Origin: Candidatus Omnitrophica bacterium UBA6215
Lineage (GTDB): Bacteria > Omnitrophota > Gorgyraeia > Pluralincolimonadales > Pluralincolimonadaceae
Direction: 5' to 3'
Assembly (NCBI GenBank): GCA_002421665.1
Contig: DISH01000007.1
Coordinates: 17,278-81,277 of the forward strand
DNA length: 64,000 nucleotides
Under the pieces are notes generated by a model that saw only the letters and a program-made list of their open reading frames with translations, was not told where the DNA came from and made no database searches. Shown piece by piece: positions 1 through 64,000 of the stretch. The first letter of the stretch is position 1. Every line of letters starts with the position of its first letter. The position numbers and the translations under genes were made by a program.

Positions 1-1023
1 CTTTTCATACCATCGCACCTTATTAGAAAAACAAAGTGCGGGAAACCATTTAATAAGATATTCTGCCGTTCCTTTGACCCATCTTTCATTTCTATTTCGA
101 AATTGTAAATAGTCATCTGGAAATTCTTCGTAACAAATTACATCATCAACAAATATTCCCTCGTATCCCCTCTCCCTTATAATAGAGGAAAACGCCAAAT
201 CTTCTGTAATTGTATCGGGAAACCCTCCCGCTTCTTTCCACACATCGGAGCGTATCAGCGCGCCATGTCCATAAAACATAACGAAACCGAAGTAGTTTTT
301 AGCAGGAAGATAATATTTCCAATGAAGGTCCGTATTAAGCGAGAGGTCCTTTGTAAAGCTATTTCTTTGCTCTGGATCGGATCTTTGGTTTGCCTGAATG
401 AAACCTATTGAACTACTTATGGAAAAATATGGCAATAACCGTTTAATAAAACTCTTGGGCAGCGTTCCATCGGCATCCGATATTGAAAAATAATCATATT
501 TACCGCTAATCATTCCCAACGCATGATTCAGATTTCCTGCCTTGAATCCTTTCTTCAAATCTCTTCTTATCAAATATAGATGACCGGGATTCCTTGATAC
601 AAAGTCATCGATTCTGCGCAATATTTCATGATCTGTACTATCATCGAGAATATAAACATCATAATTGTCATAATCTTGGCATAGACAAGAAAGCGCCGCT
701 CTTTCGCTAAAATCATTCATTGTGGTATACAGAATGGCAACTTTCGGATGAGGAATGCTTAAAATATCCGAGGTGATCTTGGGTGTTTTACAAAAAATAG
801 AAAAAAAGCTTATTGTAAGATGGTATATCCCGTAAAACCAAAATAGATCCAATAATGCAACAAAACATACTATATATATACGCACTATAAGGGATTCCTG
901 TGTTCTGAAATTTACCATTATCTTGGGATTAAAATATGCTGCGACTAAAAACCACAACCCCAATATAACCAAGAACATCAGGTTGTCTTTATGATACTTT
1001 CCGCCTGTGATAGGTTTTTTCAT
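1..1023 (-). CDS. Glycosyltransferase family 2, membrane-anchored, processive-type; 5' partial (C-terminus beyond window start)
   Basis: Own translation of the minus strand from ATG at 1021-1023: MKKPITGGKYHKDNLMFLVILGLWFLVAAYF... with N-terminal TM helices, a DxD motif (ILDDSTDHE) and a QxxRW-like motif (QFRNRNERW). Not in the ORF track because it runs off the window edge. AT-rich (~35% GC). Confidence 0.6.
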   Translation of the reverse strand, partial: MKKPITGGKYHKDNLMFLVILGLWFLVAAYFNPKIMVNFRTQESLIVRIYIVCFVALLDLFWFYGIYHLTISFFSIFCKTPKITSDILSIPHPKVAILYTTMNDFSERAALSCLCQDYDNYDVYILDDSTDHEILRRIDDFVSRNPGHLYLIRRDLKKGFKAGNLNHALGMISGKYDYFSISDADGTLPKSFIKRLLPYFSISSSIGFIQANQRSDPEQRNSFTKDLSLNTDLHWKYYLPAKNYFGFVMFYGHGALIRSDVWKEAGGFPDTITEDLAFSSIIRERGYEGIFVDDVICYEEFPDDYLQFRNRNERWVKGTAEYLIKWFPALCFSNKVRWYEK

Positions 1024-1218
1024 GGCTTTATTACTCCTTGCATTTCTATACGTTGCGGCTTATAATTTTACCATAAATATGAATAAGAAAACTGACTCTC
1101 AGCTGAATGATGCCGCAAGTGTTTGCTATTTAGCGGTCTCTTTGTTTCTGGGACTTCTGTATATTTACCTGCACAGGGGCCTACTTTCCTATTTTTTAAA
1201 TTTTTTTATACCTATAAA

Positions 1219-3105
1219 ATGATAGGGCTTATTTATCTTCTGGTTTTTAATACATTTGTATTTATTGCCTACTTCATATTTGCCGCCAAGCTACGGTTTA
1301 ATTCAGCCGACAGAATAGTATTTGCTTTGGTGCTGAGCTCCCTCCAAATCATAGTAACTCAAACCCTGCTAGGCATACTAGGAATATTAAACCCTCTTTG
1401 TGCACAAGTATGCAATGCCATGATTTCTTTTTTAATTATTGGCTTTTCGCTGAGATTGTCTGGTAATTATGATTTTGGTTCTATTAACCTAATTAATCCG
1501 GCTGCCATTTCAAATTGGAAAACGCTACTTTTTATAGCCCTCATCCTGGTTTCGTATTCACTGGTTCTCTTTTTAGCTGTAATAACACCTCCTTTTAGTT
1601 GGGATAGTCTTACTTTCCATCTGCCGGCTGTTATTTGCTGGGTAAAATCATCGAAACTGGTTCTTACGCAGCCTATAAGGCATATGTCATACTACCCACA
1701 AAACGGAGAACTTTTTACTCTATGGATTTTTCTTCTTACCAAAAAACTCAATTTATTAAACTTGGTGCAATTACCTTTCGCTTTTCTCCTCGCGATTTCC
1801 ACATACAGTGTAAGTAAAAAAATGAACTTAAGCAACTCATTCCTTGCGTTCCCATTGATACTGCTTACCCCCGTTATCATGATTCAGGCGACGACTAGTT
1901 ACGTGGATATAATATTCGCCGCCTTTTTTATTTCAACCTTAAACTTTCTAATAGGCTATTTTATCAGCAAAAGAAGCCTTTATCTCATACTTGCAAGCAT
2001 CTCAATGGGGCTTTTCTGCGGAATTAAGCCTGTCGGTTGGATAGCCTCTTCGATATTTATAATATTTCTAATTTTTCACTATTTATCTAATAGAAATGCT
2101 GTTCGAGCAAGAACTATAATCGGCTCCATTCTATGCGTGTTAATTGCCGGCGGATTCTGGTATGTTCGAAATCTGATTCTGACGGGAAACGTCAATTTCC
2201 CTTATAATGTCAGGATTTTTGGGATAACTATTATGAAAGGCCTTAAAGAAGCGAACTGGAATATGTATTTTGAAAAATGGTTTGTTGATAACAGATGGGA
2301 ATGGTGGTTTTATCCCATTTATGAAAGAATTCGCGGCGATCTCGTATATAGTATTGAAAGCGGGTTTGGGGCGCAATTCATTTTAGGCGTAGCAAGCGTC
2401 TTCTACTCATTTTATATTGCAATTATTAAAAAAGATAGGTTGGCGTTCTTTGTATTTACCTTATTTCCGGCAACCATATTTTTGCTTTTTAATGTGCAGG
2501 CTTGCCCTTTTCCAAGGTACGTACTTTTTCTATGCGCCCTTTCTGCGTTGGCAATAATTTATGTCCATAATCATCTTAAGTCCCTTTATAAAAATATACT
2601 AGACGCCTTTATTATTACCGTGATATTTTTCTCGTTTTTAACCGTAATATTTAGAATAAACCCTCATCAAGAAAGAACACTGAATTACTACATCGCACAT
2701 AAGAATATTCCCGCGTACACCTATCTTGGCTGGGAGTACGGAGAATTAGCGGATACCTGGGGATGGCTTGATGATAACACCGAGGCTGGATCGGTAGTTG
2801 CTTATAATTATACTGAATTAATCACATATTTATACGGAACCAAATTCAATAAAAACATAGTTAATATTAATACTTCCGATAACACATATAAAAATGCTAC
2901 ACGAGCAGCCAGCTACGAGGAATGGGTTGATAAGCTAAGATACTACGAGGTTTCCTATTATTATCTTGTAACACAGAATAATGATATAAACAACAAACAC
3001 AAAGATATTGTATGGATTAAAGAACATCCTGAAATATTTATTAAATTAAAGGAATGGCCGTATTCGTCTTTCGGAAACATTGCATTATACAAAATACAGC
3101 CTTAA
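1219..3105 (+). CDS. Polytopic membrane protein, GT-C-like (ArnT/PMT, GT39/GT83-like) glycosyltransferase candidate; N-terminal boundary uncertain (possible frameshift with ORF 1007..1222)
   Basis: 660-aa ORF has >10 predicted TM helices followed by a soluble C-terminal domain. It is adjacent and divergent to a GT2, like polyprenyl-P-sugar synthase + GT-C pairs (ArnC/ArnT, GtrB/GtrC). Start taken at the internal ATG at 1219 (MIGLIYLL). A hydrophobic 71-aa ORF in another frame (1007..1222) may be a displaced N-terminus. AT-rich. Confidence 0.4.
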   Translation: MIGLIYLLVFNTFVFIAYFIFAAKLRFNSADRIVFALVLSSLQIIVTQTLLGILGILNPLCAQVCNAMISFLIIGFSLRLSGNYDFGSINLINPAAISNWKTLLFIALILVSYSLVLFLAVITPPFSWDSLTFHLPAVICWVKSSKLVLTQPIRHMSYYPQNGELFTLWIFLLTKKLNLLNLVQLPFAFLLAISTYSVSKKMNLSNSFLAFPLILLTPVIMIQATTSYVDIIFAAFFISTLNFLIGYFISKRSLYLILASISMGLFCGIKPVGWIASSIFIIFLIFHYLSNRNAVRARTIIGSILCVLIAGGFWYVRNLILTGNVNFPYNVRIFGITIMKGLKEANWNMYFEKWFVDNRWEWWFYPIYERIRGDLVYSIESGFGAQFILGVASVFYSFYIAIIKKDRLAFFVFTLFPATIFLLFNVQACPFPRYVLFLCALSALAIIYVHNHLKSLYKNILDAFIITVIFFSFLTVIFRINPHQERTLNYYIAHKNIPAYTYLGWEYGELADTWGWLDDNTEAGSVVAYNYTELITYLYGTKFNKNIVNINTSDNTYKNATRAASYEEWVDKLRYYEVSYYYLVTQNNDINNKHKDIVWIKEHPEIFIKLKEWPYSSFGNIALYKIQP

Positions 3106-3124
3106 ATATACTCAAAATAAATCT

Positions 3125-3553
3125 TTATCCCTGTATATCCTTCTTCCCGAAAACCCGCACCCTGTTCTTCGACAAAACCTCTATGGCCCTGTCCGGGTCG
3201 TCGAAACGGAATACCACTATGGCGTTGTCGGCGTTCTTCTCTACGAACGCGTACATATATTCGAGGTTTATCCCGTTATCATCGAGTATCTTGAGGATAA
3301 CCGCGAGCCCTCCGGGCCGGTCGCTTACCTCAACAGCCACTATGTCGGTGATGGAGGCCACGAAACCGTTCTTTTTGAGAAGTTCCAGCGCCTTTTCCGG
3401 CTTATCGACTACCATGCGCAGAATACCGAATTCCTCGTTCTCGGCTATCGTAAGGGCCTTGATATTTACGGACGCTTCTCCCAAAACACGGGCCGCGTCA
3501 TAAAGCCTGCCTCTCCTGTTCTCAAGGAATACCGAAAGCTGGGTGATCTTCAT
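3125..3553 (-). CDS. ACT domain protein (PaaK-associated regulatory ACT protein)
   Basis: 142 aa with tandem ACT-like beta-alpha-beta-beta-alpha-beta pattern (MKITQLSVFLENRRGRL...). It sits immediately downstream of the phenylacetate-CoA ligase, a conserved pairing. Confidence 0.75.
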   Translation of the reverse strand: MKITQLSVFLENRRGRLYDAARVLGEASVNIKALTIAENEEFGILRMVVDKPEKALELLKKNGFVASITDIVAVEVSDRPGGLAVILKILDDNGINLEYMYAFVEKNADNAIVVFRFDDPDRAIEVLSKNRVRVFGKKDIQG

Positions 3554-3554
3554 A

Positions 3555-4856
3555 TTATATGTTCCTTTTATCTATGACGCGCTTGGCTTTGCCTTCACTC
3601 CTGCTTATCGTTTTCGGCTCTACCAGCCGCACGTCCACTCCTACGCTTAACACCGATTCGATCTCCTTCGATATGCGATGTTCAAAATGCTGCAGGTTCT
3701 TCACCTCATCGGAGAAGAACGATTCGTTGAGCTCTACGAGCACCTCAAGCTTGTCGAGCCCGTTCTTCTCCCTCTCGACCACAAGCTGGTAATGCGGCTG
3801 CGTCCCTTCGATGGCAAGCAGGACCTCTTCTATCTGCGAAGGGAAGACGTTTATCCCCCTTACTATTATCATGTCGTCAGTGCGGCCCAGGACCTTGCTT
3901 ATGCGGGGAGAGGTGCGCCCGCATTCGCACGTTCCGTAATCTATGCTTACGATATCCCTCGTCCGGTACCTGATAAGGGGCATCCCGACTTTCGTTATGG
4001 ACGTCAACACAAGTTCTCCCGGCATACCCGCGGGCAGGACCTCGAGGGTCTTGGGGTCGATCACTTCGGGATAGAATACATCGGATTGTATGTGGAGGCC
4101 TTTCTTGAGGTGGCACTCACACGCCACTCCCGGCCCGATTATCTCGGATAAACCGTAAATATCCACGGCGCTTATGCCCCAAGTCCGCTCTATCTCCTTG
4201 CGCATCGCCTCGCTCCAGGGTTCCGCGCCGAATATGCCTATCTCCCAACTGCTCTCCGCGGTCCGCACTCCCGACTCCCTGGCCGTCTCCGCCATATATA
4301 ACGCATAAGACGGCGTGCACGCCAACAGACGCGGCTTGAAATCCTCCAATATCTTCAACTGCCTCTTGGTCTGGCCCGATGAACACGGAATTACCGTAAG
4401 CCCGAGCTTTAAACTGCCGTAATGCAGGCCCAGCCCTCCGGTAAATAACCCGTAACCGTAGGCGATCTGTATCATGTCCCCGGGGACAGCGCCGGCGCAG
4501 CAGAGAGAACGCGCTATCACCTCACTCCACAGGTCAAGGTCTTCCCGCGAATAACCGGACACGACAGGGTTGCCGGTCGTCCCGCTCGAGACGTGCAATT
4601 CCGCGATGCCGGTTACCGGCTTGGAAAAGATCCTGAAAGGATAGTTGTCCCTCAGGTCATCCTTGACCGTAAAAGGCAGCCTGGTTATGTCGTCTATGGA
4701 CTTTATATCCTTGCGGGATATTCCCGCGTTCTCAAGTCTATCCCTGTAAAAAGGAGATCCATCGCAGACTCTCTTAAGCATGCCGTTAAGACGTTCGCTC
4801 TGGACATCCTTGAGCGCGCCCGGGCTGATGCATTCCATCTTCTCGTTAAAGATCAT
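3555..4856 (-). CDS. paaK: Phenylacetate--CoA ligase family (PaaK / F390 synthetase-like adenylate-forming enzyme)
   Basis: 433 aa with typical PaaK N-terminus (RLENAGI..., ...TSGTTGNPVV...) and AMP-binding motifs. Conserved context with iorAB. Confidence 0.85.
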   Translation of the reverse strand: MIFNEKMECISPGALKDVQSERLNGMLKRVCDGSPFYRDRLENAGISRKDIKSIDDITRLPFTVKDDLRDNYPFRIFSKPVTGIAELHVSSGTTGNPVVSGYSREDLDLWSEVIARSLCCAGAVPGDMIQIAYGYGLFTGGLGLHYGSLKLGLTVIPCSSGQTKRQLKILEDFKPRLLACTPSYALYMAETARESGVRTAESSWEIGIFGAEPWSEAMRKEIERTWGISAVDIYGLSEIIGPGVACECHLKKGLHIQSDVFYPEVIDPKTLEVLPAGMPGELVLTSITKVGMPLIRYRTRDIVSIDYGTCECGRTSPRISKVLGRTDDMIIVRGINVFPSQIEEVLLAIEGTQPHYQLVVEREKNGLDKLEVLVELNESFFSDEVKNLQHFEHRISKEIESVLSVGVDVRLVEPKTISRSEGKAKRVIDKRNI

Positions 4857-5332
4857 CTCTCCGCCTCGCCGCGTCCCAACAGGAAGATACGCTTATTCTC
4901 TTCTGTGTCTTTCTTCAATTTTGCCTTGATCGCTTCCAGCCAGCTGCTTTCTTTTATTTCCAGGAAAGACGACAGCGCACCGAGCATATATGTGTTCAGG
5001 AACATGGCCTTTCCCTTGACGGCCGCGTGCCCTTTCTCCAGGTAAGCGGACAGGTCGATGCCTCCCGGCTTGAGCTCGTCCTTCATACGCGAATATTCAG
5101 ACTTATGCAGGCATATTATCGCGTCCGCGCTGCCGGTGAACGGCAAGGGAGACAGTACCGAATCGCCGAAACGCACGAACGACTCTACCGAGCCCCCGCG
5201 CTGCGACATGCCTTTCACCTCCGACTTCTTTACATGGTAACCGTCGAACATGGCGGCAAGCGCGCAGACTTCCGCCGCCGTCAAGACCCCCTGCCCTCCT
5301 ATACCATAGAATAACACGTTGACCGTTCTCAT
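4853..5332 (-). CDS. iorB: Indolepyruvate:ferredoxin oxidoreductase beta subunit
   Basis: 159 aa, MRTVNVLFYGIGGQGVLTAAE... pyruvate/ketoisovalerate oxidoreductase gamma-type domain. 4-nt overlap with paaK. Confidence 0.85.
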   Translation of the reverse strand: MRTVNVLFYGIGGQGVLTAAEVCALAAMFDGYHVKKSEVKGMSQRGGSVESFVRFGDSVLSPLPFTGSADAIICLHKSEYSRMKDELKPGGIDLSAYLEKGHAAVKGKAMFLNTYMLGALSSFLEIKESSWLEAIKAKLKKDTEENKRIFLLGRGEAER

Positions 5333-7098
5333 TTTTTAACCGGGGATATCGCCCCAAACTTGCAGATATTAGAACACAGCCCGCACCCTACGCATAAAGA
5401 TCCGTTTATGCTTACGGCACCGTCTTCTTCAACGATAGCCGGGCAATCCAGAAGCAGGCACTGGCGGCATTTTTTACATTTGTCGTTGTCTATCTTCATC
5501 GCCGGGGCGCGCGAACGGTCGATCATCTTGCACGGATAGCGGGCTATTATGACCGACAGTTTGTCCTCTTCAAGCCTCTTATCCAGGGTCTTGCGGAATT
5601 TTTCTATATCGTAAGGGTCGACCACGTCAACGTTATCCGCTCCGGCGGCGAGGCATATCTTTTCAAGGGACAGTTTTTTCGTCACGGCACCCTGCAAAGT
5701 TACTCCCGTAGCAGGGTTCTGCTGGCCTCCGGTCATCGCGGTAATGGAGTTATCCATTATTATCACAACACCCTTCGTTGCGTTATAGGCCGCGCTTATG
5801 AGGCCGTTTATCCCCGTGTGTATGAAGGTGGAATCGCCTATCACGGCCACGGCCTTATGGTCCTTCTGCATCTTGCTTATGCCTTCGAAGAACGGTATGC
5901 TCGAGCCCATGCACGTCTGCGTATGTAACGCGGCCAAAGGTTCAAGTGCGCCCAAAGTATAACATCCTATATCTCCCGCGACATAGACCCCCGCTTTTTT
6001 AAGGGCGTAGAACGCCGGACGGTGCGGGCATCCGGGGCACAGGAGCGGACGCCGGGCCTTGCGCGAGGAAAGCCCCCTCTCCTCGCCCTTAACGATGCAT
6101 TTAACGGCCTGCGGCTCCAGTTCACCGCAAAGCCATGAAGGTTTCTTCCCTGTAACGGCTATGCCGTCCATTTTTATCATCTCTTCAAGGAAAGGCTCGA
6201 GCTCTTCTACCACATAAAGTTTTTCAACGTTGCGCGCGAAGTCCCTGACCTTGTCCGAAGGGAAAGGATAAGGCATTCCCAGCACCAGAGTTGATGCCTC
6301 AGGGTAGGCCTCTTTAACGTAAAGCGCGGATACCCCGCTCGTTATAAAACCTATCTTCCTGTCCTTGATCTGCGCGACGTTAAGAGCGGTCTTCTCCGAG
6401 AAATCCCGGAGTTTAAGCATGCGCTGTTCAAGGTCCAGGTGCCTGAAACGCGCGTGCCCGGGGATCATGACATATTTCTTCGGGTTCTTATCAAGGGCCT
6501 TCCTGTCGAAGGAGCGTACCTGCCCGGTCTCGAAAGATTCTTTAGTATGCGAGACACGCATAGTAAGGCGCAGCAGGACCGGGATATCAAAACGTTCGCT
6601 TATCTCGAAAGCTTCTTTCACGAAATGATACGCCTGCGAAGGGGATGACGGTTCAAGCAAGGGCATCTTGGCGTATGGCGCGACCCGGCGGGTATCCTGT
6701 TCGTTCTGTGATGAATGCATTCCGGGATCATCGGCGACCACCGCGACAAAACCCGCGTTCACGCCGCTGTAAACGGTGGTCATCAGCGGGTCCATGGCGA
6801 CGTTGAGCCCGACGTGTTTGCAGGCGGTCAACGCGCGCTTTCCGGCAAGGGAAGCTCCGAACGCCGCCTCATAGGCGACTTTCTCGTTCACGGCCCACTG
6901 GGCCTCAAGGCCCTTAAAAGTTCCGAGCGTCTCGAGAATTTCGGTTGACGGGGTACCCGGATAGGCCGAGGCAAAACAAACACCCGAAGCTGCGGCTCCC
7001 CAGGCAACGGCTTCGTTACCGGACAAAAACACTTTCTTCTTATTATTATTGTTCGAGAGGTCCATTTGAGGTGTTATCATTGTATCACAAATGGACAA
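5329..7098 (-). CDS. iorA: Indolepyruvate:ferredoxin oxidoreductase alpha subunit (TPP-dependent, 2x[4Fe-4S])
   Basis: 589 aa with TPP-binding region and two C-terminal ferredoxin Cys motifs (CKKCRQC...CP, CVGCGLCSNIC). The true start may be an internal Met (7080 or 7065). Confidence 0.9.
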   Translation of the reverse strand: MSICDTMITPQMDLSNNNNKKKVFLSGNEAVAWGAAASGVCFASAYPGTPSTEILETLGTFKGLEAQWAVNEKVAYEAAFGASLAGKRALTACKHVGLNVAMDPLMTTVYSGVNAGFVAVVADDPGMHSSQNEQDTRRVAPYAKMPLLEPSSPSQAYHFVKEAFEISERFDIPVLLRLTMRVSHTKESFETGQVRSFDRKALDKNPKKYVMIPGHARFRHLDLEQRMLKLRDFSEKTALNVAQIKDRKIGFITSGVSALYVKEAYPEASTLVLGMPYPFPSDKVRDFARNVEKLYVVEELEPFLEEMIKMDGIAVTGKKPSWLCGELEPQAVKCIVKGEERGLSSRKARRPLLCPGCPHRPAFYALKKAGVYVAGDIGCYTLGALEPLAALHTQTCMGSSIPFFEGISKMQKDHKAVAVIGDSTFIHTGINGLISAAYNATKGVVIIMDNSITAMTGGQQNPATGVTLQGAVTKKLSLEKICLAAGADNVDVVDPYDIEKFRKTLDKRLEEDKLSVIIARYPCKMIDRSRAPAMKIDNDKCKKCRQCLLLDCPAIVEEDGAVSINGSLCVGCGLCSNICKFGAISPVKK

Positions 7099-7194
7099 AA
7101 AACGAGCAAAGAAAACAAATAATATCTTAATTGACGATAAGGACCGGCACCGAAATAAGGACTTCTACAGCCACATCGGGCGCTTGAACACACT

Positions 7195-9465
7195 TTATAA
7201 CTTCTGAGATGCGACGGCAAGCCTTGCCAAAAGGTACGATACCGTAGATTCAGCCCCCTGGTTAAGGTTAATATAGCCTTCTCCTACTCCGTCATAACAA
7301 CCGCCCGTAGTCCTGTCATAAACAACCTGTTTCAGGCAGTTGTCGCCTAAAAACCAGTTGAAGACCTCATGCATAGACTTCTTATAAATATCGCCCCCGA
7401 CTATTGAATACGCCGTGGCAAGCGCACAAACCATCGCCGAGACATCTTCCGGCTGCTGGTCAAAATACCGGCGTTCTCCGGTTTTATGGTGCCAGCCGTC
7501 CTGGCCTATAGGTGCATACATCCCGTCCAGAAAAGTTTGCCGCATCAGGAAATCAAGCGTCTTTTTACCTATATCCAGGTATTCGCTATTGCCGGTACGT
7601 TGGTACCCCAGGATAAGGGCCTCGGGTAAAACCGCATTCGAATAAGTCAGATAGTTCTCAAACCACTGCCAATCCTTGGAAGATACCCCGCGATAAAGGG
7701 ATACGAGCCTGTCGCAATGCGCGATCAGCTCCTTCTCCATGTCCTTCCCGGCGATCTCCCTGGTCTTGTTCAAAAGAAGGCAGATACCCTTAATATAAAA
7801 TGCGACGGATCTCGGGGATTCGGGCATCTTATATTTTTCTATCCTTTTCTTAAAAAGTGACACGGCTTTATCTCTCACGCTGTCCGGAAGAAAATCGGAA
7901 GCGGCAACAACCCCTAATGCCCAGATAACCCTTCCATTGGCATCATCAAGGTTCTCTTTTTTATTAAGTTCAACGTCTATAGTCCTGTCAGAGCCCACAT
8001 AATTGTAAAAAATACCTTCTTCCTGCATAACAAACTCGATAAAACGTAAATATATCACTATGCGCTTAAGCAGATCGCTTTTCTGTTTATCGAGAGAAAC
8101 GGCCTTGACCGCCCTTCCTAACTCTCCGTAATATAAACACGCGACTATAAGCGCCCGCGCATTGTCATCGAGCGTATATCCCGAGGAAACGGCCGGTAAA
8201 GAGAGCCGGGAAAATTGTATTATCCCGAAGCTGTCTGTAAGGTGGAACATATGGCTAAGGTTGATCCGGGGGATTTTTTTACGGGCGCTTACTTCGGCGA
8301 TATCTCGGGAGAATTTTGAGAACAGCTTTGAATATTCGATGGCAACATTCTCCCATGTCATATTACGGGTCCTGAAATAGGCGTTCTTCCCGAGCTGTTC
8401 CCTGAGGGAGGGATCATTTAAAAGTTTTGCCAGGGCGTCTGCATAGGAACCGGGGTCCCTGAAATCCACCAGAATCCCGACTTCCGGGGTCACTATCTCT
8501 TTGGCCTGCGCAAAAGGAGTGGAAATAACCGTCCTACCGGATCCCATGGCATAAGAAAGAGTCCCTGAAACGGCCTGATTCGGATTAAGGGAAGGCGATA
8601 TGTAAATATCCGCAGCCCTTAAGAACTGGAGGAGCTCATCCAGAGTGACATATTCATTATAAAAATTCACATGGGAGGACAGCCCAAGATCGCGAACTTT
8701 CTTTATCAGGGAATTGCGGTATGCCTCCCCTTCCTCTTTCAGCACGTTCGGATGGGTAACGCCCAGGATTATATAGATCAGCTCCGGGTGGTCCTTGGCT
8801 ACCTTGGGCAGGGCCTCTATTACATATTCTATCCCCTTTCCCCTGCTCAGGAATCCGAACGTCAGGAGGACCACTTTATTGGAAAAATGCAAAGCGGATT
8901 TGGGCTTAACGCTTGAGGTATAGGGGATCGAATGGATCCCGTGAGGGATGACCGATATCTTTTCCCCGGGTATCCCGTATTCCCGGACAAGGATTTCCCT
9001 CGAAAGCCTGGTCATAACCGTTACGCCGTTCGCTTTTTCGGCTATCGAGCGCACTGCGCCGCAAAGGTCTTCTCCCTGCAAAGGCAGGACACTATGAAAG
9101 GTCACGACCGATGGTTTTTTTAACGCATCCAGGAAAGATATTATATAAGAGCCGTGATCCCCCCCAAAGATGCCGAACTCATGCTGGATATTCACAAGTT
9201 TGACATCTTCCATAGCATTGATCTTTTCAGCCGTATCGATATACTCCTGCCTGGAAAATTGGTCTATTTGAAAAATGACCTTCCTCGGGTATTTATAACG
9301 GGATATATCATCGATATTCACAGCCGTTATACATGACTCGATGGCAGGCCCAAGCAAGTCATCCATGGCAGTCGTAAGGTCCGCGGTAAAGGTGGCGATA
9401 CCGCACTCCCTGGGAGGAAAAGTGGACAGGTAAATTATTTTAGGAGATCTCTTTGCTTTTAACAA
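7195..9465 (-). CDS. Fusion protein: N-terminal GT4 (group 1) glycosyltransferase + C-terminal (alpha/alpha)6-toroid glycoside-hydrolase-like domain (GH63/GDE-like)
   Basis: The N-terminal ~380 aa carry the GT-B/GT4 signature (SLNPNQAVSGTLSYAMGSGRTVISTPF ... E..G.). The C-terminal ~350 aa have the six-hairpin glycosidase pattern (WQWFENYLTYSNAVLPEALILGY..., ...QGAESTVSYLLARL). Fusion call based on continuous 756-aa ORF. Confidence 0.55.
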   Translation of the reverse strand: MLKAKRSPKIIYLSTFPPRECGIATFTADLTTAMDDLLGPAIESCITAVNIDDISRYKYPRKVIFQIDQFSRQEYIDTAEKINAMEDVKLVNIQHEFGIFGGDHGSYIISFLDALKKPSVVTFHSVLPLQGEDLCGAVRSIAEKANGVTVMTRLSREILVREYGIPGEKISVIPHGIHSIPYTSSVKPKSALHFSNKVVLLTFGFLSRGKGIEYVIEALPKVAKDHPELIYIILGVTHPNVLKEEGEAYRNSLIKKVRDLGLSSHVNFYNEYVTLDELLQFLRAADIYISPSLNPNQAVSGTLSYAMGSGRTVISTPFAQAKEIVTPEVGILVDFRDPGSYADALAKLLNDPSLREQLGKNAYFRTRNMTWENVAIEYSKLFSKFSRDIAEVSARKKIPRINLSHMFHLTDSFGIIQFSRLSLPAVSSGYTLDDNARALIVACLYYGELGRAVKAVSLDKQKSDLLKRIVIYLRFIEFVMQEEGIFYNYVGSDRTIDVELNKKENLDDANGRVIWALGVVAASDFLPDSVRDKAVSLFKKRIEKYKMPESPRSVAFYIKGICLLLNKTREIAGKDMEKELIAHCDRLVSLYRGVSSKDWQWFENYLTYSNAVLPEALILGYQRTGNSEYLDIGKKTLDFLMRQTFLDGMYAPIGQDGWHHKTGERRYFDQQPEDVSAMVCALATAYSIVGGDIYKKSMHEVFNWFLGDNCLKQVVYDRTTGGCYDGVGEGYINLNQGAESTVSYLLARLAVASQKL

Positions 9466-9471
9466 GGGGCA

Positions 9472-10497
9472 TCAATTACTGTTTTTAAGTTCTTTCAAAA
9501 TTTCCTCCATATCAACGGATTTTGCCGCTATAAGCCTGTCGGCCGCGCCATAATAGATATATAACCTGCCGCCTTTTACTATGGCGCTCGTAGGGAACAC
9601 TACGTTATTGACATCTCCGCGTTTCTCCCATGGCTCTGCCGGGGAAAAGATGGGCCTTTTCAGGCGGCCTACGACCTTAGACGGATCGTCAATATCCAGC
9701 AATGCGGCGGCCGCGTGATAGATCCTTCCATAGCGAGAGTCTTCAACGGCATGATAAATCAACAACCAACCGTCTTCGGTTTCGATAGGCGGACATCCCC
9801 CGCCTATGTTCCTGCTCTCGAACCCGTATTCGGGGTCCAATAAAACGAACTTGCCCAGGTCCCTGAGATTATCTCTCCAGTAATCGTCGGTAAGGTCCTT
9901 GAAATCCTCGAAATATATCCCCTGTATCCCCGGAAGGATGCGGTGGACCAATAAAAATTTATTATTGAATTTCTTCGGGAAGATAAAAGCGTCCTTCTCC
10001 CAGAGCAATATATCATCGCCCTGCCTGTGCCTTATATATGATTCGAAGATAAAGTACTTCTCCCTCATCCTGATTTTAGAAGAGCCGAAGAGGCTGCCCG
10101 CTTCGGCATAGGTAATGCGCGGCGAGATCACCCCATGCTTGACAAAACTGACAAGGTCCGTGCTTGTAGCGTAAGCAAACAGGGCGTTCCTACCGTCGTA
10201 AGCCGTATAAAAAAGATAATATATCCCGTCCAGAAAAACTATTCGCGGGTCTTCCACGCCCATTTTCTCGTAATCATATTCCGGAAAAAGGACCGGCTTA
10301 TCAAACCTTTCCACGGCCTTATTATCAACCAGCCTGCAGCGGCCTATAGATGAGGACATGTCCCCGCGCCTGATGCCCCTGTAAAACATGTGGGTTACAC
10401 CGTCCAACTCGACACAGGCAGGATTCAATACCGCCTGGTTATCAAACCCGTTCTCCGAACTTTCAAGTACGATACCTTCATTTTTGACTTTGATCAT
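9472..10497 (-). CDS. GH130 family glycoside hydrolase/phosphorylase (PH1107-related, DUF377)
   Basis: 341 aa with GH130 hallmarks (GVEDPRIVFLDGIYYLFYTAYDG..., 5-bladed beta-propeller pattern). Confidence 0.7.
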   Translation of the reverse strand: MIKVKNEGIVLESSENGFDNQAVLNPACVELDGVTHMFYRGIRRGDMSSSIGRCRLVDNKAVERFDKPVLFPEYDYEKMGVEDPRIVFLDGIYYLFYTAYDGRNALFAYATSTDLVSFVKHGVISPRITYAEAGSLFGSSKIRMREKYFIFESYIRHRQGDDILLWEKDAFIFPKKFNNKFLLVHRILPGIQGIYFEDFKDLTDDYWRDNLRDLGKFVLLDPEYGFESRNIGGGCPPIETEDGWLLIYHAVEDSRYGRIYHAAAALLDIDDPSKVVGRLKRPIFSPAEPWEKRGDVNNVVFPTSAIVKGGRLYIYYGAADRLIAAKSVDMEEILKELKNSN

Positions 10498-10527
10498 TAT
10501 ATATTTATTAAGAACCCCTCTCCGGTC

Positions 10528-11910
10528 TTATTTAGAACCCAGCTTCCTTAAGTTGCCTCCCTTATGCAAGTGCTCCTCAATCTGCTCAAGGGTAAGTCCC
10601 TTGGTCTCAGGAACGCATAAATAGCAGTATACTATACCAGCCAAACAGACCGCGGCGAACAGCCAGAAGGTCCCGGCCTTGCCGAGTTTATCGGTCAGGG
10701 TCAGGAAAGTCGCCGCCACCAGCATGTTGAAACCCCAGTTGGCGACAGTCGCCAAACTCATAGCCCTGCCGCGAACCTTTAACGGATATATCTCGGCGAT
10801 GATAAGCCAGAATATAGGGCCCAAGCTTATTGCAAAAGAGGCTATATAAAACAGGACGCTGCCCACAGCTATCCACTTAAGCATCCCTGACAACGTCGCC
10901 GTATTGAAAGCAAAACCGAGGACAGCCAGGCTCAAGCACATGCCTGTCATGCCGATATACAACAGAGGCTTACGGCCAAGTTTGTCCAAAAGCCAGATGG
11001 CGACCAAGGTCATAAGGACGTTCACGGTCCCCACGCCGACGGTAGCCAGTATGGCAACCTTGTGGGAACCGAATCCTGCAAACTCAAATATGGTAGGCGC
11101 ATAATATATTATGGTGTTTATCCCGGTCGCCTGCTGGAAGAACGCAAGCGCGATGCCGACTACAAGAGCAGGCCTGACCCACGGCTTGAATACCTGGTCC
11201 CAGGAACATTCTTTTTCGGCAGCGGTCCTGGAGATGCCTTCGATCTCCTTCTCGACCGATCCTTCGGTATGCGTGCGCCTTAATACGTCTTTAGCCCGGT
11301 CTATAAAACCGCGCGAGACAAGCCAGCGCGGGGATTCGGGCAGGAATATCATCCCTATCAGAAGGATGGCGGCGGGAACCGCGCCGAACGCGAACATCCA
11401 ACGCCATTCGTCCTTGCCGAGGGTAAGCGCATAATCAACCAGGTATGAAACCACGATACCGCACGTGATCATCAGCTGGTTCAAGGACACCAACGCTCCC
11501 CTGACATCGGGCGGGGATATCTCGGAAATGTAAAGCGGGGCAACATAAGAGGCCACGCCTATTGCAAGCCCGATCAAAAAACGAAAGGCGATCAATAAAG
11601 GTATGCTGGGAGATAATGCCGCACCGATGGCGCCGGCGGAAAAAAGTACGGCTGTGAGCACAATGCTGCGCCGGCGGCCCAGGCGATCGGCCATAGCGCC
11701 GCTGAACGCTGCGCCGATGACCGCGCCCAACAAAACCGCGCTTACCACCTTTTCCACAAGAACAGCACTAAGGCTGAACTGGTCTTTGATATAGAGAATA
11801 GCGCCCGAGATGACCCCGGTATCGTAACCAAAGAGCAGGCCGGCTAAAGCCGCAACAAAAGCGATAATGTAAATAATAAAAAGGTTATTATGCCCTTTAG
11901 GCTCTGCCAT
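10528..11910 (-). CDS. MFS sugar porter family transporter
   Basis: 460 aa, 12 TM, with sugar-porter motifs (DRLGRRRSI, PESPRWL, PETKG). Confidence 0.85.
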   Translation of the reverse strand: MAEPKGHNNLFIIYIIAFVAALAGLLFGYDTGVISGAILYIKDQFSLSAVLVEKVVSAVLLGAVIGAAFSGAMADRLGRRRSIVLTAVLFSAGAIGAALSPSIPLLIAFRFLIGLAIGVASYVAPLYISEISPPDVRGALVSLNQLMITCGIVVSYLVDYALTLGKDEWRWMFAFGAVPAAILLIGMIFLPESPRWLVSRGFIDRAKDVLRRTHTEGSVEKEIEGISRTAAEKECSWDQVFKPWVRPALVVGIALAFFQQATGINTIIYYAPTIFEFAGFGSHKVAILATVGVGTVNVLMTLVAIWLLDKLGRKPLLYIGMTGMCLSLAVLGFAFNTATLSGMLKWIAVGSVLFYIASFAISLGPIFWLIIAEIYPLKVRGRAMSLATVANWGFNMLVAATFLTLTDKLGKAGTFWLFAAVCLAGIVYCYLCVPETKGLTLEQIEEHLHKGGNLRKLGSK

Positions 11911-11925
11911 ATCCTTTTCCCCCGT

Positions 11926-13203
11926 TTAGAAGGTTACGCCCACACGTGCGCCGACCACAAGGGCGTCATCTATATCCTTGTCTCCGCCGTGGGGATTGAT
12001 TATATACTGGAGATCGGGCTGGAGATACAGCCACTTGTTCACGGCGATCTTATAGGTAGCTTCTACGACCATCTCATATTTCTGGCGGGTACCGCCGGAA
12101 TCCGTCTCATACTTGCCCAGCTGTCTGCTCCATTTGCCGTAGGCATAACCGATACCGGCGATGTCATCCCCTCTTCCGGGTATAAGCCCCTTATAGGTCA
12201 GGCCCGCATCTATAAAGAAAGGCATCTCGTTAACATCATCCGGCTGCCATGTTACCACAAAGAACGGTGTGAACCCTTCGTCGGCCGTGCCGGACTCGCG
12301 GTAAAGCATCTGGTCTACATGCAGGTAAAGACCGTAGTTGCCGTGGCGCCTCTTCGGGTCCAGCCCGCTAAGGGCGCAGGAATTGCCGTTCTCGTCCTCA
12401 TAAAGGTCGGTAAAACGGCCCGAGCTGTAAAAAAGGCCGAGCTTATAATTGCCCGGCATGCCCTTGGAACCTTCAGCCTGGTTATTCAGGTAACTGAACT
12501 CCTGGATAAAGAGCAGGCCCTTGTTCCTGCGCCAGGAGAAATCCGCGCCGTGCGCGTCCATGCGAGCAATCTTCGGGTCCTGGTGGTAGATACCGCCCTT
12601 CCAGGTAAAAGAATCCGTCGGGCTCGCCCTGAGGCGCGCGCCCCAAGTCGCCGTAGGATAAGTTGTGAAGAAAAAGTTTATCGGCAGGTTGATCGGGCAT
12701 CCGTCGATAGAGTTCGTAAGGAATATCCAATACAACGGTGACTGGGCAAAATCGTCTCCTGTCCCAAGACGGCCCAACTTAAGGCTTACTTTATCATCAA
12801 GCATAGCCTGCTCAAGGTACAGGTTATATAAACGTATCTCTTCCGAGCCGTAAATGCTCGAAGGCGGGAAGCGGTTGCCTATATCGTCGCTTAAGTTATC
12901 GCCCTGGCGGTATACGCCGGAGGCATGGGACTGCAGGCCGGCCAACCCGCATAGCTTCTCCATGTCAAAATTCACGTCAAGGCCGGTGGAAGAGTCATAA
13001 CGGAAACGGCGGCCATCCTCTCCGCCGGATACGTTCCCCAGAAGGTCTGTCACGTAAGTTCCGGTAAAATCTATTCCCTTATCGGAAAGCTTCTGCCTTT
13101 GCCCCGCCCAATCGCCGAGCAAGTACTGGCCGTCCCACCAAGACCCGAAAACGCAGGTTTGGGACACAAGAAGCAAAAGTATGGCGAAAAATAATTTTTT
13201 CAT
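11926..13203 (-). CDS. oprB: Carbohydrate-selective porin, OprB family (outer membrane)
   Basis: 425 aa with signal peptide, beta-strand-rich sequence ending in aromatic-X-F (VGVTF). OprB-like N-terminus (WWDGQYLLGDWAGQRQKL). Confidence 0.6.
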   Translation of the reverse strand: MKKLFFAILLLLVSQTCVFGSWWDGQYLLGDWAGQRQKLSDKGIDFTGTYVTDLLGNVSGGEDGRRFRYDSSTGLDVNFDMEKLCGLAGLQSHASGVYRQGDNLSDDIGNRFPPSSIYGSEEIRLYNLYLEQAMLDDKVSLKLGRLGTGDDFAQSPLYWIFLTNSIDGCPINLPINFFFTTYPTATWGARLRASPTDSFTWKGGIYHQDPKIARMDAHGADFSWRRNKGLLFIQEFSYLNNQAEGSKGMPGNYKLGLFYSSGRFTDLYEDENGNSCALSGLDPKRRHGNYGLYLHVDQMLYRESGTADEGFTPFFVVTWQPDDVNEMPFFIDAGLTYKGLIPGRGDDIAGIGYAYGKWSRQLGKYETDSGGTRQKYEMVVEATYKIAVNKWLYLQPDLQYIINPHGGDKDIDDALVVGARVGVTF

Positions 13204-13232
13204 CCGCCCTTATTATATAACGCTGAGTAAGA

Positions 13233-14171
13233 TTAGCAAGGGATTTTTCTGACTGCGTCGGAAAATTCGGAGGCGGCCCGATATGGCGGCGTGAAATCAA
13301 GGACGGCCTTAAGCCGTCCTATATCATATACCCTGTCCTTAGATAAAAACTTTACGTATTTGCCTATAACCGGCATGAACATCACCGCACGGGTCAATGA
13401 CCGCGGCAATATAAGAGGCCGGTTTACGCCAAGCGCCTTTGAGGCGATCTCAAAAAGTTGGCGCACGGTCAATACCTCTTCATCGGCGATATTGAATATC
13501 TCCCCCTCCGCGCGGGGGTCTTCCATACAGCGTACAAAACACGCCGCGACATTGCGTACGGAGACCAGGTGCAGGCGCACATCGGCGGCAAAGTAAGGTA
13601 TGATAAATAACCGGAACCGGGCAATTTTCGCCAAAAGCGGCATCTGGTGCGGTTCGCCTTCCCCGTAAACCATGCACGGGCGCAAGATCAACATAGGAAG
13701 GCCTTTTTCACGGAATCCGACGGCGATCTTTTCCGCTTCCATCTTTGAAACGCCATACTTATTGGTAGGCTTATACGGCAGGTCTTCTCTTAAGGGTATT
13801 TCGGTATTGCCTGAATTCACGGCTACCGAACTGGTATAGAGGAATTTTTTGACACCGCGTTCCAGCGCGAAACGGCAGATGTTTTCCGTCCCGATCACGT
13901 TGATACGCTCGAGCGTCTGTGCGTCGTTGCCGACAAACCCCGCGCAATGGAATATAACGTCCCAATTCCCGCGGACGGAATCCAGTGAAGGCCTGTCGGT
14001 AATATCGGCGTAAATGATCTCGACCTTTTTGTCCTTCAAGGGCGAGACATTCGAAGTATTACGCGCCAGCGCCGTCAAATCGGTATATCCGCCGGCGATG
14101 AGTTCGTCAACCAGGAACCTGCCTAAAAATCCGGTGGCACCTGTAATAAGTATCTTTATATCGCGGTCCAA
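13233..14171 (-). CDS. NAD-dependent epimerase/dehydratase (SDR family)
   Basis: 312 aa, N-terminal Rossmann GATGFLG, catalytic Y..K (YGVSK). Confidence 0.8.
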   Translation of the reverse strand: MDRDIKILITGATGFLGRFLVDELIAGGYTDLTALARNTSNVSPLKDKKVEIIYADITDRPSLDSVRGNWDVIFHCAGFVGNDAQTLERINVIGTENICRFALERGVKKFLYTSSVAVNSGNTEIPLREDLPYKPTNKYGVSKMEAEKIAVGFREKGLPMLILRPCMVYGEGEPHQMPLLAKIARFRLFIIPYFAADVRLHLVSVRNVAACFVRCMEDPRAEGEIFNIADEEVLTVRQLFEIASKALGVNRPLILPRSLTRAVMFMPVIGKYVKFLSKDRVYDIGRLKAVLDFTPPYRAASEFSDAVRKIPC

Positions 14172-14204
14172 TCGCGCCTCAAAAAAAGAACATCCGTAAC
14201 CGGA

Positions 14205-14660
14205 CTAAGGGCAAGCAGCCGGGGCGGCATTGATCCTTGAATACAGCTCATCCGATACATACTTTCCAAGTGAATAATTCCCGCAATATACCACTACCTC
14301 GGATTTGTTCTCGCCCGCGGGACGGATGACGATCCCGACTTCGGTCGTATTTATACAAGACTTGAATAATATGTCGAAGCCTATGGCCGTGATCAGATAG
14401 TCCTTCCTGTCCTTCTTTAATATCTCGGCCTGCATCTTTTTAAGCGTAGATATTGCCAGATCGAACAGCTTATCCCTTTCGATCTCATATCCCCTTACAT
14501 AATGGTGGTCCGAGGAAACCACATCATGGACATTTAATCCAAAAAACTCCTGCCTTATCTCGGTGGTAGAGCAACCCTGAAACGCCAACGGCAAGAGAAA
14601 CGCCAGCAAAAGCCCCAGACAGCGGACAAAACCGCCTTTAACCAAAACCGTCTTTTCCAT
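14205..14660 (-). CDS. Hypothetical lipoprotein
   Basis: 151 aa with signal peptide and lipobox (LAFQGCS). No recognisable domain. Confidence 0.4.
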   Translation of the reverse strand: MEKTVLVKGGFVRCLGLLLAFLLPLAFQGCSTTEIRQEFFGLNVHDVVSSDHHYVRGYEIERDKLFDLAISTLKKMQAEILKKDRKDYLITAIGFDILFKSCINTTEVGIVIRPAGENKSEVVVYCGNYSLGKYVSDELYSRINAAPAACP

Positions 14661-14869
14661 TTTTATCTTCCTTTATCAGGTAAACCAAAACCGCTTTAAG
14701 CGGTTAAATATAATTGGGGGGGTTCCTTTCTCCTGAGCCGAGGAAAAACCTCTCTACTCTTTTATACGCCGCCCAATGTAACAATTACCTTAATATATGC
14801 CAAATTCTGCGAATCGGAGAGGTAATTCCTCGCTGATTACTGGTGTGGTGAGATAAAAACAGAGTTCTA

Positions 14870-15424
14870 TTACTCTTTCCCCCCAATAATTATCTCTACT
14901 TTTCCGTCAGACCTTGGTTTAATAATCTGCCCCACCACAGGTTTGCTATAGACAGCTTGGTCAACACCATCCACTTTCCATCCTTGCGAAGATAAATATT
15001 CTTTTATTTGCTCAGCGAATTGAAATGCTTCTTGGTCGCCCATAACTGCTGTAATCACGATAGTCTTATCTTTTTCGCTCGGAAGATGCGCCTGGAGAGC
15101 CAAGGCTACTTGTTGATTAAAAATTCGCGGCGTCTTTCCGATATTAACTTCTCCAGCGGTTATTCCACCTTGTTGATTACGACTAGTGACATTGTATACT
15201 TTCTTATCCTTATTTTCTTCCTTATTGAATATTTTGGTCACCCCCCAAATTATTCCTGTTCCTATTAGGATTACCATTACAGGAATTAAAAGATATTTGA
15301 AATATGGCTTTGCCCATACACCTTTATTTTCTTTCAAATCATCATTCTTAAAAATATTTACAATCCCGGCGGTTGTGCCGCCTTTTTGACTTTCACTTTT
15401 TACATTGATTATTTTTTTAGCCAT
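14870..15424 (-). CDS. Hypothetical single-pass membrane protein with internal repeat; AT-rich
   Basis: 184 aa with one TM and an internal repeat (SESQKGGTTAGIVNI / SRNQQGGITAGEVNI). ~35% GC versus ~55% in flanks. Lies immediately downstream of the tRNA cluster. Confidence 0.35.
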   Translation of the reverse strand: MAKKIINVKSESQKGGTTAGIVNIFKNDDLKENKGVWAKPYFKYLLIPVMVILIGTGIIWGVTKIFNKEENKDKKVYNVTSRNQQGGITAGEVNIGKTPRIFNQQVALALQAHLPSEKDKTIVITAVMGDQEAFQFAEQIKEYLSSQGWKVDGVDQAVYSKPVVGQIIKPRSDGKVEIIIGGKE

Positions 15425-15450
15425 ATTGTACTATTTTATTTTCCTAAATT

Positions 15451-15528
15451 TGGGGTGGGTGACGGGGGTCGAACCCGCGACAACGGGAGCCACAGTCCCG
15501 TGCTCTAACCAACTGAGCTACACCCACC
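15451..15528 (-). tRNA. tRNA-His (anticodon GTG)
   Basis: Manual cloverleaf: G-1 + GTGGGTG acceptor, anticodon loop CTGTGGC, T-loop TTCGACC, discriminator C, encoded CCA. Confidence 0.85.
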
Positions 15529-15648
15529 GCAAGATCTGTATATGTTTATCTTATCCCTCGCCTAAACGCTCGCATTTTTTACGTAAAACGTAAAAAATAC
15601 TTCGCAGGCTTCGGGATGAATTCACTACTTCCGTAAACGGGAATTCTA

Positions 15649-15725
<77 letters not shown>

Positions 15726-15757
15726 GTATTTCTCTACCCCCTATATAGGGGAAATTA

Positions 15758-15835
15758 TGGTCGGGGCGCTCGGACTTGAACCGAGGACCTTCTGCTCCCA
15801 AAGCAGACGCGCTAGCCAAACTGCGCTACGCCCCG
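15758..15835 (-). tRNA. tRNA-Pro (anticodon TGG)
   Basis: Manual cloverleaf: acceptor CGGGGCG/CGCCCCG, anticodon loop TTTGGGA, T-loop TTCAAGT, discriminator A, encoded CCA. Confidence 0.85.
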
Positions 15836-15903
15836 GGATAAAAAATCGCTCCCGTTCGTCGGGGAGCGGCGCGATTTCCCATTGAGATTTTACCAATTCA
15901 GGC

Positions 15904-15933
15904 TTGCAAAGTCAAACCCTTTTAATATAGAAT
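15904..15933 (+). promoter_or_regulatory. Putative sigma70-like promoter for the AsmA-family gene (TTGCAA -35, TAGAAT/TATAGA -10), possibly leaderless
   Basis: TTGCAA at 15904-15909 and TATAGAAT at 15926-15933, with 16-18 nt spacer. Start codon at 15941 leaves almost no leader. Confidence 0.3.
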
Positions 15934-15940
15934 ACTACCT

Positions 15941-18862
15941 ATGCAGGAGCAGCCAAGACCGAGGGGTGTCCCCTTTTTACAGAAATTATTCTTCCTTTTC
16001 ATACTGCTCGCCGTATTCGGCTCCATAGGACTGTGGTATGTCAACGAATATATCATGCCTACAAAAGGCAGGGCGCTTGTCCTTGATTACCTCGCCGGGG
16101 CAACGGGCCGCGAGATAGTCCTCGGGGACGTCTATTACAACCCCCTGCGCGGGATAATACTCAAGGACCTGTCGATCTCCGATGAAAAGAAGTATAACCG
16201 CAAGTTCCTTGAGGTTAAAAAACTTTACCTGAACATTCTTTACCTCCCGCTGCTGCAGGAGAAGAAGTTCGTCGTCTCATCGGTAAGGATCGAATCCCCC
16301 AAGATATACCTTACCGTCAACGAGATGAACGAGTGGAACTTCTCCTCCCTGCTGTTCCTGAAACAGGCGGAAGGCCGGCCGGAGAACGTCCTGGTCAACA
16401 GCATCTCGGTATCCGGAGGTACATGCGTATTCGAGGACCTGGCTACCGAACCCGACTTCAAGCAGGAGATCAAGGACGCGGACCTGTCCGTTTCCCTCTC
16501 TTATCCGCTAAAGGTCAAATTCAGGATGAATTCGGAACTCGTCATGGCGCAAAAGAACTCCGTATCGGCCGACGGGGAATTCTACCCGGCAAGCGGCAAT
16601 ACAGCCGTAAACCTCAGGATAAAGAACGTGCCGCTCTCGGAATTCAAGCCGTACTATGACGGTATGCCCTTCAAGTCCCTTTCCGGCAACCTTACGGGGA
16701 ACATAAGTTGTGTTTACGCGCCGGGCAAAAGCCTGGCTGTGGCAACGGTCTCTTCCGTTTCCGGAGTAGAGCTGGAACGTGATGACTTCAAAACAAAAGG
16801 CATCGTCGACCTGACCGGAAAGATGTTAATAGACCTCAAAGACGCTTCAAAGCTTAAAATGCCGTGCGTCATAACGGCATCCGCCAAAATAGACAGGCTG
16901 GACCTCTCTTCTTCCGGCTCATCGCCCGTTTTCGCGGTCAAAGGCGATATAAACGCCAACGGAAAATTCATACTTGACCTTAAAGACAGGAAGGTGCCTG
17001 TTAAATTTACGGCGGACACGCTGCTTCGCGATACAAGGATAAACGGCATACCGACGTTCGGCGCCATAGACAGGATAAACGGAAAGATATATTTCGATGA
17101 AACGAAACTTTGGACCGACCTGCTAAAAGGCTTAGCCAAGGGCTTCGATTGTGTATTTTCCGGAAGCATAAAGGATTATTCCGATCCTTACCTCAACCTG
17201 ACCGCCAGGACGGAACTGGACCTGGCGAGAATGGGTGAAATCATACCGCCGGAACTCAAGGAAAAACTAAAAGACTACAAATTCAGCGGGATCAGCAAAG
17301 TCGCCCTTAACGTTAACGGGCCGCTAAAGGGACAGGACAAGACGCCTCTCTCTTATACCGTTACGTCCGAACTACTGGATTGCAGCGTTAAACCGGAATT
17401 CCTGGACAAGCCCGTCAGATCGATAAACGGCTGCCTTTTAATAAAAGAGGATTCGTTATCTCTAAAGAACATAACCTCATTCTATGATGACAAGAAATAC
17501 CTGCTTAGCGGCGAGATAAAAGATTTCAAATCCCCGGCATGCGACATCTCGCTTTCCTCAGACGAACTTACGTTGAAAGCTGTCTTCAAGTCCGGGGATG
17601 ACTCACTGGTATTCAGCAGGTTCGACGGCAGGTACAGGGACAGTATCTTCAACCTTTCCGGGTCTGTTTCGGGGGGCATAGAACCGTCCCTGGAAATAAA
17701 GGGCACCCTTAAAACCAATATAGCCGAGATGGCGGCATATATATCGAAAGGAACCAGGGAATTTTACGATAAAATAGACCCGCGCGCCTCGGTCTATGCA
17801 GCTTTTGCGTTCAAGGGCAAAAGCCGGGACGAGGCCACCTGGAAAATAGACCTTACAAAACTGGAGGTAAAATCGGGCACGGAGAACGTTGTCCTTTTCG
17901 GGTCCGTCGCCAACCTAAAGGACCCTTCCCTGGATATAAGGGGCAGTCTCGACACCAATATCGAAGAGTTGAGGAAATACCTGCCCAAAGAACAGGCCGG
18001 ACTGCTTGAACAGAACGGTATCAAAGGCGGCGTCTCTTTAAAATTCGTCTTTAAAGGCAGGCAGAACGATATGGATTCCTGGGACGTTAACCTTGTGGCA
18101 GATTCTCCCCTCCTCGATGCCAGGAAACTCAAGTTCGATTCGGTCCACTTGGAAGGAAAATTCGTCGGGAAATATCTGACCGTATCAAGGCTGACCGCAA
18201 ACCCTTATGACGGTTCGCTTGCGGTAAATGCAGTCTTTGATTTCAATAAAGATAAGCCGCAATATGTGGCCCATATAGGCGCGCGCGACATCGATATCGG
18301 CAGGTGGAAGAACGATACTGAAATGAAAGACAAAAAATTGAGCGGGCGTTTTTCCGCGAACGCCGACCTCAGCGGGACCTCGGGCGAGCCCGGGACACTA
18401 AAAGGCGGAGGAAGTTTCAGGATATCCGACGGAAGTTTCTGGGAACTGCCCGTCTTCTCGGGACTGGCCAATATACTCTATATACCGAAGGTAAACAAGA
18501 TAGTATTCGGCCAGGCGCAGGGCACCTTTACCGTTGCGGAAATGAAGGTCCGCACTGATGACACCAAGATGAGTTCCCCGCAGATGGACCTCATCGGAAA
18601 CGGTACGGTCGATTTCGACGGAAATCTGGATTTCCAGGTCACGGCCGTATTCGATAAAGCCCTTATCCAGATACCCTCGTCCCTTGGACCTTTCCGCGAC
18701 TTGCTGATAGACAAGGACGGACGCTATCTCGGGGATATCAATCTAAACGGGACGACAAAAGAACCTAAGTTCGACCCGAAACCTCCGCGGCTGGACAAGA
18801 TCTGGAACAACAGGCTGTTCGACAATATCAAGAAAGGTATTTTCGGAGACAGTTCAGAATAA
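15941..18862 (+). CDS. AsmA-family protein (outer-membrane biogenesis / intermembrane lipid-transport TamB-like)
   Basis: 973 aa with an N-terminal TM anchor followed by a long beta-rich periplasmic region. AsmA-like N-terminal region (LKDLSISDEK..., VSSVRIESPKIYL). Confidence 0.6.
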   Translation: MQEQPRPRGVPFLQKLFFLFILLAVFGSIGLWYVNEYIMPTKGRALVLDYLAGATGREIVLGDVYYNPLRGIILKDLSISDEKKYNRKFLEVKKLYLNILYLPLLQEKKFVVSSVRIESPKIYLTVNEMNEWNFSSLLFLKQAEGRPENVLVNSISVSGGTCVFEDLATEPDFKQEIKDADLSVSLSYPLKVKFRMNSELVMAQKNSVSADGEFYPASGNTAVNLRIKNVPLSEFKPYYDGMPFKSLSGNLTGNISCVYAPGKSLAVATVSSVSGVELERDDFKTKGIVDLTGKMLIDLKDASKLKMPCVITASAKIDRLDLSSSGSSPVFAVKGDINANGKFILDLKDRKVPVKFTADTLLRDTRINGIPTFGAIDRINGKIYFDETKLWTDLLKGLAKGFDCVFSGSIKDYSDPYLNLTARTELDLARMGEIIPPELKEKLKDYKFSGISKVALNVNGPLKGQDKTPLSYTVTSELLDCSVKPEFLDKPVRSINGCLLIKEDSLSLKNITSFYDDKKYLLSGEIKDFKSPACDISLSSDELTLKAVFKSGDDSLVFSRFDGRYRDSIFNLSGSVSGGIEPSLEIKGTLKTNIAEMAAYISKGTREFYDKIDPRASVYAAFAFKGKSRDEATWKIDLTKLEVKSGTENVVLFGSVANLKDPSLDIRGSLDTNIEELRKYLPKEQAGLLEQNGIKGGVSLKFVFKGRQNDMDSWDVNLVADSPLLDARKLKFDSVHLEGKFVGKYLTVSRLTANPYDGSLAVNAVFDFNKDKPQYVAHIGARDIDIGRWKNDTEMKDKKLSGRFSANADLSGTSGEPGTLKGGGSFRISDGSFWELPVFSGLANILYIPKVNKIVFGQAQGTFTVAEMKVRTDDTKMSSPQMDLIGNGTVDFDGNLDFQVTAVFDKALIQIPSSLGPFRDLLIDKDGRYLGDINLNGTTKEPKFDPKPPRLDKIWNNRLFDNIKKGIFGDSSE

Positions 18863-19436
18863 GCGGGCGCGCCTTCTTCAATGCCCTCGCGCGATGGCTC
18901 ACCGAGTTCTTGCGCGATGCGGATACTTCGGCAAAGGTCCTGCCGAAAGCCGGATAGAAAAAAACGGGATCATAACCGAATCCTCTGCAGCCTTTAGGCT
19001 CGCAGGTTATCATTCCTCTGCATTCCCCCCTGACCGTCTTCACACTGCCTTCCGGAGTCGAAACAGCAATGACGGAAACGAACCTGGCTTTCCTCTTCGC
19101 TTTGGGAATACCCGAAAGCATCCTGAGCAATTTACGGTTGTTGGCTGCGTAATCCGCCCCTCCGCCCGCGAACCTGGCGGACCTGACACCCGGCCGGCCC
19201 CCCAATACGTCGACCATAAGGCCGGAATCATCGGCGAGGGCGGGCTTTCCGGTAAATCCGGCTATCTTCACGGCTTTAAGCCTGGCGTTCTCTTCGAACG
19301 TCCTGCCGGTCTCCCTGACTTTCGGAGCAGAAGGAAAATCTTTGAGGTCCAGCACTTTAATGCCCAAACCCCTGAGGAGGGCCTTGAGTTCATGCTTCTT
19401 CTGGCTGTTACGGGACGATATGACGATCTCTCGCAT
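18828..19436 (-). CDS. rdgB: Non-canonical purine NTP pyrophosphatase (dITP/XTP pyrophosphatase, RdgB/HAM1)
   Basis: 202 aa, SRNSQKKHE...GFGYDPVFF motif. Confidence 0.85.
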   Translation of the reverse strand: MREIVISSRNSQKKHELKALLRGLGIKVLDLKDFPSAPKVRETGRTFEENARLKAVKIAGFTGKPALADDSGLMVDVLGGRPGVRSARFAGGGADYAANNRKLLRMLSGIPKAKRKARFVSVIAVSTPEGSVKTVRGECRGMITCEPKGCRGFGYDPVFFYPAFGRTFAEVSASRKNSVSHRARALKKARPLILNCLRKYLS

Positions 19437-20159
19437 TTATATCCCCAGAAGTTTTTTCTGTATATCGATAAGCTGGCCTATACCTTTCTTCGCCAGGCCG
19501 ATAAGTTCTTCGAGCTCTTCCCCGTCAAAAGGCTCGCCTTCCGCCGTCCCCTGTATCTCTATGAACTTACCCCTTCCCGTCATGACTATATTCATATCCA
19601 CATCCGCCTTGGAATCTTCCTCAAAAGCAAGGTCCAGGACAGGCTGTCCTTTTATCATGCCGACACTCGTAGCCGCAACATAATCGAGTATGGGCAGTTT
19701 CGCGAATACGCCTTTCTTCTTCATCGCCGACAATGCGTCCGCCAACGCGATAAAACTTCCTGTTATCGAGGCACAACGCGTTCCGCCGTCAGCCTGCAGA
19801 ACGTCGCAGTCTATCCAAACAGTCCGCTCCCCGAGCGCGGGAAGGTCAACAACCGCCCTTAACGAACGGCCTACAAGCCTCTGTATCTCGTGCGTCCTTC
19901 CGCCTATCGCACCCTTGACGGCTTCCCTCTGGACCCTCTGCTGGCAAGACCGCGGAAGCATCCCGTATTCCGAGGTCACCCACCCGGTACCTTTACCTTT
20001 CAGGAACTGGGGGACATTCTCATCTACCGACGCGGAACAAACAACCTTGGTATCACCAAGCTCTATAAGGCATGAGCCCTCGGCAAACTTAAGGTAATTA
20101 CGCGTAATGTTGACCTTTCTCAGGATCTCCGCTCCCCTGCCGTCGTTTCTTATTATCAT
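19437..20159 (-). CDS. rph: Ribonuclease PH
   Basis: 240 aa, RNase PH signature (LRAVVDL...[22 protein letters not shown]). Confidence 0.9.
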
Positions 20160-20678
20160 CTATATACCCTTTCCTGTATGGTCTATCGCCACTATAGCGG
20201 GAAAATCCTTGAGCTTCAACCTGTACACAGCTTCCGCCCCAAGGTCTTTATAAAGGACGGGCTTTGCCTCGGTTATCCTCTCGGACAAATATGCTCCTGC
20301 CCCGGCTATCGTAATGAAGTAGACCGCCTTAAATTTCTTTATGGCACGCCTTACGTCCTCCGAACGCGCGCCTTTACCTATCATACCCCTGAGCCCCGAC
20401 TTTAACAGGTGCGGGGTAAAAAGATCCATCCTGTTAGACGTGGTAGGACCGCATGAGCCTGCGGCTCTTCCTGGACAGGCGGGTGTAGGACCAGCATAAT
20501 ATAACGTCTGGCCTTTTATGATCGACGGGATTTTGCCGGAGCATATGGATTTAACGAACCTGAAGTGCGCCTGGTCACGGGCGGTATAGATATAACCGTT
20601 AAGCGACACTTCATCGCCCGCCTTAAGGCTTCTTATGGTCTTGTCCGTAAGCGGCAGGTGGATGGTCCTTACCTTCAT
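20160..20678 (-). CDS. fumB: Fumarate hydratase class I, beta subunit (Fe-S hydro-lyase, tartrate/fumarate family)
   Basis: Start placed at internal Met (MKVRTIHLPL...), giving an ATGA overlap with the fumA stop. C-terminal catalytic domain of two-subunit class I fumarase. Confidence 0.85.
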   Translation of the reverse strand: MKVRTIHLPLTDKTIRSLKAGDEVSLNGYIYTARDQAHFRFVKSICSGKIPSIIKGQTLYYAGPTPACPGRAAGSCGPTTSNRMDLFTPHLLKSGLRGMIGKGARSEDVRRAIKKFKAVYFITIAGAGAYLSERITEAKPVLYKDLGAEAVYRLKLKDFPAIVAIDHTGKGI

Positions 20679-21517
20679 ATGGTCTTCGACGCGCTCCTGG
20701 TCGCGTGGCATGATATGCTTACACAAACAGGCAGTCCGGCAATATGCGTAGGATAATCCTCTATATTTACGCCCAGGCAGGTAGCTCCTCCTCCAAAACC
20801 CATAGGGCCTATCCTGAGCGCATTTATGCGTTTTCTTAACGATCTCTCTATAGTGGCGATATGGGGTTTACGGCTAACTCGGCCGACGGGACGCAAAAGG
20901 GCTTCCTTAGCCAGGATGCAGGCCTTGTCCAGGGTCCCCCCTATCCCGACACCGATTATGTACGGAGGGCAAGCGTCAGCGCCCGCTTTCCTGACGGCTT
21001 CAACTACAAAATCTGATACCTCTTTCGCGCCGTGCGTGGGGTTGAACATCCTGATAGATGTCTTGTTCTCGCTTCCGAAGCCTTTCGGCATTACCGTTAT
21101 CTTCAGCCTGTCCCCGGGAACTATCCTGGTATGTATCACCGCCGGGGAATTATCGCAGGTATTCTTCCTGAGGAACGGATCGGAAACCACGGATTTGCGC
21201 AGGAATCCCTTCTTGTAACCCAAGCGCACACCGCCGTTGACCGCCTTCGAAAGATCCCCCCCGGTTATAATGACCTTTTGTCCGATAGCCAGGAATACCT
21301 CTGCCATGCCAGTATCCTGGCATATAGCTGTCTTTGAGCGCCCGGCCACCTCTGCGTTCTCAACGAGTATTCCGAGGACCCTTTTCGCTTTACCGGGTTT
21401 CTGCGCTTGATACGCTTTTTTAAGCGCCCTGAGGACGTCTTTGCGCAATACGAAATTAGCTTCCATGGACAGGGCAGATACCGCGGACTCTATCTTCTTT
21501 ACGCTTATCTTCCTCAT
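20675..21517 (-). CDS. fumA: Fumarate hydratase class I, alpha subunit
   Basis: 280 aa with the N-terminal Fe-S-binding domain of class I fumarase (Cys ligands CQDTG..., ...CPPY..., ...CHATRS). Confidence 0.85.
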   Translation of the reverse strand: MRKISVKKIESAVSALSMEANFVLRKDVLRALKKAYQAQKPGKAKRVLGILVENAEVAGRSKTAICQDTGMAEVFLAIGQKVIITGGDLSKAVNGGVRLGYKKGFLRKSVVSDPFLRKNTCDNSPAVIHTRIVPGDRLKITVMPKGFGSENKTSIRMFNPTHGAKEVSDFVVEAVRKAGADACPPYIIGVGIGGTLDKACILAKEALLRPVGRVSRKPHIATIERSLRKRINALRIGPMGFGGGATCLGVNIEDYPTHIAGLPVCVSISCHATRSASKTI

Positions 21518-22224
21518 TTTATGCCTTCTATCTTATGCAGCTGGGGTATCACCCTGACATCTTTCAGTTTTTCCCGGGCCTTCTTCTGCCATTCCAATAT
21601 CCTCGCGTTGTCGGGCTTGCCCCTGAATTCCCCGAATTCAGACGCAGGCTGCAGGATAAACGGGATACTCCTGTCGATGCCCTCTACCAGGCCTATAGCC
21701 TTCTCCATATCGGCCCAATCCGTTTCATCTGTCACAACAACCTTAACGAACACGCTCCTGGCCCTGGCAATATCAAGGAACTTCGCGTGCTCCTCCCAAA
21801 AATGCTTGTCCTTCGTCGAGGACGGCAGCTTTATATCCATGGCGATCACATCCAATTCATTTATGATCTCGCAAAGCTTGTCCGGCAGGGTGCCGTTCGT
21901 ATCCAAGTGTATCCTGTAACCTCTGTCCCTGAGCGCCGGCAGCAGGCATTTCAGGAAATTCGAATGCAACAGGGGCTCTCCGCCCGTTATAGTTACTGCC
22001 CCCGCTTTCTTCTGCGGATTGGCATCTATTATCTTATCGACAACCGACCTTATTGAAGAATCTGCCGGGGCTTCGGATTGCGGGGTATCACAAAAAGTAC
22101 AGCGCATATTGCAACCATGGAAACGCACGAAGATATGTTCGTCGCCCGCATGTACGCCTTCCCCCTGGATAGAGAGGAATATTTCGGTGACCTTAGCAGT
22201 GGGTTGTTTGAATACTATCTTCAT
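21514..22224 (-). CDS. queE: 7-carboxy-7-deazaguanine synthase (radical SAM)
   Basis: Start at internal Met (MKIVFKQPTAKVTEIFLSIQGEG) with ATGA overlap on the queC stop. Radical SAM Cys triad CNMRCTFCDT. Confidence 0.85.
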   Translation of the reverse strand: MKIVFKQPTAKVTEIFLSIQGEGVHAGDEHIFVRFHGCNMRCTFCDTPQSEAPADSSIRSVVDKIIDANPQKKAGAVTITGGEPLLHSNFLKCLLPALRDRGYRIHLDTNGTLPDKLCEIINELDVIAMDIKLPSSTKDKHFWEEHAKFLDIARARSVFVKVVVTDETDWADMEKAIGLVEGIDRSIPFILQPASEFGEFRGKPDNARILEWQKKAREKLKDVRVIPQLHKIEGIK

Positions 22225-22904
22225 CTCTCGACCAAAGGATCCTTTACGCCCGCCTGGTTGAAACCTTTTGTCCTCAACGTGCACGAATCGCATTTAAGGC
22301 ACGGGCGCTTCCCGCCCGAATAGCACGACCATGTCAACTCGTGGGGAACGCCGAGCTTCCTGCCCAATTTTACTATCTCGGCTTTGGTCATGTTTATCAG
22401 CGGGGCGAGGACTTCCATCCTCCTTTTCTCTATACCCGCTTTCGTCCCGAACCTTATGAGCTCGTTGAATATCCTGTAATGGCGCGGCCTGCAATCGGGA
22501 TAGCCGCTGTAGTCAACCGCGTTCGCACCTATGAATACAGCAGAGGCGCCGATGGCTTCCGCGTAAGAAACGCCAAAACTCAGGAAGACCGTATTCCTTG
22601 AAGGCACATAGGTCGAAGGTATCTTCCTGCCTATGTGTCGTCCTTTAGGAACGGCCATCCTCTTGTCCAACAGCGCGCTGCCTTTCCACGGCATCCTGAA
22701 TGAGACTACTTCATACGGTACGCCGCGCACACGAGCTATCCTCTTGGCAAGCCTGATCTCTTTCTTATGCCTTTGCCCGTAATCAAAGATAAGGCATCGG
22801 CAGTCATACCCTATGTTCGCGGCGTAATAGAGGACCGTCGCGGAGTCCATCCCGCCCGAAAGCAGGACTACGGCCTTACGCGGAATCCTCGAACGGCCTT
22901 TCAT
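22221..22904 (-). CDS. queC: 7-cyano-7-deazaguanine synthase
   Basis: 227 aa, PP-loop SGGMDS and C-terminal Zn Cys cluster (CLKCDSC). Confidence 0.9.
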   Translation of the reverse strand: MKGRSRIPRKAVVLLSGGMDSATVLYYAANIGYDCRCLIFDYGQRHKKEIRLAKRIARVRGVPYEVVSFRMPWKGSALLDKRMAVPKGRHIGRKIPSTYVPSRNTVFLSFGVSYAEAIGASAVFIGANAVDYSGYPDCRPRHYRIFNELIRFGTKAGIEKRRMEVLAPLINMTKAEIVKLGRKLGVPHELTWSCYSGGKRPCLKCDSCTLRTKGFNQAGVKDPLVER

Positions 22905-23275
22905 TCAAAATATGACGCGCAGGAATCTTTGGTTTCCCACACGCTCACTTTCTTTATGGAGACCTTTGAAACGCTGCCGTTAAGCGATTGCTTCAGGCTC
23001 TTGTAGATATATTTCGCGATATTCTCTGCGGAAGGGTTCTCTTTCCTGAAAAAAACTATGCCGTTGAGGTCACGATGGTCCAAGGTCTCAAGCACCGCGC
23101 CTAATTTCTTTCTTAAGTCCTTGAAATCTATCGTGAGCCCGCCCGAATCAAGTTTTCTCGATGTCACAAAAACCTCGACATCCCAATTATGCCCATGCAG
23201 CGATTCGCACTTTCCCTTATATCCCTTCAGCCTGTGCGCGCCGCTGAAACCAGATCTTACCGATATCTCAAACAT
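22901..23275 (-). CDS. queD: 6-carboxy-5,6,7,8-tetrahydropterin synthase
   Basis: 124 aa, CxxHGH motif (CESLHGHNW) of the PTPS/QueD family. Confidence 0.9.
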   Translation of the reverse strand: MFEISVRSGFSGAHRLKGYKGKCESLHGHNWDVEVFVTSRKLDSGGLTIDFKDLRKKLGAVLETLDHRDLNGIVFFRKENPSAENIAKYIYKSLKQSLNGSVSKVSIKKVSVWETKDSCASYFE

Positions 23276-24068
23276 CCTTCACCTGTTCCGCCCTCTCTAT
23301 CTCCTTGCCGAGGAACTTCCTTGCAACCGAAAGGAACTTATCCGGGGAATCACTGACATAGAACTTCGCGCGACCGGTCCTCTTGCCCTGATATTTGGCC
23401 CCGCATTCTTCGAGAAGGTTCTTCGCCTCCTTTGCGGTCTCCTCCGCGGAATCGACAAGCCTGACGGAATCCCCGAGGGCCCTGCCGATCGCTTTTCTCA
23501 TAAGAGGGTAATGGGTGCAGCCCAGTATTATGGTATCGATACCCTTGCCCTTAAGCCCCGAGAGATATTTCCTTGCCACCGTGTCGACTATACCGTCGCC
23601 CGACCATCCTTCTTCTACCAACGGGACAAAAAGCGGGCAGCTTTTGCTAAAAACCTTTATCCCGGGGTTAACGGACTTTACTTCGCATTCATATGCCCTG
23701 CTCGCCACGGTAGCATGCGTGCCTATGACACCTATTCTGCCGTTCCTGGTCGAGCGTATGGCAGCCTTCGCCCCGGGCTTTATCACCCCTATTATGGGAA
23801 TACTGAAATACCTGCTCAGGAAAGGCAGGCCAATGGCTGAGGACGTATTGCAGGCTATAATTATCAGTTTGACGTTAAAATTCAAGAGAAAGAGGACGTT
23901 CTCTATGGAGAACTTCTTGATCGTAGCCTCGGACTTTGTCCCATAAGGGACACGCGCCGTGTCGCCGAAGTAAATTATATCCTCGTTCGGCATCTCTTTC
24001 ATCAGCTGTTTGACGACCGTCAACCCGCCGACGCCTGAATCAAAAACACCTATTGGCCTGTCATTCAT
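23268..24068 (-). CDS. murI: Glutamate racemase
   Basis: 266 aa, DSGVGGLTV and GCTHYP motifs. Confidence 0.9.
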   Translation of the reverse strand: MNDRPIGVFDSGVGGLTVVKQLMKEMPNEDIIYFGDTARVPYGTKSEATIKKFSIENVLFLLNFNVKLIIIACNTSSAIGLPFLSRYFSIPIIGVIKPGAKAAIRSTRNGRIGVIGTHATVASRAYECEVKSVNPGIKVFSKSCPLFVPLVEEGWSGDGIVDTVARKYLSGLKGKGIDTIILGCTHYPLMRKAIGRALGDSVRLVDSAEETAKEAKNLLEECGAKYQGKRTGRAKFYVSDSPDKFLSVARKFLGKEIERAEQVKDV

Positions 24069-25153
24069 TGTGTAAACCCATCCGTCGATTCATATATCTT
24101 CTTATAGTTCAGTATGCCCCTGGCGATAGCCGAAGCCACCGCGTCCCGGTAAGCGGAGCTCTTCAGGTTCTTCTCTTCCGAAATATTCGATATAAAACCC
24201 ACTTCGACCAGTACCGCCGGCATCTGGGCGCCTTTTAACACGCAAAACCGCGCGCTCTTTACGCCGCGGTTCTTTAAAGACGTGGATTCATCGACCGCCT
24301 TTGCTATGTGCCTGGCAAGCTCGATCGACTCCTGGCGGTTTTCCGTGTAAACAAGGTCCCACACCGTCGCCTCAAGATCGGTATTCCTGTGAAGGAATGA
24401 AGAATCGTCGAATTTAAGGAAAGAATCCTCTGCCGCCTGTACCGCACGCGCGTTGTCGTCTACGGCATCCGAAAGGTAATACACCTCAAAACCCCTCGCA
24501 CCTTTGAGCCTGGCGGAATTGGCATGTATGCTCACAAAAAAATCGACGTCGTTTTCGTTGGCTATCTGCGCGCGCCTCGCGAGGGGAATGAACTTATCCC
24601 TGTCGCGGGTCATTATACACTCAACTCCGTTTTCGCTAAGTTTACTCTTGACGCGTTTGGCAATATCAAGGACTATGTCTTTCTCCTTGAGCCCGGTCCT
24701 GCCTATGGCGCCAGGGTCATCACCGCCATGGCCCGGATCCAGGACTATTTTCCTTATAAGGTACTTCTGGGTTATAGGGGGCTGCGGTCCCTTGGTTATC
24801 CGGGGAGGCCCCAATATCACCCCTATCCTGTCTATTGCAAAATCGGCGGGTATGCAGACGGCCCCCTCATGGAAGGCCGCCGGGGAACTCATGCGTTCAG
24901 GCCTGCCGTTTACTACGGCATATTCCATTCCCAGGTAAAAAGAGAAAACCTTCCCTTCCTTAATGAGGGCGGCTCTCCTGGCTATAGGGTCCCACTCGCA
25001 ACCGGCCTTGTAGTAGTTGGCGATAAGCGCGAGAGGGATGTAATCCCTGCCGTCTATCCTAACGATACTTGAAGACAGGGCCCCTTTTAAAGATGTCCTC
25101 CTCGGTACGGTAGCGCAGCCGGCCGTAAACAAAAGGACGCCCGCCAAGGTCAA
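24065..25153 (-). CDS. N-acetylmuramoyl-L-alanine amidase (Amidase_3 family, AmiC-like with N-terminal targeting domain)
   Basis: 362 aa with signal/lipoprotein-like N-terminus and catalytic domain LDPGHGGDDPGA...HANSA...E. Confidence 0.85.
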   Translation of the reverse strand: MTLAGVLLFTAGCATVPRRTSLKGALSSSIVRIDGRDYIPLALIANYYKAGCEWDPIARRAALIKEGKVFSFYLGMEYAVVNGRPERMSSPAAFHEGAVCIPADFAIDRIGVILGPPRITKGPQPPITQKYLIRKIVLDPGHGGDDPGAIGRTGLKEKDIVLDIAKRVKSKLSENGVECIMTRDRDKFIPLARRAQIANENDVDFFVSIHANSARLKGARGFEVYYLSDAVDDNARAVQAAEDSFLKFDDSSFLHRNTDLEATVWDLVYTENRQESIELARHIAKAVDESTSLKNRGVKSARFCVLKGAQMPAVLVEVGFISNISEEKNLKSSAYRDAVASAIARGILNYKKIYESTDGFTQ

Positions 25154-25188
25154 TGCTATGATCTTTCTGATAGTATTCTCCCCATTAA

Positions 25189-25539
25189 TGGTGGAGGCGC
25201 GGGGATTCGAACCCCGGTCCTTAAGTCACTCGCTAAGAGCTCCTACGCGCGTTTCCTGCAATTTATCGTCTCGCCGATACGGTCGCGCAAGCAGGCCCGC
25301 TACCGTAAAGGCCAGCCTTTGTTGTATCTTGTCCCTTCCCCCCAAAGGCGAGAAGAAAGTGACCAGCCTGCTGCGGCGTCACATCCGGCCTCGCAGGCAA
25401 GACCGGAGGACGTGCTGCAATTAAGCAGCTAGCGCGAGTTCATTCGCGTTTAACTTTGTTGTCAGGTTTTAACGAGGCCACCTGACACCCTCGGCGCGCA
25501 ACCCTTAACCCGCTTCTTAAGTCGAAACCTTTCGCCCCC
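25189..25539 (-). ncRNA. ssrA: tmRNA (SsrA), ~351 nt
   Basis: Minus-strand RNA begins GGGGGCGAAAGGUUUCGAC and ends GGGGUUCGAAUCCCCGCGCCUCCACCA (tRNA-Ala-like acceptor with G3-U70 and T-arm). Internal tag ORF ends ...GCG AAU GAA CUC GCG CUA GCU GCU UAA (..ANELALAA*). Directly downstream of smpB. Confidence 0.85.
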
Positions 25540-25992
25540 TTATTCTTTTCCGCGTATCTCGCGCCTTAACTCCCTGTCGGAATCGCGGCGTTTGATATCT
25601 TCGCGTTTGTCATAGAGCTTCTTGCCCTGGGCCAGGGCCACTTCTACCTTCGCCATGCCTCTCTTGAAATATATCTTAAGGGGCACGAGCGTCAGCCCTT
25701 TCTGCGTAAGCCGCCCGAGTATCTTCCTTATCTCGGACTTATGCATAAGCAGCTTGCGCTTCCTCTTAGGCTCGGGGGCAAATCTCCCGGCCTGAGGATA
25801 AGGCGTTATATGCATATTATAAATAAATATCTCGTCTTCGTCTATCCTGGCGAAACTGTCCTTGAGGTTGGCCTTTTTGTCCCTCAACGACTTGACCTCG
25901 GACCCTTGAAGCACTATACCGGCCTCAAAAGACTCGAGGATATGATAATTGTGCCTGGCCTCCCTGTTTGTCGCAACCGTCTCGTCCGCCAT
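25540..25992 (-). CDS. smpB: SsrA-binding protein
   Basis: SmpB signature (TVATNREARHNYHILESFEAGIVLQGSEVKSLR...) and C-terminal basic tail. Start placed at internal Met (MADETV). Confidence 0.9.
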   Translation of the reverse strand: MADETVATNREARHNYHILESFEAGIVLQGSEVKSLRDKKANLKDSFARIDEDEIFIYNMHITPYPQAGRFAPEPKRKRKLLMHKSEIRKILGRLTQKGLTLVPLKIYFKRGMAKVEVALAQGKKLYDKREDIKRRDSDRELRREIRGKE

Positions 25993-26098
25993 TTTAGTCG
26001 GTAATAATATAACATATACGCTCAAAATAAGGCAACCTTTTTATGGTTGCAAATTCGGCCGATAATCGGTATAATTTACTAAGTTTTTAAAGAAAACC

Positions 26099-28126
26099 AT
26101 GGAAGATAACCTTAAGACATTCCTTTCGCTGGTCAAAGTCAACCGGTTCGAGGAAAGATATTCCAAAGATATTACCCCGGATACCTATTTCGGTTTTCCC
26201 CTGGAAAGTATAATACAGGCCGAAAAACGGCTTACTTCCCGGGAAGAACCCTCCGTAGGATATTTCTCTATGGAATACGGCTTGGGAACCAGCATATACA
26301 ACAGCTATAAGTCTTCCTCCCCGCTCTCCGAACCCAATACCCTTCCCAGGCAGAACATATTTTCCAATATGAGGATAAGGGACTACTATTTCCAATTCAG
26401 CATCGGAGAACGCATGATCGACCTGCCGATATACAGCGGAGGCCTCGGCGTCCTCGCGGGAGACAGCCTGAAATCCGCGGCGGACCTTAACGTCTCCCTG
26501 GCCGCGGTCGGTATTCTTTGGAGAAAGGGGTACTTCAAGCAGAATTTCTGGTTTAAGGACGGGCAGGTTCCCGAAGAACTTAATTGGGACCCCTACTCAT
26601 ATCCCGGCCTGATCCCCCTGGACACCGTCATAACCTTGCCTCTTAAAAACGGCGATCTGCTCCTTAGGCTGTGGAAATATTACGTATACAGCTATGACAA
26701 AAAACACACCGTTCCTCTTATACTTTTGGATTCGGACGTGGAAGGCAACCCGCCGGAATCGAGAGGTTTGACGGACCAGCTCTACAGGAGCGATAACTCA
26801 TACTTCAAGATAATGCAGAGGGTCATATTGGGTATCGGCGGCATCAAGGCCTTCGGGGCCCTCGGATATAATATACACAAGTATCACCTGAACGAGGGAC
26901 ATGCTGCAATGGCGCTTGTCGAGATGGCCGACTCGCTTGACAAAAGCAACCTTGCTTCGCTGGAGAACAATTTTGTCTATACCTGCCATACGCCTGTGGC
27001 TGCAGGACACGACCGTTTCCCGATAAAAGAACTCGAGAAGATACTGCCTGACGAAAATATAGACTTCATAAAGAAGAACGGCGCCGAAGACAGCACCGCT
27101 AACCTGACCGTCCTGCTCCTGAATTGCTGCAGGAGCGTAAACGCGGTCGCCAAGAAACACGGCGAGATCACGCGGCTGCAATTTCCCCAATTTGCGCCAA
27201 AGATACAATCTATAACCAACGGTATCCACATTCCCACCTGGATATCCGATGACATAGCGCAGCTTCTCGAAAAATACAGCAACAGGACCGGAACCTGCTC
27301 ATCAGGGCATATGGACCTTCTCGACCTCGAGAATCTAAGGGCAGATGAAAACTTCAGGGCGGACCTCTGGAAAGCCCATCAGGCCAATAAACGCAAGTTA
27401 TCGGAAATATTCGCGAACTGGGACATAAAAGATAACTGCTTTACATTGTGCTGGGCAAGAAGGATAGCGGCTTATAAGAGGCCAAGCCTGCTTTTTCAGG
27501 ACCCGAGACGCCTGGTTGAGATAGCCGAAAAATACGGCCCTATACAGATAATCATAGCCGGTAAGGCCCATCCGAACGACAGCCTTGTGGGAACATATAT
27601 CAACAACATAATGAACACGATAGATTCCCTGGGTTCGAAAGGTTCCGTCCTGAGGATAATAATGCTGGAAAACTATGACATCTTCTTCGGGAAGCTCCTT
27701 ACCAGCTCCGTAGACGTATGGTTGAACAATCCCCTCCCCCCGTTCGAGGCATCCGGGACAAGCGGGATGAAAGCAATACTCAACGGGGTCCTGCAATTGT
27801 CGACCCTCGACGGCTGGGTGGTAGAGGCAGCCGACGCATCCGAGAACCCCGACGCCAACATAGGTGAGATATTCGGCTACAGGCATAATAGCGGCGACCC
27901 TATCGGTAACGAGCTTGACCTGCGCCTCGATTCGGACTCGGCTCAGTTGTATGAAGCCCTTGAAAAGATGGTCAAGCTTTATTACGAGACGGATAAGAAC
28001 GGAAAAACAGATATCGGTTCAAAATGGATCGATATTATGTTAAACTGTATCAAACAAAGCCATTATTTCAACACGTGCAGGATGGTCGGTGAATACCGGG
28101 ACAGGATGTGGTTCGTAAAAGATTAG
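26099..28126 (+). CDS. glgP: Alpha-glucan phosphorylase (GT35; PLP-dependent, archaeal/short-type glycogen/maltodextrin phosphorylase)
   Basis: 675 aa with PLP-Lys motif EASGTSGMK and a phosphorylase core (GGLGVLAGD). Confidence 0.85.
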   Translation: MEDNLKTFLSLVKVNRFEERYSKDITPDTYFGFPLESIIQAEKRLTSREEPSVGYFSMEYGLGTSIYNSYKSSSPLSEPNTLPRQNIFSNMRIRDYYFQFSIGERMIDLPIYSGGLGVLAGDSLKSAADLNVSLAAVGILWRKGYFKQNFWFKDGQVPEELNWDPYSYPGLIPLDTVITLPLKNGDLLLRLWKYYVYSYDKKHTVPLILLDSDVEGNPPESRGLTDQLYRSDNSYFKIMQRVILGIGGIKAFGALGYNIHKYHLNEGHAAMALVEMADSLDKSNLASLENNFVYTCHTPVAAGHDRFPIKELEKILPDENIDFIKKNGAEDSTANLTVLLLNCCRSVNAVAKKHGEITRLQFPQFAPKIQSITNGIHIPTWISDDIAQLLEKYSNRTGTCSSGHMDLLDLENLRADENFRADLWKAHQANKRKLSEIFANWDIKDNCFTLCWARRIAAYKRPSLLFQDPRRLVEIAEKYGPIQIIIAGKAHPNDSLVGTYINNIMNTIDSLGSKGSVLRIIMLENYDIFFGKLLTSSVDVWLNNPLPPFEASGTSGMKAILNGVLQLSTLDGWVVEAADASENPDANIGEIFGYRHNSGDPIGNELDLRLDSDSAQLYEALEKMVKLYYETDKNGKTDIGSKWIDIMLNCIKQSHYFNTCRMVGEYRDRMWFVKD

Positions 28127-28235
28127 GCGGGCCGAAGTGGCGGAACTGGCATACGCGCTACGTTCAGGGCGTAGTGACCGTAAGGTCTTGAGAGTTCAAA
28201 TCTCTCCTTCGGCACCATAAAAAGGAGGCCGGAAG

Positions 28236-28706
28236 ATGGCTATACCCGCAAAGCTCAAGAAGTACCTGGACTCCAATAAGGTCAAATATAAAACCCTCAA
28301 ACACAAACTGGCATACACTGCCCAAGAGATAGCCGCAGCGCAGGAAGTCCCGGGAAAACAGGTCATAAAATCAGTCCTGGTAAAAACCGATAAAGGTTTT
28401 GCGCTCGCAGTCCTGCCGGCTATACACCTGATAGACCTGAAAAAACTCAAGTCCGCGCTCAAATGCAAATCCCTGAAGATCGCCACCGAAAAAGAGATGG
28501 AAAAGACCGTTCCCGATTATAAGCCGGGAGCTATGCCTCCATTCGGCGCCCTCTTCGGGCTCGATACCGTAGCGGACAAGATCCTCAAAGAAGACATAGA
28601 AATAGTATTTAACGGCGGCACTCATACCGACACGGTCAAGATGAAATATTCCGATTTCGAAAAACTCGCCGGGCCAAAAATCGCCGACTTCGGAAAACAC
28701 ATCTAG
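28236..28706 (+). CDS. YbaK/ProX-type aminoacyl-tRNA deacylase domain protein
   Basis: 156 aa YbaK/EbsC-like fold (...KSVLVKTDKGFALAVLP...GAMPPFG...). The next gene starts immediately at the stop. Confidence 0.65.
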   Translation: MAIPAKLKKYLDSNKVKYKTLKHKLAYTAQEIAAAQEVPGKQVIKSVLVKTDKGFALAVLPAIHLIDLKKLKSALKCKSLKIATEKEMEKTVPDYKPGAMPPFGALFGLDTVADKILKEDIEIVFNGGTHTDTVKMKYSDFEKLAGPKIADFGKHI

Positions 28707-31700
28707 ATGGAAAGCGGGAAACGCGAGCTTTCCAGGATCTCCAAAAGACTTACGGACTTCCTCCAGGAACTCCCCCGCCCCGGTTATCTTTGGCCGTATT
28801 CCGTAACTTATCTTCTTGATAAATTCGGCAAAATAAAAAGAGGTAAGTTCAGATATGCCACGCCGGGACAGCACAATTTCGTGATGTCCGAAATAATCGT
28901 CAGAAAAGCCCTCGCCAAGATCATCTACCGGAATACCGCATGGCTCGAGAGAAGCTACAGGAGGGAAAAGAGGTCTATAAACAAGAGGCTCTGCACCCTT
29001 TACGGGACGGTCGAAGACTGTCAAGCCGACGATATCTCTGTAACACCTGGTGCCTTGCGCGAGATATTCCTGCTTGAAAAACGCAAAACCAGCCTGGACA
29101 AGATGCTTGCCGACAAACGGCTTGAAATACAAGGCAAGGTCCTGCATGATTTCATGTCCATATTCGAGGATGATATCAGGAAGGCCAGCAGCATAGAGGA
29201 CTTCACGGACTTTTCGCAGATATTTGCGAACCTAAGGGACGGGGTAAGATCAAACGATAACTATAAAATAAATGAGGCCGTAAACGCGCTTTCGGAAAAG
29301 CTGGTAGTCCCTTCCGAACTTCTTTCCAGAAGGATAATAGGCCACCGCTTGGGCGACCATGAACTCAGCCTTCTGGGAAAGTTCACCAGGGAACTTGATA
29401 ATTACCCGGAATACAAGGATGCCGTCGCCAACCTGAGGGATTTCGGGAGGTATCGCAAGGCAGTCCTGTTAATAGACCAGCTCCGCAAAAGCAAGGATAT
29501 CCTTATCCCCCCTCCTTTCGTAAAAGGCACAAAAGCCCGGATATATGAGGGTCTGACCCGATCGATGCGCCTTTTCTTCGCGACGATGATAGCGATAATA
29601 CCTACCCTCACCGTGTACGGCATCGGGGGAATAAGCCATCTGCCGTTATGTACTTTCATGTGGATGGCAGCTTGTTTCGGGGTTACGTACTATATATCAT
29701 GGCAGCCCTCCCATAAAATGGCCCTGTTCCTGGTCAGCCTTATGGTAAACACACCCGGGCATAAAATGCTCCCGGAGCTCGGAAAATACATAGACTCCAA
29801 CTATACGGAAGACAAGCCGCTTAAAATATCCTATGTAACGGCTAAAAAAAGCGATACGGAATCGGATGCCGAGATAGCCATATTTTATTTCAGGAAAACC
29901 ATCGAAGCCCTGAGGCCGACCCTCGAGACTTTCGGGAAAAAGATATTGCTCGTCATCACTTTCTGGTCGGATACGAAAAATGACAGCATCATAGAATATG
30001 AGGTAAAAAGGCTCGAAGAATTTTCCAGGGAACATCCCTATGATAACCTTGAATTCCTTTACCTGAACAGGTCTAAAAGCGAATGGTTCGACAACACAAA
30101 GCTCGGCATGATAAGAATAGGCGGTTTTGCCGGTAAGGTTGGCGGTATAGGCAACCTGATGCACCTGATGAACACCGGCCAGACCAAACCTTATCTCTTT
30201 ACCGACGAAGGCTTCGAATTCACCCAGAACAGGAATAAACCCCTTATTTGCAGGGTGTGGTCGACGAACCTCGTGAAGGCACTGGGCGTCGACACCGGTA
30301 AGGAGCAGATAACCTCCGAACGGGCCGCCGAACGTATCTTGCGCGGCGACGATATAGATATAGACCCGTCCAGGATATCCGAGTTCTGCGTTATCATGGA
30401 CGATAAGAACGAGCTGTATGCCGGCGAGCTTGAAAAAGCGCTTGCAATACTCCTGCACCCGGAAAACGAACACATAGTGATCGCCCAGCCCCATATAGCC
30501 ATCACCCCTCCTTACCTCAACGGCAAGGCCAAGGAAAGCATCTACTGGAAGATAATGAAGAATGAGCGCGATATAGAGAACGAGATAAACATGAAAGTCA
30601 TCTCCGGGATATACGGCAAGGAGCGCGCATTCTTCGGCAAAGGTTTCGCCAGGACAAAGATATATTACGACAGGGTATTTAAACCTGAGACCCTCTCTCC
30701 TGCCAAGGTTTTGTCCCATGACTGGCAGGAATCGATATTCAGCAGGAACTGCGAGGGCCTTTTGGGTGCCAAGAGGTTTATCGTGAAGAAGGTCTCGGAA
30801 AAACCAGGTTCCGCAGTCCTGAGGATAGACCTTGCCAATACCACAAGGTTCGTACGCCTTGAGAGGGACGCGCAAAAAGACGTACTCGTCTATCATCTCG
30901 ATATCGCTTCCGGGGAATACCGGTTCGTCAGGAAATTCCGCCGCCTGGAAAACCTGGATATGGACGAGGTGGTCAAATACACGGCGAATTTCTACAATAA
31001 TGCGGTCATTGTAGGCGAACGCGACCAGCTGCATTTCGTCACTTACATTATCCGCGACGTCAGGTGGCTTATCGGCGATTTCCAGGCCATAAGGACCCTT
31101 ATATCCTACCGCAGGATACTCACATATTACCACCAGTGGCACCTTAGCTGGGCCATCGGAAGGCTCCTCTCCGATCCCATGCTTTTCTGTTTCATAATAT
31201 TAATGTGCCTCCTTTGGATATTCCCGTTCATCCTTGTAGTGCCGACTAACTCAAATGCGTATTGGATAACTCTTGTCCTATCCTTCTTCGGGATCATATT
31301 TGTCCACAGGTTCATCGACCCCGTAAGGTATATCTTCCGCAGGGCGCGCGCCGAAGGCAGACCTATACGCCCCCTCTCCTTCTCTCTTGAGCTCGTAGAC
31401 CAGTTCTTCGACAGCATCCTCCAGGCGATGGAAACTACCGTGTCTTCTCTGCAGTTAACGGTCATAAAACCGCTGCTTTCATATTCGATATACAAATCAG
31501 AAAAAATCAATAAGGTCCCGGAATGGAAAACTTCCAGTACCCTTTCACTTATGGAGCTCGAGGGCAGGATAACCAGGAACGAGTTCAAGGACATCAGGAT
31601 AGAAGAAGCCCAGAAGATGGGCCTTATAATATCCGCCATAGCGGCAATATACATAATCACGGGCATAGCGCCGATAACGGTTTTCGGCATATTCGGTATA

Positions 31701-34700
31701 CTGCCTTGGGCAGGTTCGCTTATCTTCGGCCGTTACGCTATCTCCGCTATAGGTAAAGTGCGCGACCTTAATACCCGCAAGGCCACTATACAGGAAAGGA
31801 CAAAAAGGCTGTATGTCATAATATCCGCTATCCTTCTCCTGCTGGTAACATTGTCCGCGCTCAGGGACATCCCTAGCTACAATAAACACGACCTTATTAA
31901 ATTCGTCCTCCCGGAATCAAGGGAAAGGTTCAGCTATTCCGCCGAAGAAGAGAGGCTCCTTGGAAAGATGCGCAAGGACCTCGAAAAGATCGAGTTCTAT
32001 ATACCCGACAGGATAGTCGACAGCAAGCTCTCTCCCGTGCTTAAATCCCGCGAGGGAAAGACAAAGCTGATGGCCGAGGTCCTTCCCGTAGAGGATAAAC
32101 TCTCCAGAGCAATACCTCTCTTAAGGCCCGTCACGCGGGATGCTGTAGCTCCCATAATAACCGAGGCGGTCTCCCCCCTCGAAGAACCGGAGCTCTCCGA
32201 CCTGACGGCTTTCAGGGATTTTTTCTCCGCTTCCCACAAGATGGGAAAAAGAAGGCTGTTCACTTCTACTGCCCTCGCCGGGACAAAAATAGCGCTCTCC
32301 ATGCAGTTCTCCGCCGCGGCTATAGCGATAACTGCCGTAGACAGGGTCGAGGGATTGGGCATGATAGCGCGTTACGGCAAGGAATACCCGTGGTTCAATG
32401 TACTCGACCCCCTTACGGGACAGTTCTGGTTCGAGACAAGCAGGGAAACCGGGCTTTCAATGAAAGATATAGCGGAGGTATTCAGGTGGGAGGACACAAA
32501 GAAATACTGGAATGCCGATTTTGCCAAGAAGAAGGGCATCTGGAAACGCTATGAATACCTCCAGAGAGGAATATTATCCCTGTACTATTCCGGATTAGAG
32601 GTCAACGAGCAGAACCTTAGGAAATTCTTTGCTGAATACGACAAGATGCCGCAATTCAGGAAAAAATACCCGGCAGTCCCTCTCAAACCTTTCCGGCTTG
32701 TACCTGAACCGGCAAAGACCCTTCTGCAGCTCATTGGAACGGTAACTTTCTATGTCCCTGTAATCGAGATCATCCCCGCAACCGAGATACCTTTCGGGAC
32801 TATATTAGGCATAGTGGAAACGGTGGTAGCCGGTAAACAAGGTAAGCTGGAATACCTTATAGTAACAGGCATGAAGAACGGCTTGTCCACCGAGGAAGTA
32901 ATGGAACACCTCGGCTTCGACTATGTAAACTATGCATGGCGCAAGACGCGTATCCCGTCAGAAATATATGATGTCAACCGGCAAAGGTTCCTCGCCGATT
33001 ATAAGAAAAAGGGCGTCGATAAGGTTGACTACGAAAGAAGCGACATAAAACTTATATGCATACTCTCCGATTACAGGATGGCCCTCGATACCCGGGAAAC
33101 CCTGGGGTATGAAGAGAAGCCGTCGAATCCCCAGATCAAGGAGACGGCGGACGCGCTGCGCGGATATCTTGTAGACATATGGAACGACGTACAAAAACGT
33201 TATCCGGAGCTCGAAGACGGCATAAAGGCAAAAGGTATAGGCGAATACCTTGCTATTTCATATTACGTGATGTCACGCAGGTATGGATGGGGTCTCGAAC
33301 AATACCTTGATTTCCTTGGCCCGCAGCTAAAGAAGGCCGTAGAGTTAAAGGATAAAGGCATCACTCTCGATGATAGAACGATATATGAGATCATGTTCAA
33401 TAACGAGATACTCCAGAAGGGCCTCTATGACGATCCCAGACTCCAACCGGAAAAGAACGCTGTCTTGATATCCCGCCTGGACAGGCAGATCGAAAAACAA
33501 TCGGATGCCGGCAAGCAGATGACAGGATATATCTGGCTGTCTTCCCTTATGCTGGATGCCGAAAAGAACGGCATAAAAGTTGATCCCGGCGAATTCGCCT
33601 TGAAGTTCATGGAGATATACGAGACGGGGCTGTCGCTGGGCTATACAGAAATACCATGGTGGGAAAAATGCGGATACCTTACCCTGATATACTACAAGGC
33701 CGGGTTCGGGACCACTATGGAACTTTTCGACTACTTCAAGAACGAATTCAGCATGTCCAACACGTGGCTCAAGGATAAACTTCCTCTCCCGGAAGGGTTC
33801 GTACACGGTGTAATGGAAACTACTTATAGGGACATGGGGTACGGCAGTGACCAGGCTGCAATATTGGAAACGCAGACTCCTGAGAAACTTAAGTTTGACA
33901 TGGCATATGAGTTCCTGGCAGCGCTCGTGATAGAGACAGAAACTAACAAACTCAAAATTTCACCCGAAGACCTGGCCTCGGAGTTCATGGCCTTTTACAG
34001 GACCGGATCCGCTTCGGGGTACAACAGGATACCATGGTGGAACATAAGCGGTTACCTGATGCTTGAATACGAAAAGAACAGGGCATTTCACGGATGGGAG
34101 AACATAGACGATTATTTTGCGTACTACACTCCGTTGTTCGCATCCATAAACAAGTGGTTTACGCAGGACCTAAGCCTTCCCGAAGGATTTGAATATGAGA
34201 ACGCTTTCCGCCTCGAGATATTGAAACGTAAGCTGGATCATGATCCCAGGCATGCAAAGGATGGCAGCCGGTCATTACAGGTCATTAAAGACACGGCGGA
34301 GAACCAGACCCCCGTCATCAAACGGTTCAACGCCTATATGACACTAGCCAGGCTTAAAGAGGACTATGCCCTGGATTTCGGGCGGCAACTGGACGATACG
34401 GAAGTCCTGCATTTGGCGGGAATACTCACGACCTTCTGGACCGAACTGCCGGTCAAATATCCGAACCTCCCCCTCTTCGTTCCCGGTATCATTGAAAAGA
34501 TAGCCATTAATTCTCTCGCATTCAATGACTACCGCGATGTTGAAAAAGCTGCTTTCCTCCAGCAGATAAACAGTCTCTGGGATTTAAAAGTGCCCGGGCC
34601 GATAGAATCGGGGATAAGAAAAGAGGTTGAAGAGAAGACAGGCATAGACCTGGATGATGAACGGATCCTTCATTACACCACCTTACAAACGGCCATCGGC

Positions 34701-36233
34701 ATACTCGACAGCCTGGGCGCAGCGGTCATCGAACCGGACATAGTAAGGACCTTACAGCTACGCCAGGCGATCAGGTCCGTTTCTAAACAATATCCCGACC
34801 TGGAGCTGCTCAAACAAGGCAATGCCGAATGGATGGCCGTGTACGCCCTGAAAAAGAAACTGACATTTTATGAGCTCCAGGAGAAATATCTTAAGCCGAT
34901 ACAGCAGATATATAAAGACGCGGCAAACGCCTACTTCCCGAGAGAGATAGATATCATGACCGGGAAACTTAAGGATATAAACGAAAGGGACATCGGGGTA
35001 ATAACTGATATATACGGGCTGAAGGACAAGGGTTTCGCGGCGCAGCCTAAGATAAGCGCGAACGACGTTATCGTAAATGTCATATGGTATCACCTGCAGA
35101 GGGCTTACGATATAGGCATACCCGAGAAAGACATCCCGGTATTCTTCAGGGTATTAAGAGCGGTAAAAGAGAATGACCTCGCGCACTTGGTCTCGATAGA
35201 GTCGGCGGATGAGCTTTCCAAATGGCAGGAAAAGATGGATTCCGCTTCATTTCGCCTCATGACTCTTTATAATGACCCGCGGTCAAGGAAAAAATTCAAG
35301 TCCCCGCCGGACTTCCTTTACAAGTTCCTGTCGAACAGCACCGCGGTCAGGGAGAACCCGGCTATCAGCTCCAAGTTAAGTTCGATCAGGTCCGCGGACG
35401 AAAAGGTCGCCGACTCGCTTGAATTCCTCTGGCCGCTTCTTATGACACTGGAAAATATCTCCCCTTCGGTCATGGAGAATATAGTATCCAATATGAGCTA
35501 TGTGACATCCTCATACAAGGAGCTACTGGGCATGCAGCCTGAAAAGGACTCTGCCGTTGAGTTCAATGAGGCGGTCAATGTCTACCTGACCGGGGAATAC
35601 GGAAAGTTCCTCATAAGGCAAAAAACGAACTACCAAAGGGCGCAGTCTTCGTGGTGGACAAACTACATAGTAAAACTCAGTTACAGGAGGCTGTTTAACG
35701 AGAACCTTGATGAGGCGGAAAGGACAAACCGCAAAATATTGAAGAACATGCAGGTATGGTTCGACAGGGAAAAACTTAAGAACCCGCATAGCTATGTCCT
35801 CAAAAAGATAGTGGAAAACCTTATCGAACACGGTTCGATAAAAAGGATCGGGCTCATGAGGCCTGTCTATAGCGGCAAGAACGAATACAAAAACCGTATA
35901 CTCAGGCTCAACAGATATATTAACCGGCTCGATTCGGAGATAGCCCTGTTAAAATCCGAAAACCGCTATTCTGCCGACCTTGAAAAAATATCGGCCAAAG
36001 CAAAAGAAGATCTCGCGGAAATCGAAAAATCTCCTTCTGAACTCACAAAAAAAGCCATAGAAGCCGAGAGACTCCTGCTTTTCTACAGACAGGTACATAA
36101 CAGGGATTCTTTGTTCCTTACGGCTATGATAGCTGCCGGAATGATAGGTACTATACTGCTATCCCGCCTTATTCTTTTAGTCAAAATAATGTTATCCGGC
36201 ATTGTGCGCCGCCTGCACCCGCTAGAATCCTAG
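28707..36233 (+). CDS. Giant (2508 aa) polytopic membrane protein. Core is OpgH/MdoH- or cyclic-glucan-synthase-like processive GT2 glycosyltransferase flanked by TM bundles. Followed by ~1450-aa alpha-helical extension with tandem ~125-aa repeats and a C-terminal TM anchor.
   Basis: Uninterrupted 7.5-kb ORF. TM clusters at aa ~295-345, ~785-850, ~930-1010 and at the C-terminus. Between the first two clusters: DxD (VIMDDKNE), LSHDWQES (compare OpgH LSHDFVEA / BcsA TED) and RDVRW (compare OpgH RDRRW / QxxRW). Repeats FMEIYETGLSLGYTEIPWW... / FMAFYRTGSASGYNRIPWW... at ~33606-34360. Confidence 0.5.
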   Translation: MESGKRELSRISKRLTDFLQELPRPGYLWPYSVTYLLDKFGKIKRGKFRYATPGQHNFVMSEIIVRKALAKIIYRNTAWLERSYRREKRSINKRLCTLYGTVEDCQADDISVTPGALREIFLLEKRKTSLDKMLADKRLEIQGKVLHDFMSIFEDDIRKASSIEDFTDFSQIFANLRDGVRSNDNYKINEAVNALSEKLVVPSELLSRRIIGHRLGDHELSLLGKFTRELDNYPEYKDAVANLRDFGRYRKAVLLIDQLRKSKDILIPPPFVKGTKARIYEGLTRSMRLFFATMIAIIPTLTVYGIGGISHLPLCTFMWMAACFGVTYYISWQPSHKMALFLVSLMVNTPGHKMLPELGKYIDSNYTEDKPLKISYVTAKKSDTESDAEIAIFYFRKTIEALRPTLETFGKKILLVITFWSDTKNDSIIEYEVKRLEEFSREHPYDNLEFLYLNRSKSEWFDNTKLGMIRIGGFAGKVGGIGNLMHLMNTGQTKPYLFTDEGFEFTQNRNKPLICRVWSTNLVKALGVDTGKEQITSERAAERILRGDDIDIDPSRISEFCVIMDDKNELYAGELEKALAILLHPENEHIVIAQPHIAITPPYLNGKAKESIYWKIMKNERDIENEINMKVISGIYGKERAFFGKGFARTKIYYDRVFKPETLSPAKVLSHDWQESIFSRNCEGLLGAKRFIVKKVSEKPGSAVLRIDLANTTRFVRLERDAQKDVLVYHLDIASGEYRFVRKFRRLENLDMDEVVKYTANFYNNAVIVGERDQLHFVTYIIRDVRWLIGDFQAIRTLISYRRILTYYHQWHLSWAIGRLLSDPMLFCFIILMCLLWIFPFILVVPTNSNAYWITLVLSFFGIIFVHRFIDPVRYIFRRARAEGRPIRPLSFSLELVDQFFDSILQAMETTVSSLQLTVIKPLLSYSIYKSEKINKVPEWKTSSTLSLMELEGRITRNEFKDIRIEEAQKMGLIISAIAAIYIITGIAPITVFGIFGILPWAGSLIFGRYAISAIGKVRDLNTRKATIQERTKRLYVIISAILLLLVTLSALRDIPSYNKHDLIKFVLPESRERFSYSAEEERLLGKMRKDLEKIEFYIPDRIVDSKLSPVLKSREGKTKLMAEVLPVEDKLSRAIPLLRPVTRDAVAPIITEAVSPLEEPELSDLTAFRDFFSASHKMGKRRLFTSTALAGTKIALSMQFSAAAIAITAVDRVEGLGMIARYGKEYPWFNVLDPLTGQFWFETSRETGLSMKDIAEVFRWEDTKKYWNADFAKKKGIWKRYEYLQRGILSLYYSGLEVNEQNLRKFFAEYDKMPQFRKKYPAVPLKPFRLVPEPAKTLLQLIGTVTFYVPVIEIIPATEIPFGTILGIVETVVAGKQGKLEYLIVTGMKNGLSTEEVMEHLGFDYVNYAWRKTRIPSEIYDVNRQRFLADYKKKGVDKVDYERSDIKLICILSDYRMALDTRETLGYEEKPSNPQIKETADALRGYLVDIWNDVQKRYPELEDGIKAKGIGEYLAISYYVMSRRYGWGLEQYLDFLGPQLKKAVELKDKGITLDDRTIYEIMFNNEILQKGLYDDPRLQPEKNAVLISRLDRQIEKQSDAGKQMTGYIWLSSLMLDAEKNGIKVDPGEFALKFMEIYETGLSLGYTEIPWWEKCGYLTLIYYKAGFGTTMELFDYFKNEFSMSNTWLKDKLPLPEGFVHGVMETTYRDMGYGSDQAAILETQTPEKLKFDMAYEFLAALVIETETNKLKISPEDLASEFMAFYRTGSASGYNRIPWWNISGYLMLEYEKNRAFHGWENIDDYFAYYTPLFASINKWFTQDLSLPEGFEYENAFRLEILKRKLDHDPRHAKDGSRSLQVIKDTAENQTPVIKRFNAYMTLARLKEDYALDFGRQLDDTEVLHLAGILTTFWTELPVKYPNLPLFVPGIIEKIAINSLAFNDYRDVEKAAFLQQINSLWDLKVPGPIESGIRKEVEEKTGIDLDDERILHYTTLQTAIGILDSLGAAVIEPDIVRTLQLRQAIRSVSKQYPDLELLKQGNAEWMAVYALKKKLTFYELQEKYLKPIQQIYKDAANAYFPREIDIMTGKLKDINERDIGVITDIYGLKDKGFAAQPKISANDVIVNVIWYHLQRAYDIGIPEKDIPVFFRVLRAVKENDLAHLVSIESADELSKWQEKMDSASFRLMTLYNDPRSRKKFKSPPDFLYKFLSNSTAVRENPAISSKLSSIRSADEKVADSLEFLWPLLMTLENISPSVMENIVSNMSYVTSSYKELLGMQPEKDSAVEFNEAVNVYLTGEYGKFLIRQKTNYQRAQSSWWTNYIVKLSYRRLFNENLDEAERTNRKILKNMQVWFDREKLKNPHSYVLKKIVENLIEHGSIKRIGLMRPVYSGKNEYKNRILRLNRYINRLDSEIALLKSENRYSADLEKISAKAKEDLAEIEKSPSELTKKAIEAERLLLFYRQVHNRDSLFLTAMIAAGMIGTILLSRLILLVKIMLSGIVRRLHPLES
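33606..34360 (+). repeat. Two diverged tandem protein-level repeats (~125 aa each) inside the giant ORF (IPWW..GYL..LPEGF module)
   Basis: Aligned by eye: FMEIYETGLSLGYTEIPWWEKCGYLTLIYYKAG...LPLPEGF versus FMAFYRTGSASGYNRIPWWNISGYLMLEYEKNR...LSLPEGF. Preceded by a weaker third copy. Confidence 0.6.
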
Positions 36234-37763
36234 GTCCCTGTCAAGACTCCTGTAATTGACCGCTTCGGAAATATGCTCCGCGCTTATTACCTCTTTGCCT
36301 GAAAGGTCTGCTATGGTCCTGGCTATCTTGAGGACTTTATCGTATCCGCGGGCGCTTAGGCCCAGTTCCAGTATAGCCAACTTTAACAACTCGGACGCTT
36401 CTCTATCGGTAACGCAATATTTTTCTGTATCTTTCGACCCTAAACGGGCATTACAGGATATAGAAATTCCTTCGTACCTGCATTTTTGGATAGCCCTGGC
36501 ATTCTCAACCCTTTGCCTTATAGTCTCGGATGACTCTCCGCGGCTTTTACCCGACATCTCTTTGTATTTAAGCGAGGGGACTTCCAGATGTATGTCTATC
36601 CTGTCAAGCAGCGGGCCCGATACCTTTGAAAGATAGCGCTGGATCATAGGCGGCGTACAGTGACATTCCCTCTTAGGGTCCGTAAAATAGCCGCACGGGC
36701 ACGGATTCATTGCCGCTACAAGCATAAATTTAGCCGGGTACCTTAAGCTGGTAGAAGCCCTGGATATCACCACCTCCCCTCCTTCCATCGGTTGGCGAAG
36801 CGCCTCAAGGGCATCCCTCCTGAACTCAGGCAATTCGTCAAGAAACAGGACCCCGTTATGCGCGAGACTGATCTCGCCCGGCCTGAGCCTGGTCCCTCCT
36901 CCTACGAGTCCCGCATATGAAATCGTGTGGTGCGGCATCCTGAACGGCCTTCGGGATATGAGATGATTACCAGAATTTAGGAGCCCGGAGACACTATGCA
37001 CCTTGGTCGTTTCAAGCATTTCCTCGAACCTCAGATCGGGCAATATAGTTATGAGCCGCTGCGCAAGCATCGTCTTGCCCGAACCGGGAGGGCCTATCAT
37101 TATCACGTTATGCCCGCCTGCCGCAGCCACTTCAAGGCCGCGTTTGACATGCCATTGACCCTTAACATCGCTGAAATCCATCTCCTGGCCGGCGCCTGCT
37201 GCGTAACAATCTTCCGTCCCTGCGGTAGTATCCGAGGGCGCTATGCCCGAAACCCCCTTTAGGAAATCGACCACATCCCCTAACCTTCGGGCCGGGTATG
37301 TCTTTATCCCGCGCACCACTCCCGCCTCTTTTGAGTTCCCTTGCGGTATGATTATAACGGTATCTTTTCCGCTTATACCGGGTGCTGAGATCATAGGCAA
37401 CATCCCGTTTATGGGCCTCAAACTTCCATCCAGTGAAAGCTCTCCGCAAAAGACCTTGTCTCCCACAAGACACTGATCCAACTCCCCGGTTGCCGCCAAT
37501 ATCCCTACAGCTATCGCCAGGTCATACCCCGCACCTTCCTTGCGCAAATCGGCGGGGGCGAGGTTGATAGTTATCCTCTTCGGAGGGAACTTAAACCCTG
37601 AATTTTTTATCGCGGATATTACCCTGTCTTTGCTCTCTTTTACCGCCGTATCGGCGAGGCCCACGATATTAAAACACGGGAGTCCGCCCGTTATATCCAC
37701 TTCAACCTCAACTTTCCTGGCTTCGATCCCCCATAGACTCCTGCTCTCAACTTTAGCAAGCAT
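36222..37763 (-). CDS. comM: Mg-chelatase-like AAA+ ATPase YifB/ComM family
   Basis: Start at internal Met (MLAKVES...). Lon-like N-domain, Walker A GPPGSGKT, ChlI-type C-terminus. Confidence 0.85.
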   Translation of the reverse strand: MLAKVESRSLWGIEARKVEVEVDITGGLPCFNIVGLADTAVKESKDRVISAIKNSGFKFPPKRITINLAPADLRKEGAGYDLAIAVGILAATGELDQCLVGDKVFCGELSLDGSLRPINGMLPMISAPGISGKDTVIIIPQGNSKEAGVVRGIKTYPARRLGDVVDFLKGVSGIAPSDTTAGTEDCYAAGAGQEMDFSDVKGQWHVKRGLEVAAAGGHNVIMIGPPGSGKTMLAQRLITILPDLRFEEMLETTKVHSVSGLLNSGNHLISRRPFRMPHHTISYAGLVGGGTRLRPGEISLAHNGVLFLDELPEFRRDALEALRQPMEGGEVVISRASTSLRYPAKFMLVAAMNPCPCGYFTDPKRECHCTPPMIQRYLSKVSGPLLDRIDIHLEVPSLKYKEMSGKSRGESSETIRQRVENARAIQKCRYEGISISCNARLGSKDTEKYCVTDREASELLKLAILELGLSARGYDKVLKIARTIADLSGKEVISAEHISEAVNYRSLDRDLGF

Positions 37764-37765
37764 TG

Positions 37766-38143
37766 TCAGCTCCAGAATGCATCCGTTATAATCTCTATGT
37801 TCTTTATATTGTCTTTGCCGTCGAACAGGACCGATATGCAATCAAACCTAGAATCCCGCTCAAGCATATTGTTCTTCAACTGGAAGAACAATGCGGACCT
37901 GCGTATATGGAATTTCTTCGCCTCGTTTATCGTTTCATAAGGTAACCCATGTTCGTCATCGTTGCGGGAACGGACCTCGACAAAGACCAATACGTCGCCA
38001 TCTTCGGCTATTATGTCTATCTCCCCGGATTTACACCTGAACTTTCGCGCGATTATACGGTATCCGCGGGCCGCGAGCAAATCTGCAGCGCGGTCTTCGG
38101 CGAGGTCCCCTAACTGCCTATTCCCCATCCCCAAACGCTTCAA
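37766..38143 (-). CDS. yraN: YraN family (UPF0102) endonuclease
   Basis: 125 aa, ...[21 protein letters not shown]... PD-(D/E)xK motif. Classic neighbour of comM/yifB. Confidence 0.75.
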
Positions 38144-38375
38144 GAACGGCCTTCTCGAGTTCCTTCTTTACTTCATCATTCAATGGATAAGCCGTCGGAT
38201 ACCATTTCCCGTCATTGCCCGACTGCTGCGGGCCCGAGACAAATACCCCTTTCTTGCCTTCCACTACCCTGAATCCCTTCACGAGGAATTCCTCGCCTAT
38301 CGAAACGTCCGCTATGGCTTTCAACGGACCTTCCCCGTCGAACCTGTACAACCGTTTTACACTGAAACTGAGCAT
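38118..38375 (-). CDS. spoVG: SpoVG family protein
   Basis: 85 aa, ...[43 protein letters not shown]... resembles SpoVG (...[34 protein letters not shown]...). Confidence 0.7.
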
Positions 38376-38466
38376 ATAAACGCCCTCCTTTCTTTAGCCG
38401 CTTCATGCGGTCAAAGAAATAGACGTAAAAAGCCTCAGATTTCTTTCAAATTATTTGGGAATATTT

Positions 38467-39495
38467 TTAGAACCTGTAATACATCCCGAGGGAGGTTATC
38501 GAACCCGAGTATTTTTGGGCGGGATAATTGGACTTGTTCTGGCGGTAGGAATAATTCAAACCCAGGGTAGCGTTCTTCGTAATATCATAATAAAGGGATG
38601 CGCTGGTCACCCAGCCCCTGTCGTGTTCACGGGTCGTGGGATCATCCGGTATGGTCCTGCCCGAATAGTACCTGAACTGCCTGTAATACGACGCATAGGC
38701 GCTAAGCTTCTTGGTTATAAGGTATATCGCGGAAGCGCCCAGCTTGGTGGAATCATAATCATAATAATCCAGGTAACTGTCATTGGAGTCGTTCTTGAAG
38801 TATTCCCCGAACACCTTGAACATGGATTTCTTCATATACATGCCCAGGCTGTAATCCAGGGTGTTCCTCCTGTCTACCCTGTCATAATCAGAGAACCCGC
38901 CCCAACCGTTGAAGGCTTTTCTGTCGGAGAAATTCTTGTAATAATACTGATATTCGAAGGCGTGGAAGAAATTGTTGGGCAGCTTTTGCTTGATGACGAT
39001 GCCGGCCTTATCGCCGACATATTCGCCGTTATCGTTCTTCTGGTACTCCATCATCTCTATGTCATTATACGCGTTCACGGTTATGCCGCCGAAGAGCCTT
39101 CCCTCGAATCCTATTTTCAGGTCCGTATCTATAAGGCTGGCTGAAGTCGCCTCCCAGTAAGTTATGTCGTGGGTGGAAGCTTCAAAAAAGAAATCCCACC
39201 TGCCGTTCATGGGATATGATATGCTTCCGTCGATTATGAATTCCGAGAATGTGTCGGCTTTTCTCTGGGGATCCAGGAAAACGTTGTCGTCATACCCTTG
39301 CGCGGCGGATACCAGCAGCTTGGTCTTGTACCTCTTGTGCTCGCGGAGGGTCTCAACTTTTTTATATGACCTCTCTTCGGCCCTGCCGAGGAACTTTTCG
39401 GTCGTCTCTTCTTCCTTCATATCCGCTGCGCCGGCAAAACCGCCGAAGAATGCCATAGCGACAAACACAGCCGCAACAAAGTTGAGTTTTTTCAT
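38467..39495 (-). CDS. Putative outer-membrane beta-barrel protein (uncharacterised)
   Basis: Signal peptide (MKKLNFVAAVFVAMAFFGGFAGA), alternating amphipathic beta-strand pattern, C-terminal ...YYRF. Confidence 0.45.
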   Translation of the reverse strand: MKKLNFVAAVFVAMAFFGGFAGAADMKEEETTEKFLGRAEERSYKKVETLREHKRYKTKLLVSAAQGYDDNVFLDPQRKADTFSEFIIDGSISYPMNGRWDFFFEASTHDITYWEATSASLIDTDLKIGFEGRLFGGITVNAYNDIEMMEYQKNDNGEYVGDKAGIVIKQKLPNNFFHAFEYQYYYKNFSDRKAFNGWGGFSDYDRVDRRNTLDYSLGMYMKKSMFKVFGEYFKNDSNDSYLDYYDYDSTKLGASAIYLITKKLSAYASYYRQFRYYSGRTIPDDPTTREHDRGWVTSASLYYDITKNATLGLNYSYRQNKSNYPAQKYSGSITSLGMYYRF

Positions 39496-39516
39496 AAGAT
39501 GCGATCCCATCATACG

Positions 39517-40386
39517 TTACGGGCCTGAAGGGGGCGTGTAATGCGTTACCCCGTGCGAATTATCGGAAGGGCATACACCGCCTTCCAGCCTGTTGTCATC
39601 AGCCACCCGGTCTTCCACCTTCCTTATATCTTCCGTTTCGAAGACCTGCTCCTTAAAATCTTCCTGCCTGTCAACGGCATCCTGCAGCTCCTGCAAATTC
39701 CCGAATTGTCCGGACCTGTCGGAAGAAGAGGACTTACCGCGCTCTAAATGTTCATTAAGTTCACCGCGCCAGCTGCTCCAGTCTCCCAAGTCCTTCTTAG
39801 TCAACTCTATCAATTCTCCGGGGGCCTGGAACCTGTCGATGAATACCTCCCATCCTTCCCTTACGTATATCTCCTTGATGAGCTTTCCCTGCTGGTCATA
39901 GGATTGGACGAATATCTCGTCCTCAAAAGCCTTGACGTTGTCCTTATTGTCGCGGACGATCACATCCCATCCGCTGCCTCTGGCCCCGGCTACGATCGTC
40001 GGCGTCTTTATGTCGAACGAGGCCTCTTTCTTAAGGCTCTTTACCAGCGAACGTATCCTTCCCTGGGGGAGTTCTATCCTGTTAAGGGATTTCCCCCGCA
40101 ATATTGCCGTAGAGCTCTCTTCCAGCCGGATAACGTTCTTGCCGTCCTTATCGAAAGATATCTCTATGGCAGACTCTTTCCCTGTCCTGGCGGAATCTCC
40201 GTCGGAAAGCGTCATGCCTTCCTTCGCCGGGTCCCAGGAAACCTTGCCAGACTTCTGGATATTCACGTCCCCTTCGACAAAGATGACCTTTGCCGTCTTT
40301 TCCGTATCCTTGGCCGCAAAAAGCAAACCTTGGAATATGAACCCTGCGGCGATCACGAGAAAAAATACCGCGAAAAATCTTTTCAT
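39517..40386 (-). CDS. Secreted FecR-domain-like protein (hypothetical)
   Basis: 289 aa with signal peptide and a FecR-like beta-sandwich pattern (VIFVEGDVNIQKSG...). Weak assignment. Confidence 0.35.
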   Translation of the reverse strand: MKRFFAVFFLVIAAGFIFQGLLFAAKDTEKTAKVIFVEGDVNIQKSGKVSWDPAKEGMTLSDGDSARTGKESAIEISFDKDGKNVIRLEESSTAILRGKSLNRIELPQGRIRSLVKSLKKEASFDIKTPTIVAGARGSGWDVIVRDNKDNVKAFEDEIFVQSYDQQGKLIKEIYVREGWEVFIDRFQAPGELIELTKKDLGDWSSWRGELNEHLERGKSSSSDRSGQFGNLQELQDAVDRQEDFKEQVFETEDIRKVEDRVADDNRLEGGVCPSDNSHGVTHYTPPSGP

Positions 40387-40401
40387 CTCTCCTTTTGCTC
40401 C

Positions 40402-41133
40402 TTATCGGGTGCCGAAATTAGTCTTACTGCCTTCCCTGCGGGCGTCCGACACGTCCTCTTTCTGCCCGGAGGGCCTGCTCCCGGAGGGACCGTCGTCCTT
40501 GTTCTCCTTGCTCTTTATCAGGAGTTTCCACGGGTGGCGTTTTACATCGTCGCTGAACTCCTTGAGGTTCTCGGAAGAATCCTTCAGGTTCACCATCACG
40601 GCCCTTATGTCGTCCTTATTGTCTACAAGCACGCCGTCCGCGTCATTCATCAGCTTCTGGAGGTCCTGCATCGCCGAGTCGAGCCTGGCGGCAAGGGTCT
40701 TACCCATCTCTATAAGCTCTTCCATCTCAAAAGGATCTATACCCGTTATAGTAGAGCCTTTTGCCACGAACGGCGACCCTTTGGACCCGCCGGTTATCTC
40801 TATATACTTCTCGCCTATAAGACCCGTGGTGCTTATCCTTATCTTGGAGTCCTGTCTTACCTTTGCATCACCGCTCAATATGAGGCTCACGAGGACCTTG
40901 GTCTCGTCATCTTTATAGGTATGGCTGACCTTTTCCACTTCTCCGATTTCCACGCCCGCCAGCTTCACCGGGGCTTTATCCTCGAGCCCGCTGACATAAT
41001 CGAATATTACGTTCAGCTTATAGTCGTCCTTCCCTTTTTTTATCCCTCCCATCGAAGTAAATATGTAAAGAAAAACCAACGCCGCGGCGACGACCACTAC
41101 CCCGGTCTTTGTTTCATTATTGATATTGATCAT
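40402..41133 (-). CDS. mlaD: MlaD (Mce-domain) phospholipid ABC transporter substrate-binding component
   Basis: 243 aa with N-terminal TM and an Mce domain (...VKLAGVEIGEVEKV...). Confidence 0.8.
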   Translation of the reverse strand: MININNETKTGVVVVAAALVFLYIFTSMGGIKKGKDDYKLNVIFDYVSGLEDKAPVKLAGVEIGEVEKVSHTYKDDETKVLVSLILSGDAKVRQDSKIRISTTGLIGEKYIEITGGSKGSPFVAKGSTITGIDPFEMEELIEMGKTLAARLDSAMQDLQKLMNDADGVLVDNKDDIRAVMVNLKDSSENLKEFSDDVKRHPWKLLIKSKENKDDGPSGSRPSGQKEDVSDARREGSKTNFGTR

Positions 41134-41145
41134 ACGTGACTCCTT

Positions 41146-41949
41146 TTATTTTGTAAGCTCTTCCAGATAACCTTCGTCCGGCGCAAAGAACTGCATCGGC
41201 CCCTCTATGGTACCGTTTATAAACTGTTGTATATATTCATTCTTTGAGTTCTTTATCTCTTCCTTGGTACCTATCTGCAGCACCTTGCCCTTATAGAGCA
41301 TGACTATCCTGTCGGCTATCCTGAAGACGGAATTCATATCATGGGTCACGACGACGGACGTAATAGATAACGCGGAACCGAGGTCAAGGATCAATTTGTC
41401 CACGACGGCTGTGACCACGGGATCGAGTCCCGCGGAAGGCTCATCGTAAAATATTATCTCCGGATCAAGGGCTATCGCACGGGCAAGGCCGACGCGTTTC
41501 TTCATGCCGCCCGAGAGCTGCGACGGCATGAGGTGCCCGAAACCGCGCAGGCCGACCTGGTTCAGTTTCATCTTTACCATTATCTTGATGATATGGTCGT
41601 CGAGCTTGGTATGCTCTTTCATCGGCAGGGCAATGTTCTCCTCCACCGTCAATGAATCGAACAGCGCGGCAGACTGGAAAAGCATGCCGAACCTTTTCCT
41701 GACGCAGTCCATCTTGTCCTCGTTCGCGCGGGTGATATCCTGCCCGAAGAGGGATACCCTTCCCTTGTCCGGCTTCAACTGCCCGATGATATGGCGCAGG
41801 AGCGTTGACTTGCCGCATCCGGAGCCTCCGACAATGACAAGCGTCTCGCTCTTATAGACCTCGAGATTGATACCGTCGAGGACCTTACGGCCGTCGAAAT
41901 TCTTCTCGAGATTCTCTACTTTTATTACGGTTTCTCTTTTTTCGGTCAT
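41146..41949 (-). CDS. mlaF: MlaF ABC transporter ATP-binding protein
   Basis: Walker A GGSGCGKST, signature LSGGMKKRV, Walker B IIFYDEP. Confidence 0.9.
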   Translation of the reverse strand: MTEKRETVIKVENLEKNFDGRKVLDGINLEVYKSETLVIVGGSGCGKSTLLRHIIGQLKPDKGRVSLFGQDITRANEDKMDCVRKRFGMLFQSAALFDSLTVEENIALPMKEHTKLDDHIIKIMVKMKLNQVGLRGFGHLMPSQLSGGMKKRVGLARAIALDPEIIFYDEPSAGLDPVVTAVVDKLILDLGSALSITSVVVTHDMNSVFRIADRIVMLYKGKVLQIGTKEEIKNSKNEYIQQFINGTIEGPMQFFAPDEGYLEELTK

Positions 41950-41961
41950 GGCATTATACCG

Positions 41962-42756
41962 CTATACGTTCGAGAAATAGAATATACCGGTCAAAACGGC
42001 GTCGGCCAGTATTATAAGGATGAAACTGATGACGACGCTCATGGTCGTCGAGCGTCCGACGCCTTCGGCGCCGCCCTTTGTATTGAGGCCCTCATAACAT
42101 CCTATAAGGGCTATTATCATCCCGAATACAACACTCTTGAGCAGACCGGTCATGACGTCTTTCATGACCAGGAATTCAAAATTTGTCTTTATGTACAGGC
42201 CGGGGTTTATCTTGAGATTGTATACGCCCACTATATAACCGCCGATCATGCCTATGAGGTCTCCCATGATCGTAAGCGCGGGAAGCATGACTATCAGGGC
42301 GAGAAAACGGGGGACTACCAGGAACCTTATGGGGTTAAGCGCCATCGTCTCAAGCGCCTCTATCTGCTCGGTGACCTTCATTGTACCCAACTCCGCGGCT
42401 ATTGCGGAACCGACACGCCCGGCTACCACAAGCGCTATAAGGATAGGCCCGATCTCGCGGCACATCGAGACGCTTATGAGAGCGGCCACGAACTTGACCG
42501 CCCCGAGTTGGTTGAGCTGGTAGGCGCCCTGCATGGCAAGGACCATGCCGATAAAAAGCGCGACGAAAAATACGATAAGCAAAGATTGCACGCCCGCGAA
42601 GACCATCTGGGCGAATATATAACGCCTTCCGATGAATTTACCCCTGAATGGGGCAAAAAAAAGCCAATACAACGTGTTGAAAAACAGCTCAAATACGTCC
42701 CATATCGCCGCGCCCGCGTTAAGGGTCATCCTACCTATGGACTGAAATATACTCAT
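41962..42756 (-). CDS. mlaE: MlaE ABC transporter permease
   Basis: 264 aa with 5-6 TM helices, MlaE/YrbE family pattern. Confidence 0.85.
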   Translation of the reverse strand: MSIFQSIGRMTLNAGAAIWDVFELFFNTLYWLFFAPFRGKFIGRRYIFAQMVFAGVQSLLIVFFVALFIGMVLAMQGAYQLNQLGAVKFVAALISVSMCREIGPILIALVVAGRVGSAIAAELGTMKVTEQIEALETMALNPIRFLVVPRFLALIVMLPALTIMGDLIGMIGGYIVGVYNLKINPGLYIKTNFEFLVMKDVMTGLLKSVVFGMIIALIGCYEGLNTKGGAEGVGRSTTMSVVISFILIILADAVLTGIFYFSNV

Positions 42757-42774
42757 CTGCCGCCTCGCGTTGTC

Positions 42775-43107
42775 CTAGAACGATTTGACCGCGTCTTCTT
42801 CGTTCGGCTGGATATCAAAAAGCTTCTCCAGCTTGGTTATCTCGAACAGACCTTTTACTTTAGGGGAAAGATTAGTGAGCTTTAATTTGCCGCCCGCGCT
42901 CTTTATCTTCTGATGGGCTTCAACCAGTGTCGCAAGCCCGGAAGAATCCACATAGGCGACATTCAAGAGGTTGACCACAACTTTAAGGTTCTTCGAATCG
43001 AGCACTTTCAGGAAGGACTTCCTGAATTCCGGGGAAGAGTTGAAATTTATCTCTCCGTCAACCGTCAAAACTACGACATCACCCGACTGTTTTTCTTTGA
43101 TCACCAT
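42775..43107 (-). CDS. STAS-domain anti-sigma-factor antagonist (SpoIIAA/MlaB-like)
   Basis: 110 aa with phosphorylatable Ser motif YVDSSGLATLV. Confidence 0.8.
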   Translation of the reverse strand: MVIKEKQSGDVVVLTVDGEINFNSSPEFRKSFLKVLDSKNLKVVVNLLNVAYVDSSGLATLVEAHQKIKSAGGKLKLTNLSPKVKGLFEITKLEKLFDIQPNEEDAVKSF

Positions 43108-43519
43108 TGGGTTTTCCTCCAGTAATGGATTTTATCATCTTTATCTCATTTCCGCTATCATTAAATTCAACTTTATCCATCAGGTTCTTTATAAGAAAGA
43201 GCCCTCTCCCGCCGTGTTTGAGTATATTCTCTTCGGAGCGCGGGTCAGGGACGGTGTCGAATTTAAAACCCTTGCCTTTGTCCCTTACTATGACCTCCAG
43301 GTTCCCGTCTGAAATGAGGTATTCGATAACCACGGGAAGCCCGCTGTCAAGTTTGTTACCGTATTTTATCGCGTTGATCACGGCCTCTTCCAGGCAAAGC
43401 CTCAGGTCGAAAAGGGACTCTTTTGAGAACTCCATTCCTTCCAGGAAATCGGCAAGTTTTGTTGATGCGGTCTTTATATGCTTGGGATCACTCGGTATCT
43501 CGAATCTCATGCGCTTCAT
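43079..43519 (-). CDS. Anti-sigma regulatory factor Ser/Thr kinase (SpoIIAB/RsbW-like, HATPase_c)
   Basis: 146 aa with N-box ([11 protein letters not shown]), G-boxes (DKGKGF, HGGRGL). Confidence 0.7.
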
Positions 43520-44475
43520 TCGGTCGAAAAAGCTCCTATCTTCCTGTATTTTTCGTACCTGGCTTCCAGGAGGTCATCAGGAGCGGCCTCTGAAAGTTCT
43601 TTCAAATGTTTCTTCACAGACTCCTTGATAGAAGCGGCCATCTTCTGGGGATCGCGATGCGCACCGCCAAGCGGCTCAGCCACAACTTCATCTATGAGCC
43701 CGAGTTCCAGGAGTTCCTGGCCCGTGAGCTTAAGGGCTTTGGCGGCATCAGGAGCCCTTGTCCTGTCCTTCCACAGGATCGCCGCGCAGCCTTCCGGAGA
43801 TATAACCGAGTAATACGCATTTTCAAGTACACAAATCCTGTCGCCGATACCTACACCCAGCGCACCGCCAGAACCGCCTTCTCCAATAACGTAGCAGACT
43901 ATAGGCACCCTGATCCTGGCCATCTCCATCAGGTTAAGGGCAATGGCCTCAGCCTGCCCTCTCTCTTCGGCTCCTATACCGGGATATGCCCCGGGGGTAT
44001 CTATGAAAACTACTATGGGGAGCTTGAACTTTTCGCCCATCTTCATTACCCTCATGGCTTTCCTGTAACCTTCGGGATGCGCGGAACCGAAATTCCTCAT
44101 AAGGTTCTCTTTTGTATCGCGACCCTTTTGGTGTCCCATGACCACGACTTTGGTATCGTCTATCCTGGCAAAACCGCAGATGAGCGCCTTATCGTCCCCG
44201 AACACCCTGTCCCCATGCACCTCGGTAAAATCTGCCATCATAAGGCTTATATAATCCAGGGTATAAGGCCTCTTTGGATGCCGCGCTATCTGGACCCTCT
44301 GCCAGGGGGTAAGCGACTCGAAGACCTCATGCTTGACTTTGTCAAGCTTGTCTTCCAGCTTCTTTATCTCGGATGAGAGGTCGATATTCTCGGAAGAAGT
44401 GAATTTCTTGAGCTCTTCGATCTTGCGCTCAAGTTCCAGGATGGGTTTCTCGAAATCCAGACCGGTTCCGTTCAT
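43516..44475 (-). CDS. accA: Acetyl-CoA carboxylase carboxyltransferase alpha subunit
   Basis: 319 aa AccA signature. Confidence 0.9.
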
Positions 44476-44485
44476 ATTATGGGCT

Positions 44486-45388
44486 TCAGTCCACTATTGT
44501 GACTTCCGTGCCTTCGGGAAGGATATCATAAAGCTCCTCGACTTCGGGATTCCGCATCCTGACGCACCCGGCAGTAGCCTGTTTCCCTAAGGAACCGGGA
44601 TCGGTAGTTCCGTGTATGCCGTAGCCTTCCTTGTCAAAACCCATCCAGCGGGTCCCAAGTATGTTCTCCGGTGAAGTAGGGGGTATGGCCTTCCCGTCCT
44701 TGTACCAGACCGGATCGACAAGTTTCGTGGTTATCCTGAACGTCCCGACGGGGGTGCAGTTATTTGTCCCCGTCGATACCTTATATGTCTTTATGACATC
44801 ATCGTTCTGTTTGAGCATAAGCAGGTTCTGGGACTTATCCACGACCACGCTGAACCTGACCGTTACGACCTTAAGCCTCTGGCCCAGCCTTATCGTGTTG
44901 CCAGATATATTATTAGATCTCCTTAATAATTCTACCGTAGTGCCGAACACCTTGGCTATTTTGACCAGCGAATCGCCGGCCTGCACCGTATACTCCTTGC
45001 TGCAGCTATCCACATAGGGCGAGAAGAGTATCTCCATGTTCAACTCTTCTATCTTAGGCCCGGCATCCTTGACTATATCGGCATCGGGATATGACTCAAA
45101 GGCTTTTTTATAAGAATCGCGCGCGTCGACAAGCTTTCCCTGTTTCTCGTAAATGGCACCGAGCACAATAAGCGCCTCTCCGGCCTTCTTGCTCTCGGGA
45201 TATTCCGCCACGACTTTTTCAAGTTCTTTTATGGCCTCATCGGCCTTGCCGTCCTTATCAAGAGACCTGGCGCTGTTTATCAGGCCGGATTCCTTAGACC
45301 CTATGGATAACTTGGGCAGGACGAACACAGCCAGTGCTATCGCTATGATTATAACGATTGCGATCGGGATATAAGTCCTGAATTTCAT
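44486..45388 (-). CDS. L,D-transpeptidase (YkuD) with TPR-like and LysM domains
   Basis: LysM ([17 protein letters not shown]...). Catalytic HGT...GCVRM motif at C-terminus. Confidence 0.8.
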
Positions 45389-45407
45389 CTTTTAACGCTT
45401 CCCCTTT

Positions 45408-45857
45408 CTATACCATCACGAGTGTAGCTATTACTATCCCCAAAAAGGAACCGACAAATACCTCAAAAGGCGTATGCCCTATAAGTTCCTTAAGCCTGTC
45501 TTCCTGTATCTTCCTTCTCCAATATATGTCGTCCATTATCTTGTTCAGTATCTCGGCCTGCTGGCCTGTTGCGCGCCTTACGCCCTGTGCGTCAAAAGCT
45601 ATAACCATGGCAAACACCAGCGTAGCGATAAAAATGGTCGAACCAAAGCCTTCCTGTATGCCCACTGAGGTCGCCAAAGCCATGGCCCCTGCCGAGTGGG
45701 CGCTTGGCATTCCGCCGGTACCGACAACCCACCTGAAGTTGAACTTCTTCTCTTTTATGGTATTTATTATTATCTTCAACGCCTGCGCGGTGATCCAGCT
45801 AAGGACGGTGGAAATAAAGACCTTGTTCTGGAATAAAGCGAGTAATGAGTTATCCAT
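45408..45857 (-). CDS. Divergent PAP2-family membrane protein (DUF212)
   Basis: 149 aa, ...GGMPSAHSA... motif. Confidence 0.7.
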   Translation of the reverse strand: MDNSLLALFQNKVFISTVLSWITAQALKIIINTIKEKKFNFRWVVGTGGMPSAHSAGAMALATSVGIQEGFGSTIFIATLVFAMVIAFDAQGVRRATGQQAEILNKIMDDIYWRRKIQEDRLKELIGHTPFEVFVGSFLGIVIATLVMV

Positions 45858-45902
45858 TTGCCGAATATTATACTATATTTTACCCTTGTTGGATATCACT
45901 TT

Positions 45903-46463
45903 TTAGGACGAATGCATAAGGGCAAGGGCTTCGGCGCGCGTCTTCTCGTTCTCCCTGAAGACCCCCCTTACGGCACTTGTAACGGTAGATATGCCCGGCT
46001 TCTTCAAGCCCCTCATTGACATGCATAGATGTTCGGCCTCTATGACAACCATGCACCCGCGCGGTTTCAATACCTTCATTATAACCTCGGCGATCTGCGT
46101 GGTCAATCTTTCCTGGACCTGCGGTCTCTTCGCAAGTATATCTATAGCCCTTCCCAGTTTGCTCAAACCGGTAACCCTTCCCTCCCTGGGTATATAGGCT
46201 ATATGCGCCCTTCCCAGGAACGGCAGAAGATGGTGCTCACAAACCGAATACAAAGGTATGCCTTTTAACAATATTATCTCCTCATGTTTCTGGTCGAGAA
46301 CCACCTCGAGTTCTTTAGCGGGGTTCTCCTTTATCCCTGAAAATATCTCCTCGTACATCTCGGCTACCCTGCGCGGGGTCTCCAGCAGGTCCTTCCGTTT
46401 AGGGTCTTCTCCGACCGCTTCCAATATCATATACACTGCCTTCATTATCTTCTTTTTGTCCAT
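45903..46463 (-). CDS. folE: GTP cyclohydrolase I
   Basis: 186 aa, ...[10 protein letters not shown]... motif. Confidence 0.9.
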
Positions 46464-46475
46464 CTATGCTCTCCT

Positions 46476-47828
46476 CTATTTTCCTATACAGAAACTCGAG
46501 AAGACCCTGTCGAGGATATCCTCGTCGAAAGTCTCTCCCGCTATTTCACTTATATGGTCAAGGCATTCCCTTATGTCGACCGCCGCCAACTCGGCGGATT
46601 GCCCTCCTTCAACGGCCCCCAGGGCCCTGCTTGCCGCTTCTGCGGCCTGCCTGCAAGCCTCTTTCTGCCTGAGGTTAGAGATCGCGCAGCCCTCTTGTCC
46701 GATTACGGCGCCTCCGAAGACGGCCTCGGCCATGGCAGTCCTCAACTTATCTATAGCATAACCTTTTTTGGCGGAAACCTCAACAGTTCCCGGGGCCTTG
46801 AAATCTATCTTGCGGGGTAAGTCCGACTTATTGATCACTATTATGCGCGGCCTGCCTTCCGTATCCTTGAGCAATGCGGTGTCTTCGCCGCTAAGCGGTA
46901 CTCCCGCATCCAGCACAAGCATTACCAGAGAAGCATTCTTGATATGCTCGCGGCTTCTTATGATCCCCTGCTTCTCCACGATATCCGCGCTGGAGGTTAT
47001 TCCCGCAGTATCGATAAGCCTGAAAGGTATTCCTTCGATATCTGCATATTCCTCTATAGAATCCCTTGTGGTACCCGGCACATGGGTCACTATAGCCCTC
47101 TCTTTTTTCAGGAGGGCGTTGAGCAGGCTGGATTTTCCGACGTTCGGTTTCCCGCATATTACGCAGGAAACCCCTTCGCGCATTATTATACCTTTATTGG
47201 CGCTGTCGGCCAGTTTTTTAAGGGAAAAAAGGACGGATCCAAGCCTTTCTTTCGTGCAGGCCTCGGATATTATCTCGAGGTCCTCCTCGGGAAAGTCAAC
47301 GGACGCCTCTACTCCCGCCAATATGGATATTACCTCGTCTTTTATGCCCTTGACCGCGGCAGAAAGCCCTCCATCAAGCCGTTCCAGGGCCATGGCCATA
47401 GAACTGTCCGTCTTCGATCTTATGATGTCAAGAACGGCCTCGGCCTGGGCAAGGTCTATCCTCCCATTGATGAAAGCGCGCCTGGTGAACTCTCCGGGTT
47501 CGGCAAGCCTGGCGCCGGCCCTCAAAGCTCCGGAAAGGACTTTCCTGAGCGGCACCACTCCCCCGTGACAGCTTATCTCTGCCATGTCCTCTTTCGTGTA
47601 GCTCTTCGGTGCCCGCATTACCGCCAGCAGGGCTTCGTCTACATCCAAATCACCGTCCATGACCCGGCCGTAATGAATGGTAAATGACTTGAAAGTAGAA
47701 GGCGCTTTCCCCGTCTTGGACCTGAAAATCCTGCCGGCGATCTCAAGGCAGCGGTTTCCGCTCAAGCGGACGATACCTATAGCGGATTCTCCGATGGGGG
47801 TGGATATAGCCGCTATAGTGTCTTCCAT
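46476..47828 (-). CDS. mnmE: tRNA modification GTPase MnmE
   Basis: Start at internal Met (MEDTIAAISTP...), G-domain GKPNVGKSSLLN, C-terminal CIGK. Confidence 0.9.
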   Translation of the reverse strand: MEDTIAAISTPIGESAIGIVRLSGNRCLEIAGRIFRSKTGKAPSTFKSFTIHYGRVMDGDLDVDEALLAVMRAPKSYTKEDMAEISCHGGVVPLRKVLSGALRAGARLAEPGEFTRRAFINGRIDLAQAEAVLDIIRSKTDSSMAMALERLDGGLSAAVKGIKDEVISILAGVEASVDFPEEDLEIISEACTKERLGSVLFSLKKLADSANKGIIMREGVSCVICGKPNVGKSSLLNALLKKERAIVTHVPGTTRDSIEEYADIEGIPFRLIDTAGITSSADIVEKQGIIRSREHIKNASLVMLVLDAGVPLSGEDTALLKDTEGRPRIIVINKSDLPRKIDFKAPGTVEVSAKKGYAIDKLRTAMAEAVFGGAVIGQEGCAISNLRQKEACRQAAEAASRALGAVEGGQSAELAAVDIRECLDHISEIAGETFDEDILDRVFSSFCIGK

Positions 47829-47835
47829 ATCTATT

Positions 47836-49188
47836 TTATGCTGTTTGTTCATAATTGCCGGCCTTTTTCCCAAGGTAGTCAAGCGCTTCCCCGACTACGA
47901 ACAGCGAGCCGGTCACCAGGACCATGTCGGAAGGCCCGGCCTCCCTCAGGGCCAGCTCTACGGCTTCTTTGACATTAAAAGTCGATACATATTTATCTGC
48001 GTAGCCGGGAACGTCCGCCTTGACCTTTTCGGGCGGGATAGCACGCGGTGTAGCTGCAGTCGTAAGGAATATACTGTCGGCTATCGGGAACAGGTTCGCC
48101 GATATCCCGGCTATGTCCTTGCCCGAAGAGACCCCGAAGACCATCAACAGTCTTTTATACTTGAATATCTCTTTTACGGAATCGCGCAAGGCTTTCGCTG
48201 AAGCCTCGTTCTGCGCGCCATCGAGAACCACCAGGGGCGAGTTCCCGAATACCTGAAGTCTTCCCGGCCACCTGACATTTTGGACGCCTTTGGCTATATC
48301 GCGCGAGGAGACGGTCATACCCTTATCTGCAAGGGACTCAATTATGCCTATAGCGGTCGCGGCATTCGCCGCCTGATGCCTGCCGAGCAACGGTGTCCTG
48401 AGCATCGGGTAGTCTCCTGACAGGCCCCGGACATTGAAAGTCTGGCCATGCTCGTCAAATTCCACGATCTCATATGATATATCCCTGCCAACCGCATACA
48501 GTTTAGCGTTCTTGGCGGAAGCCGCACCGGTTATGCACGACATAACGGCGGGGTCCTGCTGTGCGGTAACAACGGTACAACCGTCCTTAATGATCCCGCA
48601 TTTCTCTTTTGATATCGCTTCCAGGGTCTTGCCGAGCTTGTCGGTGTGGTCAAAACTTATAGGGGTTATGCCTATGGCCAGGGGGTCTACTATATTCGTT
48701 GCATCAAGCCTTCCGCCCATCCCTACCTCCACTACCGCCACTTCTACCTTTTTTATCCCGAAGAACAGTAATGCCAGGGCCGTGTAGACCTCAAAAAACG
48801 ACGGCGGGCCGAACTTTGAGGATTTCGAGAAGTTATCCACGAACAGTTTTATCCTGCCGACAAGGGCGGCTATCTCCTGCTCGTTTATCGCCCTGTCCCT
48901 GGGGAACGATACTCTTATGCGCTCGCTGAAATTTATAAGGTGCGGGGATGTATATAATCCCGCTTTCACCCCGCTTTCCTTTAGGATTGAATAAATAAAG
49001 GCACAGGTGGATCCTTTGCCTTTTGTGCCGGCGACATGTATGGTCTTGAAATTTTTCTGCGGGTTACCGAGGCCGTCGAGCAGGGCGCGAACCCTGCTTA
49101 ATTTCATCGCGCCCTGGTAATTGAAATCCGAGTTCTTTTCATAATCAATGAAGGATTCGAGGTATCGTATCGCTTCCTGATACGTCAT
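47836..49188 (-). CDS. folC: Folylpolyglutamate synthase / dihydrofolate synthase
   Basis: 450 aa Mur-ligase-family FolC (HVAGTKGKGST). Confidence 0.85.
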   Translation of the reverse strand: MTYQEAIRYLESFIDYEKNSDFNYQGAMKLSRVRALLDGLGNPQKNFKTIHVAGTKGKGSTCAFIYSILKESGVKAGLYTSPHLINFSERIRVSFPRDRAINEQEIAALVGRIKLFVDNFSKSSKFGPPSFFEVYTALALLFFGIKKVEVAVVEVGMGGRLDATNIVDPLAIGITPISFDHTDKLGKTLEAISKEKCGIIKDGCTVVTAQQDPAVMSCITGAASAKNAKLYAVGRDISYEIVEFDEHGQTFNVRGLSGDYPMLRTPLLGRHQAANAATAIGIIESLADKGMTVSSRDIAKGVQNVRWPGRLQVFGNSPLVVLDGAQNEASAKALRDSVKEIFKYKRLLMVFGVSSGKDIAGISANLFPIADSIFLTTAATPRAIPPEKVKADVPGYADKYVSTFNVKEAVELALREAGPSDMVLVTGSLFVVGEALDYLGKKAGNYEQTA

Positions 49189-49191
49189 TGA

Positions 49192-50760
49192 TCAATGCCT
49201 GAAATGCCGTATTCCGGTCATTACCATGGCTATACCGGCTTTGTCGGCGGCCTTTATGGAATCTTCGTCCTTGATCGAACCGCCCGGCTGCATTATCGCC
49301 GATATCCCGGCCTTTCCGGCCAACTGGACCGAATCAGGCTTGGGAAAAAACCCGTCGGTGGCAAGACAGGCTCCCTTTGCTTCCTTGCCGGCCTTCCTTA
49401 CAGCTATCCTGGCCGAATCGACCCTGCTTGGCTGACCGCCCCCTATACCGACAGTCCTTTCGTCCCTGGCTACCACTACGGCGTTAGACCTGACATACTT
49501 GGCGACTTTCCAGGCAAAGATAAGGGATTTCAAGTGTGCGGCGGAAGGCTTCCTTCTTGTCACCGTCTTAAGATCCTCCGGACCGGCATCCATAAGGTCC
49601 TGTTCCTGGAGCAAAAGACCGCCCTCTATCTTCTTCAGGTCGCACGAGTATATACCTTTATCAGAGCGGTCATGCGGATATCCGTATTCTATGACCCTGA
49701 GGTTCTTTTTTTCTTTCAATATATCAAGGGCGCCCGTGTCGTAAGCCGGGGCTATAACGCATTCCATGAAACCGGATTCCGTTATGGCCTTCGCGGTCTT
49801 CACGTCAACCTTCCTGTTTAGGCCGATTATTCCGCCAAATGCGGAAAGCGGGTCGCAGGCAAAAGCATCCTTGTATGCCTTATCAAGTTTTGTAGAAGAA
49901 GCCACGCCGCAGGGAGAATTATGCTTTACTACACAGGCCGTAGGCGTTTGGAAATCGTTGGCTATCTGTATAGCGCCCTGCAGGTCGAGGAAATTATTGA
50001 AAGAAAGTTCCTTCCCGTGCAGCTGTTTCATGCCGCCGAAACCGTACTTGGGCTTGGCTGAATCAGCATAAAATGCGGCTTTCTGATGCGGATTCTCCCC
50101 GTAACGCAGGCCCTGGGCCCTCTCGAATACCAGGTGGAGGATCTCGGGGAACTTGTCCTTAAGGGGGGCGAATTTCCCGCCCAGGAAGGAGTAGATGCCG
50201 GCATCGTATTTTGCGGTGTGGCCGAATGCTTCAACGGCCAGCGTTTCGAGCGTCTCCTCCGATAAGCAGCAGCCTTTCTCCTGCAGCTCCATCAATATCC
50301 TGAGGTACCTGTCGGGGTTGCATACCACGGCCACGTCCCGGTAGTTCTTGGCCGCCGAACGCAGCATCGCAGGCCCGCCTATATCTATCATCTCAATGGC
50401 GTCTGTAAGTTTTACCTTAGGGTTACGGACGGTCTCCTCAAAGGGATAGAGATTGACCACAACCATGTCTATCAGGCCGATCTTATGCTTCTTTACCTGC
50501 GCCATATGCTCACGCTCGCTGCGTATAGCAAGGATCCCTCCGTGTATCTTGGGATGCAGGGTCTTGACGCGGCCGCTGAGCATCTCGGGAAAACCGGTGA
50601 CATCCGAAACGGCCTTTATCTTTATCTTGTTTTCGCGAAGGGCCTTGGCCGTCCCTCCCGTAGAGATTATCTCAACACCGAGTTTCTCGAGGCCCTTGGC
50701 GAAATCTACTATGCCTTTTTTGTCTGAAACGCTGATCAGGACACGCTTAATTTTAGCCAT
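49192..50760 (-). CDS. purH: Bifunctional AICAR transformylase / IMP cyclohydrolase
   Basis: 522 aa, MGS-like N-domain (MAKIKRVLISVSDKKG) + AICARFT domain. Confidence 0.9.
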   Translation of the reverse strand: MAKIKRVLISVSDKKGIVDFAKGLEKLGVEIISTGGTAKALRENKIKIKAVSDVTGFPEMLSGRVKTLHPKIHGGILAIRSEREHMAQVKKHKIGLIDMVVVNLYPFEETVRNPKVKLTDAIEMIDIGGPAMLRSAAKNYRDVAVVCNPDRYLRILMELQEKGCCLSEETLETLAVEAFGHTAKYDAGIYSFLGGKFAPLKDKFPEILHLVFERAQGLRYGENPHQKAAFYADSAKPKYGFGGMKQLHGKELSFNNFLDLQGAIQIANDFQTPTACVVKHNSPCGVASSTKLDKAYKDAFACDPLSAFGGIIGLNRKVDVKTAKAITESGFMECVIAPAYDTGALDILKEKKNLRVIEYGYPHDRSDKGIYSCDLKKIEGGLLLQEQDLMDAGPEDLKTVTRRKPSAAHLKSLIFAWKVAKYVRSNAVVVARDERTVGIGGGQPSRVDSARIAVRKAGKEAKGACLATDGFFPKPDSVQLAGKAGISAIMQPGGSIKDEDSIKAADKAGIAMVMTGIRHFRH

Positions 50761-50811
50761 ATTTTCTCCTATAGGGACATTTTACCAAATCGGTGGGCTT
50801 AAAACAATGTA

Positions 50812-51384
50812 TCAGTATTTTAGAAGGCGGGATTCCTGCCTGTAGAGCTGTATCTCCCGGCGGAGAACGGCTATCTCTTCCTCTAAAGGAGTCAGCTCCC
50901 GCATCGATTTCTCTATGCTGCCGCGCAATTCCGCCTGTTCCTGGTCCGAAAGGTTCAGCTTCTTGTTCCCGAGCAATCCGTTCTGGTTCTTTATGGAGCT
51001 CTTAATGGAAGCCGCGCGGGCTTCCTTGCCCGCCAGCTTCATCTTTATCTCTTCTATTTTAAGATTTACTCTCTGCCTGTCCGGCTCAAGTCGTGAAGAC
51101 AGCTCCTTTGTCTTTGCGTAGAGCTCTTTCCTTGCGGCCTTAAGCTCTTCTTCCAATTCCATTATTTTTGAATTGACCTCTCCCTGTCTTGTCCTGAATT
51201 CACCCTTAAGGGTCTCTATCTGGGCATCGATATCCGCTTTCTTATCCAGGACTTCCTTGAAAGACGGATCAAAATCCACGAGAGCGGATTTGATCTCTTC
51301 GATATTCTGACGGGGGCCGCATCCGCAGACAAAGAATAAGAAAACCAAAACAACGGCAGAAAGGGAAAATACTCTGCTGTTCAT
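50812..51384 (-). CDS. Hypothetical coiled-coil lipoprotein
   Basis: 190 aa with signal peptide + lipobox (FFVCGCG), remainder predicted coiled coil. Confidence 0.4.
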   Translation of the reverse strand: MNSRVFSLSAVVLVFLFFVCGCGPRQNIEEIKSALVDFDPSFKEVLDKKADIDAQIETLKGEFRTRQGEVNSKIMELEEELKAARKELYAKTKELSSRLEPDRQRVNLKIEEIKMKLAGKEARAASIKSSIKNQNGLLGNKKLNLSDQEQAELRGSIEKSMRELTPLEEEIAVLRREIQLYRQESRLLKY

Positions 51385-51388
51385 TGTC

Positions 51389-52606
51389 TTATGCCGCAGC
51401 CGTCTTAGACTCTGACGGTTTGGATTCTTTTGCGGCGGTCTTATTTTGTTTTGCTACGGACGGGACAAGCCTGGTTATCTCCCCATCCTCGATAGGTTCA
51501 TAATAGGTAAATATCTGTCCCTCATAATTCCTGAGGGTAAAGGCGCCCTTCTGCTGCGATATGACATAATTGGGCGCTACGGGTATCTTTCCGCCCCCTC
51601 CTGGCGCATCGACCACATAAGTGGGCACGGCATATCCGGAAGTATGCCCGCGAAGTTTCTCCATTATGTTTATACCGGTGGATATAGGCGTCCTGAAATG
51701 GCTTATTCCTTTAGCCGGATCGCACTGGTATATGTAATACGGGCGTACACGCGCCTTTAAGAGCTCGTGCATAAGCCTGCGCATAGTGGAAAGCCTGTCA
51801 TTGACACCGCGCAAAAGTACTGTCTGGCTGCCGAGAGGTATACCGGACTCTACAAGCATGTCACAAGCCTTTTTACAGCGCTTCGTGATCTCTTTAGGGT
51901 GGTTAAAATGCAGGGATATCCATATAGGCCCGTATTTTTTGAACATGGATACAAGATTTTCGGTCACCCTCATCGGCACCGTCACCGGCATCCTTGTCCC
52001 GAGGCGTATAAACTCTATGTTAGGTATGGCCCTGAGATTCTTGAGTATATCCTCCAAGGTCTCGTCCGGGAGCATGAGAGGATCTCCGCCGGAGATCAGA
52101 ACGTCGCGTATCCTGCGGTTCGCCTTAAGGTATTCGTATGCTTTTTCGAAGTTTTGGGGGCTGGTAAGGTGCGCTTCGGAGCCTACTATCCTGCGCCTGG
52201 TGCAATGACGGCAATACATCGCGCACTTTTCCGTGACCAGGAGCAGGACCCTGTCCGGGTACCTGTGGACAAGCCCGGGTACGGGAGAATCCTTATCCTC
52301 GCCGCACGGATCTTCCATGTCGTTGGGGGAAACATCGAATTCCTCGGACGCGGGTATGCACTGCTTCCTTATCGGGCAAGTCGGCCTCATGGTATCTATC
52401 ATGGACAGCCAATACGGGGTTATGGCCATCAAGAGCCTTCCCTTGCTCCTCTTGACGCCTATCTCCTCCGAAGGGGTAAGTTTGATGACTTCCTTAAGGC
52501 CGTCATAGGTCATGATCCTGTTCCTGATCTGCCAATGCCAATCTTCCCAATCCGTTTCAGGCACATCCTTCCAATGCTCGGCTATGGAATTAGCGGAAGT
52601 TATCAA
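51389..52606 (-). CDS. kamA: L-lysine 2,3-aminomutase (radical SAM, PLP)
   Basis: 405 aa. N-terminus WEDWHWQIRNRI matches the KamA family, radical SAM CAMYCRHCTRR. Confidence 0.8.
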   Translation of the reverse strand: MITSANSIAEHWKDVPETDWEDWHWQIRNRIMTYDGLKEVIKLTPSEEIGVKRSKGRLLMAITPYWLSMIDTMRPTCPIRKQCIPASEEFDVSPNDMEDPCGEDKDSPVPGLVHRYPDRVLLLVTEKCAMYCRHCTRRRIVGSEAHLTSPQNFEKAYEYLKANRRIRDVLISGGDPLMLPDETLEDILKNLRAIPNIEFIRLGTRMPVTVPMRVTENLVSMFKKYGPIWISLHFNHPKEITKRCKKACDMLVESGIPLGSQTVLLRGVNDRLSTMRRLMHELLKARVRPYYIYQCDPAKGISHFRTPISTGINIMEKLRGHTSGYAVPTYVVDAPGGGGKIPVAPNYVISQQKGAFTLRNYEGQIFTYYEPIEDGEITRLVPSVAKQNKTAAKESKPSESKTAAA

Positions 52607-53649
52607 CGCAGGCTCCTTTCGTGTAGGACGAGACTACCGTTTTTCGTATGTCTTTCGATCGCCACATCCAGTATCCTGTTCATCAGGGCGGGATAATCCA
52701 GACCCGCGCATTTGGCAATAAAAGGAAAATTTGAATCGATCGGATCGAGCCCGGGAAGAGGGTTTATCTCCAACACATAAGGCACCCCTTCCTTGTCCAG
52801 TATTATATCCACCCGTGAAAGGTCTACGCAGCCCAAGGCGTTGAATGCCTTTATGGCCGTATCTCCCACCAAGGCCTCTTCCTGCTTCGTCAGCCTTGCG
52901 GGACAATGCCATATGGGGCTCAATCCCTTACTGTCTTCGACCTCTTTCTCGAATTCCTTGACCTTCCATGTATAGAAAAACTCGCCCGAAGCCCTGCAAT
53001 TAGAAAAATCTATCTCCAATATAGGGAGCACCGCGGGGGGTGAATTACCTATTATGCCGACCGTCAATTCCCTTCCTTCTATAAACTCTTCGACAAGTAT
53101 CTCCTGCCGGTATGTCTTGTAAGTCTTACAGACCTCTTTCTCGAGTTCTGCCCTGTTACGGACCACGCTTGTTATGGTTATTCCTTTCCCCGAGCCTTCC
53201 CTGTTCGGCTTGACTATTAACGGATACCTGAGGCCCTCATCGGATATTTCAGCCGGCTCTTCTATAAGCTTGTAGCGCGGTGTGGGTATCCCGGCCTGTT
53301 CGAATATCTTTTTAGTAAATGCCTTGTCAAGAGAAGCGCTGAGGGCAAGGACCCCCGAACCGGTATATGGTACGCCTAAAAAATCCAGGATGGCCGGAAC
53401 CTGCGCCTCCCTGGACTCGCCGTTTATCCCTTCGGCTATGTTAAAAACTATATCTATCTTGTTAGACTGGAGCCAATTAAGGAGCCCTTTATCGGCCTCA
53501 ACCAGGAATACTTCGTTCCCCCTCGAACGCAATCCGTTTGCGATCGCTTCTATGGTCTCCTTGCTGTCAAATTCCGAATAATAATCATCCGGAAGCCCTT
53601 CCTCTACCTTCCTTTTGAGATTATAAGTGAAAGCCACTTTTTGGCCCAT
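52603..53649 (-). CDS. D-alanine--D-alanine ligase family ATP-grasp enzyme (paralog 1)
   Basis: 348 aa Ddl-like N-domain/ATP-grasp (...VLEINPLPGL...). 4-nt overlap with kamA. Confidence 0.7.
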   Translation of the reverse strand: MGQKVAFTYNLKRKVEEGLPDDYYSEFDSKETIEAIANGLRSRGNEVFLVEADKGLLNWLQSNKIDIVFNIAEGINGESREAQVPAILDFLGVPYTGSGVLALSASLDKAFTKKIFEQAGIPTPRYKLIEEPAEISDEGLRYPLIVKPNREGSGKGITITSVVRNRAELEKEVCKTYKTYRQEILVEEFIEGRELTVGIIGNSPPAVLPILEIDFSNCRASGEFFYTWKVKEFEKEVEDSKGLSPIWHCPARLTKQEEALVGDTAIKAFNALGCVDLSRVDIILDKEGVPYVLEINPLPGLDPIDSNFPFIAKCAGLDYPALMNRILDVAIERHTKNGSLVLHERSLR

Positions 53650-54672
53650 CTATAACATACCGTACCTTTCCAACGCGCAGTCGATGATCCTGTTTATGAT
53701 ACTGTTATAAGATATCTTCATGTACCTTGCAACCACCATAAAAACATCCTCGGTAGATAAAGAGGGCAACGGATTGATCTCCAGGACATACGGGTTGCCG
53801 CGCTTATCCACTCTTATATCGACCCTGCCAAAATCCCTGCACTCCACGGCATTATATGCCTTCAGCGCGACATCCTTGAGTTTTTTCTCCAACGCCCTTG
53901 TTATCCTGGAAGGGCATACATAGCACAACGTATTCGAGTGTATCCTGGAAAATGTGTAACACAGGTCTCCGAGGTTGGTCTTCCCGTTGATGCTTATCTG
54001 GACGACCGGAAGGGCCTCGGCATCCTTGCCGTTGCCGATCACGGGAACGGTGAATTCCGAACCTGTTATGAAACTCTCCACCAAAGCAGGCTGTTTATAC
54101 GTACGTATAACCCATTCCGCCTGCCTGATAAGGTCTTTCCTGTTCTTTACGATAGACTTATCGCTTATCCCCTTGCTTGAACCCTCCTGTCGGGGTTTTA
54201 CTATAAGCGGGAAGTCTGCGCCCGTTCCGTCTACCTTCCCGGCATCGGATACCTGGAAAAAAGACGGGGTCGGCACGCCTTCGGACATCAGCACTTTCTT
54301 CGCCATTACCTTATCGAGGGTCAGCCCTAAACTGAGGCCGTCTGCGCCGACAAAAGGTATTCCTTCCATCTCCAAAATCACGGGTACTTCGGATTCCCTG
54401 TTGCGGCCCGACAGCCCTTCGGCAATATTAAATACTATGTCGACATCCAGTTTCTTGATGCGGCGCAAGAGATTCCTTACGTTACCGATCTTGACGACCT
54501 TATGCCCACCCGATTCTATAGCGTCTTTTATGACCTCTATAGTATCCGGATGGTCAAACTCCGCATTGGCATCCTCGGGATCGGAATCCTTCAATATATA
54601 GTCCGGCTTGATGTCGTAGGTCAAGCCCACTATCTTGCGCGCCTTCTTTTTTTTTGCTCCAATATTTGCCAT
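53650..54672 (-). CDS. D-alanine--D-alanine ligase family ATP-grasp enzyme (paralog 2)
   Basis: Start placed at internal Met (MANIGAKKKK...). Same family as paralog 1 (...VLEINPLPSL...). Abuts the stop of paralog 1. Confidence 0.7.
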   Translation of the reverse strand: MANIGAKKKKARKIVGLTYDIKPDYILKDSDPEDANAEFDHPDTIEVIKDAIESGGHKVVKIGNVRNLLRRIKKLDVDIVFNIAEGLSGRNRESEVPVILEMEGIPFVGADGLSLGLTLDKVMAKKVLMSEGVPTPSFFQVSDAGKVDGTGADFPLIVKPRQEGSSKGISDKSIVKNRKDLIRQAEWVIRTYKQPALVESFITGSEFTVPVIGNGKDAEALPVVQISINGKTNLGDLCYTFSRIHSNTLCYVCPSRITRALEKKLKDVALKAYNAVECRDFGRVDIRVDKRGNPYVLEINPLPSLSTEDVFMVVARYMKISYNSIINRIIDCALERYGML

Positions 54673-54692
54673 AATCCTCGTCCGGGGATACA

Positions 54693-54733
54693 AAAAAAGA
54701 AGGGACTTCCCCATTTAGAAGTCCCTTCTTTTA
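54693..54733 (-). terminator. Rho-independent terminator hairpin (AAGAAGGGACTTC-loop-GAAGTCCCTTCTT) followed by a U7 run on the minus strand
   Basis: Perfect 13-bp inverted repeat with 8-nt loop. Minus-strand transcript of the 54782..55477 gene would terminate before the ddl paralog 2 start. Confidence 0.6.
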
Positions 54734-54781
54734 AAGTGCTAGTTGAAAATATCCAACTTTTGGTACCAGTCCCTCCCTAAC

Positions 54782-55477
54782 CTATTTTTTCTTCCATTTG
54801 TCGACGATCTCAGACATCATCTTGCCGGCTATATCTTTCGAGCCGAGGCCAAAGGCTAACCCTAAGGCCAGACCGGTGGCGGCCAAGGCTACTACCACCG
54901 CCGTGTCCAGGATGAAAGTCCTGACGCCCAACATCGGGAGAACGGTTAGAACCGTAATTACTACTATTGATATCTGGGCTATCTGGCCGAGATTCTTTGC
55001 CGAAGCAACGCCGGCATTGGATGCCGTCGTCCTGACTATGGAACCTATCAGAGCGGCGAAGAAGAGGCCGAGTACGAGCACAAATATGCTCAAGATCACC
55101 ATGCCCGCGTATTTTACTGCTCCATCAAGGAAGCTGCCCGCCATAACATCCGGATTTGGATTCACAAGGTTGAGGGTTATTATCACGACCACCAACGCCA
55201 TAAGCCAGTAGATGACCACACCGATAAGTTCGGATAAGGTATGCTTGATCTCACCTTTGGCAAGAATGCTGGCGATCCCCGCCTTCTCAGATAAGACATC
55301 AAAACGAGCAACTTTAAGGACTTGTACTACCACCTTCTCAATAACCTTCGCGATTATTATACCGGCTATGAATACAATTAACGCGACGATTATTTTCGAA
55401 AGGTAGAGCGCTAAATTACTCCATACCTGGCTCCAGGTATCGAGAATAATCTGGACTGCCTGTCCTCCCTGATCCAT
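54782..55477 (-). CDS. Membrane protein with repeated conserved TM-helix modules (MscS-N-terminal-like TM_helix repeats)
   Basis: 231 aa with five hydrophobic helices of a repeating pattern. No channel domain. Confidence 0.35.
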   Translation of the reverse strand: MDQGGQAVQIILDTWSQVWSNLALYLSKIIVALIVFIAGIIIAKVIEKVVVQVLKVARFDVLSEKAGIASILAKGEIKHTLSELIGVVIYWLMALVVVIITLNLVNPNPDVMAGSFLDGAVKYAGMVILSIFVLVLGLFFAALIGSIVRTTASNAGVASAKNLGQIAQISIVVITVLTVLPMLGVRTFILDTAVVVALAATGLALGLAFGLGSKDIAGKMMSEIVDKWKKK

Positions 55478-55639
55478 CTTACCCCCTCCTTTCAGGTTTT
55501 TATCTCAACTACTATCCCTGTTTGTCTTTATTTATAACATAAATATATTTTTTGTCAAGCACTTTTTCCAGATTTAGCAATAAATTCCTATACCGCGTAA
55601 GATCAATATGCTATAATCGTAAAAACAAACGCGGAGACA

Positions 55640-56203
55640 GTGATGAAATACCCCGAAAAATATTTTGTGAGCGCAATTTTTTGCCTTATAGCGGTATTGC
55701 TGCCGCAGGAGACCCGGCCGGCCGATACAAGGACCATAATGCAGATGATGACACAGGCGAGCCAGATGTTGTGCGCCGGAGATTATGATAAAACTATCGA
55801 AAAATGTAACGAGATACTCAGGATAGAGCCAAGATGTTCCGGCGCTTACTATGTAAGGGGATTCGCGTACAGATATAAGGAAGATTATGACCGCTCGATA
55901 ATGGATTTCACCCAGACTATAAGGATAGATCCGAAATACGCAGCCGCGTATTACGGGCGCGCATTATCATATGCCTACAAACAGATGTATGCCGAGGCGA
56001 TCTCGGACTTCACGTCAGCTATAGCTATCGACCCTAAATACACTGACGCATATTTCAACAGGGCCCGGGTTTATTATGATACGGAAGAATACGACAAGGC
56101 CTGGGGTGATGTTAGAAAAGCCAGGGCCCTTGGTTTGGAAACGGACCTTATGTACAAAGGCTTCATCAGGAAACTCCAGGAAGCCTCAGGAAGGTTTCAG
56201 TAA
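55640..56203 (+). CDS. TPR-repeat lipoprotein/secreted protein
   Basis: Four to five 34-aa TPR units (AYYVRGFAYRYKEDYDRSIMDFTQTIRIDPKYAAAYYGRALSY...). Confidence 0.75.
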   Translation: MMKYPEKYFVSAIFCLIAVLLPQETRPADTRTIMQMMTQASQMLCAGDYDKTIEKCNEILRIEPRCSGAYYVRGFAYRYKEDYDRSIMDFTQTIRIDPKYAAAYYGRALSYAYKQMYAEAISDFTSAIAIDPKYTDAYFNRARVYYDTEEYDKAWGDVRKARALGLETDLMYKGFIRKLQEASGRFQ

Positions 56204-56751
56204 TAATGCACTCCGCTCTCTAGCTGTTTTACTTCCTTGACTGTGCCGTCGGGATTAAGATAGATCTCGGCATTAGGCATATATTTCTGCCCTTTAATCG
56301 TTACCTGCTGGTGTATCATCATGCCCATAAGATTCCCGTCCTCGGAAAGTATCGCAAAATCCCGGTTATGGAGTTTTATACCTTCGATGGTCGTAGGTTC
56401 GGCGAGCGGCCAGATATATAATTTACCCGATTCGTACAATTCCGTCAGGTAATTAGCCGCACATTTCTTTCCGTCAATGACGGTCTGGGATGCAAGGCGG
56501 ATCTGCTTGACCTTTCCTGAAGGGTAAAACACGATATTATAATTGGCGGCGGCCCTGAGGCCGTTTACGGTAACGGGCCTCTTCGGATGGACCCAGTAAA
56601 CCTTCCCGGATTTATAATAGCCTACCTGCGTACCCCGGGAAAAGACCGTATCGCCGAACTTCATATCTTTCTCGAGGACCTCTGCAGTAACACATGGCTG
56701 CAAAAAAACCACTACGGCAGCCAACAGATATACGGCAAAGCCCTTTATCAC
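56197..56751 (-). CDS. Secreted protein with MORN/YwqK-like repeats
   Basis: Signal peptide. Repeating ~23-aa units (YKSGKVYWVHP, YPSGKVKQIRL, YESGKLYIWPL, NPDGTVKEVKQL). Confidence 0.35.
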   Translation of the reverse strand: MIKGFAVYLLAAVVVFLQPCVTAEVLEKDMKFGDTVFSRGTQVGYYKSGKVYWVHPKRPVTVNGLRAAANYNIVFYPSGKVKQIRLASQTVIDGKKCAANYLTELYESGKLYIWPLAEPTTIEGIKLHNRDFAILSEDGNLMGMMIHQQVTIKGQKYMPNAEIYLNPDGTVKEVKQLESGVHYY

Positions 56752-56752
56752 C

Positions 56753-57028
56753 TTAAGCCCCTTTCTTCCTGTCGGGGAAAAAAGCCAGTATAATAAGTCC
56801 GAAGACGCTCAACAATCCAAGCAAGCCCCATGTCCCTCTATATCCCTTACCCCTGGCATAATTCCATAATCCCCATATGAACAATAATATCCCGCCCCAT
56901 GCGAAAACGGCTGCCACCCACATCACAATACCTATGTTAATATAATAGCTTGCGGCGAACCCGATTACCTGCGCGAGCATACCGCACAATATACCGACAT
57001 TGGTCTTTCTCCTGAACTCCTCGATCAT
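56753..57028 (-). CDS. Small membrane protein (3 TM), unknown function
   Basis: 91 aa, strongly hydrophobic, basic C-terminus. Confidence 0.3.
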   Translation of the reverse strand: MIEEFRRKTNVGILCGMLAQVIGFAASYYINIGIVMWVAAVFAWGGILLFIWGLWNYARGKGYRGTWGLLGLLSVFGLIILAFFPDRKKGA

Positions 57029-57031
57029 AAA

Positions 57032-57868
57032 CTACCCCCTTTCATGCCTGAGATAATGATAAAGATATTCCTGCGCGTAGCCTGCATATGGACCGAACCG
57101 GGACCGCGCGAATTCCGCAACCGCCTTAGGAGAAGTGTCCCTGCCTTCGAAATATAATCTCTCTATGCCCCTCTTTATCCAAACATCCACGGGAAAGGCT
57201 TCATACTTGCCGAAAGAAAACAATAAAACGCAATCCGCAACTTTATCTCCTACCCCTCTAAGGCATATAAGCGCCTTCTTGGCCTGCTCATAGTTTAATT
57301 CCCCGACAGCATCCAAGTCAATGGCTTTCTCGGACACCATCCGGGCGGTATTTTTTAAATATCCGGCCCTGAAACCGAGCCCCAGGGACCTTAGGGTTCT
57401 CAGGTCCGCACGCGCTATACTGTCCGCTCCGGGAAAGGAATATCTTTCCAGATCACCCAGGACAAGCCGTTGGCCGAACCTTACGGACAGGCCCGCTATC
57501 ATCTTCTTTATGCGCGGTATGTTCGTATACGAAGAAAGTATAAAAGATGCCAGGCATTCCCAGCGGTCCTGGTTAAGTATCCTCAAGCCGCGGAACCTGT
57601 CTATGGCTTTTTTTACGTGAGGATCTCTTCCTATTTGCTTATATATGGAAGTCAGGTCTTCATCGAGGCCGAAGTAACGCGCAATATCATCCCTGTTCAC
57701 AGGCGAGCTTGTCTCCACCGCCAGCCCGGATCCGCCAAGGGAAACCTTGACTATCGCTTTGCCTATAACGCCTGCATAACAGCCGCCGAAGTCCTCCCAG
57801 CGAAAAGCCTGGCCGCACTCCAGCGTATGTTCGAGGTTAAGATCGGAAACGGGTAAGATGAACTTCAA
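57032..57868 (-). CDS. ogg: 8-oxoguanine DNA glycosylase (Ogg, HhH-GPD superfamily)
   Basis: OGG_N-like start (LEHTLECGQAFRW) and HhH-GPD motif LRGVGDKVADCVLLF with catalytic K/D. Confidence 0.75.
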   Translation of the reverse strand: MKFILPVSDLNLEHTLECGQAFRWEDFGGCYAGVIGKAIVKVSLGGSGLAVETSSPVNRDDIARYFGLDEDLTSIYKQIGRDPHVKKAIDRFRGLRILNQDRWECLASFILSSYTNIPRIKKMIAGLSVRFGQRLVLGDLERYSFPGADSIARADLRTLRSLGLGFRAGYLKNTARMVSEKAIDLDAVGELNYEQAKKALICLRGVGDKVADCVLLFSFGKYEAFPVDVWIKRGIERLYFEGRDTSPKAVAEFARSRFGPYAGYAQEYLYHYLRHERG

Positions 57869-57880
57869 TTACATGCCCCT

Positions 57881-58438
57881 TTATCGCACCACCTTCGGCA
57901 GGACTATCCCCTGCTGCGCCTGGTACTTGCCTTTCCTGTCCTTATAAGTGACCTCCGGGACTTCCTCTCCTTCATAGAAGAGCAGCTGGGCTATCCCCTC
58001 GTGGGAATATATCTTTGCGGGATGCGGCGTTGTGTTAGATACAGCCATTGTCAGGAATCCTTCCCATGTAGGCTCAAGAGGACTGATATTTGTAAGTATC
58101 CCGCAACGGCAATACGTGGATTTCCCGAAACATATGGCTATTACTTTTTCGGGTATCCTAAAGTACTCGAACGAACGCGCCAGCACAAAAGAGTTGGGCG
58201 GGATGACGCATTCCTTGCCCTTGAAGTCTATAAAGGAATGGGGATCGATATTCTTCGGGTCCATGACGGGGTTGCCCGTTCCGACAAAGACCTTGTATTC
58301 ATCATGGACGCGTATGTCGTAGCCGAAACTCGACAGCCCGTAACTTATATGGCCCTCCGAGACCTGATGGTCCAGGAACGGTTCGATCATCCCGGCCTCG
58401 AGGGCCATCTTCTTTATCCAGCGATCTGACCTAATCAT
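57881..58438 (-). CDS. dcd: dCTP deaminase
   Basis: 185 aa with typical Dcd N-terminus ([21 protein letters not shown]...). Confidence 0.85.
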
Positions 58439-60745
58439 TTAACCGCACTTGGAATAACCGCAACCCTTGCACACCATGCAGCCTTCGACATGCTGCAGCG
58501 CGCCGCCGCAATCCGGGCAAACCCCTACCACATTACCAAGTTTATTCTTGGCTTTAGGTTGCTCCGCTACCGTCTCCGAAGGCACTTCCGCGGGTTTTTT
58601 GGTATTGAGCAGGCGCCTTTCTATCACCTTTGCCAGGGCATCGGCGCATGAGAATATCCTGCCGCCTTTTTCCCACGAAGGGTTGGGACAGCGTATGCCG
58701 TTGAGCTGTTCTATTATGGAATGCGTATCGAGGCCGCAGCGCAAGGCAAGGGATACCAGCCTGCCTATCGCCTCGAGTTGGCTGGCCGAACATCCGCCGG
58801 CCTTGCCCATCTGGGTGAATACCTCGAAAGGCATCCCGTTCTCATCTTCGTTTATAGTGATGTAGAGGTTCCCGCAACCTGTCAGGATCTTCGTTGTCGT
58901 TCCCCTTACGACTTCCGGTCTGGGGCGCGGCGAAGTCCTCGCCTTATCCTCCTGCCTCGGCAAGGCTGCTGCCTCGGTTCCCCCGGCATGCGCTTCTTTT
59001 CGCTCAGCGCTATCTTTAGAGCGTGCTATATAAAGGACCTGCTCTTCACGGCTGCCGTCGCGGTATATCGTAACCCCTTTGCACCCCATCTTATAGGCCA
59101 ACAGGTATACCTCGCGCACATCGTCCGGAGTAGCGCTATTGGCAAAATTCACGGTCTTCGATACTGCGTTATCGGTATATTTCTGGAACGCGGCCTGCAT
59201 CCTTATGTGCCATATGGGGGCTATGTCGTGGGCCGTCACAAATACCCTCTTTACGTCTTCCGGGACCTCCTCTATGTCGTGCAGGGTCCCTTTTTCTGCT
59301 ATCTTCTTCATCAATTCTTCGGAGTAGAAACCGCGTTCTCTCGCCGCTTCCTCAAAAAGCTTGTTGGTCTCGACCAGCCTGGTCTTGTCCATCACCTCGC
59401 GGTAATAGGACAAGGCAAAGAGAGGTTCCACCCCGCTGGAGGTATCGGCTATTATAGAAAGCGTCCCGGTCGGGGCTATCGTAGTAAGGGTCGCGTTCCT
59501 CATGCTCGGGCCGTCAGAATATACGGAATCCTTGAAATTCGGAAAGGTGCCTCTCCTTAGCGCCAGTGCGTGCGATTCCCTCCTGGCCTCTTCCTGGATG
59601 AAAGACATGACCTTCTCGGCTATCTCAATAGCTTCGTCCGAATTATACGGGACACCCATCTTTATGAGCATCTCGGCAAAGCCCATAACGCCCAGGCCTA
59701 TCTTTCGGTTGGCCTTGGTCATCATCTCTATCTGCTGGAGAGGGAATTTGTTCATGTCTATGACGTTATCCAGAAAATGGACCGCAAGGCGGGTTGTCTC
59801 GCGCAGTTTCTCCCAGTCTACCTGCGGGGAAGACATGTCCGTCTTTACCATCTTTACGAGATTTATGGAACCCAGGTTGCAGCTCTCATACGGCAAGAGG
59901 GGCTGTTCGCCGCACGGATTAGTCGATTCTATCTGGCCTACCTGAGGGGTCGGGTTGGATTTATTTATCCTGTCCAGGAAGATTATGCCGGGTTCGCCGT
60001 TCTTCCATGCCCTCTCTACTATCATGTCAAATACCTTGCGAGCGTTCAGTTTCCCGATAACCTTTTTATTGTGCGGGGATATAAGGTCATATTCTTCATC
60101 GCGCTCGACCCTCTTCATGAACTCTTCAGTTATCGCGACTGAAATATTGAAATTTGTTATGTCCCTGTCCGTCTCCTTGCACTTAATGAAATCCAGTATA
60201 TCAGGGTGGTCTATCCGCAATATGCCCATGTTAGCCCCGCGGCGCGTGCCTCCCTGCTTTACCGCGTGCGTGGCAGCGTCAAATACCTTCATGAACGAGA
60301 CCGGACCGCTGGCTATCCCTCCGGTCGTCTTGACCATGGAGTTGGCCGGGCGAAGCCGAGAGAAAGAAAAACCCGTGCCGCCACCCGAACGGTGTATGAG
60401 AGCGGTATTCTTTATGGTCTCGAATATCGATTCCATCGAATCGTCTATCGGCAGGACGAAACAGGCCGACAACTGTTGCAATTCGCGTCCGGCATTCATC
60501 AGGGTAGGCGAATTCGGAAGGAAATCCAGGTTACTTATTACGGCACAAAATTCATCTTCCAGCTTTGATGCATTATAATCGGGGTCATAATATAAATCCG
60601 CTGAAGCTATATTGCGCGCTACCCTCCTGAACAATTCCTCGGGAGTCTCTAACGGTTTTCCCTCCGGGTCCTTCCTGAGGTATCTCTTCTCGAGTACCTT
60701 CCTGGAGTTTGCCGATAACCCGTTCTCTATTCTTGTATCTCCCAT
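58439..60745 (-). CDS. nrdJ: Class II (adenosylcobalamin-dependent) ribonucleotide reductase with C-terminal Zn-ribbon
   Basis: 768 aa NrdJ pattern (ten-stranded barrel region, ...NPCGEQPLLPYESCNLGS...). C-terminal CPDCGG...CMVCKGCG. Confidence 0.9.
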   Translation of the reverse strand: MGDTRIENGLSANSRKVLEKRYLRKDPEGKPLETPEELFRRVARNIASADLYYDPDYNASKLEDEFCAVISNLDFLPNSPTLMNAGRELQQLSACFVLPIDDSMESIFETIKNTALIHRSGGGTGFSFSRLRPANSMVKTTGGIASGPVSFMKVFDAATHAVKQGGTRRGANMGILRIDHPDILDFIKCKETDRDITNFNISVAITEEFMKRVERDEEYDLISPHNKKVIGKLNARKVFDMIVERAWKNGEPGIIFLDRINKSNPTPQVGQIESTNPCGEQPLLPYESCNLGSINLVKMVKTDMSSPQVDWEKLRETTRLAVHFLDNVIDMNKFPLQQIEMMTKANRKIGLGVMGFAEMLIKMGVPYNSDEAIEIAEKVMSFIQEEARRESHALALRRGTFPNFKDSVYSDGPSMRNATLTTIAPTGTLSIIADTSSGVEPLFALSYYREVMDKTRLVETNKLFEEAARERGFYSEELMKKIAEKGTLHDIEEVPEDVKRVFVTAHDIAPIWHIRMQAAFQKYTDNAVSKTVNFANSATPDDVREVYLLAYKMGCKGVTIYRDGSREEQVLYIARSKDSAERKEAHAGGTEAAALPRQEDKARTSPRPRPEVVRGTTTKILTGCGNLYITINEDENGMPFEVFTQMGKAGGCSASQLEAIGRLVSLALRCGLDTHSIIEQLNGIRCPNPSWEKGGRIFSCADALAKVIERRLLNTKKPAEVPSETVAEQPKAKNKLGNVVGVCPDCGGALQHVEGCMVCKGCGYSKCG

Positions 60746-60768
60746 AACTTACCCCCTTTCCAACCCAA

Positions 60769-60797
60769 AGTATAGTCAAGCCCTAGTAGCTTGTCAA
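60769..60797 (-). promoter_or_regulatory. Near-consensus sigma70 promoter for nrdJ (TTGACA -17 nt- TATACT) with GGGGG Shine-Dalgarno 8 nt before ATG
   Basis: Minus-strand read: TTGACAagctactagggcttgacTATACT. -35 at 60792-60797, -10 at 60769-60774. The ATG at 60745 is preceded by aaagggggtaagtt. Confidence 0.5.
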
Positions 60798-60831
60798 GAA
60801 AAAAATACCATATATTGTGGCTCCCGTCGAC

Positions 60832-60867
60832 AAAAACCCCTTATTTTGTGTTTAAAACGGGGTTTTT
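60832..60867. terminator. Symmetric hairpin AAAAACCCC-(18 nt)-GGGGTTTTT; possible bidirectional intrinsic terminator downstream of rtcB/small ORF
   Basis: 9-bp stem (4 G:C + 5 A:U) with U/A runs on both strands. Lies between the small ORF and the nrdJ promoter. Loop is long, so weak. Confidence 0.3.
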
Positions 60868-60894
60868 GCTAAAACCAAATCCTCCTATGGAAGG

Positions 60895-60963
60895 CTACTT
60901 CTTCTTTGATTTGCTCTTGGTTTTTTTGGTCTTCTTCTTGCTTGCACAGCAACAGCAACCCAT
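60895..60963 (-). CDS. Candidate small ORF (22 aa) MGCCCCASKKKTKKTKSKSKKK with strong RBS
   Basis: Own translation. ATG at 60963-60961 preceded by AAAGGAGGG (7-nt spacing). Stop TAG at 60897-60895. Sits 15 nt downstream of rtcB stop. Low-complexity, so may be spurious. Confidence 0.3.
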   Translation of the reverse strand: MGCCCCASKKKTKKTKSKSKKK

Positions 60964-60978
60964 ATTCTTTCCCTCCTT

Positions 60979-62433
60979 TTACCCCTTGACCGAGATCAAG
61001 GGAACCGTCATCGCGACTCTCTCCGCGATACCGGCATTGTGCACTACATCGACTACCTGAGCCACATCTTTATATGCGCCCGGGGCTTCTTCCGCGACGC
61101 CAGATAAACTGTGTCCTTTGATGATTATACCACGTTCTTTTAATTGCGCAACTAAATCTTTTCCGCGCCATCTTTTTTTTGCGGACTCACGCGATGATAT
61201 CCTGCCCGCGCCGTGTATCGACGTCCCGAACGTCTCATCCATCCCTTTTTGCGTGCCGTGCAGTATATAAGAGCGTGTCCCCATCGTCCCGCCGACAAGT
61301 ACAGGCTGCCCGACGGCCCTGTAAGCGGACGGCACTTCGGGACGACCCGGGCCGAACGCGCGCGTTGCGCCTTTCCTGTGCACTATAAGTTGCTTCTCGA
61401 CGCCGTCGACCTTGTGTTTTTCCGTCTTTGCGGTATTATGGCCTACGTCGTAAAGGGTCGTGACCGTTCCTTCGTTGACACCGAGCGCAGAACGCAGCGC
61501 TTTTCTCGTAAGATGCGCTATGACCTGCCTGTTCGCGAACGCGGCGTTGATCCCGCAGTTAACGGCCTTGAAATACCTCCTGCCCTCTTCGCTCTTGAAA
61601 GGCGCGCAGACAAGCTCCCGTTCGCGGACAGGGATATCGTATCTCCTTGAAGCGGATTCCAGCGTCTTAAGATAGTCCATGCCTATCTGGTGGCCGAGGG
61701 CACGGCTGCCGCAATGTATCGATATAAGCACCTGCCCCCTGAACAAACCGAAAACCCGCGCAGAATCCTCATCAAATATCTCTTCGACGGCCTGGACCTC
61801 AAGATAGTGGTTGCCCGAACCAAGCGTGCCGATCTGGCTCGACCCGCGCCGCTTCGCCTCGTCGCTTACCGTATCGGGATCGGCGCCATTGACGCAGCCC
61901 TCTTCCTCGGTAAAGATCAGGTCTCCGGGTGTCCCGTAGCCCCTCTCAACGGCGAATCTTGCGCCCTTAACCAGGACGTCGTTTATCTCGTTCTTCGATA
62001 ACTTTATCCTGCCTTCCGAGCCTATACCGGCGGGAACGGTGCGGAATAATTCATTGGCGAGATTTTCTTCCTTCCCTTTCAGATCGTCGCGCGTCAACCC
62101 GGTCTTGAGCGTGCGCACACCGCAGTTGCAATCGAAGCCGACCCCTGCGACGGATATGACGCCATCCTGCGTATCGAAAGCACCGATGGCGCCTATCGCG
62201 AACCCGTAACCCGGGTGGATATCGGCCATCGCAAGCGAGGCCTTCTGTATACCGGGCAGGCAGGCGACGTTGCGTATCTGGACCAAGGCATTCCATTCCT
62301 TGCCGCGGCTAACGTCATCTACGAGATGCTTTATAAGGTCCTTGTCGGCATAGATCTTCCCCGGCACAAACATCTCGCCGGACTTCGGTATCTCCCAGAC
62401 AAGCTCGCTTATTTGCTTGAGCTCGATGCTCAT
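60979..62433 (-). CDS. rtcB: RNA-splicing ligase RtcB
   Basis: Start at internal Met (MSIELKQ...), ATGA overlap with archease stop. RtcB metal-binding His/Cys pattern. Confidence 0.9.
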   Translation of the reverse strand: MSIELKQISELVWEIPKSGEMFVPGKIYADKDLIKHLVDDVSRGKEWNALVQIRNVACLPGIQKASLAMADIHPGYGFAIGAIGAFDTQDGVISVAGVGFDCNCGVRTLKTGLTRDDLKGKEENLANELFRTVPAGIGSEGRIKLSKNEINDVLVKGARFAVERGYGTPGDLIFTEEEGCVNGADPDTVSDEAKRRGSSQIGTLGSGNHYLEVQAVEEIFDEDSARVFGLFRGQVLISIHCGSRALGHQIGMDYLKTLESASRRYDIPVRERELVCAPFKSEEGRRYFKAVNCGINAAFANRQVIAHLTRKALRSALGVNEGTVTTLYDVGHNTAKTEKHKVDGVEKQLIVHRKGATRAFGPGRPEVPSAYRAVGQPVLVGGTMGTRSYILHGTQKGMDETFGTSIHGAGRISSRESAKKRWRGKDLVAQLKERGIIIKGHSLSGVAEEAPGAYKDVAQVVDVVHNAGIAERVAMTVPLISVKG

Positions 62434-62858
62434 ACATCCACCACGCACTGCAGGTAATGGCTGCCGTCCCTGAACTCGTATTTCAACCCGAAATATGTCG
62501 CGGCCTTGACCTCCGTTCTTACGGAATGTTTTTTGGGGTCAATCTTCTCGCCGAAGGCCGTGCCTTTAAGCCGGTACACGTCGTAACCGAAAGGTTCTAT
62601 GGACTCGACCTTGAAATCCTTGAAAACCGTCTTCTTTAGATCAGATTGGGTGAGCAATTTATTGAGCCATTCGACGAACAGCGCGGGGATGTCGCGGGCT
62701 TCACAGGATATATCTACAGAGGTTTTCTTCTTGACCTTCTTGAGGTCAACCATTATATCGAACAAAGCCTTTCCGCCCTGGACGAACGTTCGTTCAAGCG
62801 TCCTGTCCCAGGCGCGGATTCCGATATCGGATTCATGTTCGAGAAATTCGTAGGGCAT
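62430..62858 (-). CDS. Archease (RtcB activator)
   Basis: 142 aa, MPYEFLEHESDIGIRAWDRTLE... archease N-terminal motif, immediately upstream of rtcB. Confidence 0.85.
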   Translation of the reverse strand: MPYEFLEHESDIGIRAWDRTLERTFVQGGKALFDIMVDLKKVKKKTSVDISCEARDIPALFVEWLNKLLTQSDLKKTVFKDFKVESIEPFGYDVYRLKGTAFGEKIDPKKHSVRTEVKAATYFGLKYEFRDGSHYLQCVVDV

Positions 62859-62868
62859 GACGGCCCTT

Positions 62869-63618
62869 CTATTTCTTGGCCTTCCCCTGGTTGGCGACGG
62901 CTTCCATCGCCTTCTTTACTTCTTCGGGATCGCCGAGATAATAGTGCTTGATAGGTTTAAGGTTATCATCGAGCTCATAAACAAGCGGCATACCGGTAGG
63001 TATATTAAGCCCGACGATCTCCTCATCGGATACGTTATCGAGATATTTCACGAGCGCGCGAAGCGAATTCCCGTGCGCAGCGATGATGACGCGTTTACCG
63101 CTCTTTACCACGGGCGCTATCGTCTCGTGCCAGTACGGCAGGAAACGCGCTACCGTATCCTTAAGGCACTCGGTCAAGGGGACCTCATCAGGTTCAAGAC
63201 CCTCATACCGCGGGTCTTTCGCGGGATTGCGAGGGTCGTTTTTCTCGAGCACTGGAGGAGGGGTATCATAACTGCGGCGCCATACCAACACCTGCTGGTC
63301 GCCGTATTTCGCGGCCGTCTCGGCCTTGTTCAATCCCTGCAGGGCACCGTAATGCCTTTCGTTCAGGCGCCACGAATTATATACGGGTATCCACATGAGG
63401 TCCATCCCGTCAAGCGTTATCCAGAGTGTACGTATGGCCCTCTTAAGGACGGAGGTAAAAGCCACATCAAAGACAAATCCTTCTTTCTTCAATACTTCTC
63501 CGGCTTTCTTAGCCTCGGAAAGGCCCTTCTCCGAAAGATCGACATCGGTCCAGCCGGTAAAACGGTTCTCCTTGTTCCAGGCGCTCTCGCCATGGCGCAG
63601 CAGCACGATCTTATACAT
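62869..63618 (-). CDS. gpmA: 2,3-bisphosphoglycerate-dependent phosphoglycerate mutase
   Basis: 249 aa with the GpmA catalytic His motif [10 protein letters not shown] and the RHG family pattern. Confidence 0.9.
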
Positions 63619-63647
63619 TACTGTCTCCTTTTTGTAAGCGGTATCTA

Positions 63648-64000
63648 TTATATATTAAAAGCGTCCTCGAATTCAACATCGTCAAAACCGCCGCCCGCCT
63701 TCTCGACATCCATGAACCGCTCTATTATGCTGCCTTCCTGGAGGAAGCGCGATACTTCGGTAAATATACCTCCAGCCGCATAGCCGCCGGAATAGTTCTT
63801 CATCCACCTCGCGGAACGGTCTATCGCAGGCTTAAGGAGTATAAGGTTCTCCTTGGCTCGGGTCGCCGCCACATAGAACAAACGGCGTTCTTCCTCTATC
63901 GCGTCCTCATCGTCTATGGACTGGTAAGAAGGAAGGTGCCCCTCGGCGACATATATAAGGAATACCGTGTGCCATTCGAGGCCTTTCGCCGAATGTATGG
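63648..64000 (-). CDS. UvrD/PcrA/Rep-family DNA helicase, C-terminal fragment (N-terminus beyond window end)
   Basis: Own extension of ORF to the window edge gives ...[14 protein letters not shown]...[21 protein letters not shown] (helicase motif VI region). Confidence 0.7.

Follow-up and report, generated by a model that had tools for sequence, protein, structure and literature searches.

A conserved pair of Ddl-related ATP-grasp ligases coupled to lysine 2,3-aminomutase in Omnitrophota, with a possible role in beta-lysine metabolism

The known fates of beta-lysine are few, comprising acetylation to an osmolyte, modification of EF-P, fermentation, and use as a building block of antibiotics. 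In the PylB/PylC system of pyrrolysine biosynthesis, an unusual amino acid produced by a radical-SAM lysine mutase is amide-linked to an amine of lysine by an ATP-grasp ligase. An ATP-grasp ligase domain is also carried by Ngg. Annotated as a GNAT-family protein, Ngg is responsible both for acetylating glutamine and for making the peptide bond in the osmolyte NAGGN, and the NAGGN operon includes a peptidase gene (PMC8070244). For beta-lysine itself, the negamycin cluster is reported to encode its formation together with an ATP-grasp protein (10.1101/2025.05.27.656397). A sequence-only reading of the DNA analysed here (a stretch of 64 kb, hereafter the window) had held that no known fate of beta-lysine uses a D-Ala-D-Ala-ligase-type enzyme; extended to ATP-grasp enzymes in general, the claim has to be softened in view of the negamycin report. 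In the literature searched we found no paper linking kamA with Ddl-like ligases or describing such a cluster in Omnitrophota.

In this work we describe a three-gene unit, lig1-lig2-kamA, in which two paralogous ligases of the D-Ala-D-Ala ligase (Ddl) superfamily are coupled to a lysine 2,3-aminomutase. On the basis of sequence comparisons, we regard the chances as about even that the ligase pair incorporates beta-lysine into a small amide or peptide, which may serve as an osmolyte.

Layout of the cassette

According to the ORF list, all three genes lie on the minus strand and are transcribed in the order lig1 (54672..53650, 340 aa), lig2 (53649..52603, 348 aa) and kamA (52606..51389, 405 aa). 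Both ligase genes encode Ddl-superfamily ATP-grasp paralogs, assigned from their ORFs and Pfam/NCBIfam matches together with a ribosome-binding site and residue mapping for lig1 and an AF2 model for lig2; kamA encodes a radical SAM, PLP-dependent lysine 2,3-aminomutase, assigned by HMM and by alignment to the solved structure 2A5H. Translation of lig1 is placed at the ATG at 54672, which has a GAGGA ribosome-binding site 4 nt to its 5' side and was preferred to a longer ORF from 54714, the start of which falls inside the loop of a terminator hairpin. The lig2 ATG directly abuts the lig1 TAG, bearing out the zero spacing of the paralogs described earlier, and kamA begins at a TTG within GCGTTGA, with AGGAG 7 nt upstream. 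We regard this upstream TTG as the real start, since residues 10-373 of the product align end to end with 2A5H. The 4-nt overlap of kamA with an adjoining ligase gene had been attributed to the first ligase; the overlap stands, and its partner is the stop of lig2, the order of transcription being the reverse of the plus-strand listing.

The intrinsic terminator of an upstream msc-like gene lies about 20 nt ahead of the lig1 start codon (54695..54732, minus strand). Here the terminator scanner places a 16-pair stem with a 6-nt loop and a T-run, in agreement with the strong terminator previously proposed ahead of the cassette; across 10 kb it found 4 terminator-like sites against 10.6 expected by chance, and compensatory changes in the stem preserve the hairpin in about 20 related genomes. 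Rfam searches for a riboswitch or leader upstream of lig1 gave only chance-level matches, to this same hairpin. Overlapping the 5' side of the terminator is a promoter-like element (54734..54760, minus strand), TTGGAT ... TTTAAA/TAAAAG within AAAGTTGGATATTTTCAACTAGCAC, the sequence of which is kept across loci L004-L019. A consensus promoter scanner made no call at this element, which, judged by its sequence, is a possible candidate for the cassette's own promoter. The msc-like gene (54782..55477, minus strand) encodes a small membrane protein with a mechanosensitive-channel-type transmembrane helix (PF05552, 2.3e-7), which scores 52 bits against NF033912, under the cut-off.

Two features on the downstream side had gone unmentioned in the sequence-only reading. 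A gene for a coiled-coil lipoprotein of 190 aa (50812..51384, minus strand), without a Pfam family above cut-off, starts 4 nt after the kamA stop and is probably co-transcribed with the cassette; it follows kamA in only 19 of 82 loci and is lineage-restricted, outside the conserved core. In addition, the scanner found no convincing terminator between the cassette and the downstream purH-folC-mnmE genes in the 10 kb that it covered.

Conservation of the trio and its relatives in other phyla

The pairing of kamA with ATP-grasp genes, which the sequence-only reading proposed to follow through gene neighbourhoods, extends beyond the window: the order lig1-lig2-kamA is kept in all 80 species-level Omnitrophota genomes, and kamA-ligase pairs in another order are found in Anaerolineae and metagenome lineages. 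In 52 other Omnitrophota genomes the gap from lig1 to lig2 is mostly -4 to +4 nt and a 4-nt overlap is the commonest junction of lig2 with kamA, a recurrence which argues that these tight junctions are not due to chance. The genes around the Omnitrophota trio are msc-like, lipoprotein, purH, folC, mnmE, RNR, dcd and ogg, and its upstream and downstream neighbours each show at least two arrangements across 82 loci. RNR-dcd-ogg upstream and purH-folC-mnmE-folE downstream are conserved in many genomes, and genes for translation GTPases (an EF-G paralog, YchF and MnmE) likewise adjoin the module in many. The msc-like gene adjoins the trio in 33 of the 82 loci and in 4 of these has been relocated to directly after kamA, a repositioning with the trio that favours a module. 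A folate-related role, which the purH-folC-mnmE-folE neighbours might suggest, is unsupported outside Omnitrophota.

Outside the phylum, an Anaerolineae operon reads GNAT-kamA-ligA-ligB, with 4-nt overlaps throughout, and one further locus (L091) reads GNAT-kamA-lig-x-lig. The Anaerolineae GNAT matches no AblB model and has only a weak rimI match (48 bits, below cut-off). In a sister clade, kamA lies directly upstream of the ligase at 17 of 80 metagenome loci. In the wider ligase clade, 36 metagenome loci extend far enough to either side of the ligase; 28 of these have no kamA alongside, nor do the Bacillota members. Since most members lack an adjacent kamA, the wider ligase family as a whole is not tied to beta-lysine. 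Many relatives carry two such ligase domains in one protein of about 650-720 aa, and these fusions are followed by a gene of the Peptidase_S58 (DmpA/BapA) family, in which beta-aminopeptidase activity occurs; no S58 partner was found in the flanks of the Omnitrophota trio. The fusions are not simply lig1 joined to lig2: neighbour joining places the N-halves and the C-halves of Bdellovibrionota-type fusions in separate clades of their own, with the N-halves much more diverged. A structure prediction of one natural double-ligase fusion, made to see if its halves pack as in a Ddl dimer, gave confident halves (pLDDT 88.7) and a pTM of 0.52, too low to inform on how they pack against each other. 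In a plasmid collection, the best matches were rhizobial symbiotic-plasmid ATP-grasp genes (37% identity), and the one inspected, on the NGR234 plasmid, adjoins a CapA-family gene and is without kamA.

These neighbourhoods bear on a first alternative, namely that the genes share an old housekeeping operon and no pathway, the ligases working on compounds that have nothing to do with beta-lysine (e.g. D-amino acids, a different diamino acid or a polyamine) and KamA serving a different fate. Adjacency within one phylum can be inherited synteny: the RNR-dcd-ogg and purH-folC-mnmE-folE groups are also conserved in many genomes though functionally unrelated, purH-folC is widely kept beside kamA, most ligase relatives outside Omnitrophota have no adjacent kamA, and the fused relatives pair with an S58 peptidase instead. 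However, the trio alone is invariant (80 of 80) while both flanks change, and independent operons of kamA and ligases, in a different order and with stop/start overlaps, recur in Anaerolineae and metagenome lineages, which inheritance alone explains poorly. On both counts we favour a functional link of the ligases to kamA, and consider inherited synteny a rather unlikely explanation.

Family assignment of the ligases and of KamA

Lig1 and Lig2 are 39% identical. Both match Pfam Dala_Dala_lig_C (1.8e-31 for Lig1, 7.9e-38 for Lig2) and generic ATP-grasp models, with no match to the Ddl N-domain PF01820, and both fall under the cut-off of every curated Ddl/Van model. The best NCBIfam Ddl model, NF002378, gives 203.5 bits for Lig2 and 171.4 for Lig1 (cut-off 243), and TIGR01205 gives 180 and 142 bits, respectively (cut-off 245.65). 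For the AF2 model of Lig2 (pLDDT 89.4), the best PDB matches are Ddl structures (TM 0.76, 29% identity), and the top 50 matches listed are all Ddl/Van-family ligases. The profile alignment of Lig2 to DdlB begins at Lig2 residue 33-35; despite the missing PF01820 match, a MAFFT alignment still has Glu at the E15 position. An N-terminal motif, YNLKR...SEFD, is specific to ligases of the Lig1/Lig2 type.

In E. coli DdlB numbering, the ATP/Mg and transition-state residues K97, K144, E180, E187, R255, D257, E270 and N272 are invariant in 63 Lig1 and 68 Lig2 orthologs, and the equivalents of E15 and S150 are also kept in both ligases. Alignment to DdlB further shows H63 replaced by Glu in both (E73 in Lig2), Y216 and E68 replaced in Lig2 by E232 and R80, and S281 replaced by Asp in Lig1 and by Glu/Asp in Lig2; Lig1 has also lost the omega-loop lysine (K215 to I/L/V) and has Ser in place of G276. 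The acidic swaps at H63, Y216 (Lig2) and S281 are invariant or nearly so in the 63-68 orthologs of each protein. By this alignment-based argument, the D-Ala pocket appears remodelled towards acidic residues, which fits a cationic substrate such as beta-lysine. Scores below the curated cut-offs and the replaced pocket residues uphold the earlier placement of the pair within the Ddl superfamily, apart from housekeeping-type Ddl.

The same evidence weighs on a second alternative, that Omnitrophota use Lig1 and Lig2, possibly as a heterodimer, as their D-Ala-D-Ala (or D-Ala-D-X) ligase for peptidoglycan, with kamA incidental or feeding an unusual cell-wall precursor. Ddl is the closest solved family, and JGI and some NCBI records call the orthologs D-alanine--D-alanine ligase. 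K01921 is reported in 176 of 176 complete Omnitrophota genomes (10.64898/2026.06.07.730766, preprint), an ambiguous figure that might count these same genes. Tblastn searches of the 64-kb window with lig1/lig2, and of the related loci, including the Omnitrophota flanks, with E. coli DdlB, found no canonical ddl and returned only genes of the lig1/lig2 type; the sole third paralog seen, on an Omnitrophota contig (L085), likewise falls short of the canonical type, scoring 99.8 bits where the cut-off is 243. Against such a role stand the scores under every curated Ddl/Van cut-off and the missing N-domain match, the acidic residues at Y216, H63 and S281, the absence of K215 from Lig1, and the location of the trio outside a dcw context, with no mur or fts neighbours at 82 loci. 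Furthermore, homologous ligases occur in Bacillota and Bdellovibrionota, phyla expected to carry ordinary ddl, and the recurrent coupling to kamA in other phyla would be left unexplained. We consider a peptidoglycan ligase quite improbable.

KamA scores 531.7 bits against TIGR03820, the AblA-type equivalog model, a narrow margin over the cut-off of 525.4, and 238 bits against the EpmB model TIGR03821, below the cut-off of 369; glutamate and arginine aminomutase models score far under their cut-offs. It aligns to the solved lysine 2,3-aminomutase 2A5H with E = 4e-147, keeping CxxxCxxC (CAMYCRHC), YQCD and VVDAPGGGGK. The PLP lysine of GGGGK is conserved, together with Asp293 and Asp330 (C. subterminale numbering), which we take to bind the epsilon-ammonium of lysine. 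At the C-terminus, LAM_C matches profile positions 1-60 of 127, the 2A5H alignment stops at residue 373, and the tail is of low complexity. Given these model scores and catalytic residues, kamA encodes a genuine lysine 2,3-aminomutase rather than EpmB, as had been read from the sequence.

Of the beta-lysine fates listed in that reading, the partner genes searched for did not turn up nearby. A search for efp that covered the window and 174 related loci, 1.9 Mb in all, found none. There was no relative of the Anaerolineae-cluster GNAT, as an AblB-type candidate, in the Omnitrophota flanks, no GNAT among the annotated genes of the window or those with a Pfam annotation at three Omnitrophota loci, and no lysine fermentation genes (kamDE for the B12-dependent 5,6-aminomutase, or the downstream kdd, kce and kal) beside kamA or among the annotated window genes. 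Highly unlikely, in our view, is that the ligases put beta-lysine on a protein lysine or carboxylate, e.g. on EF-P (replacing the EpmA step of EpmAB) or another translation factor. In its favour, the chemistry is feasible, there being protein-modifying ATP-grasp enzymes such as RimK; the module spans the phylum, as a housekeeping trait would; genes for an EF-G paralog, YchF and MnmE often adjoin it; and the Anaerolineae GNAT is weakly RimI-like. Against it, KamA belongs to the full-length AblA/LAM type and is under the EpmB cut-off, efp was not found in the flanks or window, the ligases resemble small-molecule Ddl and not RimK or LysX, and one transfer does not need two ligases. More broadly, we accord a small likelihood to the Ddl-derived pair installing beta-lysine on a macromolecule, whether in a beta-lysine peptidoglycan precursor as a replacement for Ddl or as an EpmA substitute on EF-P or another translation factor.

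The proposed module and known systems

In the small-molecule reading that we favour, lig1-lig2-kamA would form a single functional module. KamA would convert L-lysine to beta-lysine, and the two Ddl-derived ATP-grasp proteins would use ATP via an acyl-phosphate intermediate, as in Ddl, to amide-link beta-lysine to another amine- or carboxylate-bearing small molecule. Lig1 and Lig2 probably form a 1:1 heteromer, given that Ddl is dimeric and that the catalytic-loop lysine is gone from Lig1; this loss, together with strict 1:1 pairing, would fit a heteromer no less well than two sequential steps with the separate donor and acceptor specificities suggested earlier. Since the unit is intact across the phylum and recurrent in other phyla, it probably makes an undescribed amide or small peptide of beta-lysine, which would be a metabolite of the cytoplasm resembling a dipeptide or tripeptide. 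Its likeliest role would be that of a compatible solute, in the manner of N-epsilon-acetyl-beta-lysine or the dipeptide osmolyte NAGGN, although such a solute is not obviously needed by every member of a largely freshwater/groundwater phylum.

The trio points to a further fate of beta-lysine, through a branch of the D-Ala-D-Ala ligase family that had not been characterised before. The unit is compact and experimentally tractable, is part of the core conserved throughout an almost uncultured phylum, and occurs again in Chloroflexota. If confirmed, it would add to those known a ligase subfamily, probably a heteromeric one, and a beta-amino-acid metabolite, and would correct the routine annotation as D-alanine-D-alanine ligase, which may inflate claims of complete peptidoglycan pathways.

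With Ddl and VanA, the ligases share the fold (TM 0.76, 29% identity to DdlB structures), the ATP/Mg and acyl-phosphate residues and, presumably, two-substrate carboxylate-amine ligation. They differ in scoring below the HMM cut-offs without a PF01820 match, in their own YNLKR...SEFD motif, in the pocket changes at H63, E68, Y216 (Lig2) and S281 and the loss of K215 (Lig1), and in being always paired or fused, outside the cell-division cluster and coupled to kamA. The AblA/AblB system has the same type of lysine 2,3-aminomutase, with the AblA equivalog model passed, and in it the next enzyme of the operon derivatises beta-lysine, as proposed here; the Omnitrophota trio has two ATP-grasp ligases in place of a nearby AblB-type GNAT, and even the GNAT of the Anaerolineae version matches no AblB model. 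PylB/PylC follows the same mutase-then-ligase logic, whereas PylB is not of the KamA family, the ligase is single and the product is a tRNA-charged amino acid; PylC was not among the matches of the ligase sequences to solved structures. Ngg/AsnO resembles the proposed module as an ATP-dependent, non-ribosomal route to a small-peptide compatible solute, and may be compared with the GNAT-kamA-lig-lig and ligase-plus-S58 versions, but uses another ligase subfamily and glutamine, not beta-lysine, without an aminomutase. Finally, in carnosine synthase and the negamycin cluster an ATP-grasp enzyme forms an amide with a beta-amino acid; those are single ligases, of eukaryotes or of actinomycete secondary metabolism, whereas here a paralogous pair belongs to the conserved core genome of a phylum.

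Layout and conservation of the cassette

The two Ddl-superfamily ATP-grasp ligase paralogs, lig1 and lig2, and the lysine 2,3-aminomutase gene kamA lie on the minus strand and are transcribed in the order lig1, lig2, kamA, at the positions proposed in the sequence-only reading, which was also correct in placing a terminator ahead of the cassette, zero spacing between the ligase genes and a 4-nt kamA/ligase overlap. lig1 (54672..53650) begins at ATG 54672 with a GAGGA ribosome-binding site, lig2 (53649..52603) has its ATG directly after the lig1 TAG, and kamA (52606..51389) begins at a TTG within GCGTTGA at the lig2 end, with AGGAG upstream. Public gene calls for the same genome (L001-L003) disagree: lig1 is called as 340 aa or as 354 aa, the longer ORF starting at 54714 within the terminator-hairpin loop, and for kamA the L001 call of 374 aa cuts the conserved N-terminus, while Logan calls in L002 and L003 begin at the 405-aa TTG start. 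Since alignment to the solved lysine 2,3-aminomutase 2A5H begins at residue 10, we take the TTG start to be correct and the 374-aa call to be too short.

The terminator (54732..54695, minus strand; 16-pair stem and T-run) is one of only four candidate terminators detected over 10 kb. It is that of the msc-like gene upstream (a small membrane protein with a mechanosensitive-channel-type TM helix) and is conserved as a hairpin in about 20 related genomes, with compensatory stem changes. Abutting and entering this hairpin from upstream is a promoter-like element, AAAGTTGGATATTTTCAACTAG (54734-54760, minus strand), conserved at the same position in the Omnitrophota loci L004-L019 and consisting of TTGGAT or TTGAAT followed ~15-17 nt on by TATAAA or TAAAAG. 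A transcript from this element would be without the full 5' hairpin arm, which raises the possibility that the trio is transcribed from a promoter of its own, set inside the upstream gene's terminator. Downstream, a lipoprotein gene begins 4 nt after kamA; the 10-kb scan found no convincing terminator between the cassette and purH-folC-mnmE, and no riboswitch was found.

Close homologs carry the names Candidatus Omnitrophota or Omnitrophica. A one-genome-per-species scan gave 344 stretches encoding relatives, the best 80 of which are distinct loci; every one of these best 80 of 344 has the order lig1-lig2-kamA wherever the contig reaches far enough. In the 52 genomes whose ORFs are complete, lig1 and lig2 are mostly separated by -4 to +4 nt, and lig2 most commonly overlaps kamA by 4 nt. 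The upstream flank is of two types, RNR-dcd-ogg(-msc) or M20 peptidase-PAC2-HAD-unknown, and the downstream flank begins with the lipoprotein gene or EF-G paralog-YchF, followed by purH-folC-mnmE-folE. The invariant part is the trio alone (lig1 in 80, lig2 in 82 and kamA in 81 of 82 loci); the msc-like gene adjoins it in 33 of 82, including 4 in which it is relocated to just after kamA.

The purH, folC, mnmE and folE genes (45903-50760, minus strand, in the window; also L004-L083), which follow the cassette in many genomes, are all folate-linked, and no cross-phylum support was found for a functional link between them and the trio. Elsewhere in the window are a 2508-aa ORF (28707-36233, plus strand) that matches no Pfam family at E <= 1e-5, very long proteins being a reported Omnitrophota trait (10.64898/2026.06.07.730766); a tmRNA gene (25189-26025, minus strand; tag ANELALAA) adjoining smpB; a tRNA-His/Arg/Pro cluster (15451-15835, minus strand); and a glutamate-racemase-like gene adjoining an Amidase_3 cell-wall amidase (23268-25153, minus strand).

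Relatives beyond the phylum

Among 1.84 billion cluster representatives searched, 1351 proteins matched at E <= 1e-30, many of which are 650-720 aa long with two such ligase domains; these double-ligase fusions are present in Halobacteriovorax, Bdellovibrionaceae, Desulfoluna and Haliangiales. The simple view that the fusion is lig1 joined to lig2 was rejected, as the fusion halves form separate clades. The predicted structure of a fusion does not fix how its domains pack. In Desulfoluna limicola, Halobacteriovorax sp. HLS and one metagenome contig (L086-L088) a Peptidase_S58 gene directly follows or overlaps the ~670-aa double-ligase gene, and kamA is absent beside the fusion genes in the three inspected genomes. 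S58 is the DmpA/BapA family, with beta-aminopeptidases among its members, and the fusion and the peptidase may respectively make and break down a peptide containing beta- or D-amino acids. Bacillota single-domain relatives are placed after lon-engB, without kamA.

A lone ATP-grasp gene on rhizobial symbiotic plasmids is closer to lig2 (37% identity, ~200 bits) than are the Ddl genes found on plasmids (~123 bits); at the one locus inspected, on Sinorhizobium fredii NGR234 pNGR234a (207279-208289), a CapA-family gene lies ~0.7 kb downstream of it.

Surveying neighbourhoods for kamA and ATP-grasp pairs, as the sequence-only reading had advised, revealed recurrent pairing. Two Anaerolineae assemblies have GNAT-kamA-ligA-ligB, in which both junctions are 4-nt overlaps, and a metagenome contig (L091) has GNAT-kamA-lig-x-lig, its KamA passing TIGR03820 with 564 bits. 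In a metagenome scan of the sister clade, kamA is directly upstream of a ligase in 17/80 loci (8/36 when limited to loci with room on both sides), and some loci add a second or third ligase and GNAT. The different gene orders in separate groups indicate that the association arose or persisted in several lineages, and this recurrence is the best evidence for a functional link; that the trio reflects inherited synteny with no shared pathway is, in our assessment, unlikely.

Identity of the ligases and of KamA

The ligases are paralogs with 39% identity that both match the Pfam family Dala_Dala_lig_C, with no Pfam match to the Ddl N-domain in either. Against the best NCBIfam Ddl model (cut-off 243) lig1 scores 171 bits and lig2 203 bits, and both fall far below all cut-offs of the Van models. 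The AlphaFold model of lig2 (pLDDT 89.4) has Ddl as its best structural matches (TM 0.76, 29% identity). Aligned to E. coli DdlB (reference sequence identical to 2DLN), both ligase families keep K97, K144, E180, E187, R255, D257, E270 and N272, and have Glu where DdlB has E15 and Ser where it has S150. H63 is replaced by Glu and E68 by Arg in both, Y216 by an invariant Glu in lig2, and S281 by Asp (lig1) or Glu/Asp (lig2); in lig1 the K215 position is hydrophobic and the omega loop has no conserved basic residue. Model scores, fold match and residue comparison together identify both as Ddl-superfamily ATP-grasp ligases with a differently charged substrate pocket, which are probably not ordinary D-Ala-D-Ala ligases. 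No canonical ddl was found in the window or in the Omnitrophota flanks searched, and K01921 is reported in 176/176 complete Omnitrophota genomes (10.64898/2026.06.07.730766), a count that may denote lig1/lig2-type genes; we nevertheless consider it improbable that the pair is the peptidoglycan Ddl of the phylum.

A third Ddl-like paralog clade, more diverged, has one member upstream of the trio on an Omnitrophota contig (L085, 2476-3336) and another within the GNAT-kamA-lig-x-lig cluster of L091 (9045-10259), both scoring far below Ddl cut-offs.

KamA passes the AblA-type lysine 2,3-aminomutase equivalog (531.7 bits against a cut-off of 525.4) and lies far below the cut-offs of the EpmB, glutamate- and arginine-aminomutase models. 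In the alignment to 2A5H (E = 4e-147), CxxxCxxC and the GGGGK lysine are conserved, as are Asp293 and Asp330, which bind the lysine epsilon-ammonium. The alignment ends at residue 373, the match to the LAM_C profile covers no more than its positions 1-60 out of 127, and the C-terminal part of the clostridial enzyme seems to be missing; the KamA C-terminus (51389-51500, minus strand) is a low-complexity Lys/Ser/Ala-rich tail. Protein modification such as EF-P beta-lysylation is very improbable, with EpmB status, which the sequence-only reading had raised, unsupported by the model scores and no efp found in 1.9 Mb of flanks.

A proposed pathway and its precedents

We propose, with confidence evenly divided, that KamA would produce beta-lysine and that the paired ligases would convert a carboxylate to an acyl-phosphate, as Ddl does, and then form an amide involving beta-lysine, the product acting as a compatible solute. 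The extra acidic pocket residues would fit a cationic substrate. Ddl is a dimer, and this, together with the strict 1:1 pairing, the fused two-domain relatives and the missing omega-loop lysine of lig1, suggests a heteromer whose fully equipped catalytic subunit would be lig2; it is equally possible that the ligases act one after the other to give a tripeptide-like product. A compatible-solute role is suggested by the known conversion of beta-lysine to an osmolyte, the msc-like gene so often found alongside, the Anaerolineae GNAT and the precedent of NAGGN. For NAGGN, one enzyme both acetylates and makes the peptide bond, and a peptidase is present in the operon (PMC8070244).

Our literature search found no paper describing a lig1-lig2-kamA cluster; its spread through the phylum, its compactness and its accessibility to direct tests make it of interest. 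The logic of an aminomutase feeding an unusual amino acid into an ATP-grasp ligase already has precedents. PylB/PylC is one, and the negamycin cluster, reported to pair beta-lysine formation with an ATP-grasp protein (10.1101/2025.05.27.656397), is another.
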